NCBI GenBank assembly: GCA_946553025.1
Contig: CAMNRM010000022.1
Coordinates: forward strand, 2,726 to 66,725
Source: an uncultured Clostridium sp.
Lineage (GTDB): Bacteria > Bacillota > Clostridia > Lachnospirales > Lachnospiraceae
Length of the DNA: 64,000 bases
Direction of reading: 5' to 3'
Positions within the stretch are counted from its first letter, which is position 1, and each line of letters opens with the position of its first letter. Below, piece after piece: positions 1 to 64,000 of this stretch. The notes below the pieces were generated by a model that saw nothing but the letters and a program-made list of their open reading frames with translations, did not search any database and was not told where the DNA came from. Made by a program: the position numbers and the translations under genes.

Positions 1-1
1 G

Positions 2-817
2 TTCTTTAAAGAAATCCTCATTTTTATGCTTTGTGGCAGTTTCATCCATCTCATTTTTCATTTCAAACATTATGGAAATAAATTCTATATCGTCCACAAA
101 ATCTCTGAAAATAAAATCCCCCTTACTTCCAGTTCGTATATCATTGTCCTTTTCAAAATAGGCAGTAGGAAATGCTGCCATTCGCAATGCATTAAACTGA
201 TTTGAACAGTGCTGTTCCAGACTTTCTCCTATCATTTTCGTAGATTGTCGTGCTTTAAAATCTTTGTATTGTGCAATTAATTCATCTTTTGATTTTAATT
301 CATTTTTATATTTCTCTTCCAATGACTTTTCTTTTAGTTTATTCTCATTTTCTTTATTTGATAATTGCTGTGTTAGTATTGTAATTTCATTGTTCTTTTC
401 AAAAATTTCTTGTTGTTTGTCTTGCACTGCTTTTGTAACTGCCAATTCTTTTTTTGTTTCCGCATCTTTGAGTTCACCTTTTAATTTTTCAATTTCTTTA
501 TCTTTTTCATTCGTTATATTACTTATTGCAAGTTTCTTATCATTTTCACTTTCATTAATTTTTGACTCTAACTCTTTAATTCTTGTATCCTTATTTGATA
601 ATTTTAAGTCTTTATCTGAAAGACGTTTATCATAATCTTGCTGTTGCTGTAATTGAATAATTTTCACGTCACTTGCTTTCTTCTCTTCTAATTCAGCTTC
701 CCGGCGTTTAATTTCTTTATCAAACTCTTTATCTCGAATTTGCTGAACAATTTGGGCATAACCTGATTCATCAACTACAAAAACCTCCCCACATTTTGGA
801 CATTTAATCTCCTGCAT
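2..817 (-). CDS. DUF2130-family coiled-coil protein (N-terminal CxxC knuckle), truncated by the window edge
   Basis: Absent from the ORF track because it runs off the edge. Manual translation from ATG 817 gives MQEIKCPKCGEVFVVDESGYAQIVQQIRDK...STKMIGESLEQHC...FEKDND...KGDFIFRD...IMFEMKNE. SD AAGGAG overlaps the stop of the pglX C-terminal ORF. Confidence 0.8.
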   Translation of the reverse strand, partial: MQEIKCPKCGEVFVVDESGYAQIVQQIRDKEFDKEIKRREAELEEKKASDVKIIQLQQQQDYDKRLSDKDLKLSNKDTRIKELESKINESENDKKLAISNITNEKDKEIEKLKGELKDAETKKELAVTKAVQDKQQEIFEKNNEITILTQQLSNKENENKLKEKSLEEKYKNELKSKDELIAQYKDFKARQSTKMIGESLEQHCSNQFNALRMAAFPTAYFEKDNDIRTGSKGDFIFRDFVDDIEFISIMFEMKNEMDETATKHKNEDFFKE

Positions 818-830
818 AATTGTAATCTCC

Positions 831-1772
831 TTATTTTATTTTTGCTAATACATTTTGAAAAATAGCGTAATTATGTTTTACTCCGTCATCTAAATCAATC
901 TTAATCATCTGATCTGCCAGATGATGAATTTTTTCCTCATAGTCATATAATTCTTTTGCCTGGTCTTGTAACTTTTTCAGTTGTTTATTCAGTTTAACAC
1001 GTTCGCTTGTTTTCGCTCCGATAATCTGTTCTTCTATCGCTCCAATAGCAGTACGGTAACGGCTCTGCAATTCATGAACATAATCTGTGCGGATACGGGC
1101 AATAGTATCTGGCTGATAACGATGTATGTAAATCAAACATTTAAAGCCACCATTTTTACCAGAATCAAACAGCCAATAAATGGGACGTTTTTGGTAAGTT
1201 TTACAGTGATTAGTGTAAAACTCATTAAGAAAATAATTTCGTATAACTTCACGGGAATTTCCTTTACCAACAAGCGCATCTGCAATAAATTTCAAGTTCT
1301 CTTCCAGCGTATCTGTTCCATAAACCGTTTCTACCCATTTTATAAATCTACTGGTAATATCATTTTCAAAATAATCATCATCACAGATGGGGAGAATGGC
1401 ATCTGGTTCTGGCTGGAAGGTTATGTACTTAGATGTATCCCATTCACCCCCAGCATAAACTAATCCCTCTACATCAAGAGAATAGCGTCCGAACATACAG
1501 CCTACGGCATAGGAAATTAATGAAACAATTTCATCCCGCATGGTACGAATATAATTACTGCCTTTCATCGATTCTGGAATATCTTCTTTTGTGTCATAAA
1601 TTCTATGGACAGTAACATCCTTGTCGGCAACTTCTGGTGTTAATTCATCTTGTAAACCATAAATATCAATAAAAATTCGGTTTAGTTCTTCCTCGTTGGC
1701 TTTAAGTTGGTCAAAGCGAGCATTACACTCTGCTTTCCATACGGTGTATTTATCAAAAATCAATTGTGACAC
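831..1772 (-). CDS. pglX: BREX-1 methyltransferase PglX, C-terminal part (separately translated)
   Basis: WKAECNARFDQLKANEEELNRIFIDIYGLQDELTPEV, YQKRPIYWLFDSGK and IDLDDGVKHNY are hallmark PglX C-terminal motifs. GTG start with AAAGGAGG 7 nt upstream. Confidence 0.9.
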   Translation of the reverse strand: MSQLIFDKYTVWKAECNARFDQLKANEEELNRIFIDIYGLQDELTPEVADKDVTVHRIYDTKEDIPESMKGSNYIRTMRDEIVSLISYAVGCMFGRYSLDVEGLVYAGGEWDTSKYITFQPEPDAILPICDDDYFENDITSRFIKWVETVYGTDTLEENLKFIADALVGKGNSREVIRNYFLNEFYTNHCKTYQKRPIYWLFDSGKNGGFKCLIYIHRYQPDTIARIRTDYVHELQSRYRTAIGAIEEQIIGAKTSERVKLNKQLKKLQDQAKELYDYEEKIHHLADQMIKIDLDDGVKHNYAIFQNVLAKIK

Positions 1773-2323
1773 AAATTATCCTCCTTTTTCTTTTCAATTA
1801 AATTTTTCCATTTTTTTAAATTTGTTTGATAACAAATAATTCGTGCAGATATATTTCCTGTTGTATTACGGTCTTCAAATAAAATTGAAATATAATTTCC
1901 ACCATGAACAACAAATACTCTACCATGAGCAAGTGCATTTCTTAAATGACGTAATAAACATTCTAAATCAGTTTCCCTATATCCATTTTTAATGCTTCGT
2001 TTACATATAAAACGATTACAACAACTACACAAGTTATTATCATCCAACAAATATTTAAAGTTTAAATACTTATCAATTTTTTTATTTTGTGCAATAAAGG
2101 AATAATTTTCCATGTCCCATGAATCAAGCATTTCTTCGAGTAATTCATTATGTTGTTCCTGTGGTAAATAACTACATATATAAGAAGATATATTAGGTGC
2201 TTCATATTGAAAAAAACCAAATAATTTTCGCAAATTACTTATCTCACATGTAGTTGGATTTATTGCGTTACATGGTGAAATATCAAAATACTTCACAGAT
2301 TTTTTACACGTTTTACATTTCAT
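1760..2323 (-). CDS. Putative HEPN-domain RNase (Rx4H motif)
   Basis: ECLLRHLRNALAHG contains the R-N-x-x-A-H HEPN signature. Own SD (GAGGT) overlaps the pglX-N stop. AT-rich. Confidence 0.6.
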   Translation of the reverse strand: MKCKTCKKSVKYFDISPCNAINPTTCEISNLRKLFGFFQYEAPNISSYICSYLPQEQHNELLEEMLDSWDMENYSFIAQNKKIDKYLNFKYLLDDNNLCSCCNRFICKRSIKNGYRETDLECLLRHLRNALAHGRVFVVHGGNYISILFEDRNTTGNISARIICYQTNLKKWKNLIEKKKEDNLCHN

Positions 2324-2332
2324 AATTTACCT

Positions 2333-4777
2333 CTATACTAAAGAATGATGTTTAAAACCCCAAGAAGTTTCCAAAGAGTCCCAATCCTCTTTTGAATAAT
2401 TAATACATACGCCAACTACTTTTTCAATGTTCATCCAATCTTTACTCACAATTAATGGAAGTTCCATTATATCATGAACTTGAAAATTTAAAGTTGGATT
2501 TTTTATATTTAACAAATACTTTACAATACTACTATTTAAAAAGCCTAATACATACTCACATTTATCTTCAATAAAACCAATTGGTCCAGCATCACCAAAC
2601 AAACTACCTTCAATAACTTCTCTAAAAGCAATTTCACTACTTGTAATTCGCCCCCATGTAATGCCCTTTTTAAAATAATATTTTTTATCACGAAGGCGAT
2701 AATTCTTCACATTTTGTTGGATATGTATTCCATCATGATATAAATCAACTATTTTTTGATTATTTCCATACCATTTTCTATATCCACCACCACTATTTAA
2801 TGGAAACCATTGATAATCACCCATATCACTATAATTTTTACAATTAAACTTAATATTATCAATAATTGGTTCAAACCATAATCGGATATAATCATCACTA
2901 CCTGTCATAATGCCTGATTTACAATTAACATATGTTGAAAAATGTTTGTTGCTATATAAACAAAACGTATTTTCACTCACCCAATACGCCACTGGCGTTC
3001 CAGGGATTTTTGAAAAATTCTCTGAACTTGTTTCATAATAATATCCACAATTATGATTTGAAATCGCTTCTAATGTTTTTTGCCGTTGTACCTCCATTCC
3101 ACCACGAAAATCAGTTAATCGAAAAAAGCATCCTTTTTTATTAATATGACAATTTTTAAATACAAATGTGCATACCGGAACAGTTGCTTCTTCAAAAGCT
3201 GAATATTCAAATTGAATAAGTGTTTCTATCGTTTTTTGGTTGCAAATAATACGCCGTAATTTTTCATAAGACTGAATAAACATCCACACATAAGGAGTGA
3301 AAAATCCAAGGTAGCCTGTTGACTTTGTTATTTGCATACAGCGAACCATAAATACAGAGAAGAAATCAGATTTATAATCGGCAAAATTAGATTTTATAAA
3401 TTCACTAAGTCTACCATTCATATTCCCCGCCCCCATATACGGCGGATTCGTACAAACCACATCATATTTCTGCGCCAGCACCTTCCTAAACTGCCAGCAG
3501 TTCATCTTCTCCTCAAAGTTTTCATCAAATAACGTATACTCTTCCGGCTCTTTTGGCATATCTTCCAACTCATCCACCGTCAGCAATGCCCCAAACTCTT
3601 TCCCTTCCTCATATCCTTTCGGGCTATACACATTCGGCTGTATCCCCCGCTTAAAAAACCGGCTGTCATACTGCCTTCCCTTCATCATCACCGAAAAATA
3701 AGCCAACTGCGCTGCCCTATCATCAATATCCAACCCATAAAGATTATTCTCCACAATACTCCGCACAGCATCCCTCGTCTGTACACCGTGCGCCTCATAT
3801 ATCTGTACCAGCACATCAAACATATAACACAAAATATGCCCGCTTCCCATACAGGGATCGATGCACCGAATATCCTCTGGATTCAGCCCGGCATATTCCT
3901 TACGGATTTCCTCTAACTGCCGCTGCACCTCCGGTTCCTGTTCTGCTTCTTCCAGATAATACTTCCACTGCGCCTTCAGTTCATCATTCGGATGCCCCTC
4001 CACCCACAGCCGCCCCAGAGAATTTTCCACCATATATCTTACAATCCAATCCGGCGTAAATAACTGTGTAGCGGCGGGAATATTTTCTTTCGTTATCTTC
4101 ACATTCTTTTTCAATGCGGCAAATACTTCATCTTTCTTTTCACTGTTATAATACTGATACAGCCACCCGATAATCTGTACCTGGTCTTTCCAGTCCTCTT
4201 CCGGGATAAGGGCAATCATCTGTTCAATCACGCTTCCCTCACGGAGCAGGTTATCAGGAAACAGTAATTCCGTATAGTCTTCAATCCTCTGAAACATCCC
4301 CGGCAAAATACTATTTAATGCATTACACTGGACAATAATCAAATACTTAAACAATTCCTCATCTTGATTCCTATTTTTCAGTTCATAAACCTTTTCCATA
4401 TCCAGCCCGTCAAACTCCATATGGATAGCCTCGGTTAAAATCTGCGGTTTAAATGCATTGCTTTCATCCGTAAATACCCGCACATGGGTAGGCAGATATC
4501 CATTAACTTCCATAAACCGCAGAGCCGAAAAACGATTAAACCAGGTATAGGCAACTTCCTCCATCACTTCCTGATAACCCTTCTGCCTAATCTGCTCAAT
4601 CAATGCCCTCCTCTGCCTTTTTTCCGATACCGTCAAAACCTTGCCGCGCACACTGTCCGCCGCCAAATCTTCAATGCTATTTTCGCCAATATCATAAAAT
4701 GACGCCTTCTGCGAAACACGGGAAATCAATTCTCTTCTTGCCCAGACTGCAAATTTTTTAATCGCGTTTTTATTCAT
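2333..4777 (-). CDS. pglX: BREX-1 adenine methyltransferase PglX, N-terminal/MTase/TRD part
   Basis: MNKNAIKKFAVWARRELI start, ATQLFTPDWIVRYMVENSLGRLW, motif I DPCMGSGH, motif IV NPPY; ends at DWDSLETSWGFKHHSLV. Confidence 0.93.
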   Translation of the reverse strand: MNKNAIKKFAVWARRELISRVSQKASFYDIGENSIEDLAADSVRGKVLTVSEKRQRRALIEQIRQKGYQEVMEEVAYTWFNRFSALRFMEVNGYLPTHVRVFTDESNAFKPQILTEAIHMEFDGLDMEKVYELKNRNQDEELFKYLIIVQCNALNSILPGMFQRIEDYTELLFPDNLLREGSVIEQMIALIPEEDWKDQVQIIGWLYQYYNSEKKDEVFAALKKNVKITKENIPAATQLFTPDWIVRYMVENSLGRLWVEGHPNDELKAQWKYYLEEAEQEPEVQRQLEEIRKEYAGLNPEDIRCIDPCMGSGHILCYMFDVLVQIYEAHGVQTRDAVRSIVENNLYGLDIDDRAAQLAYFSVMMKGRQYDSRFFKRGIQPNVYSPKGYEEGKEFGALLTVDELEDMPKEPEEYTLFDENFEEKMNCWQFRKVLAQKYDVVCTNPPYMGAGNMNGRLSEFIKSNFADYKSDFFSVFMVRCMQITKSTGYLGFFTPYVWMFIQSYEKLRRIICNQKTIETLIQFEYSAFEEATVPVCTFVFKNCHINKKGCFFRLTDFRGGMEVQRQKTLEAISNHNCGYYYETSSENFSKIPGTPVAYWVSENTFCLYSNKHFSTYVNCKSGIMTGSDDYIRLWFEPIIDNIKFNCKNYSDMGDYQWFPLNSGGGYRKWYGNNQKIVDLYHDGIHIQQNVKNYRLRDKKYYFKKGITWGRITSSEIAFREVIEGSLFGDAGPIGFIEDKCEYVLGFLNSSIVKYLLNIKNPTLNFQVHDIMELPLIVSKDWMNIEKVVGVCINYSKEDWDSLETSWGFKHHSLV

Positions 4778-4912
4778 TCGTACACCGCCTTCTCTTACTT
4801 ATCTTCGTTTCACTCATCTTCACTGCAATTATCTTCGTTCCATTTACTTTCGTTTCATACATCTCCATTTTGCACATCTTCGCTGCAATTATCTTCATCC
4901 CATCTATCTCTG

Positions 4913-7900
4913 CTATTTCAACTGAATACCATCACAGTTTTTCAATAACTGCTTTAACTGTTCACGGATTTTCTCCACATATACATCGATATCTTCCTCA
5001 CTCTCCAAACACTTTGCCGGAAAAACAATCTGCCGGTTATACGACTTTATTCTCTTCTTAGAAACTGCCGCTTTCTCTGCCCTATCCGCCTTTTCCGCTT
5101 TCACCGCCATATTTCCCTGCCGCTTTCCCACAGCAGATACGTCGCTTTCAGCTAATCCATCTAATCCAGCCAGTCCGTCTACCCCATCCGATGCCGCAGA
5201 ATCCGCAGAACCCGCCGAACCGCCCGCTCCCATCGAACGCTCCATCCCCGCCGACTTCTTATCTGTCAGCGCTTCTATTTTTTCACATGCTTTATCTTTA
5301 TACTGCAGCATCTGCGGCACAAGACCATCCAGCAAAGCAAGGTTTTTACATTCCCCGATATCCTTCTCTTTCTGCGCATAATAAGTATCTGCCTTATCCA
5401 ATGTCATCTTTACCTCGTGATTCCCGTCCCCCGCCTGAATTATCGCAGCCCTGCACTGAACCAGCACATCCTTAACCTCTTCCCGCTTTTCCACCAGCAA
5501 ACGATTATGCCCTTCATGCACGGTTTTTATCAATTCATTTAATTCCGGAATCCTCCTGTAATTAAATCCTCCCTGCACCTTCGTAATCAGCCGAATCTGG
5601 TTTAAGGCAGCATTTGCCTCCTCTTCATGAGAAATGTAATCCAGTTCATTGCGCAGCTCCTCTTCCAGTTCTGCCGCCTCGTCAAACAACTGCACCTGGC
5701 TGCGGAAGAATCCTTCTACATCCTGCAAATCTTCCTTGCTGTCAAAAAGATGATCTTCCTCCTTCAATACCGCATCAATCAGGGCAATATTATCTTTCTG
5801 CTGGGACAAAATATTCTCCATCAACTGACAGGCATCAGAAACCTTATCCTGGTCTGGATATCTTCTATCCGTGCGATATCTCTCCCCCAACTCTTCATAA
5901 TGCCTTTTCTGCCCGGAAAAATATTCCACAATAAAGGCAACCAGGCCGTCCTCGTCCTCCGGCACATCCATCCGGTCAAAGTATTCCCGAAGCAAATCTT
6001 TTACCTTCTTCATCTTCACCGCCGTAACTACCTGTCGTTTGGAAATGCTGGTTTTTCCAATCTCACTCTTTTTCCGCAGCATATCCGGCAGTTTGGGGTT
6101 ATCCGGCTGAATCGTTGCCCCGCCGTATTTCACTGTAACCTTCTGCTGGACAATCAGCAGCGCGACAACTGCGGCAATATCAATCTCCCGCCATCCATAA
6201 GGAATCGCCTGGTAACGGCTCTGAACATCCGCCATCGACGTGGGCAGGTTCTTTCGCTCCTGAACAATCAAGTACTCCTCCACCTTCGCCGCGGCATCGC
6301 GATTAGGTTCTGTTCCCGGAAGCATCCCTTCATCGCCGGACAAAACGGCAAGGATATCCGCGTCTGTTTCCGCATTTTTCGTTATCAGGTTAAGTTCACT
6401 GTAGACATGGGAAACCAGATATTCCATAGCCTGATCAATCCTGGCCTTAACATCGCCGCTCCTGATTTCCAAATGCTCCCCATCCACGTAATACTCGGCA
6501 TCCTCAATCGCTTTTTTCAAATCATTCATTGCCGACTGCTCATACCGCACCGCCTCTTCCTGCCGGCTGCGGATGATATCCTGCACGGTTTTGGGAAGCT
6601 GTGAAACATTGCGCTGTTTTACGTATTTGCGGATCTTCATAGCGCTTTCCAGGGCTTCATAATAAGGCGCATCCGAAAGAACGACAATCGCCTGCCCTTT
6701 CGATTCCGTCATTAAACGAAGTTCTGCTTTTTCCGCCCCATCAGTAGCCACCGTTAAAAACCGCAGGCGCATTCCCCCGGTAACGGCACCGATCATCACG
6801 CCGTCCACCATCTGATCAAAAGCAAAATCATATTTCCCGTAGCGAAATTTCTTCACCGTATAAATATCCGCAAAAATCATATGCCCGATGTGCTCGACAA
6901 TATTGGCGGTATCCACGGGCGTATTTTTAATTTCCCGCTGAATATCCTGTTCCTCGTCGGTCAGGAAGTTATAGGTATCCCCGGTTCTTCCGATATAGTT
7001 CTGGCTCATCAGCCGCTCAAGGGATTCCTTTACCTTTTCGCGCAGGACAATCTTATCGGAACGAATATCTTCCGCCATCAGAATAACCATATTGTCCACA
7101 TTTGCCGGAATATCATCCACATAGCGGATAAGGTATAAAAGCTTCAGCAGATCAACATCCTGATCCAATATACCCAGACCGCTGTCCGCCGCCTTCTGGC
7201 ATCGGTCAATCACCCGACGGATGGAACTGTCCAGGAAGCTATGTACGGTATCATAAAAGCGGAAAAACGGCACCAGGGCATATTCATCCTTCTCCTGAAT
7301 CTTCTGCACCGCCTCCTGGAAGCCGGACAGCATGGAACGCTCGCCCCCGGACAGATGCTTGCCGGAATTTCCGTGCTTGCGGATTTCGGCAAATACCTTC
7401 TGCATAATGATGAACTGGTAAGGCACAAATGGATAATTTACGGCAAATTCCATCGCGCCTCCATAACCCTTGATATCTAATATCGAATTGGTAAAGCTGA
7501 AAAGATTTCGCAGAACCGAGTCATTTTTCTCATATAAATCTTCAAGTTTTTTGCTTACTTCCGGCTTTTTCTTTAAAATGCGCTTCTGAATCACCTCATC
7601 CACCGAGGACGAGGAAAGGCTGAGTCTTGTCTTAAACCGTGCCTGAATACGGGAAAATTCATCCGCACGAACCTTAATAATCTCGTCAATCGCCTCCTGC
7701 CCCGTACACATCACCCAGACTTTTCCGCCGCACGCGCTGCCGATTTTTTCGGTAAGCGACTGTAGATTTAAAAGCATATCGGTATCCGTGCCGACATACT
7801 GACCCACCTCGTCAATCATAAACAACAAACGAAAGTTTTCCGGCTTTGTATCCACATAAGCCTTAATATCCGAAACCAACTGTGCAATGGAAAATTCCAC

Positions 7901-8599
7901 CGCCGTTTTATCCTGAAACCAGCGCTTTGCATCCTCCTCGCTCATATCCAGAACTTCCGCTAAAGCCGGGATAATAAATTTCCCGTTAAAAGCATATGCC
8001 TTTCGCTGTTCCAGCCATGGCTTGCCTTTTTTCTGTTCAAAACTCCGGCGAAACTCTTCGGTTTTTCCCTGCTGTTCGATATATTGTTCCATCATAGAAA
8101 CCTTTAAATCCTCACCGTAAAACCCAAGATGGTTATAAAACATTTTGGCAAAAACGCGCAGCACCGCCGTTTTATTTTTCTCAATAGGACCTTCAATATC
8201 AATATTAAATAAGATCGTTTCCGTCTGGTTTCGCGTCGATTGATCCACGCTCATAAAGGCAGCCGGATCGTCCTCAAACTTGCGCCGGAACATCTCCACC
8301 ACGGACATCTCTCCGATAGTTCTGTTTTCCAGAAGATAAGACAGCATTTTTAAAAAATGTGATTTACCGCTTCCAAAAAACCCGGAAATCCAGACACCGA
8401 TATCTGCCGTCGGCGTATGAAAGGCTTCGCTGTAATCATCAAAAAAACGGATAAAATGTTTTTTCAGTTCGCGGGTAATCACGTATTCCTGCACTTCCTG
8501 CAAAATCACATCCTCCGCATTCTGATCAACCTTAATTACACCGTTAATCTGCCGGTTAATATTTTCTGCAAACATATCACGAATCATCATCGCGCTCAT
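4913..8599 (-). CDS. brxC: BREX system P-loop ATPase BrxC
   Basis: 1228 aa; GVWISGFFGSGKSHFLK Walker A, DEVGQY Walker B, YPFVPYQF; position between brxB and pglX. Confidence 0.93.
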   Translation of the reverse strand: MSAMMIRDMFAENINRQINGVIKVDQNAEDVILQEVQEYVITRELKKHFIRFFDDYSEAFHTPTADIGVWISGFFGSGKSHFLKMLSYLLENRTIGEMSVVEMFRRKFEDDPAAFMSVDQSTRNQTETILFNIDIEGPIEKNKTAVLRVFAKMFYNHLGFYGEDLKVSMMEQYIEQQGKTEEFRRSFEQKKGKPWLEQRKAYAFNGKFIIPALAEVLDMSEEDAKRWFQDKTAVEFSIAQLVSDIKAYVDTKPENFRLLFMIDEVGQYVGTDTDMLLNLQSLTEKIGSACGGKVWVMCTGQEAIDEIIKVRADEFSRIQARFKTRLSLSSSSVDEVIQKRILKKKPEVSKKLEDLYEKNDSVLRNLFSFTNSILDIKGYGGAMEFAVNYPFVPYQFIIMQKVFAEIRKHGNSGKHLSGGERSMLSGFQEAVQKIQEKDEYALVPFFRFYDTVHSFLDSSIRRVIDRCQKAADSGLGILDQDVDLLKLLYLIRYVDDIPANVDNMVILMAEDIRSDKIVLREKVKESLERLMSQNYIGRTGDTYNFLTDEEQDIQREIKNTPVDTANIVEHIGHMIFADIYTVKKFRYGKYDFAFDQMVDGVMIGAVTGGMRLRFLTVATDGAEKAELRLMTESKGQAIVVLSDAPYYEALESAMKIRKYVKQRNVSQLPKTVQDIIRSRQEEAVRYEQSAMNDLKKAIEDAEYYVDGEHLEIRSGDVKARIDQAMEYLVSHVYSELNLITKNAETDADILAVLSGDEGMLPGTEPNRDAAAKVEEYLIVQERKNLPTSMADVQSRYQAIPYGWREIDIAAVVALLIVQQKVTVKYGGATIQPDNPKLPDMLRKKSEIGKTSISKRQVVTAVKMKKVKDLLREYFDRMDVPEDEDGLVAFIVEYFSGQKRHYEELGERYRTDRRYPDQDKVSDACQLMENILSQQKDNIALIDAVLKEEDHLFDSKEDLQDVEGFFRSQVQLFDEAAELEEELRNELDYISHEEEANAALNQIRLITKVQGGFNYRRIPELNELIKTVHEGHNRLLVEKREEVKDVLVQCRAAIIQAGDGNHEVKMTLDKADTYYAQKEKDIGECKNLALLDGLVPQMLQYKDKACEKIEALTDKKSAGMERSMGAGGSAGSADSAASDGVDGLAGLDGLAESDVSAVGKRQGNMAVKAEKADRAEKAAVSKKRIKSYNRQIVFPAKCLESEEDIDVYVEKIREQLKQLLKNCDGIQLK

Positions 8600-8604
8600 C
8601 CTCC

Positions 8605-9168
8605 TTATAGTACATTAAATGCCCGGTAGTAATCGTTCGGCTGCAGCCGGTCAAATAACTTTAAATGATACCCGTCAAATTCACCAGGGTACATCACTAA
8701 AATCGGTATATCCGAAAAATGCGGCTGCAATGCCTCCAAAAGGGTGTGCACCCGCATAAATGGGAATACATCGCCCACCCCGGTAATCAGTAAGACATCC
8801 CCTGACCGGTGCGGCGCATATTGGATTTTTTTAATGTATTCCTCTTCCCCAACCGCAGAATGAAGCTGTTCCAGCAGAAAAATTCCGCCGTCCTCTTCCT
8901 CCATTTCCGGTATAGCTTCCAGAATATCCAGATCCCTGCAGACATCCAAAAAGATTTTGTAAAGATTACACTCTATCAGATGACAGTTCATCAGCGGATC
9001 GGATATCATCTGTTCAAGAAAATGCTGCACCATCATTTCTTCTTCCGCGTTATAGCAAAAAATACGGATATTTACTTCATTGCTCAATCCCTTACCTTCA
9101 AGAAAATCCTCTTCCTGAATCAACTTCCGCAGATGATCCAAACGCTCTTTCGTATTTCCATTTCCCAT
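8605..9168 (-). CDS. brxB: BREX protein BrxB (DUF1788)
   Basis: FLEGKGLSNEVNIRIFCY, ITGVGDVFPFMRVHTLL, YPGEFDG...DYYRAF; gene order. Confidence 0.9.
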   Translation of the reverse strand: MGNGNTKERLDHLRKLIQEEDFLEGKGLSNEVNIRIFCYNAEEEMMVQHFLEQMISDPLMNCHLIECNLYKIFLDVCRDLDILEAIPEMEEEDGGIFLLEQLHSAVGEEEYIKKIQYAPHRSGDVLLITGVGDVFPFMRVHTLLEALQPHFSDIPILVMYPGEFDGYHLKLFDRLQPNDYYRAFNVL

Positions 9169-9327
9169 CAGCCATTACCTCCTGCCTGTTTCAAAAGGAA
9201 CTTGAAATGCCCGATAAATCCAGGCAGCCCCTCCATTCCTCCACTTTATTCCTTTCCCTATTCAAAGGAAATTCGGAATGCCCGATAAAGCGGGGCAGAC
9301 CCTCCGCTCCGCTACTTCCTTGATAGA

Positions 9328-9999
9328 TTAAATCGATAAAAAACAATTAAACGCAGGCAAAGCTGCATCATCATGATTTTTGCGGATAGCTTCCTCCAGA
9401 ACAGGGTTCAGCCATACAAGATTCAAATGGTCAGCTTTGCCGTTATCCATATATTCATTTTCAACCAGAATTTTCACCATCACCTGTTTTAATTTTGTTA
9501 TGGTCGATTCACTCCATCCGGCAATGGTGTCTTCCTGTTCCTGAAGACGAAGAAAAAAGATATTTACATCCGATTTCCCAAAAGAAAATTCATTAAGCCG
9601 GTATTTCTCTCCAATCTCAGTAACCATAAATTCCCAGATGATGCGGTATTCCTTCATCATGGCATACAGGCAGATCTGCTTTGCATCATAAAAAGGCCGC
9701 TCAGCCAGCGCACACACTAAAGATTCATCCCCCATGGCCCGCAGACGGCGAATACAGGCCCTGGCCATCCTCTGCAAAGACTTTTCCGTCGGATATTGAA
9801 ACAGATTTTCCTCTGCAATATGTTTGATTATCTCTTCATCCGACAGCTTTTCGCCCATCAGCCTGGCGGTAATACGCATTTCATAGAATAAGAATGGTTC
9901 CCTTGTGAACGCAGAAGAATAAGGTTTGAAGTTTTTTACATTTTTTGCAGTCTTATTCACCAGCTTCTTATTCACCATCCTACCCTTTACCTTTCCCAT
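9328..9999 (-). CDS. brxA: BREX protein BrxA (DUF1819); true start possibly 9978
   Basis: YSSAFTREPFLFYE, NLFQYPTEKS, WSESTITKLKQ; gene order. Confidence 0.88.
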   Translation of the reverse strand: MGKVKGRMVNKKLVNKTAKNVKNFKPYSSAFTREPFLFYEMRITARLMGEKLSDEEIIKHIAEENLFQYPTEKSLQRMARACIRRLRAMGDESLVCALAERPFYDAKQICLYAMMKEYRIIWEFMVTEIGEKYRLNEFSFGKSDVNIFFLRLQEQEDTIAGWSESTITKLKQVMVKILVENEYMDNGKADHLNLVWLNPVLEEAIRKNHDDAALPAFNCFLSI

Positions 10000-10216
10000 A
10001 ACAAAAATGTATACTTTTCTGTAATTTAAAATAGTTCAGAAAATTTTGCTTATTTTTGGATATATTTTGATTTTTTTCAGAACACACCGAGCAAATACTT
10101 GATTTTATAGTAGAAATTCCATGATTTTTATGTTATTATTGAATGGATAACGAAAAAGCGTGGAATCACGGAAAAGTATGCTTTCCTGTAATTCCACGCC
10201 TGATATTTTTCCACAC

Positions 10217-10831
10217 TTACATTTTTTGATAAGCCATCTTTTGATAAATCTCCGCCCGATAGCGAAACGTTGAAAGCGGCATCTTACACATCTTTGCCGC
10301 CTCTGTACATGTAATTTGCCCGGATTTCCAAAGCTGATAAGATTGATAAAAGCTATCCGGCAGGGGCATCGGCGGGCGTCCGAAACGGATTCCTTTTGCC
10401 TTTGCCGCAGCAATTCCTTCCGCCTGACGCTGCCGGATTGCTGTCCGTTCATTTTCTGCCACAAAGGATAACACCTGCAAAACGATATCACTTAAGAATG
10501 TTCCCATTAAGTCCTTTCCTCTCCGGGTATCTAAAAGCGGCATATCCAATACCACGATATCAATTCCTTTTTCCTTCGTCAGTATTCTCCACTGTTCCAG
10601 AATTTCCCCGTAATTGCGCCCCAACCGATCGATACTTTTGATGTAAAGCAAATCATCTTTTTTTAAACACCTCACCATTTGCTGATACGACGGACGCTGA
10701 AAGTCCTTTCCTGACTGCTTATCGATAAAAATATTTTTCTCCGGAATAAATAATTCCTGCAAAGAAATTAACTGTCTGCTTTCCTTTTGCTCATAGCTGC
10801 TCACGCGAATATAACCATACTTATTGACCAT
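10217..10831 (-). CDS. Serine recombinase (resolvase/invertase family) with C-terminal HTH
   Basis: YGYIRVSS catalytic Ser motif, SGKDFQRP, SIDRLGRN, ERTAIRQRQAEGIAAAK. Start moved to ATG 10831 (SD GGAAAGGGG). Confidence 0.9.
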   Translation of the reverse strand: MVNKYGYIRVSSYEQKESRQLISLQELFIPEKNIFIDKQSGKDFQRPSYQQMVRCLKKDDLLYIKSIDRLGRNYGEILEQWRILTKEKGIDIVVLDMPLLDTRRGKDLMGTFLSDIVLQVLSFVAENERTAIRQRQAEGIAAAKAKGIRFGRPPMPLPDSFYQSYQLWKSGQITCTEAAKMCKMPLSTFRYRAEIYQKMAYQKM

Positions 10832-11089
10832 AAAAATCCCCTTTCCTGCCCGAAAAGCATCGTATTTTCTGCCATTATACGACATGATTCTACATGACTT
10901 TCCAAACAGAAAACAAGGAGATTTCATCAAATATTTCTTCCATTTTATATAACCGTTTTTTAAATAAGTATGTCATCTTTATCTATCTTTATTTCAGAAT
11001 GCTCCTCAACCTTTAACCAAATTCAACAAAAAGTCCTCCACTTCTAAAAATGATGGGATGAATTGCTAATCCCTTCTCTAACAACAAAA

Positions 11090-11125
11090 ATGACTCCAGC
11101 AAGTTCAATCATCTACTGGAGTCAT
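11090..11125 (-). terminator. Intrinsic terminator downstream of XRE gene
   Basis: ATGACTCCAG...CTGGAGTCAT inverted repeat followed by a T-run on the minus strand. Confidence 0.65.
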
Positions 11126-11134
11126 ACTTCTTTT

Positions 11135-11458
11135 CTACACAACTTCTCTAAGTTCCACATATTCATCCATCAAATCTAATAGCCTATCCAGATTATCAGG
11201 ATTGTTAAACTCTTTCATATACTGCAAATCCGATACTAAATTGTCTGATTCACGATTAATCAATTCACTCTTTGTTGTTTGAAGAAGCCTTGCAATCTTA
11301 TCTAATTCAACTGGAGGAATGATAACTTTTCCTTCGATAACATTCCACACATCTTTAATGGAATATCCCAGATGTCTGGCAAATCTACCAGGACTAATGT
11401 TAGCTTCCAGCATACGCATACAAATATTAATGCCAAGCTTTCTTCCTACATTCGCCAT
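11135..11458 (-). CDS. XRE-family HTH transcriptional regulator
   Basis: ISPGRFARHLGYSIKDVWNVIEGK...LDKIARLLQTT helix-turn-helix pattern; good SD (AAAGGGGG). Confidence 0.7.
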   Translation of the reverse strand: MANVGRKLGINICMRMLEANISPGRFARHLGYSIKDVWNVIEGKVIIPPVELDKIARLLQTTKSELINRESDNLVSDLQYMKEFNNPDNLDRLLDLMDEYVELREVV

Positions 11459-11526
11459 TCTACATCCCCCCTTTATTCAACTCAGCAAACACAAACATCC
11501 CCATATAAAAGCTTCATTCCTGTTTC

Positions 11527-13488
11527 TTAAACCGAATGAAACCTCTCCACCAACACCCCAGATCGGTACGCCTCCAAAAGCTGTTCGAGATCCCCAATCT
11601 TCTCCTTAATATCCTTCCCGATATCGGTATCTCCCACCAGTTTTCTCTGCGAAACCCGCTTGACGACAATGCTTTCGGAATGGATATCGCTCCCTTTTTG
11701 TATCGCCGCCTCCGTGGATTCAAACGGCTCATGCGCCGCTAAAATCAGTCCGTAGGAGTTATAAATCAGCGTATAACCCGCAATCCCGGTTTCCCTCTGG
11801 TAAGCCTTGGAAAAGCCGCCGTCAATAATCAGCACCTTCCCGCCGCACTTGACCGGACTCTCCCCGTTTTTCGTTTTCACCGGCACATGCCCGTTAATAA
11901 TATGGCTCTCCTCTGCCGGAAGCCCGAACTCTTCCAATATCCGATCCGTCACTTCCTCCTTCTCCAATAACCGGTAATACGGATTCTTTCCTTCCTGGTG
12001 CGTTTCCTTATCTGCCAGGAAATATCGCTCAAATGTCGCCATCTTCGCCTTGCCAAACAGCGGTGAGTTTTCATGGAGCCAGATATACCACATCAGGTCT
12101 TTTCCTCGCCGCTTTTCCTCTGCATTGACCGCGACAAAACTCTTTCTTACATAGCTGTCCAGCACCTCGTAAAGTGCCTTCCCCTTATACTTTTTCCCGT
12201 AAATCTCCACCTCTTTCAGCGTTCCGTCGGCATTTAACGGCACACATCCATGATAGAGAAGATTCCCGTTATACACCTTATATAAGCTTCCCTTAGCCAA
12301 TAAAAACTTCATGTGCTGCTGCAGCTTTTCACAGTTTAAAAAGGCCCGTTCCAGGCGGCGGATAATCTCCTCCTCCTGCTCGGTAAACGCATAGGGCGCA
12401 GCCGGATTTACGGTTGGGAAATTCTTATCCAGCAGCTCATATTCCTTCCCGTCCAGCACAATCGTCCCCTTGGCAAAGTCAATGCGGTGCAGAAGATTTC
12501 TCTTTTCCAGCTTAAATTCCGGGTGGCGCATAATCAATTGACCCTCCGCCTTAAACTGGATAATGGAAATCGCCTTGTGCAGCTTAACATTCATCTCCCG
12601 CTCGTCGATACTGCAGTTTCCCCCGCCCTTTAGCTGGAAGCAGGCACAGGGATCATCCCCGTAAACATTCAAGGCAAAAGTAGCCAAAGGCAGCAGATTA
12701 ATCCCATAGCCGTCCTCTAAAATATCCAGGTTTCCGTACCTGGCGCAGATGCGGATAACATTGGCAATACAGCTAATCTGCCCCGCCGCAGCCCCCATCC
12801 AGAGCACGTCATGATTGCCCCACTGGATATCGATAGAGTGGTATTTCATCAGCTTGTCCATAATAATGTGCGGCCCCGGCCCGCGGTCATAGATATCGCC
12901 GACAATGTGCAGATGGTCCACCACCAGACGCTGAATTAACTGGCAGAGCGCCACGATAAACTCCTCCGCCCGCCCCACGCGGATAATGGTTTTAATAATC
13001 GCATTATAGTAGGATTCCTTATCAATTCCTTCCTCTTTTTCAACAATTAACTCCTCAATCACATAGGCAAACTCCGACGGAAGAGCCTTTCTTACCTTGG
13101 AGCGTGTGTACTTGCTGGCTGCACATTTGCAGACCTGAATCAGACGGTAAAGCGTGATTTTATACCAGTCCTCCGGGTCTTTTTTCTCCTTTAATACCTG
13201 GTTCATCTTTTCCTTAGGATAGTAAATTAAGGTCGCCAAAGACTGCTTGTCCTCATTGCTCAGGGTATTGTGAAATACCTCATTTACCTTTCGGCGCACA
13301 GCCCCGGAACCGTTTTTCAAGACATGGGAAAAGGCTTCATATTCCCCGTGAATATCCGTTAAAAAATGCTCCGTCCCCTTGGGCAGATTCAGGATGGCTT
13401 CCAGGTTAATCACCTCCGTGGAGGCAGCGGCGATGGTCGGATAAAGCTCCGACAGACGCTCTAAATAGCGAATCGATAAATCTTTCAT
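11527..13488 (-). CDS. fbp: Fructose-1,6-bisphosphatase class III
   Basis: NLPKGTEHFLTDIHGEYEAF, GDIYDRGPGP, QWGNHD, IDGGFSKAYQ. Start moved to MKDLSIRY (13488). Confidence 0.93.
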   Translation of the reverse strand: MKDLSIRYLERLSELYPTIAAASTEVINLEAILNLPKGTEHFLTDIHGEYEAFSHVLKNGSGAVRRKVNEVFHNTLSNEDKQSLATLIYYPKEKMNQVLKEKKDPEDWYKITLYRLIQVCKCAASKYTRSKVRKALPSEFAYVIEELIVEKEEGIDKESYYNAIIKTIIRVGRAEEFIVALCQLIQRLVVDHLHIVGDIYDRGPGPHIIMDKLMKYHSIDIQWGNHDVLWMGAAAGQISCIANVIRICARYGNLDILEDGYGINLLPLATFALNVYGDDPCACFQLKGGGNCSIDEREMNVKLHKAISIIQFKAEGQLIMRHPEFKLEKRNLLHRIDFAKGTIVLDGKEYELLDKNFPTVNPAAPYAFTEQEEEIIRRLERAFLNCEKLQQHMKFLLAKGSLYKVYNGNLLYHGCVPLNADGTLKEVEIYGKKYKGKALYEVLDSYVRKSFVAVNAEEKRRGKDLMWYIWLHENSPLFGKAKMATFERYFLADKETHQEGKNPYYRLLEKEEVTDRILEEFGLPAEESHIINGHVPVKTKNGESPVKCGGKVLIIDGGFSKAYQRETGIAGYTLIYNSYGLILAAHEPFESTEAAIQKGSDIHSESIVVKRVSQRKLVGDTDIGKDIKEKIGDLEQLLEAYRSGVLVERFHSV

Positions 13489-13650
13489 GTGGTCATTCCC
13501 CCTGCTACATTTATGCTTTTTGCAGCAATTCCCTTTTCTTAAATATTTCCAGGCATTTCTAAATATTCCTAAAATTTTAAAAAAAGAACTGCAAAATTCA
13601 TCATTATAGCTAAAAGTATACCACATTTGCCGCATAAAACCAATAAAAAT

Positions 13651-14286
13651 TTACACAATAAGGTTTTCTACAGTAAGGTTTTCGCCCTTCAAACCAATAA
13701 AGCAATCCTTAGAAAGCCCGCCCTCTGCATGACCGATCAGCCATTTATTCACCGCAGTCATCAGCTTTTCTTCCCCGCAGCGAACCACAGGCTTTTCCTT
13801 CAACTCTCCGTTCGTTCCCCTGGGCAGGATGACCGCACAGCGGAAACCGTTTTCATCGGCCTGGCAGGGAGCGTAGTGCAGGGTTGTCGCATAGAGTTCT
13901 ACTGCGGTGTTCGCCGGAACAAAAAACGCCTTTACCGTTGCCGTATCCAGCGTATAATCCGGCTCTACGTCCGGCAGCCACCCCAAAAGAAGCACCATAT
14001 CCGTCACAGCCACATTAATTTCCGAATCCCGGTGATACTCCAGGGCATTCAGCTTCCGGTTATGACCGTTGCAAAAGCCAATCTGAATCGGCATCTGCCC
14101 ATAAATCCCGTCCGCAATCTCCTTCGCCACAGAAAGCGCCTCCAGTTCCGGCACAGACGCCACATAATCCACACCCTCCGGCAGGGGAGTTTTCTTCATC
14201 TCTTCCAGCAGTTCGGTTAAATCATAACCGGTAATCACACGCCCGTATTTTTTAAATTCCGGATCGGTTACTTGATATTGCTTCAT
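13651..14286 (-). CDS. DUF4867 family protein (cupin-like)
   Basis: EFKKYGRVITGYD, LNALEYHRDSEINVA, YATTLHYAPC, NKWLIGH. Start moved to MKQYQ (14286). Confidence 0.75.
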   Translation of the reverse strand: MKQYQVTDPEFKKYGRVITGYDLTELLEEMKKTPLPEGVDYVASVPELEALSVAKEIADGIYGQMPIQIGFCNGHNRKLNALEYHRDSEINVAVTDMVLLLGWLPDVEPDYTLDTATVKAFFVPANTAVELYATTLHYAPCQADENGFRCAVILPRGTNGELKEKPVVRCGEEKLMTAVNKWLIGHAEGGLSKDCFIGLKGENLTVENLIV

Positions 14287-14452
14287 TCGTTTTACCTTCC
14301 TTTCTTCGCATTTGTTTTTCTGCGGTTGCACCTGTTTATCTATTGGAAAGTATAACTTGTTTTTCTGTCTTTTTCCAGAGGAAAACTTGCTTGATTTATG
14401 GCAGTTTTTTGCACTGGATATAAAATTTCACTATTCCGTTGTCAAGGTTTCA

Positions 14453-14481
14453 TTGACAAAAAACAGGAAAAATCATATAAT
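14453..14481 (+). promoter_or_regulatory. Consensus sigma-A promoter
   Basis: TTGACA (14453-14458), 17-bp spacer, TATAAT (14476-14481). Confidence 0.85.
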
Positions 14482-14544
14482 TTAAAATGTAAGAAAAAAA
14501 CAGTAAAACAAAGGATAAGAACAACATGGAGGAATGCCTGGTTA

Positions 14545-15459
14545 ATGGAAGATAAAGAAAGTTTTAACACGATTTTTGATGATGTATTCCGGACAATAGC
14601 ACAGAAAATGCCATTTTTGCTGATTCCGTTGATTAATGAAGTTTTTGGAACTGCCTATACCGAAGAACAGAAATTTGAGCAGCTGCGCAATGAGCATTAT
14701 GAAAAATTCGGCAAAATCATTACCGATTCGATTCTTCGGATAGAAGGACGCCTGTATCATATCGAATGTCAGTCCCAAAAAGACGGGAATATGGCATTGC
14801 GAATGGTGGAATATGATTTTGCGATTGCCCTCGAACATTCTTCCAAAATGGAGGACACCATAATTGAAATCCATTTTCCAGAATCCTGTGTACTGTATAT
14901 CCGAAACCACAGAAATATGCCGGACTATCATAAGGCACGAGTACGTTTTTCGGACGGACAGACCGTAATTTATCAAGTACCGGTTATCATGGCACAGAAC
15001 TATACAGTAAACAAGATTTTTGAGAAACGCCTTCTGGCTCTGCTGCCATACCATATTCTCCGCTATGAGCATTTCCTGCAATCCAACAGCACAAACCAGG
15101 AGAAACTGAATAAGCTGTTGGACGACTACCAGAAAATCTGCCAAAATCTGCCGCAGATACAGGAAAGAGAGGGAAAATCCCAGTTATATATCAATTTAGT
15201 TGACCTGATTAACCAAATTGCTGATTATGTGATTCCCAAAGAGAATCCCGTCAGAGAAAGGATTAGTGCGGTTATGGGTGGAAAAATATTACAATTAGCT
15301 TCTGAACGGCTTATTGACGAGGGCCGGGTTAGGGAATTGTGCTCTATGGTACAGGATGGAGATATTACTCTGGAATGTGCGGCTAAAAGACTCAAAGTTA
15401 CTATACCGGAACTAGAAAAAAGAATGTTGGAAAACGGATACCGATTTCAGAAAACATAA
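14545..15459 (+). CDS. Rpn-like / PD-(D/E)XK nuclease-family protein
   Basis: TIFDDVFRT, ITDSILRIEGRLYHIECQS nuclease-like motif, MALRMVEYD. Start moved to ATG 14545 (SD GGAGG). Confidence 0.65.
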   Translation: MEDKESFNTIFDDVFRTIAQKMPFLLIPLINEVFGTAYTEEQKFEQLRNEHYEKFGKIITDSILRIEGRLYHIECQSQKDGNMALRMVEYDFAIALEHSSKMEDTIIEIHFPESCVLYIRNHRNMPDYHKARVRFSDGQTVIYQVPVIMAQNYTVNKIFEKRLLALLPYHILRYEHFLQSNSTNQEKLNKLLDDYQKICQNLPQIQEREGKSQLYINLVDLINQIADYVIPKENPVRERISAVMGGKILQLASERLIDEGRVRELCSMVQDGDITLECAAKRLKVTIPELEKRMLENGYRFQKT

Positions 15460-15506
15460 CACATAAAACAGCAATAGCACAACCTGATCCGTTGCTTTTT
15501 ACAGTA

Positions 15507-15549
15507 AAAGATACTGCCTATAACAAACTCCGTTGCAGGCAGTATCTTT
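15507..15549. terminator. Bidirectional terminator between convergent genes
   Basis: AAAGATACTGCCT...AGGCAGTATCTTT 13-bp stem. Confidence 0.75.
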
Positions 15550-15585
15550 AAATAATTAAATCTAAAACGTTAAACTTTCTTCAAT

Positions 15586-16599
15586 TTATGCACGCATTTT
15601 TCTCACCCTGCGCCAGATAATTCCCATAATCAGCAGTCCGCTTGCTGCCATCAGTGCCAGCAGCGGCGCATAACTTATCGAACCATCCCCTGTTTTCGGC
15701 AAAAGGCCAAGGGGCGTCAGTACATCCTCGATGAACTGCGTAATAGGATTTGCCAGCGGCACTTCTTCATCATTAATCTGCTCGGGGGTCGGTGTCAAAC
15801 CCTCTAATGGGGTTCCGGCGTCATCAATCACCGATGTCGGTGTGCCTTCCGGGTCAATAATGACTCTTCTTCTGCCTCCGCCGCCGTTATTTCCTCCTCC
15901 GCCACCATTGTTTCCGCCACCGGGATTGTTTGGATTATTAGGATTGTTGGGATTATCGGGGTTATCAGGATTGTCAGGGTTATCGGGATTTTCAGGATTT
16001 TCAGGATCAGTATCGGGTGCTCCGTGTTTCGGTGCTGCTTCCACATCGTAGCGCCACTCTCCCGAAGTATTATTTCTGCTCACCCACAAGGGAAGTGTGG
16101 TCAAAAACGGATTAATTATCGTATCATCCCCTCTGGCAATGGCTGCCTTATCTTCGGGCGAACACACCAGATATAAACCCATGGACAGTTCCGAAAAGCT
16201 GCACTGTCCGTTCTGCGTTCTTTCTTCGGCAAGAGGTGCAATATGATTGTCATTGATAAATTTTCGCAGTATGCCGATTTCCTTTAAAACTTCATCTATT
16301 TCCGTTCCGTCCAGGACAGCTTCGGAGGCGGCAAATTCATCCGTCAGCACATACTTTCCTTCGGCCCCGTTCCATTCTCCCACCTGATAAATCATTATCG
16401 TGGCCGTCTTATCCGCATCTACACTTGCATCTTCTTTTTCCAGCTTAATACTTAAAGATACGGGGCGATTGGTATCAATATTTGCATTATTCGTTGTGTT
16501 TGTGTCTGCAGCAAATGCGGCCTGGCACAAACCAAAGACTGTCAGTATGATTGCCGCCAGAAAAGCTACCATCCTGTTTGTTCTGTTCTTTCTCTTCAT
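15586..16599 (-). CDS. LPxTG (LPKTG) minor/anchor pilin with P-D/N-N repeats and Gly tract
   Basis: Signal peptide, pilin-like N-domain (FSELSMGLYLV, INPFLTTLP), (PDN)n 9-bp repeats, LPKTG + TM + basic tail; next to sortase. Confidence 0.75.
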   Translation of the reverse strand: MKRKNRTNRMVAFLAAIILTVFGLCQAAFAADTNTTNNANIDTNRPVSLSIKLEKEDASVDADKTATIMIYQVGEWNGAEGKYVLTDEFAASEAVLDGTEIDEVLKEIGILRKFINDNHIAPLAEERTQNGQCSFSELSMGLYLVCSPEDKAAIARGDDTIINPFLTTLPLWVSRNNTSGEWRYDVEAAPKHGAPDTDPENPENPDNPDNPDNPDNPNNPNNPNNPGGGNNGGGGGNNGGGGRRRVIIDPEGTPTSVIDDAGTPLEGLTPTPEQINDEEVPLANPITQFIEDVLTPLGLLPKTGDGSISYAPLLALMAASGLLIMGIIWRRVRKMRA

Positions 16600-16631
16600 G
16601 GCTACCTTCTTTCTTCTCTGTTCTGCTGCTT

Positions 16632-17627
16632 TTAGAGAGTTCGTTTCTTTGTTTTCCGGCTGGCAGCTTGCTTTTTGGCTTTGCCATCTTCTTTTCCTTC
16701 TTCGGCTGTTTCGCCGGAATCTGTTCCCGTTGTTTTAGTTCCTGTGCCTTTTGCCTTCGCGCTGTTCTTTCCGGGAAGCAGAAGCCCTGCTCCAATCGCT
16801 GCCCCAAATGCCGCAATTCCAAACCAGATCCACTGTTTCGTCGTGAATCCATTGCCCTGCTGATCTTCCTCTTTAGGTACATCGGAATCCGCCGGAGTCG
16901 GCTTCATCTTCACTTCTTCCTCGTATTTTCCGTCATAGGGAATACGGGTTCCGTGGATGAGCATCCGGTGACTGTTGATGCCGTAGGGGGTGCAGGTCAC
17001 TAAAGTAACATAATCCTCTCCGGGGGTGATGGATAAACCTTCAACCTCCTCGGGGAGAACGATTTCAATCTGATCAATTTGGTATTCCAGGATTTCTCCT
17101 AAAACTTTGATGTAAAAAATATCTCCAACTTCCAGGCGGTCTAAATCCGTGAAAAGCTTCGCCGACGGAAGGCCGCGGTGCCCGGTTAATATCGCATGAG
17201 TGCTCTCGCCGCCGATGGGGAGGGAGGAGCCGATGTAGTGACCGGAAGCAATCTGGAGAACTGCCTCGTCTGTGCCGTGATAGATAGGAAGGTTGATTTT
17301 TACGGAAGGGATTTTGATGGAAGCCATAATGCCATTTCCGGTAATATTTAACAGGTTATCATAAAGCTTATCCTCCCGCTCCTCTTCCACGGTTGCGGCC
17401 ACACTCAAATTGTCAAACTCGGCAAGATATTCATTATATGCCACCGCAGATTCCCATTCCTTCGTGTAATCCTCTTCTTCCATCTGCTCAATTGCCACAT
17501 CATAATTGGCAATCGCCCGGGAAGAATTTTTTTCATTAATATAGTCACTAATTGTCGGATAAAGGAGTACAGAAAGACCCGTGAGGAAAATCAATCCAAT
17601 TATGCAATTTATTATTATTCTCTTCAT
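16632..17627 (-). CDS. srtC: Class C (pilus) sortase
   Basis: LPIYHGT, HAILTGHRGLPSAKLFTDLD, TLVTCTPYGINSHR; N- and C-terminal TM segments. Confidence 0.93.
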   Translation of the reverse strand: MKRIIINCIIGLIFLTGLSVLLYPTISDYINEKNSSRAIANYDVAIEQMEEEDYTKEWESAVAYNEYLAEFDNLSVAATVEEEREDKLYDNLLNITGNGIMASIKIPSVKINLPIYHGTDEAVLQIASGHYIGSSLPIGGESTHAILTGHRGLPSAKLFTDLDRLEVGDIFYIKVLGEILEYQIDQIEIVLPEEVEGLSITPGEDYVTLVTCTPYGINSHRMLIHGTRIPYDGKYEEEVKMKPTPADSDVPKEEDQQGNGFTTKQWIWFGIAAFGAAIGAGLLLPGKNSAKAKGTGTKTTGTDSGETAEEGKEDGKAKKQAASRKTKKRTL

Positions 17628-17726
17628 CGGGCCTTTCTTTCCTTTCTTAAATTATCTCAATACTTAGCTGTCTGTTTCATGATTCTTTTGAAAATTTATT
17701 TGTTATACTTTTCTTGATTAACTTAC

Positions 17727-19298
17727 TTATGCTTTCTTTCTTCTAACAACGAAAAATACTGCACCTGCCATTAAGACAATTCCTGCTGCGTAGAAGATAG
17801 TTGTACCGATACCACCGGTGGAAGGAAGAAGTGCACCTGTATTATTAAGAACAGCAACCTCATCAACAACACCGCCATTATAAAGTGTATTTCCTGCTTC
17901 CGCCTCCACTGTTTCACCATTTAACACATAATTTGTATCTTCACCTGCCACTTCAATTGTAAGTGATTCTGTTAATTTATTATATCCGTTTGGTGCCTTT
18001 TCCTCTGTTAATGTATATGTTCCTGATGCCAACCCCTTAATTGTAATGTGTCCACTTGCTGGAGTAGTGATATCTTCTGTACCATTTGGATCTACCGTAT
18101 ATACAGAAACACCATTTACTGTTGCTGGCGTTGCATTAACCTTAATTTTTCTGCCATTTGCATCACTTAAACTAAATACTGCATTGGCTAATCCGGTATT
18201 TGTCCCAGTATATTTAAAAATATCTACATCCCAAGTTTTTGTTTTTGTCGTACTTACAACACTATGTTTATTGTCACCATACTGTACATCTGCTTTATTT
18301 TCGTATTCAGTACCAACAATTGCCGCACTAGTTAGAGTTGCCGTATATGTTATGGTAATTACATCGCCATTCTCTAAACCATTACAAAAAGCTTCTGTAA
18401 ATTCAATTTCAAAATCACAACCATCTGTTGCATTAGCTCCAAGCTGTTTATATCCACTAGCATTAGCACTATTATCATCAGTTACATTAGCTACATCTGT
18501 TCCATTACCCTGCCCGCCTTTTTTAAGCATAACACTTTTTACTTCACTAAAGGATAATGCATCATCCATTTTATCATGTAATTTATAGTTCTGTGCACCA
18601 TCTTTTGCATTAATATCTACTGTAAATTTAATTTCCTTGCCAATTTCAGCAGAACCATTTGCCACACCATCTGCTTTTTTCTCTACCGTAGGTACTTCAT
18701 TTTTTTCTATAATAATAGCATTACTATCCGTTGTATTTAATGAACACAATGCACCAGTGGTAGAATCTACTAAATAATATCCCAATGAAAGATTAGGAAT
18801 ATTAATTTCACCTTCTGTTTCATCTCCAGTACTAGTATACGAAAATGGACCTCCAGCTACTGCAGATATACTGTTACTATTAGCATATGTTAAAGCTGCC
18901 TTAGCAAAACTTTCAGCATCTGCATTCTGTTTCCATCCGCTTACATATCCATTATTAAATGTCACATAATTACTTCCTTCGCCGTTCTCCCCAAAAAAGT
19001 TCTCCCAGCCACTAGCAACTTTATAAGAATATGCTCCACCAGTGATTGTAGATACTCCTTCATCATCTACTTCCTTATCATCATAACGATAACTATCCAA
19101 ATCAAATATTTTATATACATTGTACTCTTGGCCTTTTATTGCATTCTTAATCGTTATTGACCCAGTTTTATAATTTGTATCTCCTGTTATTGAAGAACCG
19201 GAATCTGATGTTGGCTGTTCTGCGAAACTTGGTGCTGCCATTGCCAATACCATTGTAGATGCTAAAACTGCGCATAAAAATTTTTTCATTTTTCTCAT
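17727..19298 (-). CDS. Major (shaft) pilin, SpaA/SpaH/EbpC type
   Basis: Signal peptide, YENKA pilin motif, E-box YTLTEEKAPNGY, LPSTGG + TM + RRKK. Confidence 0.88.
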   Translation of the reverse strand: MRKMKKFLCAVLASTMVLAMAAPSFAEQPTSDSGSSITGDTNYKTGSITIKNAIKGQEYNVYKIFDLDSYRYDDKEVDDEGVSTITGGAYSYKVASGWENFFGENGEGSNYVTFNNGYVSGWKQNADAESFAKAALTYANSNSISAVAGGPFSYTSTGDETEGEINIPNLSLGYYLVDSTTGALCSLNTTDSNAIIIEKNEVPTVEKKADGVANGSAEIGKEIKFTVDINAKDGAQNYKLHDKMDDALSFSEVKSVMLKKGGQGNGTDVANVTDDNSANASGYKQLGANATDGCDFEIEFTEAFCNGLENGDVITITYTATLTSAAIVGTEYENKADVQYGDNKHSVVSTTKTKTWDVDIFKYTGTNTGLANAVFSLSDANGRKIKVNATPATVNGVSVYTVDPNGTEDITTPASGHITIKGLASGTYTLTEEKAPNGYNKLTESLTIEVAGEDTNYVLNGETVEAEAGNTLYNGGVVDEVAVLNNTGALLPSTGGIGTTIFYAAGIVLMAGAVFFVVRRKKA

Positions 19299-19683
19299 AA
19301 TCGTTTTCCTTTCTTATTTTTGAAATTATTAATGATTACGTTGCTAAACCAACTGCTTATTTACACCTGCATAAAGTCCACATAATACGAATACCTATTT
19401 TATATAAACCTCACACAAATGCTTTTTCATCTCCTTTTCTTTTCCCCTCGCCTCCTTTACTGTTTCGGTCAAATTTGTACGTTGATCTATCGGTTTTTAT
19501 TTGTCAACTGACAGCTTTTTTCTGCCTATTACTTGCTGTCTATTACCTTCTGCCCGTTTTCTGTTTTCAATCTCCAATCATCTCCGTACAATCTTTGCAG
19601 TGCTTTATGTATACCTGTGAGAGCAGATACTTAATTTCCTACATTCTATTCTCTGCCCTCACAAGAACTACATTACTTTAGGA

Positions 19684-22600
19684 TTATATTTCGTCAACCT
19701 GAATTCTCTTTCTGCGCTCCCCATAATACTGTACTTCCATTCCTGCCATCATCAAAGCAAGTAATAACAGTACCCAGCCAAATTCTTTAATTAATCCTAA
19801 TCCAGGGCCGCCAGTGTCGGGAAGAACTGCGGTATATGCAGGTTCGTTGGTTACCTCTAATACATTGTTTGTAATACCTTGCCTTTGGCCTTCCGTATTG
19901 TAATAATAGCAATTGACTGTTCCATCTTCCTGAACAATTATTTCTATCTTGATGTCTTCTTCCAACAACTTATATCCTGGTGCCGTCTTAACTTCATGCA
20001 GATAATAATAACCTGGTGCCAGATTAGAAAACGTAAATGTACCAAATTTTGTTCTCTTCTCAGTATCTACATTTGCTGTCCCCGCCGTCATTGTTACAAC
20101 ATCGCCAATTGGCTTATATACCTCAGAATCCTTGCTCCAATTTTCATCGGTACTATACAGCTGAAATTCAACATCTTCTACTTTTGATGAAGAAAAGCTT
20201 GTTCCATCCTCTAAAATCTTTTTTACGGAAAAACTTCCTTTTACCGCTACATAATGCGCATAAAAGATTTTTGGACCTGTTATTGACCAGCTTGATGGTG
20301 CTTTATTTACATATTTGTCTTCATACCATCCATCAAAACGATATATGGTTCCATCCCCTGCTACATAAATTTCAGGAAAAGCTTTATCTGCATTGTGGGG
20401 CTGAATCTTACCCTCCTTATTCGCTTCTGATATAATAGGAATGGTTGAGAAATTGCCTTGTGCATCTTTCGTATATTTTACACTTACCGTTTCTGCATCC
20501 TTATCAGGATAAACCACCTCATATCCTATATTCACTGAATTATCAATAAGTAACGTAACCATACCATCAACATGCAATAACGTAGTTCTATCAATTACAG
20601 GCGGTTTCGTTTCCTCACCTTTGATTGTATAACCGTTAGAAGCAAGCGATACCGTTAATGTTGACCAGCTAAGTTGATAACTCCAATTCTCATCCCTGCC
20701 ATAATATTTATCTAATCCTTTGTTGATTGATGATTCAGTTGGTCCGCTTATAATCAAACTTTCAATATCTTCTCGTGATTCACGCCTATCAAACTTATCC
20801 GGAACAATTACTTCTCCAAATGTAGTTACACCTGTTGTCACATTTTTTTTATTTGTTATATCTGTAGGATCTTCTTGGGGACCAACATACGTATAATCCT
20901 TTTTATTTCCTGTTTCAGTACTCTGTGGCAAAAGCACATAGAATAACGTCTTATAAGAAAATACCGCATAATATCTCGTAACTCCAACACTCGTATCTAC
21001 ACTTAAACCAGTTCCATTATGATAATCTTTTGAATTTGGTTCTAATGCCCATCCCTTAAAGTTAAGACTATTAATAAAATTATGAAACGAAGGATTACCT
21101 GTTTGCTTACTGGATGATGTCAGCTTTCCTCTTATCGCTTCCGGTTCACCTTCAAAATACGGCGGTATTGGTGTTTCACCATCTCCGACATAAGTAACCT
21201 TGTCAAGTTCACCATTTACATACCACTCAACTTTGTGGAGATTTACATTTGGCCTATCAATTATCCAATAAAATCTGCTTGCATTATTTGTTTCGGTAGT
21301 TGTTTCCGTATTTACTGTTTTATCAGTATTTAAGGAAATTGTTGTGTTTAATGTTGCAAAAGCGGCACTAGTAACTCTGTTATTATCGTTATTATACGTG
21401 CCTGTAATTGTCGTTGTAATTACATTGTTAATTCTACTTTGGGTAACAGAAAAATCAGTTATCAAATAAGTACTATTGCCATTCTTATAATAGACGTTTG
21501 TCGGATGCACAGTAGTTTTATCATCAACCGATGTTATGCCTGATAGTGCAAGGTTAATATCTTCAACCGATATTGTTTTTATACCAAGAGCGCTTACACT
21601 AGAATCGTTACTAGTGTTTACAGGAAAAGTAACATCACCCGTCCCAAGACTTACATATTGACTTCCATTAATTGTCACAGCTGCAGTTTCACCGGCATCA
21701 GCTTCCCGATACACGTTCACATTCACATTGGCATCTACTCGTTTCAGATTTCCCGTATCCCAACCTGAATTTCCAATAATCGCCCAAACCGTAAAATGCT
21801 CCGCCCTTACCTGAATACTGTCAATACTATCCCCTTCATCCTCCTGAATCCGGGTTATTTCGTCTTCATTTACACGGATATCTTCTGCCGTTACATCCTC
21901 TAACAGCGGAAGGGTTTCCACTTCCCCGTCGGCTGCCTCTACGATTTGTGTAGGCGTTTCCAGTGGTGCGACTTCTATGCTTTCTCCGTTTTGTTTCAGT
22001 TCTTCGATTCTTTCACCGGAAAATTCTACATTGACATAGTTTCCGCTCCAGGAAGCATTGCTCAGTTTTTTTCCGTCAAGCATCAGGTTAATATCATAGG
22101 CAATTACGGTCTGTACTTCGGTTCCTTTTTCTGCCTTGACATTTTCCTTTACGGCTTCTTCTACTTTTTCGGTTACTTCCTCTACCGTAAGATAAGTTCC
22201 CTCCGGAAGAATATTCTCTCCTGCGGATACGGTAACGGTCACGCCGTTTACGGTTTTCGACTCCCGGAATGCCGGATGTGTTCCTTCGGTGATTTCCTTC
22301 AAGGTAATCTCAATATCCTGGCTTTCCAGTACTGAAGGTATCCTGAAATATTTGGTATCTTCTTTTACATAGTCCTCGTTTACTTTTTCCGCATTTGATG
22401 CACTGGCCAGGTTTTCCGGATTTACTTTTTCCAGCATTTCGCCATTTGCCGTTACCTCAAAAACCCGATAGCCAACCTGCGGCGTTACTCCAAAGATAAC
22501 TTCCGATTCATCCCTTACCAGTTCCGGTGCATTGACCACAACTGCACTTCCTGCCGGTGAAATGGTGTAGGTGAGAATATGTCCGCCCTCGATTAAGTCT

Positions 22601-24762
22601 TCTTTATTCATCCCCAGCTTTTCTAAGGTGGTTACGAATGCTCTGGCGGTTAAACCGTCTTCAAATGCAACCAGATTGAGAACCTTTCCTTCCAGGACTC
22701 CCCTTTTCTTAAATGGGTCCGTTTCTTCTACAGGTGTCTGATTGCCTTCGATTTCTGCGAGTTCATCTTCTTCCCAGATTTCTTCCTCGGCGTCAAATAC
22801 TGTTTCCGTTTCTGTTGTTTCCCCGGTCACTGCCTCTGCTCCGGCGGCTACTATTTCTGCTGTTTCCCCGGTCGTTGCTTCGGCTACTGCTTCCGCCGCT
22901 TCTTCAGTCACTGCCTCCGATCCGGCTTCCATTTCCGCCGTTTCTTCGGTCATTGCCTCCGCTTTGCTTTCGGTTTCTGCTGTTTCCCCGGTCACTGCTT
23001 CTGTTTCAGCTTCGGTTTCAATCAAAACTTCTGTTTCTTTCTCCGTTTCTGACTCTTCCTCTGTTTTCGGTTCTGTTTCTATTTCCGATTCTTCCTCGGT
23101 TTCCGGCTCTTCTATTTCCGGCTCTTCCTCGTTTTCTGTTTCTTCTTCCGGTTCTGAAACTTCTGAAGCTTCTATCTCTTCTGCCGAAATATCTTCCGGT
23201 TCTGCTACCCGCAAAATCTGGTGCGGGGAAATTTGCAGGCTGTTTATGCTGACTTCCTTGGCGGAACTGTTTTCGGATTTGGAATCTGATGATTTGGAAT
23301 CTCCGGATTTAGAATCTTCTTTATGGTCATTTCCGGAAGATGCCTTATCATCTTTCGCTCCGCTTTTTTCTTCTTTCGAGGAATCCTTTTCTGTTGTCTT
23401 ATCACTGCCAGACGACTTATCTTTATCTGACCCAGATTGTTCGCTTCCGGACGACTTATCCTTATCTGCCCCAGACTGCTCGCTTCCGGATGACTTATCT
23501 TTATCCGATGCAGACCGTTCGCTTCCGGACTTATTCCCTGCCTCTGCCTTGTCAGCGGATTTTTCTCCGTCTTTGTTTTCATTGACCGCTTTTTCGGATT
23601 CCTGCCCATGATTATTATCTTTATCGCTGCTTACTTCACTACTGTTTCCTTTGCTGTCATTTTCTTTACTGTCGTTTTCTTTGATACCGTTTTCCTTACT
23701 GTCGTCAGCTTTACTGTCATTTCCCTGATTGCCGCTTACTTCACCGTTATCTTCTTTACGGTCAGCTTCCGCGCTGTTATTTTCTTTCTTACCGTTTACT
23801 TCCTGATTATCTTCTTTATTATTTTCTTCTTGACTGCCTTCTTCTTGACGGCTTCCTTCATTCTCCTTCTCATCTGCTTTTCCTTCCTCTGACGCCGCTG
23901 CGGATTCGGTCGGATGCTGTTTATCGGAAGTTTCTGTCATTATCTCTTCGCGGCTTTCTCCGGCTGCAGTTTCCTCTGCTCTGCTCTCATGGTCCTGCAC
24001 TGCTTCAATACTTTCCTCATCTTGATTTACCGCTTCGCCTTCCTCTTCCCTGCCTGCTCCTTTGCTCTCTTCGCCCGGATTTACGTTTTCATCTGCCGTT
24101 TCACTATCCTGCTTTGCCTCTTCACTGCTCAGCTTACCGCTCTCATCACCTGCCCCGGAACCATTTCCCAAAACAGAACCACCAGAAGCACTTTCCCCGT
24201 CCTTCTCTTCCTCATCCCCAAATACTGCTTCATATGCTCTTACGGTACTGAATCCGGAAATCAAACCGTCGATGTTCAGTCTTGCCGATATACTTTCTTC
24301 GCCGTCATTGATATACACAAAGTACAGTTCCTCTTCCCCGTTCAATACATGGGTTTTTGGATCGGCTTCTTCGGGCAGGCGCATAAATACTCTTAAATCT
24401 ACCCCGTCCACACCCTTTACGGTTCCGGTTTCCTTGGTAAGATTCAATTCATACAGCTTCCCGTCTGCGGCAAATAATTTTTCATATTCTTTTACAACAT
24501 TTTCATCTTTGCCGCTAATTAAAATTTCCTTACTTATCGCCTCTCCCTTATCCAGTGCCTTTTCTGCGGCCTTCTGGATATCCTTTGCACGAATCTGGAA
24601 TTCTTCCCTGGGTGCCGGAGTTGCTGCTGAAACCGTATTTACCGAAGTGGCCATATTTCCGATTATCATCACAGCCGTCAGCACCATGGACATCCACGCC
24701 CTTATCTGATGCGTTGCGTTTATCCGCCGCGTGCTCTTTCGTGACCTTCCTCTTGCCTCCAT
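19684..24762 (-). CDS. Large LPxTG (LPDTG) tip adhesin / surface protein
   Basis: 1692 aa; signal peptide, long acidic low-complexity stalk, ASASNA motif, C-terminal SpaA domain with E-box YYYLHEVKTAPGY, LPDTGG + TM. Confidence 0.8.
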   Translation of the reverse strand: MEARGRSRKSTRRINATHQIRAWMSMVLTAVMIIGNMATSVNTVSAATPAPREEFQIRAKDIQKAAEKALDKGEAISKEILISGKDENVVKEYEKLFAADGKLYELNLTKETGTVKGVDGVDLRVFMRLPEEADPKTHVLNGEEELYFVYINDGEESISARLNIDGLISGFSTVRAYEAVFGDEEEKDGESASGGSVLGNGSGAGDESGKLSSEEAKQDSETADENVNPGEESKGAGREEEGEAVNQDEESIEAVQDHESRAEETAAGESREEIMTETSDKQHPTESAAASEEGKADEKENEGSRQEEGSQEENNKEDNQEVNGKKENNSAEADRKEDNGEVSGNQGNDSKADDSKENGIKENDSKENDSKGNSSEVSSDKDNNHGQESEKAVNENKDGEKSADKAEAGNKSGSERSASDKDKSSGSEQSGADKDKSSGSEQSGSDKDKSSGSDKTTEKDSSKEEKSGAKDDKASSGNDHKEDSKSGDSKSSDSKSENSSAKEVSINSLQISPHQILRVAEPEDISAEEIEASEVSEPEEETENEEEPEIEEPETEEESEIETEPKTEEESETEKETEVLIETEAETEAVTGETAETESKAEAMTEETAEMEAGSEAVTEEAAEAVAEATTGETAEIVAAGAEAVTGETTETETVFDAEEEIWEEDELAEIEGNQTPVEETDPFKKRGVLEGKVLNLVAFEDGLTARAFVTTLEKLGMNKEDLIEGGHILTYTISPAGSAVVVNAPELVRDESEVIFGVTPQVGYRVFEVTANGEMLEKVNPENLASASNAEKVNEDYVKEDTKYFRIPSVLESQDIEITLKEITEGTHPAFRESKTVNGVTVTVSAGENILPEGTYLTVEEVTEKVEEAVKENVKAEKGTEVQTVIAYDINLMLDGKKLSNASWSGNYVNVEFSGERIEELKQNGESIEVAPLETPTQIVEAADGEVETLPLLEDVTAEDIRVNEDEITRIQEDEGDSIDSIQVRAEHFTVWAIIGNSGWDTGNLKRVDANVNVNVYREADAGETAAVTINGSQYVSLGTGDVTFPVNTSNDSSVSALGIKTISVEDINLALSGITSVDDKTTVHPTNVYYKNGNSTYLITDFSVTQSRINNVITTTITGTYNNDNNRVTSAAFATLNTTISLNTDKTVNTETTTETNNASRFYWIIDRPNVNLHKVEWYVNGELDKVTYVGDGETPIPPYFEGEPEAIRGKLTSSSKQTGNPSFHNFINSLNFKGWALEPNSKDYHNGTGLSVDTSVGVTRYYAVFSYKTLFYVLLPQSTETGNKKDYTYVGPQEDPTDITNKKNVTTGVTTFGEVIVPDKFDRRESREDIESLIISGPTESSINKGLDKYYGRDENWSYQLSWSTLTVSLASNGYTIKGEETKPPVIDRTTLLHVDGMVTLLIDNSVNIGYEVVYPDKDAETVSVKYTKDAQGNFSTIPIISEANKEGKIQPHNADKAFPEIYVAGDGTIYRFDGWYEDKYVNKAPSSWSITGPKIFYAHYVAVKGSFSVKKILEDGTSFSSSKVEDVEFQLYSTDENWSKDSEVYKPIGDVVTMTAGTANVDTEKRTKFGTFTFSNLAPGYYYLHEVKTAPGYKLLEEDIKIEIIVQEDGTVNCYYYNTEGQRQGITNNVLEVTNEPAYTAVLPDTGGPGLGLIKEFGWVLLLLALMMAGMEVQYYGERRKRIQVDEI

Positions 24763-24983
24763 CTTCTTCTCCCTTCCTTTTCTCTGCCCTATCTTTCTCT
24801 ATTCGCCTGCTGCCTTGTTTTCTCTGTTCTGTCTTTCTCCGCCAACCTGCTGCCTTATCTTCTCTATTCTGTCTTTCTCCGCCAGCCTGCTGCCTTATCT
24901 TCTCCGTTCTGTCTTTCTCCACCAGCCTGCTACCTTATCTTCTCTATCCTGTCTTTCTCCATCAGCCTGCTGCCTTGTCTTCT
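24761..24983. repeat. 40-bp tandem repeat, about 5 copies, immediately upstream of the adhesin start
   Basis: GTCTTTCTCC recurs at 24831, 24871, 24911 and 24951; unit approximately GCCAGCCTGCTGCCTTATCTTCTCTATTCTGTCTTTCTCC. Confidence 0.9.
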
Positions 24984-25142
24984 TCCATAGCATTGTCCAT
25001 CAGTTTTACCAGTTCCAGAAAACTGCGGAACGTCAGGGTTTCGTTCTTCCCCAGCCATGTTACCTGTCCCTGCCAGGTTGCGTTTTCCTGACTCAGGATA
25101 TGCACAACGAATGTTTCTTTTCTGTTCATTCCATCCTCCACT

Positions 25143-26384
25143 CTATGCCCCTTTTTGCGGGCATTCCAGCCGCTGTGCCTGTTCTACCTCATCCACAGAA
25201 TATTCTACCTTTGCCCGCCCTCCGACCTTTTTCCATTTGCTCTTCAGCCGGGAAAGCATCTGATTTTTATTTGCTCTTCCTGCGCCGGACAGCAGCACCA
25301 GATACTGGTTTTTGCTGTACTGCGTATAGACATCACCCGCACGGGTTCCTTCGGAGATTACCTTCTTAAACAGTTCCATCTGCTCCTTGCTTTCGTCTTC
25401 CCTCCACTCTCCCCGATCCGCGGACAATGTACATAAAAGCAAAAGACTTTGTTCTTTATTCGTTTCATCCATCCTCGCCCGTATTCGGTAAATATCCATA
25501 AAACTCGGATAACTGCACGGATATGCACCAATGGTTTTTTCTTTTTCGTCTTCGTCCAGCATTTCTTTCATCTTTTCCAGCGCCTGAACCAGAGGAACCT
25601 GATTGGAAGGCGGCGGATATTTGACCATAACCCGTTCTAAGGAATTCACACCCAGGTCTTTATAAAACAGTTCACTTGCTTCCGTATAAACTTTCTCGGC
25701 TTCCTTCCTGCGGTCTAACGCCATCAGACATTCAATCTGCAGCGCCTGCCATTCATCATAAGGATGAAACTGACTGGCCGATGCGGCAAAATGCAGAAGC
25801 CGTTCAAATTTCTTCTGCTCTTTTAAGCGAATGGAAAGCTGATTTAAACAGGTGAAATACCATTTCTGGTAATGTGCGCTTTCCATAACCACCCATTCTT
25901 CCCCGCCCAGTACGGAGAGGAACTCTCCTGTATAACTTTCACAGTATTCTTCATACAGCTTCCAGAGCTTTTGTTTTTCTTCTTCTGTACCCGTCCGGCT
26001 TCGGATTTGGCGGATAATTCCATCCAGCTTTTCCGTATCCGCCGACAGCGGATAGTCTAAAGTAAAGTAATAACGCCCGCCCCGGTATATGATGTAATCT
26101 CCCGGAGGAAATTCTGTACTGTTAATCAATTCACGCATCCGATGAAGCTGCTGGCGGAAGTTATTCAGCCGTTTTTTATTATCGGTTTCTCCCGGACGAA
26201 CCAGTTCCACAAGTTCCTTCTTTTCACATCCCTGCGCTCCGGCTTTCAGCAGATAGTAGATTAACTGCATGGTCTTTCCCTGGGGATTGGTCTTTAATGT
26301 TATTCTCTGCCCTAAAAAACACAGAGAAAATTCGCCTAAAAACTTTACATAAAACCCTTTCGACGATTTATCGTTCATGAACAT
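25143..26384 (-). CDS. SARP/BTAD-family transcriptional activator with degenerate GGDEF-like C-terminal domain
   Basis: VKFLGEFSL winged-helix start, YTGEFL...EEWV...HPYDEW BTAD/TPR region, C-terminal RAGDVYTQYSKNQYLVLL. Start moved to 26384 (SD GGGAAAGGGGG). Confidence 0.75.
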   Translation of the reverse strand: MFMNDKSSKGFYVKFLGEFSLCFLGQRITLKTNPQGKTMQLIYYLLKAGAQGCEKKELVELVRPGETDNKKRLNNFRQQLHRMRELINSTEFPPGDYIIYRGGRYYFTLDYPLSADTEKLDGIIRQIRSRTGTEEEKQKLWKLYEEYCESYTGEFLSVLGGEEWVVMESAHYQKWYFTCLNQLSIRLKEQKKFERLLHFAASASQFHPYDEWQALQIECLMALDRRKEAEKVYTEASELFYKDLGVNSLERVMVKYPPPSNQVPLVQALEKMKEMLDEDEKEKTIGAYPCSYPSFMDIYRIRARMDETNKEQSLLLLCTLSADRGEWREDESKEQMELFKKVISEGTRAGDVYTQYSKNQYLVLLSGAGRANKNQMLSRLKSKWKKVGGRAKVEYSVDEVEQAQRLECPQKGA

Positions 26385-26467
26385 CCCCCTTTCCCTGCAC
26401 CGCCTGCCTGCACGCCTTTTTTGCATGTTCAGGATTCGGTTTTCCTTGATTTTCTGCGGTTTTTTCG

Positions 26468-26497
26468 GTGTCAACTAAACTATACTTTAGTTGACAC
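26468..26497. repeat. Left recombination-type site (12-6-12 quasi-palindrome)
   Basis: GTGTCAACTAAA-CTATAC-TTTAGTTGACAC; the arms are perfect reverse complements. Confidence 0.85.
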
Positions 26498-26604
26498 TAT
26501 TTTTTACAGAAATTGGGCTGAGAATTGTTTTAACTCAGGGATTTTTTTTAAGATTTACAAAGAATATGTCTGATAATAATAGAATACAAGCGCAAATTTA
26601 CTGC

Positions 26605-26633
26605 ACAATAAAAAAAGAAACTCCGAGTGTCAA
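26605..26633 (-). promoter_or_regulatory. Sigma-A promoter inside the putative invertible segment, facing the BTAD regulator and pilus genes
   Basis: Minus strand TTGACA (26633-26628), 17-bp spacer, TATTGT (26610-26605). Confidence 0.75.
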
Positions 26634-26656
26634 CTAAAGTATAGTTTGGTTTACAC
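26627..26656. repeat. Right recombination-type site, inverted relative to the left
   Basis: GTGTCAACTAAA-GTATAG-TTTGGTTTACAC equals the reverse complement of the left site with 2 mismatches in the outer arm. Confidence 0.85.
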
Positions 26657-26872
26657 TTTAGAAGCACGCCGAAGCCTGTAATTCTCGCTGCTATTTGCCC
26701 GTAAAACACGGTTAAATATGGGCTTTCTATCGCTTTGTTAGGTTGAGTATAGCATATAAGGTGTTAAAAAAAGCATTTCATCTCTGAAAAAAAATGAAAT
26801 TTTTTCAAATTTTTTCGGAATGGATTGCACGGATAAGCATATAAGTAAAGAAGGATACCCGTAAAAATACAA

Positions 26873-26901
26873 TTGAAAATCTCTCCGAACAAAGGTATAA
26901 T
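26873..26901 (+). promoter_or_regulatory. Sigma-A promoter of lipoprotein gene
   Basis: TTGAAA (26873-26878), 17 bp, TATAAT (26896-26901). Confidence 0.8.
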
Positions 26902-26927
26902 GGGGCTAACAAGGAGGAAGCACGATT

Positions 26928-28223
26928 ATGATGAAAAAAATTATGCCAAAGAAACGCCTTATTCCCCTAATTGCCGCAGCCTGCATCCTGCATGGCTGCT
27001 CATCTGCGCCCGTATCTTCTCCGGAGGCAGAAACCACCGCCGTGGTTTTGTCCGAAGAATCTCAGGAGGAAAATGCAGAAAACGAAGAAACGAAAGCAGA
27101 GGAATCTAAGGACAAGGATGCCGACAGCAAGGAATCCAAAGACGGACAGGAAAACGAGCAGTCGGAGGAAAACGCCGGGGAAAACAAAGATAAGGAAAGC
27201 AGCAGTGACAGTGAATCCAACGACAGCGATAAAGAAGGCAGCGATAAATCATCCGATGAAAGTTCTGAAGAAGATGATCAGGACAACAAGGAAAAGAAGG
27301 ATAAATTTATCCAGACCGTAAAAGATGCACGTCCGGAATCCTTTTCCGGATGTACCTACGGCAAAGCATTTGACGAATTTTTTACTTCTCCGCAGTGGGA
27401 TTATTTTGAAAGCACCAACGGTCAGAATGTTGTGGAATTTACCGGAGAATGTATGTATGCCGGTTCACCGACAAAAGCAAGGATGCAGTTCACCGTCAGC
27501 AGTTCTTCTGTGGTAACTACCGGCGCTCTCTACTACAATAATGCACCGCAGACCACAAAAATCATTACAGAATCCCTGAACCGGATTTTTGAACAATACG
27601 CCAAAGCACACGATATCGCCTACACGCTTCCCACAGCCGAAGCAGCAAAAACCAACCAGACGAATGCTCTTCCGCCGGAAACCCAGGCAGAAAATTCTTC
27701 GTCCCAAAACACAGAAAATCAAAATGCACAATCACAAAACATAGAAGCACAAAATACAGAAAACCAAAACATTCAGGAAGGAAACCCACAGACACAAAAC
27801 GCCCCCCAGACCAACGCGGTTCAATCCGGCGGTGCCCAGGCTGCTCTTTCCTTTGCCGCATGGACGAACCCCAATATCGGTTCCTGGCACTCTCCTTCCA
27901 CCGGCTACTATGTTATCCCCTATATTGACAGCGCCGGAAATCCTTCCCTGCGCTTTGCCAATGAAAATACCAAGGATTCCTCTGCCACGGTTTACTACAC
28001 GGATGCCGTAAGCGCCGTAACCAACGACGCCGGAGGACTCACCTACCAGGCTTACCTCTACAAGCCTTCCGGGGAAAACCAGCAGCTTGTCGGCATGGTT
28101 GAAGTGACCTGGAATTCATCTGCGGAACTTAAATCCTTTTCCGTAAAGATGATTAACGGAAACCAGACGATGGATAACTCGATGGCGGGGAGTGATTATG
28201 CCTATTTTGGAACTGCAAACTAA
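26928..28223 (+). CDS. Hypothetical lipoprotein with acidic and Q/N-rich linkers
   Basis: Lipobox ILHGC; S/E/D/K-rich and QN-rich low-complexity segments separate two globular domains. Confidence 0.7.
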   Translation: MMKKIMPKKRLIPLIAAACILHGCSSAPVSSPEAETTAVVLSEESQEENAENEETKAEESKDKDADSKESKDGQENEQSEENAGENKDKESSSDSESNDSDKEGSDKSSDESSEEDDQDNKEKKDKFIQTVKDARPESFSGCTYGKAFDEFFTSPQWDYFESTNGQNVVEFTGECMYAGSPTKARMQFTVSSSSVVTTGALYYNNAPQTTKIITESLNRIFEQYAKAHDIAYTLPTAEAAKTNQTNALPPETQAENSSSQNTENQNAQSQNIEAQNTENQNIQEGNPQTQNAPQTNAVQSGGAQAALSFAAWTNPNIGSWHSPSTGYYVIPYIDSAGNPSLRFANENTKDSSATVYYTDAVSAVTNDAGGLTYQAYLYKPSGENQQLVGMVEVTWNSSAELKSFSVKMINGNQTMDNSMAGSDYAYFGTAN

Positions 28224-28227
28224 CTTC

Positions 28228-28255
28228 AAAAGAGTCCGGCGAACCGGACTCTTTT
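28228..28255. terminator. Bidirectional intrinsic terminator
   Basis: AAAAGAGTCCGG-CGAA-CCGGACTCTTTT. Confidence 0.9.
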
Positions 28256-28300
28256 TTAATACTTCTGATACATTACTTCTGATTCATTGCATACTGCCGC

Positions 28301-29353
28301 TTATTCCTTCGTCACCAAAGAATCCACCGTATCCTGTGTTACTAACTGGTTGTCCAGGATAACGTAAGGCTCAATCTTTTTGCCTTCCAGATAATCAAAT
28401 GCCGTGTTTAAAATTGCTTTTCCTAAGAAGAACGGAGGCTCTGCAATTGTTGCGTCAACCTTTCCGGCTTTCATAGCGTCCAGGGTATCGTCAATAGCGT
28501 CACAGCCAATTTTAACAATATCACCGGTTCTTCCCGCTGCTTCCATCGCCTCTAATGCACCTAAAAGCATCTCATCGTTTGCAGCGTAAAGTCCGTCGAT
28601 TTCCGGATTTGCCTGAAGGATGTTTTCCATAACGCTCATGCCCTTTGCGCGGTCAAAGTCCGCTACCTGGCAGGCTACGATTTCCATATCGGGATTTTCC
28701 TTCATAATCTCATTAAAGCCCTGGGAACGGTTCTGTGCCACGTTTGTTCCCATAATACCCTGAATCTCAACGATCTTTCCCTTGCCGCCTAAGGTATCCA
28801 CCAGATACTGTCCAGCCATTCTTCCGGACTTAATCGCATCATAACCGATATGAGAAACAACTTCGCCGCCGTTGGACTCACGGTCCATGGTAAATACGGG
28901 GATTCCTGCTTCATTACATGCTTCAATCGAAGATACAATCGCATCCGAATCACAGGTATCAATAATAATCGCATCCGGCTGCTTGGTAATCAGGTTCTCC
29001 ACATCCTTCATCTGGATCGTCGGGTCATCCTGCGCATCCGTGATATACAGCTCGATTCCATGCTCGTCCGCTGCCTTCTGCACGCCGTCTTTAACATCCA
29101 CGAAGAATGGGTTTGTCTGGGTGTTCATGGCCAAACCAATCACATACTTCTTACCGCTCTCCTGCCCTGCATCAGCATTTTCTTCAGCCTTGGTTTCTTC
29201 GCCCTGTGCTTCTGCCTTTGTGTCCTCTGCCGGTGCTGCCTCAGTCTGTGCAGCCGTCGTTGCCGGAGCCGGATCAGAACCTGAGCTGCATCCTGCAAAC
29301 ATCGTACATACCATTGCCATTGCCAATACGGTTGCTCCAATACGTTTCTTCAT
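28301..29353 (-). CDS. rbsB: Ribose-type sugar ABC transporter substrate-binding lipoprotein
   Basis: Lipobox FAGC, NPFFVDV, ADFDRAKG, NDEMLLGA. Confidence 0.85.
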   Translation of the reverse strand: MKKRIGATVLAMAMVCTMFAGCSSGSDPAPATTAAQTEAAPAEDTKAEAQGEETKAEENADAGQESGKKYVIGLAMNTQTNPFFVDVKDGVQKAADEHGIELYITDAQDDPTIQMKDVENLITKQPDAIIIDTCDSDAIVSSIEACNEAGIPVFTMDRESNGGEVVSHIGYDAIKSGRMAGQYLVDTLGGKGKIVEIQGIMGTNVAQNRSQGFNEIMKENPDMEIVACQVADFDRAKGMSVMENILQANPEIDGLYAANDEMLLGALEAMEAAGRTGDIVKIGCDAIDDTLDAMKAGKVDATIAEPPFFLGKAILNTAFDYLEGKKIEPYVILDNQLVTQDTVDSLVTKE

Positions 29354-29495
29354 AATACATTCTCCTTTTCTTAAAAAATATTAGGTATAACTCATCATCC
29401 CCCGAAGAAGACCTTAAAACCGCAAAGCCGCAGCCCTCTTTGTCTTCTTCAGGACATGTTATCCCTCTTAACCCCTTCATTTGCCTTCTTGTTCA

Positions 29496-29593
29496 GCCTT
29501 CGCCGACAAATCCTTTATCTTCACCTTGTCCAGCCTTCGCCGACAAATCCTTTATCTTTCTTTAACTTACTCCGCCTTCGCCGACAAATCCTT
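29496..29593. repeat. Three copies of a 20-bp sequence from the rbsC 3' end
   Basis: GCCTTCGCCGACAAATCCTT at 29496, 29533 and 29574. Confidence 0.85.
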
Positions 29594-30526
29594 CACCTTC
29601 TTATCCACAAGTACGGCAATCAGGATAACCGCACCCTTGACAATATTGGTCGCATGTGGATTTACGTTCATTAAAGTAAGAATATTATCAATAATACCCA
29701 TAATCATCGCGCCGACCACGGTCGGAAGGACAAAGCCCACGCCGCCGCTTAAGCTGGTTCCGCCTAAGATTACCGCTGCAATGGCATCCATCTCAATTCC
29801 CGTGCCGCTGGTGGACTGTGCCGACCCAAGTCTTGCGGTCAGGATAACTCCTGCGATTCCGCATAATAAACCGTTAATGGTGTAGGCCATCCACTCGGTA
29901 AACCGGGTGGAGATACCGGAAAGACGCGCCGCCTCACGGTTTCCGCCAAAAGCGTAGATACTGCGCCCGTAGCTTGTCTGAGTGAGAATATAATGGGCAA
30001 GTAAAAACAGTAAAATCAAGATAATCACAGGTACCGGAATCCCGACAATCGCGCCTTTTCCGAAGAATTTATAGGCGTCGCTTTTAATGGAAATCGGTGA
30101 ACCCTTGGTGTAAACCAGGACGCATCCTCTTAACAGCGTCATCATGCCCAGGGTGGAAATAAAGGGCGGAATCTCACAAAACGATACGAAAAATCCGTTA
30201 ATTGCCCCGCAGAGCACGCCTACAGCCAGAGCCAATGCAATGGCAAACGCCGGATTTCCGGTGGATTCCAGCACACCCGCCGCCAACACGCCGGAAAGTC
30301 CCAGAATCGAACCTACCGACAAATCGATACCGCCGGTAAGGATAACAAAGGTCATTCCGCAGCCCACAACTCCGGCTACCGTAATCTGCTTAAATACATT
30401 AAACAGATTCGTCACGCTCAGAAAGCTGGGTGATAATATCGTTGCAAATATACAAATCACGAGTAATATCAGCACGGAACGGTAAATATTAATCTGATTG
30501 ATCAGTTTCTTCTTATTCATTTTCAC
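29567..30526 (-). CDS. rbsC: Ribose-type ABC permease
   Basis: TGGIDLSVGS, FGGNREAARLSGI, MDAIAAVILGGTSLSGG. Confidence 0.88.
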   Translation of the reverse strand: MKMNKKKLINQINIYRSVLILLVICIFATILSPSFLSVTNLFNVFKQITVAGVVGCGMTFVILTGGIDLSVGSILGLSGVLAAGVLESTGNPAFAIALALAVGVLCGAINGFFVSFCEIPPFISTLGMMTLLRGCVLVYTKGSPISIKSDAYKFFGKGAIVGIPVPVIILILLFLLAHYILTQTSYGRSIYAFGGNREAARLSGISTRFTEWMAYTINGLLCGIAGVILTARLGSAQSTSGTGIEMDAIAAVILGGTSLSGGVGFVLPTVVGAMIMGIIDNILTLMNVNPHATNIVKGAVILIAVLVDKKVKDLSAKAE

Positions 30527-32015
30527 TTACACCTCCTGATGCATGGGCTAAAATAATCTCCTGGTTTACCTTCTCCTTGGGCAGTTCCAGAACCTGATGC
30601 CCCTCACGCATAATGATCACCCGGTCGCTCATGCCGATTAACTCCGGCAAATCCGTGGAAATCAAAATAATACTCTTCCCCATCTTGGTCAGTTCATCCA
30701 TAATCTGGTAAATCTCCGCCTTTGCGCCTACATCCACGCCCCGGGTAGGCTCGTCCAGAATCAGGATGGACGGATCAGCTTCTAAAACCTTGGCAAACAC
30801 TACCTTCTGCTGGTTTCCTCCGCTCAGTTTCCCCACCAACTGCTGCAGGCCGCTGATCTTAATATTCATCCGCGAAACCTGGGCATTAATATTTTCCGTT
30901 TCCTTCTTTTTGTCAATATGGATTCCCTTGCTGATCTTATCTAAGGAGGACAGGGACACATTCTCACGGATATTGCGGATTAAAACAAGACCTTCCTGCT
31001 TCCGGTCGTCCGAAACAAAGCCAATCCCTGACTTTAATGCCTTCTTGGGTGTCCGGCAGTCCTTCTTCTCCCCATTGACATAAACTTCCCCCGACGTCAT
31101 GGGGATGGCCCCGTAGACAATCTTGGATAACTCGATGGTTCCCGAACCCATAAGCCCGGCAATCCCTAAAATCTCCCCCTGGTGAAGCTTCAGGCTGATA
31201 TCGTGCACGCCTTTTCCGCTGATATTCTTTAATTCCAGCGCCACTTCCTTTTTCTCATAATGGCGCTCCGGGTAAAGGTTTGTCACGCTCCGCCCAACCA
31301 TCATGGAAACAACATCATCATAATCCGTATCTTCAATGTTCTTCGTTGCTATGTACTTCCCGTCCCTGAACACGGTAAGACGATCGGAAATCCTGAAAAT
31401 CTCATCCATGCGGTGGGAAATATATAAAATGGAAATATCTTTCTTCTTTAAATCGTCAATAATCCCAAACAGGATATTGATCTCTTCGTCGGTAAGCGCT
31501 GCCGTCGGCTCGTCCATAATAATCACCTTGGCACCGATGGTCAGACACTTGGCAATCTCCGTCATCTGCGACTCTGCCACGGAAAGATTGCGCACCTTCG
31601 TCTTGCAGTCAAACTTCAGTCCCAGTCGGTTTAATACCTCCTGTGCATCCTGGTAAAGCTTCTTCCAGTCCACGGCCCCGTAGGATGTCTTGGGAAGCCT
31701 TCCCAGATACATGTTTTCTGCCACGGACATATCAGGAACCATGTTAAACTCCTGATAAATCATGGCAATTCCCTGGCGTTCCGCCTCCTTGGTGGAGTGG
31801 AACACCACTTCCTGACCATTCACATACATATGGCCCGAAGTATAACCCTGCGCCCCCGCGATAATCTTCATCAGGGTCGATTTTCCCGCGCCGTTTTCTC
31901 CGCACAGGGCATGTACCTCTCCCCGGTAGACATCCAGCTGGACCCCATCGAGAGCCTTTACCCCGGGGAATGTTTTCACAATCGATTCCAGATGCAGTAC
32001 AATATTATCGTTCAT
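30513..32015 (-). CDS. rbsA: Sugar ABC transporter ATP-binding protein (double ABC)
   Basis: GENGAGKST, LSGGNQQKV, DEPTRGVDVGAK. Confidence 0.9.
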   Translation of the reverse strand: MNDNIVLHLESIVKTFPGVKALDGVQLDVYRGEVHALCGENGAGKSTLMKIIAGAQGYTSGHMYVNGQEVVFHSTKEAERQGIAMIYQEFNMVPDMSVAENMYLGRLPKTSYGAVDWKKLYQDAQEVLNRLGLKFDCKTKVRNLSVAESQMTEIAKCLTIGAKVIIMDEPTAALTDEEINILFGIIDDLKKKDISILYISHRMDEIFRISDRLTVFRDGKYIATKNIEDTDYDDVVSMMVGRSVTNLYPERHYEKKEVALELKNISGKGVHDISLKLHQGEILGIAGLMGSGTIELSKIVYGAIPMTSGEVYVNGEKKDCRTPKKALKSGIGFVSDDRKQEGLVLIRNIRENVSLSSLDKISKGIHIDKKKETENINAQVSRMNIKISGLQQLVGKLSGGNQQKVVFAKVLEADPSILILDEPTRGVDVGAKAEIYQIMDELTKMGKSIILISTDLPELIGMSDRVIIMREGHQVLELPKEKVNQEIILAHASGGVSENE

Positions 32016-32130
32016 TGCTACCCCTCTCTATTTGCTGAATCACTCTTTGCGTCAGGCCAGCCAGGTAAGAACGCTGTTTCTTAAACGCCCCTGCACCGGC
32101 CTGACCAAAAAGTTCCATCTCCGGGACAAA

Positions 32131-32529
32131 TTAATACGCACACCCCGCGGTTAAAATCACATTGGTGTAGCCGGTAAATTCTCCCGTAAGAATAATGGCT
32201 TTGGCGTCTTTGCTTCTTTCCTTTAACTCGGTATGAGGAATATAGTCAACCGGCAGTCCCTCCGGCAAGAGCGCCAGGGCCTTCTTATGAAAATCCGGGG
32301 TAACTTTTAAGGCTTCATCCGCAAAAGTTGCCTTCTCCACGACAATATACTTAAGAACCTCCTCAAGCACATCCAGATACGCCGGATCTCCCGGACGCCA
32401 GCCCAGATCTACCCTCTCCACGCCTTTAGGAATCGGAAGTCCCGCATCCCCAATCACTAAAGTATCCATATGGCGCAGCTCTGCCAGCACACGGGCAAGC
32501 TGCGGATGTAAAATCCCAGTCTTTAACAT
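32131..32529 (-). CDS. rbsD: D-ribose pyranase
   Basis: HMDTLVIGDAGLPIP, TGEFTGYTNVIL. Confidence 0.9.
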   Translation of the reverse strand: MLKTGILHPQLARVLAELRHMDTLVIGDAGLPIPKGVERVDLGWRPGDPAYLDVLEEVLKYIVVEKATFADEALKVTPDFHKKALALLPEGLPVDYIPHTELKERSKDAKAIILTGEFTGYTNVILTAGCAY

Positions 32530-32544
32530 CGTTTTATCCTCCCT

Positions 32545-33471
32545 TTATTTATGAGCTTCCAGGAATGCATCAATCTCTTCCCGAAGCGGCATCGCCGGTG
32601 TGGTTCCCATCTTCTGTACCGAAAGGGCTGCCAGGGCATTGGCAAACCTTGCAGCCTCCCAGAGATCCTTTCCCTCGGCCAGTGCAGCTAAAAGACCTCC
32701 GTTAAAGGCATCGCCTGCCCCTGTGGTGTCCACGGCTTCCACCTTATAGGCCGGAAGAATCCCCTTCTTATCCCCCGTGTTTAAGTAAACCCCTCTTCCG
32801 CCAAGGGTGATGAGCACACGCTTTACCCCGCGGGCAAAGAACCAGTCTGCGGCTTTATCCGCGGCTTCTTCGCTGTCCACCTTAATCCCGGTAAGAATCT
32901 CGGCCTCAACCTCATTCGGCGTAATCAGGTCAACCTTTGCCAGAAGTTCATCTTCAATCGGCTGTACCGGAGCCGTATTTAAGATAACCTTGACACCCTT
33001 TTGATAGGCAATATCCACAATCCGCTCCACCGAAGAAACATTTGTTTCCAGCTGCGTCAGCAGATATTCGGAACCTTCGATCACATCCGTTAAGGAATCC
33101 ACCTCTTCATCGGTAATGGTATTGCACGCACCCAGAATCACAACAATCTCATTCTGGCTGGTCTTTTCATCCACCATAATCAATGCGGCTCCGGTTTCCA
33201 CGTCCTCGGAAAACAATACCCGGCTGCTGTCCATCTTCAGCTCTTTCATGGTATCTAAGGCAACGCCGCCAAAGGTATCCCGGCAAATCTTGGTAACCAT
33301 CGTTACATCCGCTCCCGCCTTATGCGCGGCAACCCCCTGGTTAAACCCCTTTCCTCCAGGCCCAAGCTTAAACACGCTTCCCTTTACGGTTTCGCCCGGT
33401 GCCGGAAGATGCGGGGTCCTTCCCATTAAGTCAACAACAAAACTTCCAAATACTAAAACCTTCTTCCCCAT
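32545..33471 (-). CDS. rbsK: Ribokinase
   Basis: GGKGFNQGVAA, TPNEVEA, DTTGAGDAFNG. Confidence 0.9.
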   Translation of the reverse strand: MGKKVLVFGSFVVDLMGRTPHLPAPGETVKGSVFKLGPGGKGFNQGVAAHKAGADVTMVTKICRDTFGGVALDTMKELKMDSSRVLFSEDVETGAALIMVDEKTSQNEIVVILGACNTITDEEVDSLTDVIEGSEYLLTQLETNVSSVERIVDIAYQKGVKVILNTAPVQPIEDELLAKVDLITPNEVEAEILTGIKVDSEEAADKAADWFFARGVKRVLITLGGRGVYLNTGDKKGILPAYKVEAVDTTGAGDAFNGGLLAALAEGKDLWEAARFANALAALSVQKMGTTPAMPLREEIDAFLEAHK

Positions 33472-33590
33472 AACGCTCTTCTCCTGCTCTTCTTTCCATC
33501 TTTGATGATTTTCTTTGTTCTGGTTTCTTCGTTTCTGTTCTTGTTACTGTTCACACGTTCTTCATCGGCTTTCTGCATTAGTCTGCGGCA

Positions 33591-34232
33591 CTATTCCTGA
33601 ATTAACGGAATACCGTTTCCTGCGCCGATTCGGTCTGCCCCTGCCTCGATCAGTGCTTTTGCATCCTCCGGTGTGCGGATACCTCCGCTTGCCTTCACCA
33701 GGGCTTTCCCGTCCACCGTCTTTTTCATCAGAGCCACATCGGCAGCCGTCGCCCCTCCTGTGCTGAATCCGGTGGAAGTCTTTACAAATGCTGCCCCTGC
33801 CTTCACCGATAATTCACAGGCTTTTACCTTTTCCTCATCCGTCAGCAGACAGGTTTCGATAATCACCTTAACCAGGGCATCACCGGAAGCCTCGACCACG
33901 GCACGGATATCCTCTTCCACAAATGAATAATCCTTATCCTTTAATGCGCTGATATTAATCACCATATCAATTTCCTGCGCTCCGGCCTTTACCGCCTCTG
34001 CTGCTTCAAAAGCCTTTGCCGCAGTCAGCATCGCTCCTAAAGGAAATCCGACAACACAGCAGGTTTTTACTCCGCTTCCCTCCAGTTCCTTTGCTACCAG
34101 AGGAGCAAATGCAGAATTTACGCATACCGAGGCAAACTTATGCTCCCTTGCTTCCTTGCAGTAGCGGACAATGGTTTCCCTGCTCGCATCTGCCTTTAAC
34201 ATCGTGTGATCAATCATCTGTGCAATTCCCAT
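33591..34232 (-). CDS. deoC: Deoxyribose-phosphate aldolase
   Basis: [29 protein letters not shown]. Confidence 0.93.
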
Positions 34233-34359
34233 AACTTTTTCTCCTTTTCTTTATAAAAAAATGAATTTACAGTGACTTTATTATCGTAGATTCTCTTTAC
34301 CATTTTGTCCAGACTTCATTTTCCCGTCAATGCTTTTTAGGATTGCCTGCCTGCTTATT

Positions 34360-34409
34360 ATGTAACCGGTTACATTTTTGCCAGCAAGTCCTTTCTGTAA
34401 TCGGTTACA
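34360..34409. promoter_or_regulatory. Two LacI-family operators (also match the cre consensus) upstream of the deoC-rbs operon
   Basis: Perfect palindrome ATGTAACCGGTTACAT (34360-34375) and TGTAATCGGTTACA (34396-34409). Confidence 0.75.
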
Positions 34410-34431
34410 TATTATTCAAAAACAAACTGAC

Positions 34432-35472
34432 TTACGTCAGATTGTTTTTCGTAACTGTTTTCAACTGCTCCGAGCCCCGCAAAATAACCTGATAAGGCAC
34501 CGTAACCCGCTTCCCCCGCTGACGGTTCTGTCCGCCGCTCTCAAAGCATTCCTCAAGAAGCTTCATCGCTTCCATTCCCTGCTGCTTTGCGTCACGTTCA
34601 ACCACCGAAATGCGGTAATCAATCATCTTTAAGGTTTCGATGTCGTCAAATCCCATCAGAGAAACATCTCTTCCCAGTTTAAGCTTCTTCTCCGTCAGAT
34701 ACTTCAGACACCCCAAGGTCGAAAGGTTGTTTGAAGTAAAGATCGCCGTGGGCGGTTCGGGAAGTTCCATCAGCCGTTTCGTACATGCATAAGCCTTTGC
34801 AATCTTAAAATCACCGCAGGCCACATATTCCGGCCGAATCGCAAGGCCGTTCTCTTCCATCGCCTGCACATAGCCCTGATACCTGCCCTTTCCCGGTTTT
34901 GAAGTATCCGGCCCGGTAATCACGGCAATTCGCTGATGACCCGCACGGATAAGTTCCGTCACACCGTCACAGGCTCCCTGCTGGTTGTCCACGAATACAC
35001 CGTCAAAACGTGCACCCTTTACATCTCGGTCAATCAGCACCACCGGAACCCCTGACTTCTCCAATGCCAGAAGCTGCTGCCTTGTGACATCATCGGAATC
35101 CGATATCGGAGCAATCAGCACTCCCTTCACCCAGCGCCGCTTCACCAGATCCAGGCAGCGGTGCTCCTTGGCAAGTGTTTCGTTCGTCCCCCAGAAAATC
35201 AGGTTGTAATGGTACTTTTCGGCAACTTCATTCACCCCGTTGATAACCTTGGAAAAAAATTCGTTCTCAATATCCGGGATAATCACGCCTATGCTGAAGC
35301 TGTCCTGGATGCTCAGGCTCCGTGCGATTTCATTCGGAACGTAGTCATAGGCTTTAACGACCTCCATCACCTTCTGCCTGGTTTCACTCTTGACATAACC
35401 CGAATTATTCAGCACCCGGGAAACGGTAGCGGACGACACGCCTGCTCGCTGAGCAATCTCCCTTATATTCAT
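34432..35472 (-). CDS. rbsR: LacI-family repressor
   Basis: MNIREIAQRAGVSSATVSRVLN HTH plus periplasmic-fold C-domain; adjacent to the rbs operon. Confidence 0.8.
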   Translation of the reverse strand: MNIREIAQRAGVSSATVSRVLNNSGYVKSETRQKVMEVVKAYDYVPNEIARSLSIQDSFSIGVIIPDIENEFFSKVINGVNEVAEKYHYNLIFWGTNETLAKEHRCLDLVKRRWVKGVLIAPISDSDDVTRQQLLALEKSGVPVVLIDRDVKGARFDGVFVDNQQGACDGVTELIRAGHQRIAVITGPDTSKPGKGRYQGYVQAMEENGLAIRPEYVACGDFKIAKAYACTKRLMELPEPPTAIFTSNNLSTLGCLKYLTEKKLKLGRDVSLMGFDDIETLKMIDYRISVVERDAKQQGMEAMKLLEECFESGGQNRQRGKRVTVPYQVILRGSEQLKTVTKNNLT

Positions 35473-35494
35473 GGCGTTTTGTCCTCCTCTGCTC

Positions 35495-35554
35495 TGTAAT
35501 CGGTATATTACCGGTTACATGTATAACAATACCACACTTTTTCCGATTTGTAAA
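35495..35554 (-). promoter_or_regulatory. rbsR promoter with overlapping autoregulatory operator-like sites
   Basis: TTTACA-17-TATTGT (35554-35526) on the minus strand; TGTAATCGGTATA and TTACCGGTTACA half-matching sites at 35495-35519. Confidence 0.6.
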
Positions 35555-35735
35555 TAGTTTTTATGCAATTTATCCAAAAAAATTTTTCCATCAATTTCCT
35601 GGGGGTTTTTGCTATGCAAAATGTTACATTTAAGCGGGATAATCCATGATTGAACTTTCTGCCCGCACATGTTAAAATAAAACAGATATGGTCAAACAGG
35701 ACAGAAAAAAAAAAAGCAAGAAAGGAAAATAACTC

Positions 35736-36281
35736 ATGGCACCGGCACAGGAAAACGTCTATACTCTCGATGATATCTATGCTCTTCCGGAAGGACAAAG
35801 GGCAGAATTAATTGACGGTCAAATCTATGGCATGGCTCCTGTGATGCGTATTCATCAGCATCTGCTTATGAACCTTTCTGCCCTGATTCATCGTTATATC
35901 CAAAAGAAAAAAGGGGCCTGCCTGGTTTACCCTGCCCCTTTTGCCGTATTTCTTAATCAGGATAACCACAACTATGTGGAACCGGATATTTCGGTTATCT
36001 GTGACCCGTCAAAGCTTAACGAACGCGGATGCAACGGTGCGCCGGACTGGATCATCGAAATTATTTCCCCGTCAACCCAGCAGATGGATTACGGCATAAA
36101 ACTCTTTAAATACCGCACAGCCGGGGTAAGGGAATACTGGATTGTTAATCCTGTAACACAAACCATTAATGTCTACGACTTCGCGCACGAAAAAACGACG
36201 GGTCAATACAGCTTTAAGGATACGATTCCGGTAAATATTTTCCCTGATTTAAGCATACAGGCTGAACAACTGCTTAAATAA
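35736..36281 (+). CDS. Uma2/DUF820-family PD-(D/E)XK endonuclease
   Basis: RAELIDGQI, VEPDISVICD, GAPDWIIEIISPS, GVREYWIVNP. Confidence 0.88.
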   Translation: MAPAQENVYTLDDIYALPEGQRAELIDGQIYGMAPVMRIHQHLLMNLSALIHRYIQKKKGACLVYPAPFAVFLNQDNHNYVEPDISVICDPSKLNERGCNGAPDWIIEIISPSTQQMDYGIKLFKYRTAGVREYWIVNPVTQTINVYDFAHEKTTGQYSFKDTIPVNIFPDLSIQAEQLLK

Positions 36282-36284
36282 AAC

Positions 36285-36416
36285 GTTACTGTTCACACGT
36301 TCACAGTAACGGGCAAAAATCCATGAAAATCGCCTTCGTCGATGGGATTTTTGCTCACTGGCCCAGTTTAACATACGGTCAGCGCAGCAAGTGCGCAGAC
36401 CTACGTGAACAGTAAC
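36285..36416. mobile_element. 132-bp MITE-like element with 12-bp TIRs and 8-bp target duplication
   Basis: TIR GTTACTGTTCAC...GTGAACAGTAAC; AATAAAAC on both flanks (36277-36284, 36417-36424); internal hairpins. Confidence 0.75.
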
Positions 36417-36434
36417 AATAAAACGCACCTTCGC

Positions 36435-37262
36435 CTACTCTGCATCCCAATCCAGAAGCAGCTCCTCCACCCAGGCACAAAGCTTGCTGCTGCTCTCATT
36501 GGCAATGCGCACAACTTCTTCATGGGTATGCTTTTCCCTGGCTATACCCGTAGCCATGTTGGTGATGCAGGCAATCCCCAGTACCTTCATTCCCAGATAA
36601 TTTGCCACGATGGTTTCCGGTACGGTGGACATGCCGATAGCATCTGCACCAAGCCGCTCATAGGCCCGGATTTCCGCCGCAGTTTCATAGCAGGGACCGG
36701 AAAAGATGGCATAGACGCCCTTTTGATAAGCAATTCCCAGCGCCTTTGCCGTTTCCTCGGCTTTTGCCAGCAGTTCTAAGGAATAGGCTTCGGACATATC
36801 CGGGAAGCGCACGCCCAGACGCTCGTCATTCTCCCCAATCAGCGGGTTATTTCCCAGCATATTGATATAATCGGTTAATAACATCAAATCCCCCGGCACA
36901 AATGCCCGGTTAATCCCGCCGCAGGCATTGGTCACAATCAGGTTCTTCACCCCTAAAAGCTTCATCACGTAAATCGGATAGGTCACTTCCTTCATGGTAA
37001 AGCCTTCATAGAAATGAAATCTTCCCTGCATGGCAATAATGATTTCCTTGCCCATCCTGCCAATCACCAGATTCCCTGCATGTCCCGCCACACTCGACTG
37101 CGGGAAATTGGGGATTTCCTTGTAGGGGATGATGATTTTGTCCTCCATCTTATCCACCAGACTCCCCAAACCGCTGCCTAAAATCACACCGGTTGACGGT
37201 ATCTTATATATCCTCTCCCGAATAAAATCTGCTGATTCCTTCACTTTTTCGTAAAACATCAT
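36435..37262 (-). CDS. punA: Purine-nucleoside phosphorylase (trimeric)
   Basis: GVILGSGLG, GRFHFYEG, GPCYETAAE, GMSTVPE, TNMATG. Confidence 0.92.
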   Translation of the reverse strand: MMFYEKVKESADFIRERIYKIPSTGVILGSGLGSLVDKMEDKIIIPYKEIPNFPQSSVAGHAGNLVIGRMGKEIIIAMQGRFHFYEGFTMKEVTYPIYVMKLLGVKNLIVTNACGGINRAFVPGDLMLLTDYINMLGNNPLIGENDERLGVRFPDMSEAYSLELLAKAEETAKALGIAYQKGVYAIFSGPCYETAAEIRAYERLGADAIGMSTVPETIVANYLGMKVLGIACITNMATGIAREKHTHEEVVRIANESSSKLCAWVEELLLDWDAE

Positions 37263-37317
37263 GTTCTCTTCCCTTCCTTTTTTTCATTTTGTACAAGTTT
37301 AAGTTTACCTTTTTATT

Positions 37318-38172
37318 TCATCCTTTATTACTCTTTTTATGATCTCTTTCAATCCTCAACAGACGAAAACGTTCACCCTTGCGATATCCAAAACATCGCA
37401 TCCTGCTGCTAAAACGAAACTTCATTATTGTCACACCATCATAAATCGAATAACGAAACCAGTCCTCTTCTGCTGACGATGGGGAATATTTTTTGTACTC
37501 CAAGCCATCATCCAGACCAATCGATTCCCAAGATTCATGCCTTACAAATTTATCCAAAGTTTTCAAAAGAATATGATATTCCTCTTTCTCTAACTTTTCT
37601 GCCCCATATTCTTTTTCCAGCAATGAACAATCCAAGCGCGTTTTAGCATAACGGGCCTTTAGGCATTCATCTCGGCCTAACCCCATTTGCTCACCAAAGT
37701 ATTCTGCCAAATAGGATGGCTGATAAATGGAAGCCACATAATACTCCCCGCCATTCCACTTAATCAAAAGCTGCGTATCTGAATAAATCGCTGATTGGAA
37801 GGACAACAAACTCTCTTTCCGCTCTACTGCCTCTGCTACCGCTGTAGCTGCCACATCCTCCTTCCCCATCCAATACGGCATCCCATAATCATGAGCCGGT
37901 GATAAGTCCCAATATGGTTCCGTCCGCATCTCTTTATCCAATGCAATCCTTAAACGGCTTAATGCATCTGATCTTGGATATTCTTTTAAATCCCCCAGCT
38001 TCTGATTTTCTGTCACCTGGCATTTATAAAAATCTGCAATTTTTCTGATTTCTCCATCCTTCTGACAGCGCACCAGCCTGAAGCAGTGTAAATTAGACTC
38101 AAGGCTGCGCAAAAATTCCTCCACGGTTTTAAACTGTCCATGCAGCGATCTTTCGTTTAATATAAAATTCAA
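37318..38172 (-). CDS. Hypothetical protein, putative defence effector with RelE-like C-terminus
   Basis: Coupled to the ATPase gene; C-terminal KFRFSSRMRCFGYRKGERFRLLRIERDH resembles RelE/ParE-fold beta strands. Confidence 0.45.
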   Translation of the reverse strand: MNFILNERSLHGQFKTVEEFLRSLESNLHCFRLVRCQKDGEIRKIADFYKCQVTENQKLGDLKEYPRSDALSRLRIALDKEMRTEPYWDLSPAHDYGMPYWMGKEDVAATAVAEAVERKESLLSFQSAIYSDTQLLIKWNGGEYYVASIYQPSYLAEYFGEQMGLGRDECLKARYAKTRLDCSLLEKEYGAEKLEKEEYHILLKTLDKFVRHESWESIGLDDGLEYKKYSPSSAEEDWFRYSIYDGVTIMKFRFSSRMRCFGYRKGERFRLLRIERDHKKSNKG

Positions 38173-38175
38173 TTT

Positions 38176-39210
38176 TCACCACCCCAAAATCATATCCAGG
38201 TCCTTATCTATCTGATCAAACAGCCCATCTTGCTGATTCTCTACATGTCCGTCACCATCCAAAAAAATCTCGACCGGCAGGCTTATCTTTTCCTCATCCT
38301 GCTGGAAAAAATAAATCTTTACTTTATTGTTAGCTATCTTATCGCTGCTCACACATCGCCGCAGCCCATTAAAAACATGATCGCTGTGGGTTTCCATCAC
38401 AACCTGCAGACCCATTCGGGCCAAAAATGCCAAAAATTCCATTAATTCCGCCTGTCCTGACGGATGAAGATGAATCTCCGGGTTTTCAATCATCAAAACA
38501 TCTCCCTTTTTACATGAAAATGCGGCAATAATCATCTCAGCAATATAACTAACCCCAGTTCCCACATTTTTCGGTCGGATATTTCTTCCAAGCTCACGAT
38601 TACGATAAGAAACACGAATCAATTCTGTTCCAGGAATTTCTTCTGCGCTTACCCGATAGCCCAAAATCCGCTCCAGCCAATAATCCACCTGACCGCCCAG
38701 CGTTAATTTTGTTTTATTATCATAAATAAAATCCTTCTCTTTTAACTCATCATCCTGATGGCATGCCAGATAAAAAAATGCATATTCACACCGAACCCCT
38801 ATCTGCTCCTTACCATCCAGAGATTTTTGATACGTATCCTCCACGCCAATCCTGTCTGCAGTCAGATAACGGATATTCATTTCCTCTGGAAATGCCGCCC
38901 CGTTTCTTTCCTCTTTCCCATCATCATAAAAAAGCTTACTATACACATACTCCCTGTCCTGATAAGCATATGCTGCCTCCAGAAAAATCTTTTTGCTCCC
39001 TGCAATCCAATTTTTCACCTCATTGACCGTGCCGATATTCATATAGTTTCCCGCCAATGAACTTGCACTATTTTGATACAAAGCAAGGATAGCCTGAATG
39101 ACCGTAGACTTTCCTGTAGAATTTTTTCCTGCAAGCAGGGTAAAATAAGAAAAATCTATCTCAGCTTCCCGAAAACATTTGAATCCCTGTATTTCCATAT
39201 GATTCAGCAT
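38176..39210 (-). CDS. AAA_21/ABC-type ATPase with C-terminal DUF3696
   Basis: GKNSTGKS Walker A, NVGTGVSY signature, IENPEIHLHP, ETHSDH, GLFDQ...L tail. Confidence 0.82.
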   Translation of the reverse strand: MLNHMEIQGFKCFREAEIDFSYFTLLAGKNSTGKSTVIQAILALYQNSASSLAGNYMNIGTVNEVKNWIAGSKKIFLEAAYAYQDREYVYSKLFYDDGKEERNGAAFPEEMNIRYLTADRIGVEDTYQKSLDGKEQIGVRCEYAFFYLACHQDDELKEKDFIYDNKTKLTLGGQVDYWLERILGYRVSAEEIPGTELIRVSYRNRELGRNIRPKNVGTGVSYIAEMIIAAFSCKKGDVLMIENPEIHLHPSGQAELMEFLAFLARMGLQVVMETHSDHVFNGLRRCVSSDKIANNKVKIYFFQQDEEKISLPVEIFLDGDGHVENQQDGLFDQIDKDLDMILGW

Positions 39211-39211
39211 T

Positions 39212-40237
39212 TTACGATAACCTCTTTTCTATCTCATCAAATTGCCTCTGTATATGAGCAAAATTTTCCTTTCCTTCATGAATCTCCCGCCAAAGAGCCT
39301 TATCAAAAGCAATGCTTGACAACCCCTGCTGCACCGCATCACCCTTCCCCCAGCACAGCCATACCACATGACATAAATATCCCAGCGTCCTAGCCTGTCT
39401 TTCCTTTCCCTTATCTTTTGCCAAATCAAATCCGGTGCTTCTTCCCCAGTGGTCCAATACCCGGATTGCCCCCATAAGCTCACGAGCCATTTTTTTTTCC
39501 CACAAACTATCCATGTTATCCATAGATTGAATTGTTCTGTCAAGCAGTTGCTGAAGACCCATGCCCTGTTCCATTTGCCTTACCCGGATCACTCCTTCAT
39601 AAGCAAAGCGGTACATCAAAATTCTTAATACCATATACTGTCGGTTTAAATTACGCTGACTAAAAAAATCCACAGACCGCTCAAGAAATCGTGCCAAACA
39701 ATGTAAATACTCCTCCAGTCTATTTCCATACAGTTTGTTCCTCACACCCTGTTCTCTGGCAAAATCCCATTGTTCGATATAATTTCCCACCTGGATATGC
39801 ATATACTTTGGCGTTGTATATTCAATCACCTGAAATGATAAGCTGTAATCATACAGCCAGGAAGTTCCTCTGGGAAAGTATCGTTCCAGCTGTTCTATCC
39901 TGTACCCTTCCAATTCAGGATAAAATTCCAGCCCTGTCAGAGGATACTCACCTTCCAAAAACAAAATAAGATTCAGCAGCCGATCATCGGAATTTAATAC
40001 AAGAAAACTCCCATCCTGTCGCTCTGATACATAAACCACCGGCAATGCAATTCCCAACAAAATTGCCTCTAACATTTCAGAAACATTTTTTATCCTTTTC
40101 GACTTTTTCCCTGAAGATAACACAGGAAACACGATTCTTCCTTCCTTAACCATCTGACAGATCTGAAAAATCGATATCTTTTTCTCATAGCTGTCAATAC
40201 GATTCTCAGAAAATCTCCCCATTTTTTCCCTCAACAT
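39212..40237 (-). CDS. DUF262 (ParB/Srx-like) domain protein with degenerate motif
   Basis: EAILLGIALPVVYV followed by VLNSDDRL (canonical IDGxQRL); first gene of a tightly packed triad. Confidence 0.6.
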   Translation of the reverse strand: MLREKMGRFSENRIDSYEKKISIFQICQMVKEGRIVFPVLSSGKKSKRIKNVSEMLEAILLGIALPVVYVSERQDGSFLVLNSDDRLLNLILFLEGEYPLTGLEFYPELEGYRIEQLERYFPRGTSWLYDYSLSFQVIEYTTPKYMHIQVGNYIEQWDFAREQGVRNKLYGNRLEEYLHCLARFLERSVDFFSQRNLNRQYMVLRILMYRFAYEGVIRVRQMEQGMGLQQLLDRTIQSMDNMDSLWEKKMARELMGAIRVLDHWGRSTGFDLAKDKGKERQARTLGYLCHVVWLCWGKGDAVQQGLSSIAFDKALWREIHEGKENFAHIQRQFDEIEKRLS

Positions 40238-40417
40238 GCTTTAACAATCCATTTCACAGCCCAGCCATACTATTTTACACAAAGTTCATTCATTACTATC
40301 ATTATAATCAATTCCCTTTCGCTTTACAAGGCAAAGATACTCATATAATCAAACAAAGCCACCGCACAGAAACCTCTTCAGGCTTCCATACAATGGCTCT
40401 GTTTCCATTATCTTTTC

Positions 40418-40684
40418 TTACTTCTCTCCCAGTCCATCGGCAATCGCCTGTGCAAGGGTTTCCAAAGCTTCTACTTCATCCTCACCGTCACAGATAACGT
40501 TAATCTCGGTTCCGCACTTGATTCCGGCAGCCATAACGTTAAGTACGCTCTTTGCCACGATTCTCTTCTCGCCGCACTCGATAATCACGTCGCTCTTAAA
40601 TTTCATCGCTGTCTGGGATAAAACCCCTGCTGGTCTTAAGTGCAGTCCGGATGGATTCGTTACTGTTAATGTTCTACTTACCAT
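40418..40684 (-). CDS. ptsH: Phosphocarrier protein HPr
   Basis: GLHLRPA (His15), AKSVLNVM (Ser46), DGEDE. Confidence 0.9.
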   Translation of the reverse strand: MVSRTLTVTNPSGLHLRPAGVLSQTAMKFKSDVIIECGEKRIVAKSVLNVMAAGIKCGTEINVICDGEDEVEALETLAQAIADGLGEK

Positions 40685-40806
40685 AATAATCTCTCCTTAT
40701 CTTATTATTTATTATCCCCAGGATTTCCCCTTAGAAATCTCCTAGTGATAATTTTATTACAAACTACCAATGATGTCAAGAAAAACACAGATAAGTCCGC
40801 ATTATT

Positions 40807-41433
40807 TTACAAAGTTTTTTCACTCCGGTGCGCCGAATAAACACACCCGCAGTAATTCTGCCGATAAAGCCCATATTCTTTTGACAGTTCCACCGATCGG
40901 CGGTAGCCGTCTTTCTTCTTAAAATCCGAAGGCAGATAACTTACACCATAGAATGCCCCTAATTCTTCGCCGATTTCATTTAACTTTGCGGCATTTTTTA
41001 ACGGGCTGATGGATAAGGTGGTGGTAAAATAATCAAACCCGCCCTTCTTCGCCTCCCTTGCCGCCTCCGCAAGCCGCAGGCGGTAGCAGAGAAAGCATCT
41101 CTCCCCGCCCTCCGGGTCACGCTCGTGTCCCTTCACCGCTTCATAAAACTTCTCCGGCTGATAACTCCCTTCCACATAAGTTATCGTGTGCTTTGCAGGC
41201 ATCGCGGCAATCAGCCTTTCCTGCTCGCCTGCACGCAGCCGGACTTCTTCAGGCGGGTAAATATTCGGATTATAATAGAGAACCGTAATCCAAAAATACT
41301 GCGAAAGATACTCCAGGCAGTAGCTGCTGCAGGGTGCACAGCAGCTGTGGAGCAAAAGCCTTGGCACCTCATTTCTTTCCTGGTGTCCGGCGATAATTTT
41401 TTCCAGTTCCTTTTGATAATTTCTCTGGTTCAT
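40807..41433 (-). CDS. queH: Epoxyqueuosine reductase QueH
   Basis: LLHSCCAPCS, RCFLCY, YRQNYCGC. Confidence 0.9.
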   Translation of the reverse strand: MNQRNYQKELEKIIAGHQERNEVPRLLLHSCCAPCSSYCLEYLSQYFWITVLYYNPNIYPPEEVRLRAGEQERLIAAMPAKHTITYVEGSYQPEKFYEAVKGHERDPEGGERCFLCYRLRLAEAAREAKKGGFDYFTTTLSISPLKNAAKLNEIGEELGAFYGVSYLPSDFKKKDGYRRSVELSKEYGLYRQNYCGCVYSAHRSEKTL

Positions 41434-41435
41434 TG

Positions 41436-42824
41436 TTAAAACCTGAACTTATCCTCAAAATATGCCTTCAGCTCCGCAATCGGAACCCTTACCTGTGCCA
41501 TGGTATCGCGATCTCTTACCGTAACGGCATGGTCTTCTTCCGAGTCAAAGTCATAAGTAATGCAGAACGGCGTTCCAATCTCATCCTGTCTTCTGTACCG
41601 CTTTCCAATCGCCCCGCGGTCGTCAAATTCGCAGTTATAGTACTTGCACAGTTCCGTATAAATCTTTTCCGCGCCCTCATTTAATTTCTTCGACAGCGGC
41701 AGCACCCCAATCTTTACCGGGGCAATCGCCGGATGGAAATGCAGTACGGTTCTTACATCCCCCTCACCAATCTCCTCTTCATCATAGGCCGCGCATAAGA
41801 AAGCCAGCGTCACGCGGTCGGCCCCCAAAGAAGGCTCGATAACATAGGGAATATATCTCTCTTTTAATTCATCGTCAAAGTAGGTCAGATCCTGGCTGGA
41901 TGTATTCTGGTGCTGGGTCAGGTCATAGTCGGTACGGTCAGCAATCCCCCACAGTTCGCCCCAGCCAAACGGGAACAAGAACTCCAGATCCGTCGTTGCC
42001 TTGCTGTAAAAGCTCAGTTCTTCCGGCTCATGGTCGCGGGCACGCATCTCCTCATCCTTAATGCCCAGGCTCTTTAACCAGTTAATGCAGAACTCCTTCC
42101 AGTAGGCAAACCATTCCAGATCCGTATCCGGCTTACAGAAAAACTCCAGTTCCATCTGCTCAAACTCACGGGTGCGGAAGGTAAAGTTTCCGGGCGTAAT
42201 TTCATTTCGGAAAGATTTTCCAATCTGTGCAATACCAAACGGAACTTTTTTCCGGGAAGTTCTCTGCACGTTCTTAAAGTTGACAAAAATGCCCTGTGCC
42301 GTTTCCGGGCGGAGATAAACGGTATTCTTTGCATCCTCGGTAACGCCCTGGAAGGTCTTAAACATCAGGTTAAACTGGCGGATATCGGTAAAATCATGTT
42401 TTCCGCAGCTTGGACAGCAGATATTGTTGTCGTCAATATACTGCTTCATCTCCTCCTGCGACCAGCCGTCCACGCCCTTTTCCGGCACAATGTTATGTTC
42501 CTTCATATAATCCTCAATCAGGTTATCGGCACGAAACCGCTCCTTACAGGACTTACAGTCCATCAGCGGGTCGGAAAATCCGCCCAGATGCCCGGAAGCC
42601 ACCCAGGTCTGCGGGTTCATTAAAATCGCACAGTCCACGCCGACATTAAAGGGGCTTTCCTGCACAAATTTCTGCCACCAGGCTTTTTTTACATTATTTT
42701 TCAGTTCCACGCCAAGATTTCCATAATCCCAGGTATTGGCCAGGCCGCCGTAAATCTCGGAGCCCGGATAGATAAAGCCTCTGTTCTTTGCCAATGCTGA
42801 AATTTTGTCCATCGTCTTTTCCAT
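41436..42824 (-). CDS. glyQS: Glycine--tRNA ligase (alpha2 type)
   Basis: [38 protein letters not shown]. Start moved to MEKTMDK (42824). Confidence 0.95.
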
Positions 42825-42928
42825 TGTGTTTACCTCACCTTTCCACTTTATCCTCCGCCTTCCTCCTTCCGGCTTAGAAGCGGGGGACTTTCTGTTGCTG
42901 TTCACGCAGATCTGCAATTAAGTCAAAT

Positions 42929-43612
42929 CTACCAGAAAATCAAATAATGTACGCCAGCCGGAACCTGCACGGTATGTTTATCCACTGTTTCTATGCCTTT
43001 GGTCATATAGCGGATTCTTCCTTCGACCTGGATTTCCACGGGATAGTCACTTTCCACCAGAACCATCTGTCCTTTTCCCAGTCTTTCCAGTTCCTGCGTT
43101 TCCGGAGGTTTTACCTCGCCGTCCTTTAAGGGCTTTACAAACTCTGCTGCCGTAAGCCACCCCTTAATGCGTGCGTCCTCCACCGTACAGACTTCAAAGT
43201 TCTTCAGACGGCTGTTCATACCGAAATAACTCTGTCCAAACGCCAGAAGTGTCTGGCTGTCCCTGTACTGATAAACGGCAGTAACCTGGTTTTCCCTTAA
43301 TTTACAGGATCGCACGGCAACCGGAAGAGGCTCTTTCCCCTCTTCGTTTTGGGAAGCCTTCTCTGCGCCCAGGCTTTCATTAAACAGGGCAACTTCCTCG
43401 AACACAAAGTTTTCCAGGCTTTCCTGCTGGTAATGTTCACTCTTTCCTTTATCGAACGTTTCCACCATCCCACTGGCGATTTCTCCGTCTTTGGTGATAT
43501 AAATGCTGTTGGTTTCCGGTGCAAATCCGCTGATTCCCGAACTTGACCTCTGGCAGCCGTAAACCAAAAGCACAGCCAGCGCTGTAAGCAGTACTGCCTT
43601 TTTTTGCTTCAT
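42929..43612 (-). CDS. Hypothetical lipoprotein
   Basis: Lipobox VYGC after a hydrophobic signal. Confidence 0.65.
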   Translation of the reverse strand: MKQKKAVLLTALAVLLVYGCQRSSSGISGFAPETNSIYITKDGEIASGMVETFDKGKSEHYQQESLENFVFEEVALFNESLGAEKASQNEEGKEPLPVAVRSCKLRENQVTAVYQYRDSQTLLAFGQSYFGMNSRLKNFEVCTVEDARIKGWLTAAEFVKPLKDGEVKPPETQELERLGKGQMVLVESDYPVEIQVEGRIRYMTKGIETVDKHTVQVPAGVHYLIFW

Positions 43613-43702
43613 AAACTCCTTGCATCCTCCATGCTGACGAATATTTACCTTATCATAACTGGTTTTCTTCCATTTGTAAAGGAGGAACGTAAAATCGTTT
43701 TA

Positions 43703-44350
43703 TTACAATATCGTTTCCAGAATATCCAGAGAACGAAAATGCTTATCCACGTTTTTCCTTACTTCATCCTCCACGCAGGCAGAAAACTCTCCAAATACCT
43801 CTTCGGTTAAAGTAAATTGATATAATTTTTCTATGGAAGAATACAGCACATACTCCCAGGCATAGTTTGCCGATTCGCTGACCCTGCGGCCGGGATGTGC
43901 GCTGTACTCTCCGCTCTGCACCATGGCCTTCAGTTCAAATATCCGCCGTACCAGCGGGTTGGGAAGCGCCGGCTTTAAAAGGGCGCGGAGCGACTGGTAC
44001 AAAAGCTTTAAAAGTTCTGTCCCGTCCATATTTTCGCGGCTGTAATAATCGGCCATTTCCAGAAAATAAGATCCGTAACAGGCGGCCTCCATATCGGCTG
44101 CAATGGTTTCAAAGTAGTTTTTAACCTCTGCCCGCTGCAGATTGTAGGCGTCCCGTCCCTCCACCAGGAAAAACGTACCAAAGACAAAGGGACGGCTGGC
44201 TGCCATCAGCGCATTTCCCGGACGTTTACAGCCCCGGGAAAAAACCGTGATCTTTCCTCTTTCCCGGGTAAGGAGCACCAGCCGTTTATCGGATTCACCA
44301 AAGGCCGATGCCCGAATCACCATTCCTGTCACCGAAATAATTTCACGCAT
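43703..44350 (-). CDS. recO: DNA repair protein RecO
   Basis: GESDKRLVLLTRERGKI N-terminal OB motif; adjacent to era. Confidence 0.9.
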   Translation of the reverse strand: MREIISVTGMVIRASAFGESDKRLVLLTRERGKITVFSRGCKRPGNALMAASRPFVFGTFFLVEGRDAYNLQRAEVKNYFETIAADMEAACYGSYFLEMADYYSRENMDGTELLKLLYQSLRALLKPALPNPLVRRIFELKAMVQSGEYSAHPGRRVSESANYAWEYVLYSSIEKLYQFTLTEEVFGEFSACVEDEVRKNVDKHFRSLDILETIL

Positions 44351-45265
44351 CTATCCCTTCACATCCCCCGGATGATATCCGTAATTCTTCATATAGAGTT
44401 CGCTGTCCCGCCATTCTTTGCGCACCTTCACCCAGAGCCTTAAGTTCACCTGGCCTTCCAGCATCTCTTCAATCTCTTTGCGGGCAGCCGTGCCGATTTT
44501 TTTCAGCATACTGCCGCCTTTTCCGATAATAATTCCCTTGTGGGAATCCCGCTCGCAGATAATGGTTGCCTCGATATCGGTAATCCCGTTCTTTCTCTGC
44601 GTCATCTTCTCGATGGTCACAGCAATCCCGTGGGGAATTTCATCGTCTAAAAGCCGCAGAGCCTTCTCCCGAATCAGTTCGGCGGCAATCTGGCGCATGG
44701 GCTGGTCTGTTACCGTGTCCTCGTCATAAAACTGCGGCCCGTAGGGCAGGTACTTAAACAGCAATTCCGTAAGCAGATCCGTATTCTTCCCCGTCAGCGC
44801 CGACAGGGGCACAATCTCCGCAAATTCACAGATATCCTTATAGGCGGCAATAAAGGTCAGGATTTCCTCCTGCTTTTTTACCGTGTCAATCTTATTAATC
44901 ACCAGAATCACTGGCGATTTTACCTTCTTTAACTGTTCGGCAATGTGTTTTTCCCCTGCGCCGATAAAGGTAGTCGGCTCCACCAGCCACAGCACCACAT
45001 CGACCTCGTTTAAGCTGTGTTCGGCCACATTGACCATGTATTCCCCAAGCTTATTTTTTGCCTTGTGGATTCCCGGCGTGTCCAGGAAGATAATCTGCCC
45101 GCGCTCGTCCGTATAGACGGTCTGAATCCGGTTCCTGGTCGTCTGGGGCTTACTGGACGTAATGGCTATCTTCTGCCCGATAAGCTGGTTCATCAGGGTG
45201 GACTTGCCTACATTGGGCCTGCCGATTAAGGCCGCAAAGCCGGACTTCTTCTGTTTATTTTCCAT
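44351..45265 (-). CDS. era: GTPase Era
   Basis: GRPNVGKST, DTPG, NKID, KH domain GIIIGKGG. Confidence 0.96.
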   Translation of the reverse strand: MENKQKKSGFAALIGRPNVGKSTLMNQLIGQKIAITSSKPQTTRNRIQTVYTDERGQIIFLDTPGIHKAKNKLGEYMVNVAEHSLNEVDVVLWLVEPTTFIGAGEKHIAEQLKKVKSPVILVINKIDTVKKQEEILTFIAAYKDICEFAEIVPLSALTGKNTDLLTELLFKYLPYGPQFYDEDTVTDQPMRQIAAELIREKALRLLDDEIPHGIAVTIEKMTQRKNGITDIEATIICERDSHKGIIIGKGGSMLKKIGTAARKEIEEMLEGQVNLRLWVKVRKEWRDSELYMKNYGYHPGDVKG

Positions 45266-45285
45266 AATTTCCTCCTGACCTTTCC

Positions 45286-48222
45286 CTATCCGTGGAACAG
45301 GTTTTCCACGCGCCCAAACATCCCGGCCTGTGCCTTCACCTGCTCTTCATTGCCGATAACGCAGAGAGCGCCTTCTGCGAGAAGTTCCTGAATCAGCGGT
45401 GCCAGGCGGCGGATATCTTCGGGATCTGCCGAGAGGATCTCTTCCCTTTCTTTTTGCAGCATTTCCCTGGTTACGCCCGAAATCCAGGCCGAGAGTCCGC
45501 GTGCACCCTTAATCGACGGCGTAAGGGGCGTGTCCAGTTCACTGATGGTTCCGATAATATATTTCGTCATATCCCGCTCACTGACATCGAAGTTTTTCAG
45601 ATATTCGGGAATGTGATTATAGGTTTCATTCGTTTCTTTTACATTCGGGTCACGGTAGGATACCAGATAGCCCTCCCCGCTCCGTCCAAATCCGCTCATG
45701 CACCCATAGGCCCCGCCCTGAACCCGGAGATTCAGCCACAGGTAATCGTAGTTTAAGATCATCTTTAAGATCCGCAGGGCACCCGTGTAGGCAAATCCGC
45801 CTTTTCGGAAATTTCCGCACCGCGCCACATAGTTTACCTGGGATGATGTTTTAAAGCCTTCATTCTGGTTCTGTGCAGAAAAAACAAAGGGATAGCGCTT
45901 ACCGTCGCTGTTTTTCAAGGCATCCGTAAGCTTCTTCATCGCCCCGGAAAGAAGGGAAAAGCCTTCCTCATCCGCCGTATAGCTTACCAGCATATGGTCC
46001 AGGGTAAAGAGCCTGCCGCAGACATCTTTTAACTTCTTTATCAGCAGTCCGCGGTTTTCCGGTTTTTCATAATCTTTACAGATTTTTTCCAGAAAATGGA
46101 AGTATCCAATGCCGCCGGTCAAATCATTATAGCTGGATGTCGGCGAAAAATAGGAGGTTGCCCTGGCTACCGCTGCCGAGTGGGAGGCATTTTCCAGGCG
46201 CATCCTTGCCCTGGATTTATTCTCTGCCAGGATTTCACCCAGGCGCTTCTCATCGTCCAGCTTAGAAGACGTAAAAATTTCCTTAAATATCGAAAAAGCA
46301 AAATCAATCTTTGGATAGAGCACCTTGGCCTTTGCCGCGAATGCCCCGACAAATTTCTCCGGTTCCTTTAAATTCACATAGGAAGTCACGGAAAAGTCAA
46401 TGCCGCCGCTGTTTAAATAAATCTCGCTTGCCAGTTCGTTATAGCCGAAATGCTCGGTATCCACATAGCCCAGTATGGATTTTAAAAGCCCCACATAGGG
46501 CAGATCTTCCTGGGCAATCCCGTCGGTGGTAAACAACAGGGTCAGATAGCCGATGCCGGAGGTAAAGAGGTTGGAATGAATCACCTTTATCCCGTCAATC
46601 TCCTTCTCCTCGCCGTATAAGCCTTCGCCCTCAGTATCGATATCCTCCCGTTTCAGCATGGGAATCTTTAACAAGTCCTCCTGCGGCGACGGGGTTTCCT
46701 GGTATTCTTTTAACGTTTTTGTTTCCTTCTGCAAAAAGAGAAGTTCTTCCTCACTTAAAGAAGCCCGGTAATCTTCAAGTTTCTTTGCCAGCTTCTGGTC
46801 TTCCTTGGCGGTAAGATTTTTCTGGGGAAGAAGGGTGATTACGGCTTCAAAGGGATTATCCAGCAGGTATTCGCGGATCAGCCCTTCAAAATAGCCCTCG
46901 CCCACCGCCTTCTTTAAAAAGTCAAAGGTTTCCTGGTATTCCAGGTGAAGCATCGGATCGCCGTCATAGAGCCAGCTGTCCATCGACCACAGCCCGTACA
47001 TCAGGCCCTTGGGTGCCGAGCCGTAATCGGCCTCGCGATAGCGGAATTCATAGTAATTTAACCCTGCCAGCAGGCTTTTTGCATCTATGCCCTGGTCGGC
47101 CAGCTTTCTGAGCGTCCCCTTGACAACGGCAAGAAACTCTGCTTTCTGCTCTTTTGCCGCATTCTTTGCCACCACGGAAAAATAGGGCTGTAAAATCCCG
47201 CTCTCATAGCCGCCGAAGATATCATCGCCAATCCCCGCATCCAAAAGCGCCTGCTTTAACGGTGCTCCCGGCGCATCCAAAAGGGTGTATTCCAGAATCT
47301 GGAAGGCCACATAGAGCTTAGGGTCCAGATCCGTTCCCACCACCGTATTGACGGAAAAATATGCCTGGTTTTCCTCCTCTTCATCTTCGGTAATGGAATA
47401 ATAAGCTTCTTTTTCTATCGGACGGGCAAAAGGCTTCTGGAACTGAATGGCAGAGTCCACCGCCCTTTTCTCAAACCGGCCAAGATACTCCTTATCCAGC
47501 CATTCCAGCTTCTGTGCGGCATCCATATTTCCGTAGAGATAGATAAAGCTGTTGCTGGGATGATAATAGCTCTGATGGAAACGGACAAAGTCCTCATAGG
47601 TCAGGTTGGGAATCTCTGCGGGATCTCCGCCGGACTCGAAGCCGTAGCAGGTATCCGGGAAGAGTTCATGGGTAATCAACCGATCCAGTACACTTTCCGG
47701 CGAGGAAAATGCCCCCTTCATCTCATTGTACACCACGCCATTAATTGTCAGCGGCCCTTTGGTGTCTTCCAGTTCATAATGCCAGCCTTCCTGCTGAAAG
47801 ATTTTCGGCTCATGGTAAATATTCGGATAAAATACGGCGTCCAGATACACATTCATTAAATTCTGGAAATCTTTTTCATTACAGCTTGCCACGGGATAAA
47901 CGGTCTTATCCGGATAGGTCATGGCATTTAAAAACGTGTTTAATGAACCCTTTACCAGCTCCACAAACGGGTCCTTCACCGGAAACTTTTCCGAACCGCA
48001 CAGCACGCTGTGCTCTAAGATATGGGCAACCCCTGTGCTCGTATCCGGCGGTGTGCGAAAGCCGATGGAAAAGACCTTATTTTCATCGTCATTAAGCATT
48101 AAAAACAGCCTGGCCCCGGTCTTTTTATGCGAAAGAACAATGCCAAGGGAATTCATCTCCTTAATCTCTTTTTCCTTAACCAGCGTATAAGCCGGCAGAT
48201 TTTCCAATCCTGATTTCTTCAT
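45286..48222 (-). CDS. M16C (presequence-protease-like) zinc metallopeptidase
   Basis: HILEH inverted zinc motif, FLNAMTYPDKT, RVQGGAYG. Confidence 0.9.
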   Translation of the reverse strand: MKKSGLENLPAYTLVKEKEIKEMNSLGIVLSHKKTGARLFLMLNDDENKVFSIGFRTPPDTSTGVAHILEHSVLCGSEKFPVKDPFVELVKGSLNTFLNAMTYPDKTVYPVASCNEKDFQNLMNVYLDAVFYPNIYHEPKIFQQEGWHYELEDTKGPLTINGVVYNEMKGAFSSPESVLDRLITHELFPDTCYGFESGGDPAEIPNLTYEDFVRFHQSYYHPSNSFIYLYGNMDAAQKLEWLDKEYLGRFEKRAVDSAIQFQKPFARPIEKEAYYSITEDEEEENQAYFSVNTVVGTDLDPKLYVAFQILEYTLLDAPGAPLKQALLDAGIGDDIFGGYESGILQPYFSVVAKNAAKEQKAEFLAVVKGTLRKLADQGIDAKSLLAGLNYYEFRYREADYGSAPKGLMYGLWSMDSWLYDGDPMLHLEYQETFDFLKKAVGEGYFEGLIREYLLDNPFEAVITLLPQKNLTAKEDQKLAKKLEDYRASLSEEELLFLQKETKTLKEYQETPSPQEDLLKIPMLKREDIDTEGEGLYGEEKEIDGIKVIHSNLFTSGIGYLTLLFTTDGIAQEDLPYVGLLKSILGYVDTEHFGYNELASEIYLNSGGIDFSVTSYVNLKEPEKFVGAFAAKAKVLYPKIDFAFSIFKEIFTSSKLDDEKRLGEILAENKSRARMRLENASHSAAVARATSYFSPTSSYNDLTGGIGYFHFLEKICKDYEKPENRGLLIKKLKDVCGRLFTLDHMLVSYTADEEGFSLLSGAMKKLTDALKNSDGKRYPFVFSAQNQNEGFKTSSQVNYVARCGNFRKGGFAYTGALRILKMILNYDYLWLNLRVQGGAYGCMSGFGRSGEGYLVSYRDPNVKETNETYNHIPEYLKNFDVSERDMTKYIIGTISELDTPLTPSIKGARGLSAWISGVTREMLQKEREEILSADPEDIRRLAPLIQELLAEGALCVIGNEEQVKAQAGMFGRVENLFHG

Positions 48223-48288
48223 TCTTATGCCTTTCTTTTTTGTTGCCTTTATTTATGGTGGTGCACTCCGTTGTGGACGCAAAAAGCT

Positions 48289-49422
48289 TTACATATTTCC
48301 TAAAAATTTATCCTTCAATATCGCCATGCCCTCCCGCACGCAAAGGTGCACGAATAATATCGGGTCGGAGCTGGAGGCGACACCGTAGAGATGCTCAAAA
48401 CCGCATTTTTCGCCAATCTTCATCGCCCGAAAGAGATGGAAGTTGCTGGTCAGCACGCCAATCTGCAGAGGCTTATCCGGCAGAAGTTCCTTTACCCCCG
48501 GATAGACCTGCATTAGGGCCTCTAAATTTTGCCCCTGCCCGACGGCACCCTCCACGATCGCATAGCCGGGAGCATAGCTGCGCTGACGGTTTACTCCTCC
48601 CCGCGCTAAAAATTCACGGCTCTTTTCGGTGATCTCTTTGCGCTTGGTCTTTGGCGGGCGGTAATCCTTTTCAATCATCGCCTGCTCTCTTTCTCCCTGA
48701 CCGCCTGCAAATCCGCGAAACGGCAAATCATTATCCGCGGCTTTTTCTTTTTCTGCCGCTTCTTTTTCTAACTGCAGCAAAAACATGGAAAGTTCCATCC
48801 TTCTTCGGTTTTCATCCAGCTGTTTCCGGCGCACGCTTTCCTTTTCCTTCTGCCGCTGCTCTTCGATAAGCGCCTTGCTAAACGCCAGGTTTTCCCTTGT
48901 GCTTGTGGACTGCCCTTCCAAAAGAATCTGTTCCGGGGCAATTCCATTATACTGTAAATACTCTGCCATCGCCTGGGCTTCCGTGGTGGGTTCATCCCTG
49001 CCCTGGCCGCCGGAGAGAATCAGCTTGGTTTCCGGATGCTCCTGGGCAAAACGGATGGCCTTGTCCAGACGGTGCTTTAAGGAAGCGCTGATATCGTCTT
49101 CCCGCACCTTTGCCCCCAGGACAATCAGATAATCCAGATGCTCCGGCGCGATGCCAATCATCCCCCCGAAAATTAAAATCTGGAGAATCACAAAAATCAC
49201 CGCTCCCGCCGCACACAGAGTAACGACAGAAACCGGAACCCACAGCGGAACCTTATTTTTATGCTGGTGGTAATAATGACTTCCCCGAAAGAGCAGGAAA
49301 AAGACAATGGCCAGCACCAGCCACACCCACGCTGCCGAAGTTTTCACCCCGGAATATATCGAAATAATCCCAAAGTAAACCAGGCAGACCACCGACATCA
49401 TTCCAAATATCACTGCCATCAA
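48289..49422 (-). CDS. YdcF/DUF218 (ElyC/SanA-like) membrane protein with large internal insertion
   Basis: IVLGA, ILSGGQG, EGQSTSTRENL, TSNFHLFRA, VREG. Confidence 0.8.
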   Translation of the reverse strand: MMAVIFGMMSVVCLVYFGIISIYSGVKTSAAWVWLVLAIVFFLLFRGSHYYHQHKNKVPLWVPVSVVTLCAAGAVIFVILQILIFGGMIGIAPEHLDYLIVLGAKVREDDISASLKHRLDKAIRFAQEHPETKLILSGGQGRDEPTTEAQAMAEYLQYNGIAPEQILLEGQSTSTRENLAFSKALIEEQRQKEKESVRRKQLDENRRRMELSMFLLQLEKEAAEKEKAADNDLPFRGFAGGQGEREQAMIEKDYRPPKTKRKEITEKSREFLARGGVNRQRSYAPGYAIVEGAVGQGQNLEALMQVYPGVKELLPDKPLQIGVLTSNFHLFRAMKIGEKCGFEHLYGVASSSDPILFVHLCVREGMAILKDKFLGNM

Positions 49423-50654
49423 TGCTCACTTTCTTCCTTCCTGCGCAGCAAGTCGTAAGGCTCTGCTTCAGCCTCCAGTTCCACCCAGAGAATCTGGCGG
49501 GCATGGAGAGCGCTTTCCTGGCTCTTTCCCTCTTCATCCCAGATTCCCCTGACCTTCACCTCCAGATTTCTGCCGTCCGGCTTCATCACCTCGATGGTTT
49601 CGCCCACCGTAAATTTATTCTTCTGTTCAATCCGGCAGCGCCCCTGTTCATCGACGGCTTCCACCGTCCCTAGATAGGTATAATTCTTAATATAGGTGCT
49701 GCTCTGGTAAATCTGCCCGTTTTCCCTCGGCTTTCCAAAATAAAATCCGGTAGAAAATTCCCGGCAGGTACATTTGCCGATTTCTTCCTTATACCAGGGG
49801 AGGTTTTTCCGATAAAGCTCTTCACTTTCCAGATAATCGTCTATAGCCTTCCGGTAAGTCCTTGCCACCGCAGCCACATAGAGCGCCGTCTTCATCCGCC
49901 CTTCGATTTTAAAGCTGTCAATCCCCGATTCCATCAGCTCGGGAATATGTTCAATCATGCATAAATCGCGTGAACTGAAGATAAATGTTCCCCGCTCATT
50001 CTCTTCCACCGGCATATATTCTCCCGGACGGCTCTCCTCCATCACCGCATACTTCCAGCGGCAGGGATGGGTGCAGGACCCCTGGTTGGCGTCCCGCCCG
50101 ACAAAATAGTTGCTTAAAAGGCAGCGCCCGGAATACGAGATACACATCGCACCGTGAATAAAGCTTTCAATCTCCATCTCTTCGGGAATATGACGGCGGA
50201 TTTCCCTGATTTCCTCTAAGGTCAGTTCCCTGGCCGACACCACGCGCTTTGCCCCAAGATTCCACCAGAACTGATAGGTTTTGTAGTTTGTATTATTCGC
50301 CTGGGTGCTGATATGGATATCCATCTCAGGGACTATACGCCGGGCAAGGTCAAACACTCCGGGATCGGATATGATCAGGGCATCCGGAGGAAATGCCTTT
50401 AATTCGTGAAAATAAGCCTCCACGCCCTCCAGATCCTCATTGTGCGCTAAAATATTTGCCGTAATATAGACCCTTACTCCCCGTTCATGGGCAAAGGCGA
50501 TTCCCTCGCGGATCTCTTCCATCGAAAAATTTTTTGCTTTCGCCCGCAGGCCGAAGGCTTCGCCGCCAAGATAAACCGCATCGGCACCGTAAAGTACGGC
50601 TGTCTTTAAAACCTCCAGGCTCCCGGCCGGAATTAAAAGTTCAGGTTTTCTCAT
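49419..50654 (-). CDS. U32-family protein (tRNA hydroxylation, TrhP/YrrO-like)
   Basis: GADAVYLGG, HGAMCISYSGRCLLS, CTHPCRW, KIEGRMK. Confidence 0.88.
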   Translation of the reverse strand: MRKPELLIPAGSLEVLKTAVLYGADAVYLGGEAFGLRAKAKNFSMEEIREGIAFAHERGVRVYITANILAHNEDLEGVEAYFHELKAFPPDALIISDPGVFDLARRIVPEMDIHISTQANNTNYKTYQFWWNLGAKRVVSARELTLEEIREIRRHIPEEMEIESFIHGAMCISYSGRCLLSNYFVGRDANQGSCTHPCRWKYAVMEESRPGEYMPVEENERGTFIFSSRDLCMIEHIPELMESGIDSFKIEGRMKTALYVAAVARTYRKAIDDYLESEELYRKNLPWYKEEIGKCTCREFSTGFYFGKPRENGQIYQSSTYIKNYTYLGTVEAVDEQGRCRIEQKNKFTVGETIEVMKPDGRNLEVKVRGIWDEEGKSQESALHARQILWVELEAEAEPYDLLRRKEESEH

Positions 50655-50752
50655 GTAGTTTTCCTTCTTAAAATATTCTCCTTAATCTAAACATCCGATT
50701 GCTTTGCATTCCGCGGATTTATCACGTTACTCTTTACAGATTTAAAGTAACT

Positions 50753-51397
50753 TCACCGCTTCACACTCACCGTAACCCCGTCACCCACGCTTAAAACCGC
50801 CGTTTCCAGCCCCGGGGTGTGCTTTAGGGTGTATAAATATTCCCGCATCCGGCGATGAATCGTCCTGTCCCGCCGCTCCACGGCAAACCTTGATTCCAGG
50901 ATATTCCCGTCCTGAAGGACATTATCCGAAACCAGCATACCTCCCGGCGCAAGCAGTTTTAAAACCCCGGGCAGCCAGTGGATGTACTGCCCCTTGGCCG
51001 CATCCATAAAGATAAATCCATAGCTTTCTTCGGGCAATGTCGGAATAATCTCCCCTGCATCCCCCTCGATAAGATGAATCTGTGCTTCCCGCCCTGCCTC
51101 AATAAAGTTTTTCCTTGCCTGGGGTATGCGCTTTTCATACTTTTCTATGGTGGTAATCTGCCCTCCCGCCGGCATAACCTCGGCCATCAAAAGGGCGGAA
51201 TACCCCACGGCGGTTCCCACCTCCAGGATTTTTTGGGGCTTAACTGCCGCAATTAACGTTCTTAACAATGCCCCGGTTTCTTTGCGGATAATGGGAATCC
51301 TTTCCTCCCCTGCCCTTTTTTCAATCCGGGAGAGCAGAGGGCTTTTTTCCGGTTCAAGGGAAGCAATAAAATCGGCCAGCCTTTCTTTTTCTGTCAC
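50753..51397 (-). CDS. O-methyltransferase (TrmR/YrrM-like)
   Basis: LEVGTAVGYSA, FMDAAKGQY, DNVL; conserved position next to the U32 gene. Confidence 0.85.
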   Translation of the reverse strand: MTEKERLADFIASLEPEKSPLLSRIEKRAGEERIPIIRKETGALLRTLIAAVKPQKILEVGTAVGYSALLMAEVMPAGGQITTIEKYEKRIPQARKNFIEAGREAQIHLIEGDAGEIIPTLPEESYGFIFMDAAKGQYIHWLPGVLKLLAPGGMLVSDNVLQDGNILESRFAVERRDRTIHRRMREYLYTLKHTPGLETAVLSVGDGVTVSVKR

Positions 51398-51795
51398 GAA
51401 GCGGTTTCTCCTTCTTCTGGTTTTACACTCAGTTCATCTAAGATCTCCCGGGAGGTCATCGCCGTATTTAACGTATAGCTTCCGGGATAAATCGTATAAT
51501 CGTAGAAAATCGACTGCACCCAGAACGCATATTCATTGTGGATCAGCCCCTTTTCCTTCAGCATCTTTCCCACCTTGCGCCCGGTTGCATCTTCTTTTAC
51601 TTCAATCGTTATCTCTGCCCCCGGTGCGGATGACACTGCCGTATCGGCAAAGATTTCGTAGCCGAAGTTAAAACCGGCGTGCATCCCCTCATAGAGCACC
51701 AGAATCAAAAGTGCAGTGATAATTAATTTCAGGGAAACTTTAATAATTACACCGGTTACCCGGTTAATATCCTTTGCGGTATCATTCTCACTCAT
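51394..51795 (-). CDS. MltG/YceG N-terminal-like short membrane protein
   Basis: TM helix followed by VGKMLKEKGLI...PGSYTLNTAMTSREILDEL. Confidence 0.65.
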   Translation of the reverse strand: MSENDTAKDINRVTGVIIKVSLKLIITALLILVLYEGMHAGFNFGYEIFADTAVSSAPGAEITIEVKEDATGRKVGKMLKEKGLIHNEYAFWVQSIFYDYTIYPGSYTLNTAMTSREILDELSVKPEEGETAS

Positions 51796-51870
51796 GATCT
51801 CCTCCTGCGATACTAAACCGTCACTGTCCATATCTATGCACAGAAGACGGCAATCATCCGTGCAACGGGG

Positions 51871-53571
51871 TTATACCTCCATAATAATCGGAAGGATCAT
51901 CGGATTTCGCTTCATTCTCTTCCATAAAAAGTCACTGAGGCTGTCTTTAATCACATTTTTAATCTTTCCCCAGTCACTTACATGGCGGTGCAGACAGTCG
52001 TCCACGGCTTCGTCAACCACGCGCTTGGCCTCTTCGAGAAGATCCTCCGACTCCCGCACATAGACAAATCCGCGGGATACGATGTCCGGCCCGGCCAAAA
52101 GCTGGTTGCTGTACTTTTCCAGGGTCAGCACGACGATAATTATACCGTTCTGCGCCAGGTTCTGGCGATCTCTCAGGACGATATTTCCCACATCGCCCAC
52201 GCCAAGTCCGTCAACCAATATCGCCCCCGCCTGGACATGCCCGGTGACTTCGCCCTTTTCCTGGCTCAGTTCCAGGACGTCGCCGGAGTTAATCATCAGG
52301 ACATTTTCTTTGGGAATTCCCACATCGCGGGCCAGTGACGCCTGGGTCATGCGATGGCGGTATTCCCCGTGAATGGGCACGGAATATTTCGGGTGAACCA
52401 GCGAGTAAATCAGCTTGATTTCCTCCTGGCAGGCATGTCCGGATACATGGGTATCCTGGAAAATCACCTCGGCTCCCTTCATCGACAGTTCGTTAATCAC
52501 CTTGGCCACGGCCTTTTCATTCCCCGGAATCGGCGTGGAACTTAGGATAATCACATCGTTTGGCGTAATGGAAACCTTTTTGTGAATCGAAGAAGCCATC
52601 CTTGAGAGCGCCGCCATGGATTCTCCCTGACTTCCCGTGGTAATCAGCACCGTTTTCTCCGGCGGATAATTTTTAAGCTGTTCAATATCGATTAACGTTC
52701 CTTCGGGAATCTTAATATAGCCCAGTTCACTGGCTGTACCGATAACATTCACCATGCTCCGGCCCTCAACCACGCATTTTCTTCCGTATTTATAGGCAGA
52801 ATTAATAATCTGCTGCACCCTGTCCACATTGGAGGCAAAGGTCGCCACGATAATTCTCTTGTTTAAGTGATCGGCAAAGATGGAGTCAAAGGTCTTTCCT
52901 ACCGTCCGCTCCGAAGCTGTAAACCCGGATCGAATGGCATTCGTGCTGTCACAGAGCAGGGCAAGAACCCCTTTTTTTCCCAGTTCCGCAAAGCGCTGCA
53001 GATCGATGGAATCGCCGAACACCGGCGTATAATCAATCTTAAAGTCGCCCGTGTGCACGATAATTCCTGCCGGTGAGAAAATCGCCAGCGCCGAGGCATC
53101 GGCAATGCTGTGGTTCGTCTTGACAAATTCTACCCGAAAACAGCCTAAGTTTACCGACTGCCCGTGTTTAATCACTTTCCGCCGGGTATTCTTCAGCATG
53201 TTGATTTCTCTTAATTTATTTTCAATCAGGGCAATGGTCAGGCGCGTTCCGTAGACCGGGACGTTCAGTTCCTTTAAAATATAGGGCAGAGCGCCGATAT
53301 GGTCTTCATGGCCGTGGGTGATCACAAAGCCCTTGACTTTATCAATATTCTGCTTTAAATAGGTCACATCGGGAATCACCAGATCGATTCCCAGCATATC
53401 GTCCGTAGGAAAGGCCAGTCCGCAGTCCACCACAATAATGCTGTCCTGACACTCAAAGGCCGTAATATTCATTCCAATCTGTTCTAATCCGCCTAAAGGG
53501 ATAATCTTTACTGTATCATTTTTTGTTTCTTTTCCTTTCAATATCTTACCTCCGTTTACTGCTTTACCCAT
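51871..53571 (-). CDS. rnj: Ribonuclease J
   Basis: GGLEQIGMN, THGHEDHIG, TGSQGE, HVSGH, PIHGE. Confidence 0.95.
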   Translation of the reverse strand: MGKAVNGGKILKGKETKNDTVKIIPLGGLEQIGMNITAFECQDSIIVVDCGLAFPTDDMLGIDLVIPDVTYLKQNIDKVKGFVITHGHEDHIGALPYILKELNVPVYGTRLTIALIENKLREINMLKNTRRKVIKHGQSVNLGCFRVEFVKTNHSIADASALAIFSPAGIIVHTGDFKIDYTPVFGDSIDLQRFAELGKKGVLALLCDSTNAIRSGFTASERTVGKTFDSIFADHLNKRIIVATFASNVDRVQQIINSAYKYGRKCVVEGRSMVNVIGTASELGYIKIPEGTLIDIEQLKNYPPEKTVLITTGSQGESMAALSRMASSIHKKVSITPNDVIILSSTPIPGNEKAVAKVINELSMKGAEVIFQDTHVSGHACQEEIKLIYSLVHPKYSVPIHGEYRHRMTQASLARDVGIPKENVLMINSGDVLELSQEKGEVTGHVQAGAILVDGLGVGDVGNIVLRDRQNLAQNGIIIVVLTLEKYSNQLLAGPDIVSRGFVYVRESEDLLEEAKRVVDEAVDDCLHRHVSDWGKIKNVIKDSLSDFLWKRMKRNPMILPIIMEV

Positions 53572-53576
53572 CCTGT

Positions 53577-53855
53577 TTACTTTTGAAGCTCCACGTCTGC
53601 ATCGTCCAAAAGCTGGGTAAAAATCTCAAATACTGCTTCTAATTCCTGTTCATCCTCTACAAACTGATAAACTGCCTCCTCTTCCCTGTCACCGGAAGTA
53701 TCCTTAAGGATGTAACATTCCCCGTCTGCCTTTTCATCCTCTTCGTCCGTTACAAGCAGATAGTTTTTTCCGTTAATCCTGGTTTCTTCCAGCACAAAAA
53801 AGTCAACGGGTTCTCCCGTTTCTGTCTGCAGAGTGATTTTTGTTTCTTCCTTCAT
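53577..53855 (-). CDS. DUF1292 domain protein
   Basis: Acidic 92-aa protein (FFVLEETRINGKNYLLV) in the conserved ireB-ruvX-DUF1292 cluster. Confidence 0.8.
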   Translation of the reverse strand: MKEETKITLQTETGEPVDFFVLEETRINGKNYLLVTDEEDEKADGECYILKDTSGDREEEAVYQFVEDEQELEAVFEIFTQLLDDADVELQK

Positions 53856-54061
53856 CTTTTATTCTCCTGCATTGGTTTCGTGACCTGATTTTTCAAGGTT
53901 TTCATGCAATCCCTGTACGTTTAACTCCCCCACAGCTTCCTTTGCTGTACCTATATAATGATAGAAGCGTCAAAAGGTCTTTTGCCGCTTCTTATGATAC
54001 AGATTGCTCCGCACTTCGTGCTCCCGCAATCTTAAAAACATTCAAAATCCGCCCTGTCGGG

Positions 54062-54565
54062 CTACTTTTTCATGTTTTTGGCGGGTCCCAAGTTCAAAAA
54101 TTCTCCTGAAAGCAAGCTTTCGTCGAATTTTCGACCTTTTGACCCTAGTATCATATAGTCCAAATAGTTTTGCAGGATGAAGACGGCTGCGATCTTATCA
54201 ATTACGGCTTTCCGGTTCTCCCTCCGGACGCCACTTTCCATCAGGACACGCTCCGAAGCCACAGTACTTAAACGCTCGTCCCATAAAACCACGGGAAGCC
54301 CTGTGCGCCGCACAAGCATGGCCTGAAATTCCTCGGTTTTCTCTGCCCGTTCCCCAAGCGTATTATTCATATGTTTAGGATACCCTAAAACAATGGTGCT
54401 AACCCCATATTCTTTAATTAATTCTTCAATACGGGCACAGGTCTTCCTAAGCTTGTTCTCGTCACGGCGCACAATGGTTTCTATCCCCTGCGCCGTAAGC
54501 CCCAAAGCGTCGCTCACCGCCACACCTACAGTCTTTGTGCCGTAATCCAATCCAAGTATCCGCAT
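54062..54565 (-). CDS. ruvX: Holliday junction resolvase-like protein RuvX/YqgF
   Basis: [35 protein letters not shown]. Confidence 0.92.
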
Positions 54566-54787
54566 ATTCTCCTCGATTCTGTACATGGTTTGTTCCTGTT
54601 TGCCTGTTCACAGCAGCCATGGTTTCTATCATCTTATACGACTACAGGATAACACAAAAACAGCCGGTGATCGCCTAGTCATTTGTATGAACGTAAGCAC
54701 CTTGCCGACTGCTTCTTTATCGCTGTAAAAACACAGCAGTCTTTTCCCTCTGCCGTTTTTTCGGGCATCTCATACGCCCCTGTCCGT

Positions 54788-55063
54788 TTACCGAAGCTTC
54801 GTGTCAATATAGACTTCCATCAATTCTTCCAGAAGTTCATCCCTCTCCACTTTCATAATAATACTTCTGGCGTTCTTATGACTGGTAATATAAGTCGGGT
54901 CCCCGGACATAATATACCCAACGATTTGATTCACAGGGTTATACCCCTTTTCCGTCAGGGCAATATAAACCTGTTCCAGAACCTGTGCTGCACTTGCTGC
55001 ATTTGCCGTATTTTCCTGGAGAGTTATAAACTGTGTATCTCGCATATCGCCCATCTTCATCAC
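54788..55063 (-). CDS. ireB: IreB family regulatory phosphoprotein (UPF0297)
   Basis: [23 protein letters not shown]. Confidence 0.9.
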
Positions 55064-55187
55064 GTCCTTATCACTATTCTCTCTTATTCTAAACCATAAA
55101 TACTATTTCGGCAAGAAGATTTTTGCAGAAAAGGGAAATTGTTTATTACGATGGCACTGTTCACACATGCACAGCAGCCTTGCGATC

Positions 55188-55213
55188 GTTTCTGTTCACA
55201 CGTTCACAGCAAC
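55188..55213. repeat. 26-bp REP-like hairpin repeat (copy)
   Basis: GTTTCTGTTCACACGTTCACAGCAAC; a degenerate copy at 55154-55178. Confidence 0.7.
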
Positions 55214-55224
55214 GGACAAAACAG

Positions 55225-56778
55225 CTAAGAGATAAGTGTAAATTCCATAAGTTCCGCCGTTAATGCCCGTTTTACCTGCCCGAACACAAGCCTTCCCTGA
55301 AAACCGTTTTTTCCCTCTTTCTCTTTAATAAGCTGATGTGCATCGGCGTTTTCTTCTTCGATAGCCCGGCACACATCGGCGTTTCCTTCGCTTTCGATAA
55401 CCCGGCACACATCGGCGTTTCCTTCGTTTTCGATAACCCGGCGCACATCGGCAAGCGGCACGGCCATTTTCACATATTCCCGGGTAAATCCGACTGCATA
55501 GGAATTCCCCCCGATAATGGCTTCCTCTTCCAGCAGCACCTGAACTTTTTTTCCGATAAATGATTCGCGGTAGGCTTTGGACATCTCTGCTTCCAGCTTA
55601 AGAAGTGCTTCACTCCGCTCTGCCTTCACCGCCTCATCCACCTGATCCGGCATGGAAGCCGCTCTTGTATTCTTCCGCCGCGAATATTTAAAAACATGCA
55701 TCTCATAAAACTGCACCTGGCGGACAAACTCCCTGGTCTTTGCAAACTCTTCCTCGGTTTCCCCGGGAAATCCCACAATAACGTCGGTGGTAATGGCCGG
55801 ATGGTCAAAGGCTTCCCGAAGATAGCCGCAGCTTTCCCGATACTGATCCGGCGTATAATGGCGGTTCATCCGCTTTAAGGTTTCCGGTGCACCGCTCTGC
55901 AGGGACAGATGAAAATGCGGGCAGACCTTGGGAAGATTAGCCAGGGCACGGGCAAAATCCCGGGTAATAATCCTCGGCTCCAAAGAACCCAGGCGGATTC
56001 GCTCAATCCCTTCGATGCCATGCAAAAGCTGGATAAGTTCCAAAAGACTTCCCCGTCCTGCCGATAAAAAATCCTGCTCAGCTTTTGTTTCCTGCATTTC
56101 CATTTCCCGTTTTTTTATTTTACCGCCTTCTTCTCCCCTCATTTCTTCCTCCCGGCGGTCCGTGCCGTAGGAACTTAGATGGATTCCGGTAAGTACCAGT
56201 TCCTTATAGCCCCTGGCGGCCAGGCGGCGTCCCTCGTCAAGAACATCTTCTTTTCTGCGGCTTCTGACCCTTCCGCGGGTATAGGGGATGATGCAGTAGC
56301 TGCAGAACTGGTTGCAGCCGTCCTGCACCTTGACGAAGGCCCGGGTATGGTCGGAAATCTTGCCGATGTGCAGGTTCTCATATTCCTTTGTCCGGCTGAT
56401 ATCCAAAACAAAGCTGTCTTCTTTTTCCCGGTCCTGGAAATAATCCTCCAAAATCTTTAACAAATCTTTTTTCCGATTGTTCCCGATAAGGATATCCACG
56501 GCAGCATCTTCTTTTAATACATCGGCGGCTGCCTGTACATAACAGCCTGCCGCTACAATCACGGCTCCCGGGTTCTTCGCCCTTGCCCGGTGAAGCATCT
56601 GCCGGGATTTTCTGTCGGCAATATTGGTCACGGAACAGGTATTAATGATGCACACCTCTGCCTCTTCCCCAAAAGGAACGATTTCATAGCCCCCGGATTC
56701 TAAGAGCTGCTCCATGGCTTCGGTTTCATAGGCATTGACCTTACAGCCTAAATTGTGAAAAGATGCCCTTCTTTTCAT
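55225..56778 (-). CDS. mtaB: tRNA threonylcarbamoyladenosine methylthiotransferase MtaB
   Basis: LGCKVNAYETE, CNQFCSYC radical SAM motif, HLSLQSG, HVFKYSRR. Confidence 0.92.
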   Translation of the reverse strand: MKRRASFHNLGCKVNAYETEAMEQLLESGGYEIVPFGEEAEVCIINTCSVTNIADRKSRQMLHRARAKNPGAVIVAAGCYVQAAADVLKEDAAVDILIGNNRKKDLLKILEDYFQDREKEDSFVLDISRTKEYENLHIGKISDHTRAFVKVQDGCNQFCSYCIIPYTRGRVRSRRKEDVLDEGRRLAARGYKELVLTGIHLSSYGTDRREEEMRGEEGGKIKKREMEMQETKAEQDFLSAGRGSLLELIQLLHGIEGIERIRLGSLEPRIITRDFARALANLPKVCPHFHLSLQSGAPETLKRMNRHYTPDQYRESCGYLREAFDHPAITTDVIVGFPGETEEEFAKTREFVRQVQFYEMHVFKYSRRKNTRAASMPDQVDEAVKAERSEALLKLEAEMSKAYRESFIGKKVQVLLEEEAIIGGNSYAVGFTREYVKMAVPLADVRRVIENEGNADVCRVIESEGNADVCRAIEEENADAHQLIKEKEGKNGFQGRLVFGQVKRALTAELMEFTLIS

Positions 56779-56812
56779 TAAATAATCTCCTATCTTTTTT
56801 GCAAACTCACTA

Positions 56813-56841
56813 TTGACTTTTCATCGCTTCCTTTGTAGTAT
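56813..56841 (+). promoter_or_regulatory. Sigma-A promoter
   Basis: TTGACT-17-TAGTAT. Confidence 0.7.
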
Positions 56842-56914
56842 GAAATAGGGAAGGTTAAATGAATCCCGCCGACACGAGTACAGAAGTACTCACACGAATA
56901 AAGGAGGTAACACG

Positions 56915-57148
56915 ATGAAGACAGTTCGCATTTCTTTAAATTCCATTGATAAAGTTAAATCCTTCGTTAATGATTTGACGAAGTTTGACGTAGATTTTGA
57001 TCTGGTATCCGGAAGATACGTTATCGATGCAAAATCAATTATGGGAATTTTCAGCCTGGATTTATCCAAGCCAATCGACTTAAATATCCATGCCGAAAGC
57101 GGTATTGAAGAAATTTTAAATACGCTGGCCCCTTACATTATTGACTAA
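56915..57148 (+). CDS. HPr-family protein lacking His15
   Basis: IDAKSIMGIFSL Ser46 motif present, no GLH motif; SD AAGGAGG. Confidence 0.82.
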   Translation: MKTVRISLNSIDKVKSFVNDLTKFDVDFDLVSGRYVIDAKSIMGIFSLDLSKPIDLNIHAESGIEEILNTLAPYIID

Positions 57149-57258
57149 TCCATCACCGGACAAATGGTCATGCATTGAATGCAACACATGGAATGCAACC
57201 GCAAGAGAAGCTGCTGATTTTAGCAGCTTTTATTTTTTTGCAAACCTGCGATAAAGCG

Positions 57259-57327
57259 ATTACCGGCAGACCATCACCTCAATTACCGGCAGGCCATCAC
57301 CTTGATTACTGGCAGACCATCACCTCG
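57259..57327. repeat. 23-bp tandem triplication of the thiI 3' end
   Basis: ATTACCGGCAGACCATCACCTCA-like unit at 57259, 57282 and 57305. Confidence 0.85.
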
Positions 57328-58487
57328 GCGGATTCTATGGCAGTCTTTACCATCTCGGCAATCTTTTCGGCAAGCTTTTCCTCGGAATGGTGAATCATAT
57401 GGATATTGGGCTTTGTCACCGGATGCTTGGCCACAAAGATGGTACAGCAGTCCTCAAACGGCTGGATCGAAGTTTCAAACGTCCCTATCTTTTCCGAGAT
57501 ATCCACAATCTCCTGCTTGTCAAATCCAATCACCGGACGGAATACCGGCATGGTGCAGACCTCATTGGTCGCGGCGAGGGACTGGACGGTCTGGGAGGCC
57601 ACCTGACCGATGCTCTCCCCGGTAATCAGTGCCTGGCATTTTTCTTTTTCGGCAATCGCCTGGGCAATCCGCATCATATAGCGCCGCATAATAATCGTCA
57701 GCTCCTCGTGCGGACACTGATCATAGATATAAAGCTGAATATCGGTAAAATTCACAATGTGCAGCTTTAACGGCCCCGCATACCTCGACACCAGCCGCGC
57801 AAGATCCACGACCTTTTCTTTCGCCCGGTCGCTGGTGTAGGGCGGCGCATGGAAATAGACGGCTTCGACCACCACACCTCTTTTGGCAATCATATAACCG
57901 GCGACCGGACTGTCAATTCCTCCGGACAGAAGCAGCATCGCCCTTCCGTTCGTCCCGACCGGCATTCCTCCAGGCCCGGGGATAACCTGGGAATAAAGGT
58001 TAATCCTGCTGCGGATTTCCACATGGAGCATAACCTCCGGGTGATGCACGTCCACGCTGGTCTGCGGATAGGCTTCCAGGATGGCTGCCCCCAGTTCGCG
58101 GTTTATTTCCTCTGAGGTCATGGGATACTGTTTATTGGCCCGCCTTGCATTGACCTTAAAGGTAAAATCTTTTTTGGGATAAACCTGATCCAGATAGAGG
58201 AGCACCTGCTTTTTTAAATCCTCAAAACCCAAATCCTCCACCTGCACCATCGGACAGATCCCGGAGATTCCAAACACCCGCTGCAAAGCCTCCACAGCAT
58301 CGTCCAGATCAAAATCTTTTTCTGCATTCGCATAAATCCGCCCGGACTCCTTAGTCACCAGAAAACTCCCCTCAATGGGTTTTAAGGCAAAACGGATCTG
58401 CTTGACCAGGGCATCCTCAAACAGATACCGGTTTTTTCCCTTGCATCCTATTTCTGCATATTTAATTAACAATGACTGATAATTCAT
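57306..58487 (-). CDS. thiI: tRNA 4-thiouridine synthase ThiI
   Basis: THUMP domain, LLSGGIDSPVA PP-loop, GESIGQVASQT, EDCCT. Start moved to MNYQS. Confidence 0.93.
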   Translation of the reverse strand: MNYQSLLIKYAEIGCKGKNRYLFEDALVKQIRFALKPIEGSFLVTKESGRIYANAEKDFDLDDAVEALQRVFGISGICPMVQVEDLGFEDLKKQVLLYLDQVYPKKDFTFKVNARRANKQYPMTSEEINRELGAAILEAYPQTSVDVHHPEVMLHVEIRSRINLYSQVIPGPGGMPVGTNGRAMLLLSGGIDSPVAGYMIAKRGVVVEAVYFHAPPYTSDRAKEKVVDLARLVSRYAGPLKLHIVNFTDIQLYIYDQCPHEELTIIMRRYMMRIAQAIAEKEKCQALITGESIGQVASQTVQSLAATNEVCTMPVFRPVIGFDKQEIVDISEKIGTFETSIQPFEDCCTIFVAKHPVTKPNIHMIHHSEEKLAEKIAEMVKTAIESAEVMVCQ

Positions 58488-58575
58488 CGCTTCCTCCTGT
58501 TCATCTAAAGCGCGTTTTAAAATTGTATTCTGTCCGATGTGCGTCCTGAAAACATGCCGGCTCACCCGGTTAAAC

Positions 58576-59730
58576 TCATCCCCTCCGGTAACGGCGCAGC
58601 ACCGGAAGCAGTTCTTTCAGCACGCCGGCAGCATAGTCAATTTCTTCTCTGGTATTATAAATCCCCAGACTGAAGCGCAGGGTGGAGTCCAAAAGTTCCC
58701 GCTTTACTCCGACGGCTTTTAATGTCCCGCTGATTGCCGGATGATTCGACGAGCAGGCCGAACCGCTGGAAACATAAATCCCTTTATCTTCTAAGGCATG
58801 AAGCAAAACCTCACTGCGCACACCCAAAAAACCTGCACTGACAATCTGCGGTGCACTCTCCAAACCTCTTTTGCTGTGTATTTCCACACCCTCTAAACCC
58901 TCGAGTGCATCCATAAGCGCGTTTTTCAGTTCGAGGATGTGGGAAAGGTTCTCCGGAAAATGATCATAAATCTCCTTTGCCGCAATGCCGATTCCCGCAA
59001 TTCCCGGAACATTCTCTGTTCCCGAGCGCATATCCTTCTGCTGGCCGCCGCCGTAGAGTATCGGCTTAACCTTTGCTTTTTCGCTGATATAAAGAAAACC
59101 TGTGCCTTTAGGCCCGTGAAACTTATGCCCGCTGGCGCTGAGCAAGTCAATCCCCTGCTTTTTCGGGCGGATTTCATACTTCCCGTAAGCCTGAATCCCG
59201 TCCACATGGAAGAGAATGGAAGGGTTTTTCTCCCGAAGGATTTGACTGATTTCCTCGATAGGCTCGACGGCACCGATTTCATTATTCACATACATTACCG
59301 AAACCAGGATGGTATCCGGGCGGATGGACGCTTTTAATTCATCCAGGGAAATATGCCCGTCCTTATCCACCGAAAGCCAGGACACCGAAAAGCCCTGACT
59401 TTCCAGGTAAGCCAACGGCTGATACACCGAAGCATGTTCAATTCGGGTGCTGATGATGTGCTTTCCCGCCCGGCTGTTTGCCATGGCAGCACCGATAAGG
59501 GCCAGGTTATTGGACTCCGTCCCCCCGGAGGTGAAAAAAATCTCCTTTTCCTGCACACGGAGCGTCCGGGCAATATTCGTTCTTGCTTCCTTAATATAAT
59601 GCTCTGCTTCCAGACCTTTTCTGTGTCTGGCGGAAGGGTTCCCGTAGTCTTCCTTCATCACTTTAAGCATAAGCTCTGCCGCGGCATCCATCACCTTCGT
59701 GGTCGCCGAATTATCAAAATACGCCTCCAT
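58576..59730 (-). CDS. iscS: Cysteine desulfurase (IscS/NifZ type)
   Basis: YFDNSATT, SGHKFHGPKG PLP lysine, SSGSACSS. Start moved to MEAYF. Confidence 0.9.
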   Translation of the reverse strand: MEAYFDNSATTKVMDAAAELMLKVMKEDYGNPSARHRKGLEAEHYIKEARTNIARTLRVQEKEIFFTSGGTESNNLALIGAAMANSRAGKHIISTRIEHASVYQPLAYLESQGFSVSWLSVDKDGHISLDELKASIRPDTILVSVMYVNNEIGAVEPIEEISQILREKNPSILFHVDGIQAYGKYEIRPKKQGIDLLSASGHKFHGPKGTGFLYISEKAKVKPILYGGGQQKDMRSGTENVPGIAGIGIAAKEIYDHFPENLSHILELKNALMDALEGLEGVEIHSKRGLESAPQIVSAGFLGVRSEVLLHALEDKGIYVSSGSACSSNHPAISGTLKAVGVKRELLDSTLRFSLGIYNTREEIDYAAGVLKELLPVLRRYRRG

Positions 59731-59749
59731 CTTCGGTTTCTTCCTTTCC

Positions 59750-60514
59750 TTATTTTTGCGGACACATAAAGGTTTCCCCGGCACATTCTAAGTTCATCAT
59801 CAGCACGGACAGCAGGACAAGCCCCGCCGTTTCCGCACGCAAAATCCTTCTTCCCAGGGATACCGGCAAAATCCCGTATTCCCCGGCAAGCTTAACCTCA
59901 TCCGGTGAATATCCGCCTTCGGGGCCGACAAACACGGCAATCGCCTGCCCTGCTTTCACCTTCTGCATCTCCCGCACCGTTCCCTGCATCCCGTCTTCAT
60001 GTTCATAGGCAAAAAAACGCACAGGACAGCTTCCTGCATCGTTAAGGGCCTCTTTCAAGGTGAGCACAGGACCAATCTCCGGGATTTTGCTGCGTTTGGA
60101 CTGCTTGGCCGCACTTTCGGCAATAGCCTGCCACCGCCTGACCCGGCTCTCTTCCTTTTTCTTTTCCAGCTTTACCACGGTATTTTCCGAAGCCACCGGG
60201 ACAATCCGGCTCACCCCAAGTTCCACCGCTTTCTGGATAATCCATTCCATCTTTTCCCCTTTAACCAGACTCTGGTACAGCACCAGGAAAGACGGCAGCT
60301 CCCTGTCCTTTTCCACGCAGAGAATCTCGGCAAGGATTTCCTGCTCATCCAGCGACCGGACAGCGCAGCGGTAGTCCCCCCCCGTACCGTCGCTGATTAA
60401 GATCTCCTCTCCCGGACGGATACGCAGAACCTGACGGGCATGGTGGACATCCGAACCGGTGATCACAATGGTTTTTTCCCCCACCTGGCCCTTTTCAACA
60501 AAAAAATGATGCAT
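59750..60514 (-). CDS. rsmE: 16S rRNA m3U1498 methyltransferase
   Basis: HARQVLR, QKAVELG, VGPEGG, LGRRILRAETA. Confidence 0.93.
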   Translation of the reverse strand: MHHFFVEKGQVGEKTIVITGSDVHHARQVLRIRPGEEILISDGTGGDYRCAVRSLDEQEILAEILCVEKDRELPSFLVLYQSLVKGEKMEWIIQKAVELGVSRIVPVASENTVVKLEKKKEESRVRRWQAIAESAAKQSKRSKIPEIGPVLTLKEALNDAGSCPVRFFAYEHEDGMQGTVREMQKVKAGQAIAVFVGPEGGYSPDEVKLAGEYGILPVSLGRRILRAETAGLVLLSVLMMNLECAGETFMCPQK

Positions 60515-60515
60515 C

Positions 60516-61472
60516 CTATCTCCTTCGGGCAATAATGCTCACCCATTCCCCCTGCCGTGCAATATCCACCAGTTCCAGTTCTTTATTTGAAGCGATGGCC
60601 CTGCGCACATCCTCTTCCTTGGTGTTAATAATCCCGGAAGTGATAAAGATTCCGCCCTTTTTCAGGTGCACCGGGATTTCCTCCTGTAAAAGAATGATGA
60701 CCGGAGCAAGGATATTCGCCACCACAATATCATAGCATCCCGTCCCTGCCCACTCCTGCACGTTTTTATCCTCAATAATATTCCCCTGAATTACCTGAAA
60801 ACGTTCCGGGGCTATCTGGTTGGAGGCCATATTTTCATGCACAGCCGAGATGGCATTCTCATCCAAATCCGTTCCCTTTACTTCCTTCGCGCCTAAAAGC
60901 AGGGCTGCAATACCCAGGATGCCGCTCCCCGTCCCCACATCCAGCACCCGGCTTTCGGGAGTGATGTAGCGCTGAAGCTGACGGATGCAAAGCTGGGTGG
61001 TTTCATGCATCCCCGTTCCAAAAGCGGTTCCCGGGTCAATCTGAATCAGAAGCTTATCCTTATGTTCTTCAGGAATCTCCTCCCAGGTCGGCTTGATTAA
61101 GATATTGTCCACGGTGAAGGGCTTAAAGTACTGCTTCCAGTTATTGATCCAGTCCTTGTCCTCCGTTTCGGAAGCCTCAATGCGCCGTTCCCCCAGGTCC
61201 ACAAACATGGCAAGTTCATCCAGCCCCTCTTCCACCTGGCGCAAAATCGAAGCGACATCGGCATCCTCCTCCAGATAAAAGCTGATGCGGGCCTTCCCCT
61301 CATCCGGCGGAAGTTCCGGAAGAATATCGATAAACATCCCCTTCGTTTCCTTATCCGTCAGCGGAATATTGTCCTCAATTTCTATTCCTTCAATGCCAAT
61401 CTCATCAAACATGCTGCTGATTAAATCTTCGGCGGCTGTAGTTGTAATTAAAGTAAATTTTTTCCATTTCAT
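60516..61472 (-). CDS. prmA: Ribosomal protein L11 methyltransferase
   Basis: DWINNWKQYFKP, IDPGTAFGTG.HETT, DVGTGSGIL, VANI. Confidence 0.95.
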   Translation of the reverse strand: MKWKKFTLITTTAAEDLISSMFDEIGIEGIEIEDNIPLTDKETKGMFIDILPELPPDEGKARISFYLEEDADVASILRQVEEGLDELAMFVDLGERRIEASETEDKDWINNWKQYFKPFTVDNILIKPTWEEIPEEHKDKLLIQIDPGTAFGTGMHETTQLCIRQLQRYITPESRVLDVGTGSGILGIAALLLGAKEVKGTDLDENAISAVHENMASNQIAPERFQVIQGNIIEDKNVQEWAGTGCYDIVVANILAPVIILLQEEIPVHLKKGGIFITSGIINTKEEDVRRAIASNKELELVDIARQGEWVSIIARRR

Positions 61473-61518
61473 AAAACTTCCTCCATTGGTCGATGGCTCC
61501 TGAAATCTTCCTCAGGAA

Positions 61519-61547
61519 ATCATAGCATAGTTTCTTTCAGCTTTCAA
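61519..61547 (-). promoter_or_regulatory. Sigma-A promoter of prmA operon
   Basis: TTGAAA-17-TATGAT with TG extension on the minus strand. Confidence 0.75.
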
Positions 61548-61750
61548 GCGTGTATTCGCAAAGCCTGCTTCCGGCTGCAGTTTACGTTACAGTTCACGGG
61601 GTGCGGTGGGGACATGTTCCGTCGTCACCACGCTCTCGCTCCGCCTACGCCGCCCCATAAACTGTAACGGTTTCTGAAAAAAAGAAAAAAATAAATTTTT
61701 TTAAATTCTTTGCAATAAAATCTTCGCCTGCTGCATTAACCTATTGAACG

Positions 61751-61952
61751 GATGAAGATTCTTTATCGGAGGGAATCCTTTAAGGGCAAAAATAATCAAG
61801 TAAACTAAATTCCTTGATGCATTACAACCCATCACACCCGCCCGAGAAGGTGTTCCTTCGATAAACGATTTTCAGCATCAAAAACTTTTAATGTCATCAT
61901 CAAAAATGGAGTGCGGCAGCATCGGATTACAGATGCGCGGCACTCCATTTTT
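61751..61952 (+). ncRNA. Candidate structured small RNA ending in an intrinsic terminator
   Basis: 22-position stem 61753-61774/61853-61874 (21 pairs, four G.U), three inner hairpins, downstream terminator 61902-61952; no family recognised. Confidence 0.4.
61902..61952. terminator. Bidirectional terminator
   Basis: AAAAATGGAGTGC...GCACTCCATTTTT. Confidence 0.85.
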
Positions 61953-61997
61953 ATGCAAATTTCTCATGGCGGTTCAGGAACATGTTTGAAAATAAAC

Positions 61998-62023
61998 GTT
62001 ACTGTGAACGTGCGAACAGTAAC
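61998..62023. repeat. 26-bp REP-like hairpin repeat (reverse copy) with near-perfect 8-bp flanking duplication
   Basis: GTTACTGTGAACGTGCGAACAGTAAC; flanks AAATAAAC / AAATAAGC. Confidence 0.72.
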
Positions 62024-62042
62024 AAATAAGCTATAATGCTCC

Positions 62043-63629
62043 TTATTCAGGCAGGATTTCCTGGACTTTATGTTCTGTTTCCGTTTCTTCCGTATGCAGG
62101 CAGCGGTCAGGATATTCGGCTTCCCCGCTCTGGTTATCATAAGGGTCGAATCGCCAGGCCTTCACCGGCGGAAGAAAATCGGCCTGAAACTGACAGCACG
62201 AGGGCATACGGTAAGGGTCAAGATTCCCGAAATAAAATCTTCTCCTCTCTTCACATCCCATCCTTGCAGCGCTTCCGCCAAAGGAGCAGTCGGCAAAAAG
62301 CCATCCGTATTCTTCCAGATAAAACATGGCCCAGTCATGGCTTCCCGGGTCGGCCGGCCGGGTGTAAAGTCCGGACTGCCAGCGTGCGGGGATTCCTGCA
62401 ATGCGGCACAGGGTAATAAACGTAAGGGCCTGAAGCCCGCAGTCGCCCTTCCAGCCCGAAGCCGTATAGTCCACGAGTTCGGTAATGGAAAAATAATCGC
62501 GGACAAAGGAATACATCACATGTGTGGTAAGGTAATCATAGATTTTCCTCGCCTTCTCTAAAGGACGGGTTTCCTCTCCCACGATTTCCTCTGCCAATGC
62601 CCTTAAATACGGGATAAAATGAATATGGGGAAGCTGTTCCTGCAGGAAATACTCCGGAAAATCTTCCCTCTCTTCGGGAAACCATCCATGCGGCAGAACT
62701 TTTTCCGGATTTCTCTGCCCGTCCGAAGAATAAAGATCAACATAGGGCATATCCACCTGATAGAGATATTCTATGCGAAAACGGGTATCTTTTTGATACT
62801 TTCCGCAAAAACAAACCGTTCTCTGGGGCGCATGTTCCGGGGCTATCCATGCGGTAAAGCTTTCGTCACTTTTTGCATGTTCTGTGCTTTTTCTGCCGCT
62901 CCTGCCATCGGCTCTGTCACTCCTGCCATCGGCTGTCTTTGTTCTCTCCTCATCCCCGGTACAGATTCCTTCTCCTGTATCCTCCGGGGAAAGACGAAAT
63001 ACCGGGACATCCTTCCAGTTTCCGTCCATCGCAACCTGGGCATGGAGAAGAGCAAAATCCTTTACCTGGGCATATTCTACCGGAACAGGGAGGTAAACCC
63101 GAATCTCTTCTCCTGATCGCTGGGCGCTTTCTTTCAGGCTCATCGTGGTCTGCACACGGAAGCGGCGGGAAATCTTTCCCTCCTCTTTCATCACCGCAAT
63201 AACCTGGTTTAAAAAATCACTGTTTTCCGATTTTTGGGCGGCAAGTTCCGGAAAAAGAAGACGGCTGCACATCCATTCCCGGGTTTTTATCAAGTTGCTG
63301 AAAAAAAGGTGATGAAAGCAAACCCTGCCCTGAATATAAATCCATTCCATGGCGTCTTCTTCCCAGAGATCCTGAAATTCTTCCCTGGAAAAGTCCCGGA
63401 TATTTTCTGCCATCACCGCAAAAGCTTCATCCCAGGAGTAGGGATACTGCCCGGGAAGGCGGCGGATAATCTCAAGTTCAGCCAGAAGCCTTTCCTTTAA
63501 CGCCTGAGGAATGTCCCTGCTCAAACGCTTTTGTATCACGCGCTCCATCACCGGAAAATCACCGTACCACTTCAGTTTCTTCAGATCCTCCGGCAGAGGT
63601 GCCATCAATGTTTTTTCTGTAAACTTCAT
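62043..63629 (-). CDS. Transglutaminase-like domain protein
   Basis: KGDCGLQAL catalytic Cys, HDWAMFY His, WLFADCS Asp. Start moved to MKFTEK (63629). Confidence 0.85.
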   Translation of the reverse strand: MKFTEKTLMAPLPEDLKKLKWYGDFPVMERVIQKRLSRDIPQALKERLLAELEIIRRLPGQYPYSWDEAFAVMAENIRDFSREEFQDLWEEDAMEWIYIQGRVCFHHLFFSNLIKTREWMCSRLLFPELAAQKSENSDFLNQVIAVMKEEGKISRRFRVQTTMSLKESAQRSGEEIRVYLPVPVEYAQVKDFALLHAQVAMDGNWKDVPVFRLSPEDTGEGICTGDEERTKTADGRSDRADGRSGRKSTEHAKSDESFTAWIAPEHAPQRTVCFCGKYQKDTRFRIEYLYQVDMPYVDLYSSDGQRNPEKVLPHGWFPEEREDFPEYFLQEQLPHIHFIPYLRALAEEIVGEETRPLEKARKIYDYLTTHVMYSFVRDYFSITELVDYTASGWKGDCGLQALTFITLCRIAGIPARWQSGLYTRPADPGSHDWAMFYLEEYGWLFADCSFGGSAARMGCEERRRFYFGNLDPYRMPSCCQFQADFLPPVKAWRFDPYDNQSGEAEYPDRCLHTEETETEHKVQEILPE

Positions 63630-64000
63630 GTTCAAATTCCCTCCTGGTTTTTTCCTGGTATTCCCCTGCCTTCCGAAGCAGAGGAGCAATCTGGCGGATT
63701 AAGTCAAAAAACTGCTGCATCTCCTTCTGGTCAAAACAGCCTAAATCTTTTTTTAATTTTTCCTGAACCATCGTTCTTTCCCAACTGACAAATGCTGTAC
63801 CTTCTTCTGTTAAGCGAATCATCACCAGCTTCCGGTTTTCTTTGCTGTGCAGCCGCTCGATAAATCCGGCATCCACTAAAGCCGCGACCAGCCGGGTTGC
63901 CTGCTCCTTCGAGCATCCAAGACTGGTAGCCGCCTGACTCATCGTCATGCTCTTTTTCCCCGACAGCACAATCAGCAAATAAATCTGATACTTCGTAAAG
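63559..64000 (-). CDS. MarR-family transcriptional regulator (5' end beyond the window)
   Basis: MTMSQAATSLGCSKEQATRLVAALVDAGFIER...NRKLVMIRLTEEG; the frame stays open to the window edge. Confidence 0.8.
   Translation of the reverse strand, partial: FTKYQIYLLIVLSGKKSMTMSQAATSLGCSKEQATRLVAALVDAGFIERLHSKENRKLVMIRLTEEGTAFVSWERTMVQEKLKKDLGCFDQKEMQQFFDLIRQIAPLLRKAGEYQEKTRREFEHEVYRKNIDGTSAGGSEETEVVR

What the first reader, a model, noticed from the sequence alone, without database searches (positions are those of the whole stretch)
831..4777. Cleanly split two-subunit PglX
Seen: PglX-N (814 aa; motif I, NPPY, TRD) stops at ...ETSWGFKHHSLV. The remainder restarts 560 bp later at GTG (MSQLIFDKYTVWKAEC...NEEELN) with a perfect AAAGGAGG SD. 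Both halves are frameshift-free and all junctions are translationally coupled. From recall of single-chain PglX, these two segments are normally joined by a short linker, so almost nothing appears lost or duplicated. Inference: a selected heterodimeric PglX rather than a decaying pseudogene, with the split point acting as a cargo slot.
Basis: partly seen in the sequence, partly recalled or inferred. Interest (0 to 1): 0.78.

Follow-up and report, generated by a model that had tools for sequence, protein, structure and literature searches.

The report
Split BREX methylase with cargo slot
The DNA-methylase gene of a BREX anti-phage system is naturally cut into two conserved genes at one precise loop, and that gap is a swap-in slot which carries a different toxin or defence gene in each related bacterium (here an RNase).

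Summary
On the minus strand lie PglX-N (2333-4777, 814 aa), a 187-aa HEPN RNase gene (1760-2323) and PglX-C (831-1772, 313 aa, GTG start, AAAGGAGG SD), downstream of brxA-brxB-brxC. N and C cover the BREX-1 PglX profile contiguously, with C starting at position 906 of 1210. The break maps to Salmonella PglX residues ~886-890, between the two long "spacer" helices after the TRD.

This is not decay. All 75 metagenome contigs and 4 species genomes carrying the PglX-C head motif are split at the same residue. PglX-C shows median dN/dS of about 0.10 while synonymous sites are saturated. Gaps range from 178 to 4884 nt, with more than 30 cargo architectures: HEPN, HipA-like, TIR/SpbK, Schlafen, SIR2, RES, Fic, DUF559, AriA-like ATPase and many unknowns. 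Two relatives carry an in-frame domain at the same loop. TRD and cargo reassort independently, and one pair of ~91%-identical loci differs only in the cargo, with breakpoints at the N stop and the C start.

Physical association of the halves and methylation remain inferred. One split PglX (Brevibacterium casei) and HEPN-BREX linkage are already published. The hypervariable slot inside the gene was not found in the literature searched.

The parts
2333..4777 (-). pglX-N: N-terminal helical domain, gamma-class N6-adenine methyltransferase domain, TRD and the first spacer helix (814 aa)
   Evidence: ORF. Pfam Eco57I/N6_Mtase/MmeI_Mtase. NF033452 E=1.2e-282. Aligns to 8C45 residues 1-880.
3836..3859 (-). 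Methyltransferase motif I (DPCMGSGH)
   Evidence: Sequence; coordinates.
3437..3448 (-). Motif IV NPPY. It also marks the left edge of the variable, low-GC part of the locus.
   Evidence: Identity to L043 drops from 88-100% to 20-46% after about residue 450. The homology of a relative's contig ends at 3433.
2333..2386 (-). Conserved tail DWDSLETSWGFKHHSLV plus TAG: the upstream homology arm of the cargo slot
   Evidence: The same tail ends every split PglX-N. In fused relatives it is followed by a variable linker.
1760..2323 (-). Cargo gene: 187-aa HEPN protein of the pEK499_p136 family with Cys-rich N-terminal part
   Evidence: Pfam PF18736, 30.2 bits (cut-off 26.6). 28 homologue clusters all carry PF18736. 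GC is 26%.
1925..1942 (-). HEPN Rx4H active-site motif (R128-N-A-L-A-H133)
   Evidence: R128, N129, A132 and H133 are invariant in 29 aligned sequences.
1770..1787 (-). AAAGGAGG Shine-Dalgarno (1780-1787), 7-nt spacer, GTG start of pglX-C (1770-1772), lying inside the 3' end of the HEPN gene
   Evidence: Sequence. An in-frame stop immediately precedes the GTG.
831..1772 (-). pglX-C: second spacer helix plus the conserved C-terminal region of PglX (313 aa)
   Evidence: NF033452 positions 906-1209, E=4.3e-118. E. coli BrxX 890-1195 and Salmonella PglX 910-1215, E about 1e-63. The AF2 model starts with helix 5-38. dN/dS is about 0.1.
1760..3432 (-). Exchangeable low-GC cassette: the methylase region after NPPY, the TRD and the cargo
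   Evidence: GC is 26-30% versus 44-47% upstream. This stretch is absent from an otherwise 95-97% identical relative in run X22, whose contigs cover 41-1846 and 3433-6830 only.
4913..8599 (-). brxC
   Evidence: NF033441, 1197 bits. Pfam BrxC domains.
8605..9168 (-). brxB
   Evidence: Pfam PF08747.
9328..9999 (-). brxA
   Evidence: Pfam PF08849.
1..816 (-). 5' part of a DUF2130 gene that runs off the window. It is the first gene of a second variable slot between pglX-C and pglZ.
   Evidence: Translation. In contigs encoding identical PglX-C and HEPN proteins it is a 436-aa PF09903 protein, followed by a 90-aa ORF and the start of a large ORF. In sister contigs that ORF is an RCC1-like gene, followed by pglZ and brxL.

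Best explanation
The region is the specificity/methyltransferase gene of a type 1 BREX operon. It is maintained by selection as two cistrons with a defence-cargo slot between them.

PglX-N carries the N-terminal domain, the SAM-dependent adenine methylase, the TRD and the first of the two long 'spacer' helices. PglX-C begins with the second spacer helix and carries the conserved C-terminal region that lines the DNA-binding groove. The cut lies in the variable loop joining the two helices.

Inferred: the two polypeptides reassemble through this antiparallel helix pair, as separately expressed halves of Type I HsdS subunits do, to give a working PglX.

Shown comparatively: the loop is a long-lived insertion hotspot. 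Related loci carry one to four different genes there, mostly toxin or abortive-infection types, or an in-frame extra domain, or only a remnant. Three conserved stretches flank two independently exchangeable modules. These stretches are the methylase up to NPPY, the 17-aa N tail, and PglX-C. The modules are the TRD (which DNA motif is recognised) and the cargo (which back-up effector is carried). They are exchanged by homologous recombination.

In this window the cargo is a pEK499_p136-family HEPN RNase with an intact Rx4H site. It is tightly packed and probably translationally coupled between the halves.

Inferred: the RNase is a second-line effector co-expressed with BREX.
For: Identity and break position:
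- HMM and PDB alignments place the break at Salmonella PglX ~886-890 and E. coli BrxX ~866-872.
- An AF2 model of PglX-C alone begins with a 34-residue helix.
- Fused relatives have a linker of variable length (5-40 aa) and sequence exactly here.

Selection:
- Stand-alone C is 311-314 aa long, nearly always exactly 313, in more than 100 clusters.
- Against the window copy, pN is 0.08-0.27 while pS exceeds 0.75. Median dN/dS is 0.098 over 644 pairs.
- pglZ follows pglX-C, at 4-4400 nt, in about 75 surveyed loci, split and fused, so the operons are complete.

Slot:
- Gaps of 178-4884 nt, 50 cargo protein clusters and at least 30 architectures.
- Annotated cargo families: HipA_C/PDC-M03A, SpbK TIR, Schlafen AlbA_2+HATPase_c_4, AAA_15/21 (AriA/PD-T4-4-like), DUF4760, DUF559, RES, SIR2_2, DUF2971, Fic, Hypoth_Ymh and further HEPNs.
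- In-frame insertions at the same loop: L019 (368 aa, homologous by eye to the stand-alone cargo of L049) and P0312 (248 aa with DUF559).
- L080 keeps only a 25-codon remnant of a cargo gene.

Independent reassortment:
- 41 TRD clusters among 69 loci, and the HipA-like cargo sits next to at least 10 different TRDs.
- L072 and L104 are ~91% identical up to 13 nt past the N stop and again from 8 nt into C, with unrelated cargo between.

Window cassette:
- GC step at NPPY, identity profile against L043, and a relative in X22 sharing both flanks but not 1847-3432.

HEPN site invariant.

Precedent for reassembly: co-expressed N- and C-truncated EcoDXXI HsdS halves regenerate wild-type activity (PMC3874165).

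Weak expression evidence: small identical contigs from runs labelled RNA lie in both halves.
Against: - No direct evidence that N and C bind each other, that the locus methylates DNA, or that it defends against phage.
- Went et al. could not express the Salmonella C-terminal domain alone (PMC11341690). That construct began at the hinge and included the TRD, so it is not equivalent to PglX-C, but it is a caution.
- The AF2 model of the closest fused relative is poor (pLDDT 54). Placing the cut in a loop therefore rests on the published structure description and on linker variability.
- The metagenome survey used a pattern derived from split copies, so it cannot give the frequency of splitting. 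The unbiased N-side sample gives about 20% among close relatives.
- HEPN relatives are not confined to the slot.
- The runs labelled RNA are only guessed to be RNA and may contain DNA.
Confidence: 0.8

Rival explanations
1. The split exists mainly to make the TRD the 3' end of a gene, so that specificity can be changed easily without non-functional intermediates. This is the explanation given for Brevibacterium casei. On this view the genes in the gap are opportunistic hitch-hikers with no functional tie to PglX.
For: Milman et al. describe a BREX-1 locus with an N+middle PglX CDS (2589 nt) targeted by inversions and a separate C-terminal CDS (PMC9881135). Here TRDs are hypervariable, with 41 clusters in 69 loci, and often change while the cargo stays the same. 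The break lies right after the variable region.
Against: The window has no inverted repeats, no silent TRD copies and no recombinase in or next to the gap. The slot is almost never empty. Its content is strongly biased to toxin and defence families, and it is packed tightly with coupled starts. This explanation does not exclude the main one; it is more a second benefit of the same architecture.
Confidence: 0.3
2. The cargo toxins are physically guarded by PglX. The HEPN RNase, or other cargo, is held inactive by the assembled N/C enzyme and is released when a phage anti-restriction protein such as a DNA mimic disables PglX, as PrrC is by EcoprrI.
For: HEPN genes embedded in R-M and Pgl operons were proposed to work this way (PMC3710099). 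Ocr binds the TRD and CTD groove of PglX (PMC11842806). One cargo set contains an AriA-like ATPase; from my own knowledge, PARIS is triggered by Ocr. The cargo lies between the two halves whose interface would sense such attack.
Against: This is purely an analogy. The 187-aa HEPN lacks the ABC-ATPase regulatory domain of PrrC. No antitoxin or regulator has been identified. HEPN relatives also occur outside BREX.
Confidence: 0.25
3. The pglX gene is a pseudogene disrupted by a recent insertion, and BREX here is inactive or decaying.
For: A single-genome view shows an interrupted gene. L130 shows a PglX-N-like gene with cargo but no PglX-C and no BREX neighbours, so decay does happen in some lineages.
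Against: The break point is identical across lineages that differ at saturated synonymous sites. dN/dS is about 0.1. No frameshifts occur, the starts and SD sites are conserved, and brxA/B/C, pglZ and brxL are intact.
Confidence: 0.03
4. A single-chain PglX is restored after transcription or translation, by an intron, translational bypass or protein trans-splicing, so there is no heterodimer.
For: None found. It was considered because the two halves abut so exactly.
Against: There is no Rfam intron or other RNA family in 1-11000. Gap content varies from 178 to 4884 nt and has its own SD and start sites. PglX-C has its own strong SD and start. No intein-like sequence is present at the N tail or the C head.
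Confidence: 0.02

Closest known systems
Single-chain type 1 BREX PglX/BrxX (E. coli HS 9EWZ/8ZEK; Salmonella D23580 8C45/8Q56)
   Same: Same domain order and motifs. N and C together align end to end, with C matching at E about 1e-63. Same operon partners brxA/B/C, and pglZ and brxL in sister contigs.
   Different: Two polypeptides instead of one, cut between the two spacer helices, with a foreign gene in between.
Brevibacterium casei BREX-1 with PglX split into an N+middle CDS and a C-terminal CDS (Milman et al. 2023, PMC9881135)
   Same: PglX is divided where the variable region ends. The N CDS is of similar size (about 862 aa versus 814 aa).
   Different: There the N part is a target of programmed inversions, and the split was explained as an aid to phase variation. 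Here there are no inverted repeats or silent copies. The gap holds defence cargo, and variation arises by exchange between strains. Whether the break is at the same residue was not checked.
Type I R-M HsdS half-subunits and 'Type I 1/2' systems (EcoDXXI/EcoR124I truncations, M.AhdI)
   Same: Recognition modules are held together by antiparallel helices and work when expressed as separate chains (PMC3874165). The PglX spacer helices were likened to these (PMC11341690).
   Different: PglX has one TRD fused to its methylase. The second chain here carries no TRD but a BREX-specific C-terminal region. The comparison is about how it works, not family membership.
PrrC-EcoprrI and other HEPN genes embedded in R-M/Pgl operons (Anantharaman et al. 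2013, PMC3710099)
   Same: A HEPN RNase sits inside a methylation-based defence operon. The pEK499_p136 family was already noted in Pgl/BREX operons.
   Different: The gene sits inside the coding region of the methylase, not between genes. It has no ABC-ATPase domain, and its regulation is unknown.
Accessory defence genes embedded between BREX genes (for example BrxU and PARIS, from my own knowledge), surveyed in PMC12839542
   Same: Back-up effectors (HEPN, Schlafen, nucleases) are embedded in BREX loci. A second such slot exists here between pglX-C and pglZ.
   Different: That survey does not use the word 'split' and does not describe an interrupted BrxX. Here the slot divides a core gene at a fixed residue.

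Membership tests
BREX type 1 PglX (NCBIfam NF033452) | Full-length match to the family HMM above its cut-off (500 bits) | tested here: met
   N scores 940.8 bits. C scores 395.8 bits over positions 906-1209 of 1210. C alone is below the cut-off, but the two together cover the model contiguously.
BREX type 1 PglX (NCBIfam NF033452) | Gamma-class N6-adenine methyltransferase motifs (GxG motif I, NPPY motif IV) | tested here: met
   DPCMGSGH at residues 307-314 and NPPY at 444-447. Pfam Eco57I/N6_Mtase.
BREX type 1 PglX (NCBIfam NF033452) | Encoded in a brxA-brxB-brxC-pglX-pglZ-brxL operon | tested here: met
   brxA/B/C lie in the window. pglZ (889 aa, PF08665) and brxL lie downstream in contigs that carry the identical HEPN protein and 99.4%-identical PglX-C. 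They are beyond the window edge, so their presence in this genome is inferred.
BREX type 1 PglX (NCBIfam NF033452) | Single polypeptide of about 1100-1250 aa | tested here: not met
   Two ORFs of 814 and 313 aa, separated by 560 nt.
BREX type 1 PglX (NCBIfam NF033452) | Methylates one strand of a non-palindromic 6-bp motif and is needed for defence | not testable with these tools
   Needs SMRT or Nanopore methylome data and phage assays.
HEPN, pEK499_p136 family (PF18736) | Pfam match above the gathering score | tested here: met
   30.2 bits versus 26.6, E=4.3e-7, residues 89-183. All 28 homologue clusters carry PF18736.
HEPN, pEK499_p136 family (PF18736) | Conserved Rx4-6H endoRNase motif | tested here: met
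   R128-N-A-L-A-H133. R, N, A and H are invariant in 29 sequences.
HEPN, pEK499_p136 family (PF18736) | RNase activity or toxicity | not testable with these tools
Phase-variable split PglX (B. casei type, PMC9881135) | PglX divided into an N+middle CDS and a separate C-terminal CDS | tested here: met
Phase-variable split PglX (B. casei type, PMC9881135) | Inverted repeats, silent TRD copies and a recombinase that invert the 3' part of the N CDS | tested here: not met
   Only weak inverted repeats (71-83% complementary, 18-34 nt) are present in 1-12000, and there is no second TRD copy. The serine recombinase at 10217-10930 lies upstream of brxA, and no inverted repeats pair it with the TRD.
PrrC/RloC-type anticodon nuclease guard | ABC-ATPase regulatory domain fused to HEPN | tested here: not met
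   The 187-aa protein has only a Cys-rich N-terminal part plus HEPN.

The most novel reading that the evidence does not exclude
The split of PglX is a built-in guard platform. Whatever toxin sits in the slot (HEPN, TIR, SIR2, RES, Fic, HipA-like and others) is made in fixed proportion with the two halves. It is kept silent by the assembled N/C enzyme and fires when a phage anti-BREX protein attacks the TRD-CTD groove or pulls the halves apart. On this reading the slot is a plug-and-play socket coupling any abortive-infection effector to BREX integrity, and the dozens of unannotated slot genes are new effectors.
Probability: 0.2. Interest if true: 0.9.

Novelty: new variant of a known kind. Interest (0 to 1): 0.72.

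Why it matters
- It shows that PglX, the specificity subunit of BREX, tolerates being cut at one loop and apparently works as two chains. That gives experimenters a natural design for swapping TRD-bearing N subunits against a constant C subunit, and for inserting domains at that loop.
- It reveals a defence 'island' placed inside a gene. The island is bounded by conserved coding sequence that serves as recombination arms, and it sits next to the hypervariable TRD. What BREX recognises and which back-up weapon accompanies it can therefore be shuffled separately.
- The slot is a ready-made guilt-by-position catalogue. About half of the cargo clusters checked have no Pfam or PADLOC match, which makes them candidate new anti-phage effectors.
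- It makes the long-standing question of how BREX cooperates with abortive-infection toxins directly testable in one compact operon.

Tried and rejected
- Shufflon or phase variation: searched 1-12000 for inverted and direct repeats. Only weak chance-level pairs were found and no silent TRD, so this was rejected for the window.
- Intron or other RNA element in the gap: Rfam at E<=1 gave only two sub-threshold chance hits.
- Internal promoters or terminators separating the halves: consensus scans were at shuffle level and uninformative.
- GTDB scan with peptides from the window's PglX-C: it returned mostly fused relatives. This was useful for mapping the linker but not for the split clade. The DNA pattern of the C head worked instead.
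- 'The HEPN family lives only in this slot': rejected. A 58% relative follows a PglX-N-like gene but has no PglX-C nearby, and a 47% relative sits beside an RCC1-like gene outside BREX.
- AF2 of the closest fused relative, to see the helix-loop-helix: the model is too poor (pLDDT 54, pTM 0.31) to be used as more than a hint. PglX-C alone gave pLDDT 66. No multimer prediction is available.
- Single origin of the split: an NJ tree of the C region puts split forms in at least two clades plus isolated cases, separated by fused forms. With saturated distances and recombination, this cannot distinguish several origins, re-fusions and transfer of the slot, so it is left open.
- RNA evidence: only assembled contigs from runs guessed to be RNA were available. 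They show presence, not proof of transcription.

Full report
**What is in the window**

On the minus strand the left end of the window holds a type 1 BREX operon:
- brxA (9328-9999), brxB (8605-9168) and brxC (4913-8599);
- an 814-aa ORF (2333-4777);
- a 187-aa ORF (1760-2323);
- a 313-aa ORF (831-1772);
- the start of a DUF2130 gene that runs off the window.

The 814-aa protein matches the NCBIfam BREX-1 PglX model from position 1 (E=1.2e-282). It carries motif I (DPCMGSGH, residues 307-314) and NPPY (444-447). The 313-aa protein matches positions 906-1209 of the same 1210-position model (E=4.3e-118).

- The N ORF ends ...ETSWGFKHHSLV-TAG.
- The middle ORF starts 9 nt later, behind a GAGG that overlaps the stop.
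- Its TGA overlaps the GTG of the C ORF by 13 nt.
- The GTG is preceded by AAAGGAGG and a 7-nt spacer.
- The gap between the N stop and the C start is 560 nt.

Only the brxC to pglX-N junction, a 135-nt spacer, is not tightly packed.

**Where the cut lies in the protein**

Against solved structures, N residues 1-808 align to Salmonella PglX 1-880. C residues 21-313 align to 910-1215, and to E. coli BrxX 890-1195. The break therefore corresponds to about residue 886-890 (Salmonella) or 866-872 (E. coli).

The E. coli cryo-EM paper defines the NTD as 1-210, the methylase as 211-650, the TRD as 651-837 and the CTD as 838-1205 (PMC11842806). The Salmonella crystal paper defines the TRD as 662-849. 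[quoted passage not shown] On these boundaries the cut falls between the two spacer helices, leaving one helix on each polypeptide.

Three further observations are consistent with this:
- Fused relatives have a stretch variable in both length (5-40 aa) and sequence exactly here. It lies between the conserved ...DWDSFETSWDFKRHPL[VI] and the conserved xxWxxECxxRFxQLKxNEEELN.
- An AlphaFold model of PglX-C alone (pLDDT 66) begins with a helix spanning residues 5-38.
- A model of the nearest fused relative shows helix 818-834, a low-confidence coil, then helix 871-904. That model is poor (pLDDT 54), so I give it little weight.

**The split is conserved and selected**

- Contigs encoding exactly the window's PglX-C and HEPN proteins occur in many rodent-gut metagenomes.
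- More than 100 protein clusters of stand-alone PglX-C are 311-314 aa long, nearly all exactly 313 aa, at 76-97% identity. Among the named sources are Hungatella, [Eubacterium] siraeum and Phocaeicola plebeius.
- A DNA pattern for the head of PglX-C (DK[YF][AT][AV]WKxEC) found 4 GTDB species genomes and 75 metagenome contigs. In every one the C ORF starts within about 30 codons of an in-frame stop. In the loci examined directly, the N ORF ends at the same residue...FKxHxL[VIL].
- That pattern was derived from split copies, so I also searched from the N side without it. Of the 120 best-scoring homologue clusters, 24 are N-only proteins of 798-872 aa. Of these, 23 end at that same tail; the rest of the 120 are fused.
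- Between the window's PglX-C and other split copies, synonymous differences are saturated (pS above 0.75) while pN is 0.08-0.27. Over 644 split-split pairs with measurable dS, the median dN/dS is 0.098.
- pglZ follows pglX-C, at 4-4400 nt, in about 75 surveyed loci, split and fused. brxL is seen wherever contigs reach it.

This rules out a decaying pseudogene.

**The gap is a cargo slot**

The distance from the N stop to the C start takes more than 30 different values, from 178 to 4884 nt. ORFs in the gap form 50 clusters and at least 30 architectures. The annotated ones are almost all toxin or defence families:
- pEK499_p136 HEPN (the window type), and other HEPNs including Hypoth_Ymh;
- a HipA_C-like protein matching PADLOC candidate PDC-M03A (the commonest, 19 loci);
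- a SpbK-like TIR protein;
- a Schlafen AlbA_2 + HATPase_c_4 protein;
- an AAA_15/21 ATPase resembling AriA or PD-T4-4 A, with a small partner;
- DUF4760, DUF559, RES, SIR2_2, DUF2971 and Fic.

About half of the clusters checked have no match in Pfam or PADLOC.

Other features of the slot:
- Cargo can be stacked. L067 carries three genes and L023 four.
- Two relatives have an in-frame domain at the same loop instead of a separate gene. L019 is a 1525-aa ORF with a 368-aa insert whose motifs match the stand-alone cargo of L049. P0312 is 1362 aa, with a 248-aa insert containing DUF559.
- L080 has only 178 nt, holding the last 25 codons of a Schlafen-type cargo gene. This is a deletion scar, with the split retained.

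**Two variable modules between three conserved arms**

Compared with the Hungatella-type locus L043, the window's PglX-N is 88-100% identical over residues 51-400 and 20-46% over residues 450-800. The tail is 62% identical and PglX-C 87%.

The change coincides with a GC step right at NPPY. GC is 44% upstream, 30% for residues 449-814, 26% for the HEPN gene and 36% for PglX-C. It also coincides with the end of homology of a relative in run X22. That relative's contigs cover 41-1846 and 3433-6830 at 95-97% identity, but nothing in between.

Among 69 loci there are 41 TRD clusters at 80% identity or more. The HipA-like cargo sits beside at least 10 different TRDs. The HEPN cluster of the window sits beside three.

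Conversely, L072 and L104 are ~91% identical through the last 780 nt of pglX-N up to 13 nt past its stop, and again from 8 nt into pglX-C. Between those points they carry unrelated cargo, DUF4760 versus a HEPN-like gene.

TRD and cargo are therefore exchanged independently. The breakpoints lie in the conserved coding arms, which points to homologous recombination. No recombinase, repeats or att-like sites are associated with the slot.

**The cargo in this window**

The 187-aa protein matches Pfam PF18736 above its gathering score. In an alignment of 29 family members, R128, N129, A132 and H133 of the Rx4H motif are invariant, as are several cysteines upstream. The family diverges fast: its slot relatives in L101 and L107 align with pN of about 0.5.

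Anantharaman et al. (2013) had already noted pEK499_p136 HEPN genes embedded in Pgl/BREX operons. They proposed a PrrC-like second line of defence (PMC3710099).

Relatives are not confined to the slot. One follows a PglX-N-like gene with no PglX-C nearby. Another sits next to an RCC1-like gene outside BREX.

**How it most likely works**

Shown:
- the gene architecture, its conservation and its selection;
- the cargo turnover.

Established elsewhere:
- the spacer helices of PglX resemble the antiparallel dimerisation helices of HsdS (PMC11341690);
- HsdS halves expressed as separate chains regenerate wild-type activity (PMC3874165).

Inferred:
- PglX-N and PglX-C reassemble through the helix pair into a working methylase and specificity subunit;
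- the cargo is co-transcribed and translationally coupled with the halves;
- the cargo acts as a back-up effector.

Whether the cargo is actually regulated by PglX, in a guard model, is speculation. I rate it at about 0.2-0.25.

**Relation to what is known**

- One split PglX has been published, in Brevibacterium casei: an N+middle CDS of 2589 nt and a separate C-terminal CDS. Its authors interpreted it as a device that lets programmed inversions change the TRD without dead intermediates (PMC9881135). The window has none of that inversion machinery, but the same logic, that the cut lies where the variable region ends, clearly applies.
- BREX loci are known to embed accessory effectors. A 2026 survey lists HEPN and Schlafen proteins among them, but it does not use the word 'split' or describe an interrupted BrxX (PMC12839542).
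- I found no description of a conserved intragenic slot with hypervariable cargo or in-frame domain insertions in the library searched. That library is incomplete.
- I therefore class the finding as a new variant of a known kind.

**Limits**

- There is no biochemical, methylome or phage data.
- Expression evidence is limited to contigs from runs only guessed to be RNA.
- The survey pattern enriches for split loci.
- The NJ tree places split forms in at least two clades. It cannot separate multiple origins from recombination or re-fusion.
- pglZ and brxL for this genome are inferred from sister contigs.

Noticed in passing
window 4786-4921: The 135-nt spacer between brxC and pglX-N consists of about seven head-to-tail 15-nt units (ATCTTCGTTTCACTC-like; 6 copies in register, 63-100% identity). 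A 42-aa ORF (4770-4898, minus strand) with a repetitive peptide overlaps them. Their function is unknown; they may be a regulatory or phase-variable tract.
   Followed up: no
window 9190-9246 and 9261-9317: Two copies of a 57-nt direct repeat (77% identity) lie between brxB and brxA. Metatranscriptome or metagenome contigs pile up there (depth 75 versus about 20) and break off at 9262, 9295 and 9320 into unrelated sequence. This suggests a short dispersed repeat element.
   Followed up: partly
window 10217-10930 and 11135-11458: A 237-aa serine recombinase (Resolvase N-terminal domain) and a 107-aa HTH protein sit just upstream of brxA on the same strand. They may mark the edge of a mobile defence island or be a regulator. 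No inverted repeats link the recombinase to pglX.
   Followed up: partly
window 1-816; loci L001 vs L011-L017: There is a second variable slot between pglX-C and pglZ. The window type carries DUF2130, a 90-aa ORF and an RCC1-like 612-aa gene. Sister contigs with 99.4%-identical PglX-C lack DUF2130. Across loci this spacer ranges from 4 to 4400 nt, in fused as well as split systems.
   Followed up: partly
L127 3053-5418; L013 1196-4980: A 47%-identical HEPN relative lies directly upstream of an RCC1/WD40-like 590-aa gene outside any BREX locus. In the window-type locus a similar RCC1-like gene lies a few genes downstream of the HEPN. The two may form a module that pglX-C now separates.
   Followed up: no
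L019 8885-9990; protein P0312: Giant single-chain PglX variants (1525 and 1362 aa) carry an extra domain in frame at the linker where others are split: an unannotated 368-aa domain with HD-like motifs, and DUF559.
   Followed up: partly
L130 2856-6567: A PglX-N-like gene (631 aa, lacking about the first 78 residues and ending at the canonical ...SWDFKKHPLV stop) is followed by two cargo genes, including a HEPN. It has no PglX-C and no BREX genes and lies next to a PhdYeFM/ParE pair and sbcCD. It looks like a stranded remnant of a split locus.
   Followed up: partly
L035 11745-12248: A fused-PglX locus (Selenomonadaceae MAG) has an extra partial copy of the PglX C-terminal region (matching residues 147-313 of the window's PglX-C) about 800 nt downstream of pglX.
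   Followed up: no
window 831-1772 (PglX-C residue ~137): Of the five residues reported to bind the metal ion in the E. coli BrxX CTD, the equivalent of D1012 is Asn in the window's PglX-C and the equivalent of D997 is Glu. The consensus of split PglX-C keeps Asp at the D1012 position. This was read off the alignment and the consensus.
   Followed up: no

What the first reader, a model, noticed from the sequence alone, without database searches (positions are those of the whole stretch)
1760..2323. HEPN RNase gene embedded within pglX: possible guard/abortive backup of BREX
Seen: a 187-aa ORF with N-terminal CxxC and the HEPN signature RNALAH sits between the two pglX halves. It has its own SD, and its 3' end carries the SD of pglX-C. 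Known: the HEPN anticodon nuclease PrrC is nested in the EcoprrI type I RM operon and fires when the RM enzyme is inhibited, and the DNA mimic Ocr inhibits BREX through PglX. Inference: a PglX-tethered HEPN toxin that senses anti-BREX proteins. The layout also makes its loss polar on pglX-C.
Basis: partly seen in the sequence, partly recalled or inferred. Interest (0 to 1): 0.8.

Follow-up and report, generated by a model that had tools for sequence, protein, structure and literature searches.

The report
HEPN gene inside split BREX methylase
A small, conserved gene for a predicted RNA-cutting (HEPN) protein sits exactly where the BREX phage-defence methyltransferase gene pglX is divided into two working pieces, and other toxin-like genes occupy that same spot in related bacteria, so it is a natural test case for a "backup suicide effector" wired to an immune system.

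Summary
ORF 1760-2323 (minus strand, 187 aa) passes Pfam's cut-off for PF18736 (HEPN pEK499_p136). It has an invariant RNALAH (Rx4H) motif and lies between pglX-N (2333-4777) and pglX-C (831-1772) of a type 1 BREX operon. It is 9 nt from pglX-N and overlaps pglX-C by 13 nt, and the pglX-C AAGGAGG ribosome-binding site lies inside its 3' end.

pglX is not broken. The division falls in a variable linker of fused PglX. All three genes are under purifying selection (dN/dS 0.10-0.15). Free-standing 313-aa PglX-C proteins are very common in gut bacteria.

The pglX-N | HEPN | pglX-C layout recurs in at least six diverged lineages. HEPN identity tracks the PglX backbone (rho 0.92). In sister loci the same slot holds a HipA-like kinase, a 162-aa membrane protein, RhuM with DUF2971, or a Druantia-like helicase. 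More distant family members sit between hsdS and hsdR of type I R-M operons, which is the PrrC position.

HEPN genes in Pgl/BREX operons (2013, 2026) and a two-CDS PglX (2023) are already published. The recurrent effector slot at the fission point is the new detail. RNase activity, toxicity and a guard trigger are untested, and no solved structure resembles the confident AF2 model.

The parts
1760..2323 (-). 187-aa ORF, pEK499_p136-family HEPN protein (Cys-rich subfamily)
   Evidence: Pfam PF18736, 30.2 bits > GA 26.6. 28 homologues, all PF18736. dN/dS 0.154 against the L001 orthologue. AF2 pLDDT 93.2, pTM 0.90.
1925..1942 (-). Codons for R128-N-A-L-A-H133, the Rx4H HEPN signature
   Evidence: R125, H126, R128, N129, A132 and H133 are invariant in 29 sequences. 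In the AF2 model the motif lies at the C-terminal end of helix 119-132. That is where HEPN helix-3 carries it according to PMC3710099.
2306..2317 (-). Codons for the N-terminal C3-x-x-C6. Together with C99-x-x-C102, C107 and C122 this forms a probable Zn-binding Cys cluster.
   Evidence: C99, C102 and C107 are near-invariant and C122 is invariant. The cluster is absent from the Cys-less subfamily in L118 and L054. Zn binding is an inference.
2329..2335 (-). pglX-N stop codon TAG overlapping the SD-like TAGAGGT of the HEPN ORF (9-nt intergenic gap)
   Evidence: Read from the sequence. The spacing is the same in L001 and L109.
1773..1786 (-). AAGGAGG SD plus 7-nt spacer of pglX-C, lying inside the 3' end of the HEPN ORF. 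The GTG start is at 1772-1770 and the overlap is 13 nt.
   Evidence: The start is supported by the conserved PglX-C N-termini MxxLI(S/A)DKYxxW in other split loci.
2333..4777 (-). pglX-N: N-terminal domain, N6-adenine methyltransferase domain (NPPY) and target-recognition domain of PglX, 814 aa
   Evidence: PADLOC PglX E 1.5e-296. Pfam Eco57I, N6_Mtase and MmeI_Mtase. NCBIfam BREX_1_MTaseX. dN/dS 0.095. It ends ...SWGFKHHSLV*, at the same point as every other split PglX-N.
831..1772 (-). pglX-C: C-terminal domain of PglX as a separate 313-aa protein
   Evidence: PADLOC PglX profile 878-1170/1174, E 1.5e-126. NCBIfam 906-1209/1210. dN/dS 0.117. Nearly all of the best 120 database hits are free-standing 313-aa proteins.
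1650..3432 (.). Low-GC (0.25-0.31) variable cassette covering the TRD part of pglX-N plus the HEPN ORF
   Evidence: Composition profile. Against L109 the backbone is 97.5% identical down to window 3433, there is no nucleotide match across 2372-3432, and the HEPN is only 61% identical at the protein level with dS 0.80.
4913..8599 (-). brxC
   Evidence: PADLOC BrxC E 0; Pfam BrxC domains.
8605..9168 (-). brxB
   Evidence: Pfam BrxB E 1e-36.
9328..9999 (-). brxA
   Evidence: Pfam BrxA E 4e-60.
2..817 (-). DUF2130 gene (5' 272 codons, cut by the window start), directly downstream of pglX-C. In the orthologous locus L001 it is followed by a 90-aa ORF, an RCC1-repeat protein, pglZ and brxL.
   Evidence: Pfam DUF2130 E 4e-34; L001 gene map.

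Best explanation
ORF187 is a resident accessory gene of a type 1 BREX operon in which PglX is made as two polypeptides. PglX-N carries the N-terminal domain, the methyltransferase domain and the TRD. PglX-C carries the C-terminal domain. The ORF encodes a small stand-alone HEPN protein of the pEK499_p136 family and sits exactly in the fission slot, translationally packed between the two halves.

The most likely function is a latent RNase that serves as a second-line, growth-arresting (abortive) effector coupled to the specificity and methylase module. This would work like PrrC in the EcoprrI type I R-M locus: silent while the modification complex is intact, and released when a phage interferes with that complex.

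Shown here: family membership; an invariant catalytic-type motif; purifying selection on all three genes; a recurrent and co-diverging position in or next to pglX; the analogous position of family members in type I R-M operons.

Inferred: RNase activity, latency, physical contact with PglX, and the trigger.
For: - Family and motif: Pfam PF18736 is above its gathering score. R125, H126, R128, N129, A132, H133 and E117 are invariant across 29 sequences. The confident AF2 model places Rx4H at the C-terminal end of a long helix, followed by a beta insert and a final helix. This fits the HEPN helix-3/helix-4 description in PMC3710099.
- Functional genes: against the L001 orthologous locus, dN/dS is 0.154 for the HEPN, 0.095 for pglX-N and 0.117 for pglX-C.
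- Operon packing: gaps of 9 nt and -13 nt, with the pglX-C SD inside the ORF and no terminator-like site between the genes.
- Clean fission: it falls in a variable 5-25-aa linker of fused PglX and no segment is lost.
- Recurrence: the layout pglX-N | HEPN | pglX-C is seen in the window and L001, and in L109, L015, L022, L054, L047, L021 and L118, with HEPN identity as low as 27-29%. The HEPN is adjacent to pglX in L016-18, L019-20 and L048.
- Co-divergence: HEPN identity tracks the PglX methylase core (Spearman 0.92) and PglX-C (0.82), but not the TRD (-0.05).
- Census: of 34 genome loci (L021-L054), 7 are in BREX next to or inside pglX and 10 lie between hsdS and hsdR of type I R-M.
- Other slot occupants are toxin or defence candidates: a HipA-like kinase (PADLOC PDC-M03A), RhuM (PDC-S05), DUF2971 (PDC-S31) and DruE.
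- Ocr contacts the PglX TRD and CTD, the two pieces that flank this gene.
Against: - No experiment exists for any member of this family.
- Foldseek finds no solved or viral structure with E <= 0.001, despite pLDDT 93. A profile search of PDB sequences finds nothing. The HEPN fold therefore rests on Pfam's assignment, the motif and the predicted topology.
- The family also occurs with no BREX or R-M nearby, next to TIR-TPR, RCC1-repeat, LRR_5 or AAA_21 proteins.
- Slot cargo is heterogeneous and is exchanged between near-identical backbones (window against L109, L001 against L118). This fits a permissive hotspot as well as a dedicated partnership.
- No antitoxin-like partner is visible and PADLOC has no model for the protein.
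- RNA evidence for co-transcription is only a few low-depth contigs from runs labelled 'RNA?'.
Confidence: 0.5

Rival explanations
1. Autonomous cargo. The HEPN gene is a self-contained single-gene defence or abortive-infection module, or a selfish addiction gene. It merely lodges in a permissive, co-transcribed slot of the BREX operon and acts independently of PglX and BREX.
For: The same slot carries unrelated cargo in sister loci: a HipA-like gene, a 162-aa membrane protein, RhuM with DUF2971, a Druantia-like DruE system, and a sigma/RpoA-CTD protein. Near-identical backbones carry different HEPN alleles or subfamilies. Family members occur outside methylation systems. In L016 a decayed HEPN copy sits in the slot while an intact copy lies after pglX-C.
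Against: HEPN identity co-diverges with the PglX backbone over deep divergence, rho 0.92. Its position is always immediately next to the specificity-bearing component, the PglX TRD end or HsdS. Coupling signals are tight. A constitutively active stand-alone RNase with no antitoxin would need some other silencing mechanism.
Confidence: 0.3
2. Non-toxic partner. The protein is a catalytically irrelevant RNA- or DNA-binding or assembly factor that helps the two PglX pieces re-associate or regulates their expression. The Rx4H motif would then serve binding rather than cleavage.
For: Some HEPN domains are non-catalytic binders (PMC3710099 abstract). The gene lies exactly between two polypeptides that must assemble. 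The Cys cluster suggests a Zn-ribbon-like interaction module.
Against: Split PglX works with entirely different slot genes, so no specific adaptor is needed. Strict invariance of R, N and H in the motif is typical of active HEPN nucleases.
Confidence: 0.12
3. Insertional inactivation. A mobile HEPN gene disrupted pglX and the BREX system here is dead or decaying.
For: pglX is in two ORFs. The TRD and HEPN stretch has foreign-looking low GC.
Against: Both halves have dN/dS of about 0.1. The break is at a natural linker and loses nothing. Free-standing PglX-C proteins are abundant and conserved across genera. pglX-C has a perfect SD and a conserved start. A two-CDS PglX has been described as a working design (PMC9881135).
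Confidence: 0.03

Closest known systems
pEK499_p136-like HEPN family (Pfam PF18736; Anantharaman et al. 2013, PMC3710099)
   Same: The ORF matches the family model above the gathering score and has the Rx4H motif. The paper already notes members 'in operon with R-M genes ... and with the Pgl components' and proposes suicide or burst-limiting roles.
   Different: The paper reports 'a few instances' in Pgl operons. It does not describe the gene lying at a pglX fission point, its co-divergence with PglX, or alternative cargo in the same slot. The family has no experimental characterisation in the literature searched.
PrrC anticodon nuclease in the EcoprrI (prr) type I R-M locus, and RloC
   Same: It is a HEPN-type nuclease gene nested inside a methylation-based defence operon, next to the specificity component. 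More distant relatives of ORF187 occupy the hsdS-hsdR position, which is where prrC sits (established knowledge). The idea is a latent suicide RNase unleashed when the R-M enzyme is attacked.
   Different: ORF187 is 187 aa with no N-terminal ABC/NTPase domain. It belongs to a different HEPN family. Its host is BREX, not type I R-M. Masking by the host enzyme and activation by a phage factor are not shown.
HEPN 'backup suicidal effectors' catalogued in BREX and BREX-related loci (NAR 2026, PMC12839542)
   Same: Stand-alone HEPN genes inside BREX core loci, interpreted as a second-line abortive layer.
   Different: The main text of that survey contains none of the terms split, truncated, fragmented, fission, HipA, RhuM or DUF2130. 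The fission-slot architecture is therefore not described in its main text.
Two-CDS PglX of Brevibacterium casei (Milman et al. 2023, PMC9881135)
   Same: One CDS holds the N-terminal and middle (variable) parts of PglX and a downstream CDS holds the constant C-terminus. The break coincides with the end of the variable region.
   Different: There the split is linked to programmed inversions that swap the TRD. Here no inverted repeats or silent TRD cassettes exist. Here a HEPN gene occupies the gap, and TRD/HEPN variation is seen between strains rather than within one locus.
Genes embedded in BREX (e.g. BrxU/GmrSD, BrxR) and PADLOC 'PDC' defence candidates
   Same: Extra defence genes are carried inside a BREX operon. 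Slot occupants in sister loci hit PDC-M03A, PDC-S05, PDC-S31 and DruE.
   Different: ORF187 itself has no PADLOC or NCBIfam model. It lies inside the pglX coding unit rather than between complete genes.

Membership tests
Pfam PF18736 HEPN pEK499_p136 | Whole-protein score at or above the curated gathering score (26.6 bits) | tested here: met
   30.2 bits, E 4.3e-7, protein residues 89-183 on profile positions 49-148 of 152. All 28 homologues are pre-annotated PF18736.
HEPN superfamily | Conserved Rx4-6H motif with a polar residue after R | tested here: met
   R128-N-A-L-A-H133. R, N and H are invariant in 29 sequences.
HEPN superfamily | Motif located at the C-terminal end of helix-3, followed by helix-4 | tested here: met
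   In the AF2 model (pLDDT 93) helix 119-132 ends at the motif. A three-strand beta insert (136-165) and helix 166-185 follow. The criterion is taken from PMC3710099. This is a prediction only.
HEPN superfamily | Four-helix up-down bundle resembling solved HEPN structures | tested here: inconclusive
   Foldseek against PDB gives a best E of 0.15 and no HEPN hit. BFVD gives a best E of 0.08. An HMM search of PDB sequences gives 0 hits at E <= 10. Large inserts (a Cys cluster between H2 and H3, a beta meander after H3) may hide the core.
HEPN superfamily | Metal-independent endoribonuclease activity | not testable with these tools
   Needs biochemistry.
PrrC/RloC anticodon nucleases | N-terminal ABC-type NTPase (P-loop) regulatory domain fused to the HEPN domain | tested here: not met
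   The protein is 187 aa with no NTPase family in Pfam at E <= 0.1. It is not a member of this family; the likeness is in gene position and proposed logic only.
PrrC/RloC anticodon nucleases | Gene nested in a methylation-based restriction operon next to the specificity gene | tested here: met
   Here it lies directly after the TRD-encoding end of pglX-N. Relatives lie between hsdS and hsdR in 10 genome loci.
PrrC/RloC anticodon nucleases | Kept latent by the R-M enzyme and activated by a phage anti-restriction factor | not testable with these tools
   Needs genetics and biochemistry.
HEPN-MNT type II/VII toxin-antitoxin | Adjacent minimal nucleotidyltransferase (MNT) partner gene | tested here: not met
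   The neighbours are the two pglX halves. No MNT was found in the Pfam scans of the locus.
Type 1 BREX | brxA, brxB, brxC, pglX, pglZ and brxL in one locus | tested here: met
   brxA, brxB, brxC and pglX (in two pieces) are in the window. pglZ and brxL lie beyond window position 1 but are present in the orthologous loci L001 and L109, which are 91-97% identical at the nucleotide level.
Two-CDS (split) PglX as in Brevibacterium casei (PMC9881135) | One CDS for the N-terminal and variable parts and a separate CDS for the constant C-terminus | tested here: met
Two-CDS (split) PglX as in Brevibacterium casei (PMC9881135) | Programmed inversions with silent TRD cassettes and inverted repeats | tested here: not met
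   No significant inverted repeats in 1-12000. No second pglX-like sequence anywhere in the 64-kb window. A serine recombinase gene is present upstream of brxA, but no target for it was found.

The most novel reading that the evidence does not exclude
The TRD-CTD linker of PglX has evolved into a dedicated effector dock. The two PglX polypeptides would assemble around, and silence, an interchangeable toxin encoded between them. That toxin is a HEPN RNase here, and a HipA-like kinase, RhuM or a small membrane protein elsewhere. DNA mimics or other anti-BREX proteins that engage the TRD/CTD 'jaw' would release the toxin. This would be a modular guard architecture built into a methyltransferase. 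The ancestral HEPN insertion may itself have created the gene fission.
Probability: 0.15. Interest if true: 0.85.

Novelty: new variant of a known kind. Interest (0 to 1): 0.55.

Why it matters
How BREX stops phages, and what happens when phages inhibit it (Ocr and similar proteins), is still unclear. A conserved, co-diverging toxin-type gene lies exactly between the two PglX pieces that together form the DNA- and Ocr-binding jaw. This gives a concrete, genetically tractable model for a 'guard' layer in BREX.

It also shows that two-piece PglX is common in gut bacteria, and that its junction is a recurrent slot for defence or toxin cargo. That matters for annotation, because such loci are easily called 'disrupted pglX'. 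It also matters for discovering new effectors by position. If the HEPN turns out to be only hitch-hiking cargo, the result is still a useful map of a defence-gene hotspot inside a gene.

Tried and rejected
- Pseudogene or insertional knock-out of pglX: rejected by dN/dS, the linker-precise break and the abundance of free-standing PglX-C.
- Assembly artefact: rejected by identical contigs in independent runs.
- Shufflon or inversion-driven TRD switching in this locus: no inverted repeats and no silent cassettes.
- HEPN co-varies with the TRD, implying specific TRD contact: not supported, Spearman -0.05. TRDs are saturated at about 30-40% identity except in the closest pair.
- Structural confirmation of the HEPN fold: Foldseek against PDB and BFVD, and an HMM search of PDB sequences, gave nothing significant.
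- Read-through fusion of pglX-N and the HEPN: the ORFs are in the same frame, but two in-frame stops (TAG, TAA) separate them.
- Internal promoter or terminator signals: counts do not differ from shuffled sequence.
- PADLOC and NCBIfam naming of ORF187: no hit.
- RNA evidence for co-transcription: only sparse low-depth contigs from runs of uncertain type. One contig (2205-2407) spans the pglX-N/HEPN junction. This is suggestive, not proof.
- A first attempt at the pairwise identity matrix timed out and was redone.
Full report
**1. What is in the window**

On the minus strand the first 11 kb hold, in order:
- a serine recombinase (10217-10930)
- brxA (9328-9999)
- brxB (8605-9168)
- brxC (4913-8599)
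- an 814-aa ORF (2333-4777)
- the 187-aa ORF of the finding (1760-2323)
- a 313-aa ORF (831-1772)
- a DUF2130 gene cut by the window start (2-817)

The 814-aa protein carries the Eco57I, N6_Mtase and MmeI_Mtase domains. It matches PADLOC and NCBIfam PglX models from position 1. The 313-aa protein matches the same models at 878-1170 of 1174, and at 906-1209 of 1210. The two ORFs are therefore the N- and C-parts of one type 1 BREX PglX.

The orthologous metagenomic locus L001 is 91-93% identical at the nucleotide level. It shows what lies beyond the window edge: full DUF2130, a 90-aa ORF, an RCC1-repeat protein, pglZ and brxL.

**2. The ORF itself**

The ORF starts MKCKTCKK and carries RNALAH at residues 128-133. 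At its own 26%-GC composition, 187 stop-free codons have a chance of about 6e-9. It passes Pfam's gathering score for PF18736, 'HEPN pEK499_p136' (30.2 against 26.6 bits).

A database search found 28 homologues of 37-88% identity, all pre-annotated PF18736. In their alignment E117, C122, R125, H126, R128, N129, A132 and H133 are invariant. A C99-x2-C102...C107 cluster is nearly invariant.

An exhaustive profile search of 1.84 billion representatives found only 462 clusters with E <= 0.001. Nearly all are free-standing proteins of 160-220 aa.

AlphaFold2 gives a confident model (pLDDT 93.2, pTM 0.90). The Rx4H motif ends helix 119-132. A three-stranded beta insert and a long C-terminal helix follow. 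This agrees with the published rule that the motif sits at the end of HEPN helix-3.

No solved or viral structure resembles the model, however. The best Foldseek E-values are 0.15 and 0.08, and an HMM search of PDB sequences returned no hits. The HEPN assignment therefore rests on the family model, the motif and the predicted topology. It does not rest on a fold match.

**3. Is pglX broken?**

It is not.
- In fused PglX proteins the junction reads ...SWDFxxHPL(I/V)-[5-25 variable residues]-xAYxxW....
- Every split locus ends PglX-N at ...SWDFK.HPL(V/I/L)* and starts PglX-C at MxxLI(S/A)DKYxxW. The break is in a variable linker and nothing is missing.
- Against L001, dN/dS is 0.095 for pglX-N, 0.154 for the HEPN and 0.117 for pglX-C. 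These values are in the range of brxA, brxB and brxC.
- The three ORFs are packed with a 9-nt gap (TAG-AGGTAAATT-ATG) and a 13-nt overlap. The pglX-C GTG is served by AAGGAGG, which lies inside the HEPN ORF. No terminator-like site lies between them.
- Searching with PglX-C returned thousands of hits. Nearly all of the best 120 are free-standing 313-aa proteins (76-97% identity). Source names include Hungatella, [Eubacterium] siraeum and Phocaeicola.
- Contigs from independent rodent-gut runs reproduce the arrangement exactly.
- A two-CDS PglX has been described once before, in Brevibacterium casei. There it was interpreted as a way of varying the recognition region while keeping the termini constant (PMC9881135).

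**4. How general is the HEPN-in-pglX layout?**

The order pglX-N | HEPN | pglX-C is found in:
- the window, L001-6 and L109-112
- L015, where a Druantia-like DruE helicase and a 914-aa gene follow the HEPN before pglX-C
- L022 (Candidatus Fimisoma avicola)
- L054 and L118, which carry a Cys-less subfamily
- L047 (Enterorhabdus)
- L021 (Gastranaerophilales)

HEPN identity in these loci goes as low as 27-29%.

In L016-18 the intact HEPN lies just after pglX-C, and a decayed copy remains in the slot. In L019, L020 and L048 it lies between brxC and pglX; that pglX is shown to be fused (1145 aa) in L019, while the L020 and L048 contigs end within pglX-N.

Over the 36 pairs formed by nine split loci, HEPN identity correlates with the PglX methylase core (Spearman 0.92) and with PglX-C (0.82). 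It does not correlate with the TRD (-0.05). The pairs are not independent. The HEPN has therefore travelled with this PglX lineage for a long time.

Cassettes are also exchanged. The window and L109 share a 97-100% identical backbone. Their TRDs are 29% identical and their HEPN alleles 61% identical (dS 0.80). L118 shares the downstream genes of L001 (DUF2130, the 90-aa ORF, RCC1 and pglZ, all 100% identical), with brxC 89% and PglX-C 92% identical to the window's, but carries a 27%-identical HEPN. The low-GC stretch 1650-3300 matches this variable block.

**5. The slot holds other things too**

In the abundant E. siraeum-type loci the gene between pglX-N and pglX-C is a 378-aa protein. It has a HipA-type catalytic loop (FNTDRHYGNFGF), a sub-threshold Pfam HipA_C hit and a PADLOC PDC-M03A hit.

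Other occupants are:
- a 162-aa protein with an N-terminal hydrophobic helix, in Hungatella-type loci
- DUF2971 (PDC-S31) and RhuM (PDC-S05), in L021
- a 1128-aa protein with RpoA-CTD and sigma region 4 domains, in L047

The fission point is therefore a recurrent slot for toxin or defence-candidate cargo. The HEPN family is its most phylogenetically widespread occupant in my sample.

**6. The family outside BREX**

The 34 better-matching genome loci (L021-L054) divide as follows:
- 7 are in BREX
- 10 have the HEPN between hsdS and hsdR of a type I R-M operon
- 7 have it next to LRR_5, TIR-TPR or RCC1-repeat proteins
- the rest are unclear

The hsdS-hsdR position is where prrC lies in the EcoprrI locus (established knowledge). 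In both BREX and type I R-M contexts the gene usually follows the specificity-bearing component.

**7. Mechanism**

The best-supported reading (about 0.5) is a latent HEPN RNase that works as a second-line, growth-arresting effector coupled to the PglX module, in the manner of PrrC.
- Shown: family, motif, selection, packing, recurrent position, and the analogous position in type I R-M.
- Inferred: nuclease activity, silencing by PglX, and release when a phage factor attacks PglX.

The published PglX/BrxX-Ocr structures show Ocr contacting the TRD and CTD. Those are the two parts encoded on either side of this gene, which makes the guard idea concrete but does not prove it.

The main rival (about 0.3) is autonomous cargo in a permissive hotspot. 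It is supported by the heterogeneity and exchange of slot contents and by family members outside methylation systems. Minor rivals are a non-catalytic assembly or binding factor (about 0.12) and insertional inactivation (about 0.03).

**8. What is known and what is new**

Anantharaman et al. 2013 named this family. They noted members in R-M operons and, 'in a few instances', in Pgl operons, and they proposed suicide or burst-limiting roles. A 2026 survey lists stand-alone HEPN genes in BREX loci as backup suicidal effectors. Its main text contains none of the terms I searched for a split PglX. Milman et al. 2023 described one two-CDS PglX.

Three things appear not to be described in the literature I could search:
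- the HEPN gene sits precisely at the PglX fission point in many diverged lineages and co-diverges with PglX
- the same point is a slot for alternative toxin-like genes
- two-piece PglX is very common in gut bacteria

I rate this a new variant of a known kind, of moderate interest (0.55). Its mechanistic inference is reasonable, partly pre-empted by the literature, and untested.

Noticed in passing
window 4786-4921 (brxC-pglX-N intergenic region, minus-strand operon): There is an imperfect 15-nt tandem array (TRF: period 15, 5.7 copies, 66% matches). It fills a 135-nt spacer upstream of pglX-N. About 90 nt of it (window 4821-4911) are absent from the orthologous locus L001, where the spacer is 48 nt. 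L109 has a 135-nt spacer. This may be a variable-number repeat or a regulatory element.
   Followed up: partly
window 10217-10930 (minus strand): A serine recombinase (Pfam Resolvase) lies just upstream of brxA and is conserved at 95% in L001. No inverted repeats or silent pglX cassettes were found that it could act on, so its role (invertase, mobile-element remnant) is open.
   Followed up: partly
window 2-817 (minus strand); L001 11504-12814: A DUF2130 gene with an N-terminal zinc-ribbon and a long coiled coil follows pglX-C directly. It recurs in several split-PglX BREX loci (L016, L022, L109, L113). It is a second recurrent BREX accessory gene of unknown role.
   Followed up: partly
L001 12867-14981; L011 3-1976 and 3577-5418; L031 6930-13085: RCC1-repeat, TPR and TIR proteins recur next to this HEPN family. 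One lies inside the BREX locus of the window's orthologue (609 aa, between DUF2130 and pglZ). Others flank HEPN homologues where no BREX is present. In L109 an LRR_5/choline-binding protein takes the RCC1 protein's place.
   Followed up: partly
L021 6552-16015 (Candidatus Gastranaerophilales MAG): The locus holds two pglX-N paralogues, near-identical over the first ~150 aa (82% over residues 151-200) and then 26-66% identical. It also holds a TRD-only ORF, the HEPN, DUF2971, RhuM and a single pglX-C, all on one strand. It looks like two specificity 'heads' sharing one C-terminal piece.
   Followed up: partly
L016 5861-6337: A decayed HEPN remnant with no ORF occupies the pglX-N/pglX-C gap. It is about 70% identical at the nucleotide level to the 5' and 3' parts of the window ORF. 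An intact HEPN copy lies after pglX-C (7240-7797).
   Followed up: partly
L015 2896-10309: A 914-aa protein and a 1558-aa DruE-type helicase (PADLOC DruE, E 8e-184) lie between the HEPN and pglX-C. This looks like a Druantia-like module nested inside a split pglX.
   Followed up: partly
L007 6412-10567: This is a degraded pglX-like gene. A 147-aa fragment and a 631-aa fragment are present, the latter ending at the usual ...SWDFKKHPLV* point. No pglX-C is present. Small ORFs and a 204-aa ORF come before the HEPN. It appears to be a decaying version of the same arrangement.
   Followed up: no
protein P0165: A 5752-aa protein has 32 separate stretches that match profile positions 139-175 of the HEPN family alignment (the beta-meander region). 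This is probably a repeat protein with a chance or distant likeness.
   Followed up: no
window 9190-9317 (brxA-brxB intergenic region): Two 57-nt direct repeats, 77% identical and 71 nt apart, each contain a small GC-rich hairpin-like core.
   Followed up: no
run X9, contig 24, laid on window 1473-1520 and 3432-3483: A second BREX locus in the same sample shares short conserved anchors in pglX-C and the methylase domain. It has 1336 nt between them instead of 1911. The difference of 575 nt is about the length of the HEPN gene, which would fit a related allele without it.
   Followed up: no

What the first reader, a model, noticed from the sequence alone, without database searches (positions are those of the whole stretch)
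26468..26656. Invertible promoter switch controlling the pilus regulator (phase variation)
Seen: two 30-bp sites with 12-bp arms and an asymmetric 6-bp core, GTGTCAACTAAA-CTATAC-TTTAGTTGACAC (26468-26497) and GTGTCAACTAAA-GTATAG-TTTGGTTTACAC (26627-26656). The cores are inverted and 22 bp match perfectly, enclosing 153 bp between cores. Inside lies TTGACA-N17-TATTGT, whose -35 is supplied by the right inner arm; it points at the BTAD regulator and pilus operon (ON). The equivalent TTGACA in the left arm has no -10. Known: arm-6bp-arm sites are typical of tyrosine recombinases, and C. difficile switches of similar size (flg, cwpV, cmr) are flipped in trans by RecV. No tyrosine recombinase is in this window. 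Inference: an undescribed trans-driven inverton gating a SARP activator and a sortase pilus.
Basis: partly seen in the sequence, partly recalled or inferred. Interest (0 to 1): 0.9.

Follow-up and report, generated by a model that had tools for sequence, protein, structure and literature searches.

The report
DNA inversion switch before pilus regulator
Two 30-bp palindromic sites flank a 159-bp segment, almost certainly flippable, just upstream of the regulator of a pilus operon in a rodent-gut Lachnospiraceae bacterium; sister copies at related pilus loci occur in both orientations in public assemblies.

Summary
In detail: two 30-bp sites (26468-26497, 26627-26656) lie upstream of a BTAD regulator that heads a sortase-pilus operon. 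The 12-mer GTGTCAACTAAA occurs three times against 0.00 expected.

The inversion reading is supported through homologues. The same architecture precedes BTAD regulators of related pilus loci in rodent-gut Lachnospiraceae. In two sister loci, 1 of 10 and 3 of 19 assemblies carry the stretch between the site centres as an exact reverse complement, with identical flanks. A third sister locus adds one low-depth contig.

This window's own copy was seen in one orientation only, in four spanning contigs.

- The consensus site is a perfect palindrome, with centre AT in 16 of 18 sites, so the "asymmetric core" is incidental.
- The internal TTGACA-17-TATTGT is not conserved across the family.
- A promoter-like motif is conserved outside the switch in every locus.

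In the window's orientation the leader RNA can form a long hairpin followed by a U-run. Its outer helix spans the fixed/invertible junction and shows compensatory changes. The switch therefore looks like the C. difficile cwpV type, an invertible terminator, with the window probably in the OFF state.

The recombinase is unidentified. The window's only recombinase is a small serine recombinase next to BREX.

The parts
26468..26497 (.). Regulator-proximal recombination site A: GTGTCAACTAAA-CTATAC-TTTAGTTGACAC. It has perfect 12-bp arms and its centre lies between 26482 and 26483.
   Evidence: It matches the family half-site consensus GTGTCAACYAAAGTA.
26627..26656 (.). Regulator-distal recombination site B: GTGTCAACTAAA-GTATAG-TTTGGTTTACAC. 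Its centre lies between 26641 and 26642. It is identical to the regulator-proximal site of sister element L017.
26483..26641 (.). Predicted invertible segment, 159 bp from site centre to site centre. It is AT-rich, with the T-rich strand reading toward the regulator.
   Evidence: By homology with sister loci where exactly this interval is reverse-complemented: 144 bp in L032 versus L030, and 146 bp in L067, L071 and L074 versus L061. Orientation relative to the regulator is the same in all reference copies.
26746..26780 (-). Fixed promoter-like motif outside the switch: TGAAATGCTTTTTTTAAC (26780..26763), 8 nt (ACCTTATA), then TGcTATACT (extended -10, with TATACT at 26751..26746). It reads toward the switch and the regulator.
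   Evidence: The 18-mer is unique in the window. It is conserved upstream of the distal site in all loci examined, including the switch-less P0021 locus, single-site L013, and L084. Promoter function is inferred.
26608..26675 (-). Predicted orientation-dependent terminator in the leader RNA. The 5' arm is 26675..26669 (fixed flank), followed by the site B hairpin. The 3' arm is 26626..26620 (inside the invertible segment). The U-run is 26619..26608.
   Evidence: RNAfold gives dG -21.8 kcal/mol with a stem ending at the U-run. RNAalifold on four paralogues gives an 8-bp outer helix with no broken pair and 2 pairs with compensatory double changes. The same design appears in 7 of 7 loci. Function is inferred.
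26605..26633 (-). It overlaps the U-run of the predicted terminator.
   Evidence: 10 of 12. Conserved in L017 with a 16-nt spacer, but not in L012 (GTTGTG). No counterpart in L014, L016 or the P0030 locus.
25143..26378 (-). BTAD-domain (SARP-like) regulator of 411 aa, the first gene downstream of the switch.
   Evidence: Pfam PF03704, E 2.9e-07. 55 homologues at E<=1e-20. The few that carry a source name, and the genome MAGs holding the sites, are Lachnospiraceae.
24962..25129 (-). Conserved 55-aa ORF that follows the regulator in the window-type, P0021, P0030 and P0031 loci.
   Evidence: Gene calls. No Pfam match.
15586..24762 (-). Pilus structural genes: 1692-aa SpaA-domain adhesin (19684-24762), LPXTG backbone pilin (17727-19298), class C-like sortase (16632-17627), and a 337-aa LPXTG minor pilin (15586-16599).
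   Evidence: The same gene order is found in sister loci.
10217..10831 (-). Small serine recombinase of about 204 aa, the only recombinase found in the window. It is a possible but unproven catalyst.
   Evidence: Pfam Resolvase, E 4.1e-26. It is far below the Mpi family cut-off, 41.9 versus 272 bits. Its family is very abundant, and in the two contexts examined it sits beside BREX or restriction-modification genes.

Best explanation
The two 30-bp near-palindromes are the crossover sites of a short site-specific DNA inversion switch. The invertible segment is 26483-26641 (159 bp). It sits in the 5' leader of the BTAD regulator gene that heads a sortase-pilus operon.

The switch is one copy of a family. 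Several paralogous regulator-pilus loci per genome, in rodent-gut Lachnospiraceae, carry the same sites. A recombinase encoded elsewhere binds the 15-bp half-sites GTGTCAACYAAAGTA and exchanges strands within positions 14-18 of the site, most simply at the central AT.

Transcription most likely starts at a fixed, conserved promoter upstream of the switch (26746-26780, minus strand). In the orientation present in the window, the leader RNA pairs a fixed flank with the inner end of the invertible segment around the site B hairpin. A U-run follows directly, which makes an intrinsic terminator, so the regulator and pilus are OFF. Inversion removes the 3' arm and the U-run from that position, and read-through then expresses the regulator, which turns on the pilus genes.

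Shown: the sites; the family; exact inversions in sister loci; the conserved outer motif; the predicted hairpins and their covariation.
Inferred: inversion of this copy; recombinase identity; terminator function; the ON/OFF assignment; activation of the pilus genes by the regulator.
For: Sites are real and non-random.

The same paired sites, 144-159 bp apart, lie 75-90 bp upstream of homologous BTAD regulators in other Lachnospiraceae MAGs and metagenomes.

Exact inversions in sister loci:
- P0011 locus: L032 is the perfect reverse complement of L030 over 144 bp, with identical flanks and swapped inner half-sites. This is 1 of 10 assemblies.
- P0030/P0031 locus: L067, L071 and L074 are inverted relative to 16 others, with 0 mismatches over 146 bp.
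- L017-type locus: one Logan contig in run X25 joins the distal flank to the inverted middle, while X26 and 10 other contigs or assemblies are colinear.

Crossover windows from the three loci overlap at site positions 14-18.

Window site B is identical to the proximal site of L017.

No recombinase lies within 10 kb of two sister loci, so the catalyst acts in trans.

A fixed promoter-like motif is conserved in all loci, including one without a switch.

In 7 of 7 loci the majority orientation gives a hairpin of -18.6 to -37.3 kcal/mol ending at a U-run. In the inverted form it is -7.7 to -16.8 or absent.

An outer helix across the fixed/invertible junction is kept in 4 of 4 paralogues, with 2 compensatory pairs.

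The natural pair L061 and L067 shows a terminator-like site only in the majority orientation.

Precedent: the cwpV switch (PMC2784873).
Against: This particular copy was seen in one orientation only: the window, L001, L002 and L041.

An exact 36-mer for the inverted junction found nothing in JGI metagenome contigs. That collection holds only three related loci, so the test was weak.

Logan contigs cannot cross the sites, because paralogues share identical 30-mers. No raw reads were available.

The recombinase is not identified.

For the window's own element the contrast between orientations is modest: -21.8 versus -16.8 kcal/mol. The inverted form would still put UAUUUUUU right after the site hairpin.

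A good sigma-70 match (10 of 12) points at the regulator from inside the segment.

There is no usable RNA evidence.

The covariation rests on four sequences.
Confidence: 0.6

Rival explanations
1. Invertible promoter. The segment inverts, but its role is to carry the promoter TTGACA-17-TATTGT, whose -35 lies in the inner arm of site B. The window orientation is then ON, and inversion points the promoter away from the regulator.
For: The match scores 10 of 12 with a 17-nt spacer. Similar matches occur in L017 (16-nt spacer) and in a fourth paralogue seen in run X25. A weaker match, TTGAAA-17-TATGTT (9 of 12), points to the regulator in the majority orientation of the P0011 element. Inversion in the family is shown.
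Against: The -10 is GTTGTG in L012 and L018, the closest paralogue, whose middle is 91% identical. In L014 the spacing is only 8 nt. No sigma-70 match lies inside the P0030 segment in either orientation. TTGACA is simply part of the recombination half-site, and the 'spacer' is the conserved U-run. A conserved promoter-like motif exists outside the switch. Matches of 9-10 out of 12 occur at 1-2 per 460 nt in shuffles.
Confidence: 0.25
2. Paired operators without inversion at this locus. The palindromes bind a dimeric regulator, or the recombinase acting only as a repressor. They loop the 159 bp between them, and this copy no longer inverts, or never did.
For: The consensus site is a perfect palindrome with mostly uncompensated deviations. 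Single sites occur in leaders of related genes, in L013 and in a locus seen in runs X25, X26 and X28. Only one orientation was seen for this copy.
Against: Homologous pairs of the same sites do invert, exactly at their centres. Window site B is identical to a site of L017, and both window sites match the consensus at least as well as sites of proven switches. Only four spanning contigs were available, which is too few to call the copy fixed, since the minority state is 10-16% of assemblies at sister loci.
Confidence: 0.1
3. Miniature mobile element. A 190-bp MITE-like insertion with 30-bp terminal inverted repeats has spread among pilus loci, with no regulatory role.
For: It is a multi-copy element whose middle is far more conserved than the adjacent genes: 91% DNA identity against 69% protein identity for the regulators.
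Against: It always sits at the same place relative to homologous regulators and the conserved promoter motif. No target-site duplications are evident. The precise inversions are not a MITE property. Flank-to-interior base pairing covaries.
Confidence: 0.03

Closest known systems
Clostridioides difficile cwpV switch (Emerson et al. 2009, PMC2784873)
   Same: A short invertible segment (195 bp there, 159 bp here) lies between a fixed upstream promoter and the gene. In one orientation the junction of the repeat and the invertible DNA forms a stem-loop plus poly-U. The recombinase is encoded elsewhere. The majority state is OFF (about 5% ON in cwpV; 10-16% of assemblies in the minority state here).
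   Different: The cwpV repeats are imperfect 21-bp inverted repeats, not 30-bp palindromes. RecV is a tyrosine recombinase, and none was found here. The target here is a transcription regulator of a pilus operon, not the surface protein gene itself. The sites recur at several paralogous loci.
C. difficile flgB flagellar switch (PMC5386303, PMC7446863)
   Same: A 154-bp invertible element in a long 5' leader, downstream of the promoter. Control acts after transcription initiation. The recombinase acts in trans.
   Different: The OFF state of flgB depends on Rho rather than an intrinsic terminator. The repeats and the recombinase differ.
Bacteroides fragilis Mpi-controlled invertible promoters of capsule loci (PMC10403206 and references therein)
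   Same: Many paralogous surface-structure loci in one genome each carry a short invertible segment with shared repeats. These are flipped by one unlinked master recombinase of the serine family, giving combinatorial surface variation in a gut commensal.
   Different: There the segment carries the promoter. The window's serine recombinase is not an Mpi orthologue: 41.9 bits against a cut-off of 272. The phylum, the repeats and the surface structure (sortase pili) all differ.
E. coli fimS
   Same: Phase variation of a pilus by inversion of a short DNA element.
   Different: fimS is 314 bp with 9-bp repeats. It carries the promoter and is flipped by the adjacent tyrosine recombinases FimB and FimE. 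(Stated from general knowledge and the summary in PMC2784873.)
Crossover site I of Tn3/gamma-delta res (small serine recombinases)
   Same: From memory: a 28-bp dyad with TGTC at the outer ends of 14-bp half-sites and a central AT where the 2-nt staggered cut is made. The present half-site TGTCAACTAAAGTA|TAC has the same geometry and the same central AT.
   Different: This is a recollection, not tested here. No accessory sites were recognised, and the outcome here is inversion, not resolution.

Membership tests
Site-specific DNA inversion switch (inverton) | Two recombination sites in inverted relation flank a short segment. | tested here: met
   The half-site consensus is shared with 16 further sites.
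Site-specific DNA inversion switch (inverton) | Both orientations of the segment exist in nature, with breakpoints inside the sites. | tested here: inconclusive
   This copy: one orientation in 4 spanning contigs, and 0 hits for the inverted junction. Homologous copies: met at three sister loci.
Site-specific DNA inversion switch (inverton) | A site-specific recombinase catalyses the inversion. | not testable with these tools
   The only recombinase in the window is a small serine recombinase at 10217-10831. None lies within 10 kb of the sister loci. No functional or co-occurrence test was possible.
cwpV-type invertible terminator in a leader | The promoter lies outside and upstream of the invertible segment. 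| tested here: inconclusive
   A conserved extended -10 motif lies upstream of the distal site in all loci and in a switch-less paralogue. No transcription start data are available.
cwpV-type invertible terminator in a leader | A stem-loop plus U-run forms across the repeat/segment junction in one orientation only. | tested here: met
   This is a prediction only. In 7 of 7 loci the hairpin is stronger in the majority orientation. The covarying outer helix is, and the natural pair L061 and L067. For the window's own copy the contrast is modest.
fimS / Bacteroides-type invertible promoter | A functional promoter lies inside the invertible segment. | tested here: inconclusive
   A 10 of 12 sigma-70 match is present in the window. 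It is not conserved in L012 or the P0030 locus, and no counterpart was recognised in L014 or L016.
Mpi-type master-invertase regulon | Several loci in one genome share the same repeats. | tested here: met
   Window-type, L012-type and L017-type flanks meet at identical 30-mers, at similar depth, in the same samples. One MAG carries three paralogous regulators.
Mpi-type master-invertase regulon | An orthologue of the Mpi serine recombinase is present. | tested here: not met
   NF009949 scores 41.9 bits against a cut-off of 272.
Paired operators of a dimeric transcription factor | Palindromic sites that never recombine. | tested here: not met
   Homologous sites recombine exactly at their centres.

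The most novel reading that the evidence does not exclude
A single unlinked recombinase runs a regulon of three or more paralogous pilus loci per genome in gut Lachnospiraceae. In this reading the 30-bp palindromic recombination site doubles as the stem of an orientation-dependent terminator. Because most sites have a symmetric AT centre and are nearly identical between loci, the same enzyme could also delete the segment, leaving single-site, permanently ON leaders such as L013. It could also swap segments between loci. That would explain why the middles are far more alike than the genes beside them.
Probability: 0.3. Interest if true: 0.8.

Novelty: new member of a known kind. Interest (0 to 1): 0.62.

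Why it matters
Sortase-dependent pili are major adhesion and immune-contact structures of Gram-positive gut commensals. Little is known about how Lachnospiraceae regulate them.

A family of inversion switches, each gating the regulator of one of several pilus loci, would mean that these abundant commensals vary their pilus repertoire cell by cell. Bacteroides does the same with its capsules.

The finding gives exact sites, breakpoints and a testable terminator model. It also provides a sequence signature (GTGTCAACYAAAGTA|TAC...) with which to find further switches and the recombinase. My searches of the held papers found no description of it. It may still be listed anonymously in large inverton surveys.

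Tried and rejected
1. Logan contig breaks at both sites looked at first like evidence of inversion. Closer inspection showed that two left flanks and two right flanks from paralogous loci meet at identical 30-mers, with no strand-change joints. I rejected the breaks as evidence.

2. I favoured paired operators of a dimeric regulator after finding that the consensus is a perfect palindrome, that deviations are uncompensated, and that single sites exist. I dropped this once exact inversions turned up in sister loci.

3. The window's serine recombinase was considered as the dedicated invertase. It has more than 8000 close relatives (about 82% identical, for example in Dorea and Phascolarctobacterium). 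In the two contexts I examined it lies beside BREX or restriction-modification genes. That shows no specific link to the switch, so it remains only a candidate.

4. An apparent clue that a recombinase homologue shared the 7783-nt contig of the inverted L032 was a coincidence of contig length.

5. RNA runs were uninformative. X15 is evenly covered like DNA. X24 and X30 give only sparse contigs.

6. The exact-pattern scan for the inverted junction in metagenome contigs found nothing. The collection barely contains this organism.

7. A MITE reading was rejected: there are no target-site duplications and the position is always the same.

Within-sample mixtures of the two orientations could therefore not be examined.

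Full report
OBSERVATION

Site A is 26468-26497, GTGTCAACTAAA-CTATAC-TTTAGTTGACAC. Site B is 26627-26656, GTGTCAACTAAA-GTATAG-TTTGGTTTACAC. The repeat finder reports 31-nt arms that are 94% complementary, and shows that site A is itself a 15+15 palindrome with one mismatch pair. The 12-mer GTGTCAACTAAA occurs three times in the 64-kb window, all within these sites, against 0.00 expected. With two mismatches allowed, the only other hit in the window is one chance-level match at 15195.

The context is as described. On the minus strand lie a BTAD-domain regulator (25143-26378), a 55-aa ORF, a 1692-aa SpaA-domain adhesin, an LPXTG pilin, a sortase and a 337-aa LPXTG minor pilin. To the right, on the plus strand, is an unrelated 431-aa ORF with its own TTGAAA-17-TATAAT promoter. 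TTGACA-17-TATTGT on the minus strand, at 26633..26605, is present and scores 10 of 12.

FIRST TESTS AND A FALSE LEAD

The locus is found in rodent-gut metagenomes. Only assembled Logan contigs were available, not raw reads. Those contigs stop at both sites in every run, which looks like an inversion signature. It is not.

At the 30-mer 26467-26496 two different left flanks meet, and at 26628-26657 two different right flanks meet. The extra flanks belong to a paralogous locus, and no strand-change joints are reported. The breaks therefore reflect paralogues that share identical sites.

Two NCBI MAG contigs (L001, L002) and one contig of a 95% orthologue (L041) cross a junction. All have the window's orientation. 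An exact 36-mer specific for the inverted junction found nothing in the metagenome contig collection. That collection holds only three related loci, so the test was weak.

A FAMILY OF ELEMENTS

A pattern scan of one genome per species found the site in four Lachnospiraceae MAGs. The metagenome scan found three more loci.

Pairs of sites 144-159 bp apart lie 75-90 bp upstream of homologous BTAD regulators, which are 42-69% identical in protein. These are followed by adhesin, pilin and sortase genes. The middle of the closest paralogue (L012/L018) is about 91% identical to the window's, although the regulators are only 69% identical.

The window-type, L012-type and L017-type loci occur at similar depth in the same samples. 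One MAG encodes three paralogous regulators. I conclude that one genome carries several such loci.

Across 18 sites the half-site consensus is GTGTCAACYAAAGTA. The 6-bp centre is the palindrome GTATAC in 10 sites, and the central dinucleotide is AT in 16. The "asymmetric core" of the window is therefore a one-base departure from a palindrome in each site, not a defining feature.

At this stage paired operators seemed the better reading. Single sites also occur, for example L013 in the leader of a pilus operon.

DIRECT EVIDENCE OF INVERSION IN SISTER LOCI

I searched for homologues of the regulator and fetched the contigs that encode three of them.

P0011 locus (regulator 63% identical):
- Nine assemblies have site 1 GTGTAAACTAAAGTA|TACATTAGTTGACAG and site 2 GAATCAACCAAAGTA|TACTTTGTTTTACAC.
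- One assembly (L032, ENA ERZ17985896) has the inner half-sites swapped and reverse-complemented.
- The 144 bp between the site centres is the exact reverse complement, and both flanks are identical.

P0030/P0031 locus (51% identical, next to a VWA-domain adhesin, a pilin and a sortase):
- 16 assemblies have one orientation.
- Three (L067, L071, L074) have the other.
- There are 0 mismatches over 146 bp, and the flanks are identical.
- In this locus the central dinucleotide is AC in one site and GT in the other.

L017-type locus:
- Its proximal site is identical to window site B.
- One 257-nt Logan contig in run X25 joins the distal flank to the inverted middle.
- A contig in run X26 carrying the same SNP is colinear, as are ten other contigs or assemblies.
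- That single low-depth contig (depth 2.7) is weaker evidence.

The crossover can be placed at site positions 10-18 (P0011), 13-21 (P0030) and 14 onward (L017). The overlap is positions 14-18, which includes the centre.

In total, 42 junction-spanning contigs have the orientation seen in the window and 5 have the other. The assemblies come from SPAdes or MEGAHIT, and the perfect repeats are shorter than 20 bp. Misassembly is therefore not a plausible cause.

I conclude that the family consists of true site-specific inversion switches. The window's copy matches the site consensus at least as well as the proven copies, so it is very probably one too.

THE RECOMBINASE

No tyrosine recombinase is encoded by the window's ORFs of at least 150 aa. 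There is one small serine recombinase (10217-10831, minus strand), between brxA of a BREX system and the fructose-bisphosphatase gene.

It is not an Mpi orthologue. It belongs to a very abundant family that is about 82% identical across genera. In the two contexts examined it lies beside BREX or restriction-modification genes. It is a candidate without specific support.

No recombinase gene lies within 10 kb of the P0011 or P0030 loci.

From memory, the site geometry resembles crossover site I of Tn3/gamma-delta res: TGTC at 11-14 bp from a central AT. That hints at a small serine recombinase, but I did not test it.

WHAT THE ORIENTATION DOES

The internal TTGACA-17-TATTGT is not a family feature:
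- In L012 and L018 the -10 is GTTGTG.
- In L014 the spacing is 8 nt.
- The P0030 segment has no sigma-70 match in either orientation.

In contrast, every locus has a strongly conserved motif upstream of the distal site, reading toward the regulator: TGAAATGCTTTTTTTAAC, then about 8 nt, then TGnTATACT. This holds for the switch-less P0021 locus, single-site L013 and the distant L084. In the window the motif is unique, at 26746-26780 on the minus strand. It looks like an extended -10 promoter with an activator or UP-type upstream element. The switch therefore lies in the leader, as in the C. difficile cwpV and flgB switches.

In the majority orientation, RNA folding gives a long hairpin at the distal site in all seven loci examined. 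It ends directly at a U-run (dG -18.6 to -37.3 kcal/mol). In the computed inverted form, the best hairpin followed by a U-run is -7.7 to -16.8 kcal/mol, or absent.

The hairpin is more than the palindromic site. Its outer helix pairs the fixed flank with the inner end of the invertible segment. On four paralogues RNAalifold keeps all 8 pairs, two of them through compensatory double changes, for example ACTTTGA/TCAAAGT in L017 against ACTCCGA/TCGGAGT in L011. TTTCTTTTTT follows the helix directly.

In the natural pair L061 (majority) and L067 (inverted), the simple scan finds a terminator-like site only in the majority form. This is the design proposed for cwpV: the promoter lies upstream, and an intrinsic terminator forms at the junction of repeat and invertible DNA in the OFF orientation (PMC2784873).

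Caveats:
- The contrast for the window's own copy is modest (-21.8 versus -16.8 kcal/mol). Its inverted form would still place UAUUUUUU after the site hairpin.
- The covariation rests on four sequences.
- There are no transcript data.
- The invertible-promoter model keeps about a quarter of the probability.

COMPARISON AND NOVELTY

In mechanism the element is closest to the cwpV switch. In organisation it is closest to the Mpi regulon of Bacteroides fragilis, where many paralogous surface loci are controlled by one unlinked recombinase.

It differs from both in four ways:
- The sites are 30-bp palindromes, mostly with a symmetric centre.
- The target is a SARP-like BTAD regulator.
- The output is sortase pili.
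- The host is a rodent-gut Lachnospiraceae.

My searches of the held papers found no description of it. I rate it a new member of a known kind. It has an open and interesting question about the recombinase, and about whether symmetric sites also permit deletion or exchange between loci.

VERDICT

The inversion-switch interpretation is supported through homologues, but has not been seen for this copy. The best model is an invertible terminator in the leader of the pilus regulator, caught in the OFF state.

Noticed in passing
window 24780-24983: A 40-bp unit is repeated 5.1 times (85% matches), between the 55-aa ORF and the start of the 1692-aa adhesin gene. Tandem direct repeats are what SARP/BTAD regulators typically bind, so this may be the regulator's target at the pilus promoter.
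   Followed up: partly
window 2333-10831: A BREX-type defence island: brxA 9328-9999, brxB 8605-9168, brxC 4913-8599, and an Eco57I/MmeI-type methyltransferase at 2333-4777. A small serine recombinase and an XRE-type HTH gene (11150-11461) sit at its edge. Homologues of this recombinase lay beside BREX or restriction-modification genes in the two contexts examined.
   Followed up: partly
window 26488-26640 versus L012, L018 and runs X1, X2, X3: The 190-bp element is far more conserved between paralogous loci (about 91%, with identical 30-mers at the sites) than the adjacent regulators (69% protein identity). In run X3, flanks of the L012 type join the window-type sites exactly. This suggests gene conversion or recombinase-mediated exchange of the segment between loci. 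Assembler bubble-popping could mimic part of it.
   Followed up: partly
L013 6260-6289; also contigs in runs X25, X26 and X28: Single copies of the 30-bp site lie in leaders downstream of the same conserved promoter motif, with no partner site and no U-run. They could be products of deletion between two sites, giving a locked state.
   Followed up: no
L020-L029 (P0021 locus): This paralogous BTAD regulator and pilus locus keeps the conserved promoter motif but has no recombination sites. It is a natural switch-less control.
   Followed up: partly
window 24962-25129 (-): A 55-aa ORF with no family match follows the regulator in the window-type, P0021, P0030 and P0031 loci. Its function is unknown.
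   Followed up: no
L011 1-5900: In one MAG the distal flank of a switch abuts the 3' end of another complete pilus operon. Pilus loci can therefore lie in tandem. The contig ends 18 nt inside the switch.
   Followed up: no
window 35736-39210: A Uma2-family endonuclease-like gene (35736-36281) and an AAA_15/AAA_21 ATPase (38176-39210), flanked by ORFs with no family match. This may be another small defence locus.
   Followed up: no
window 26467-26498 (+): Read on the plus strand, site A followed by ATTTTTTACA scores as an intrinsic terminator. It would stop antisense transcripts that run from the regulator side into the switch.
   Followed up: no
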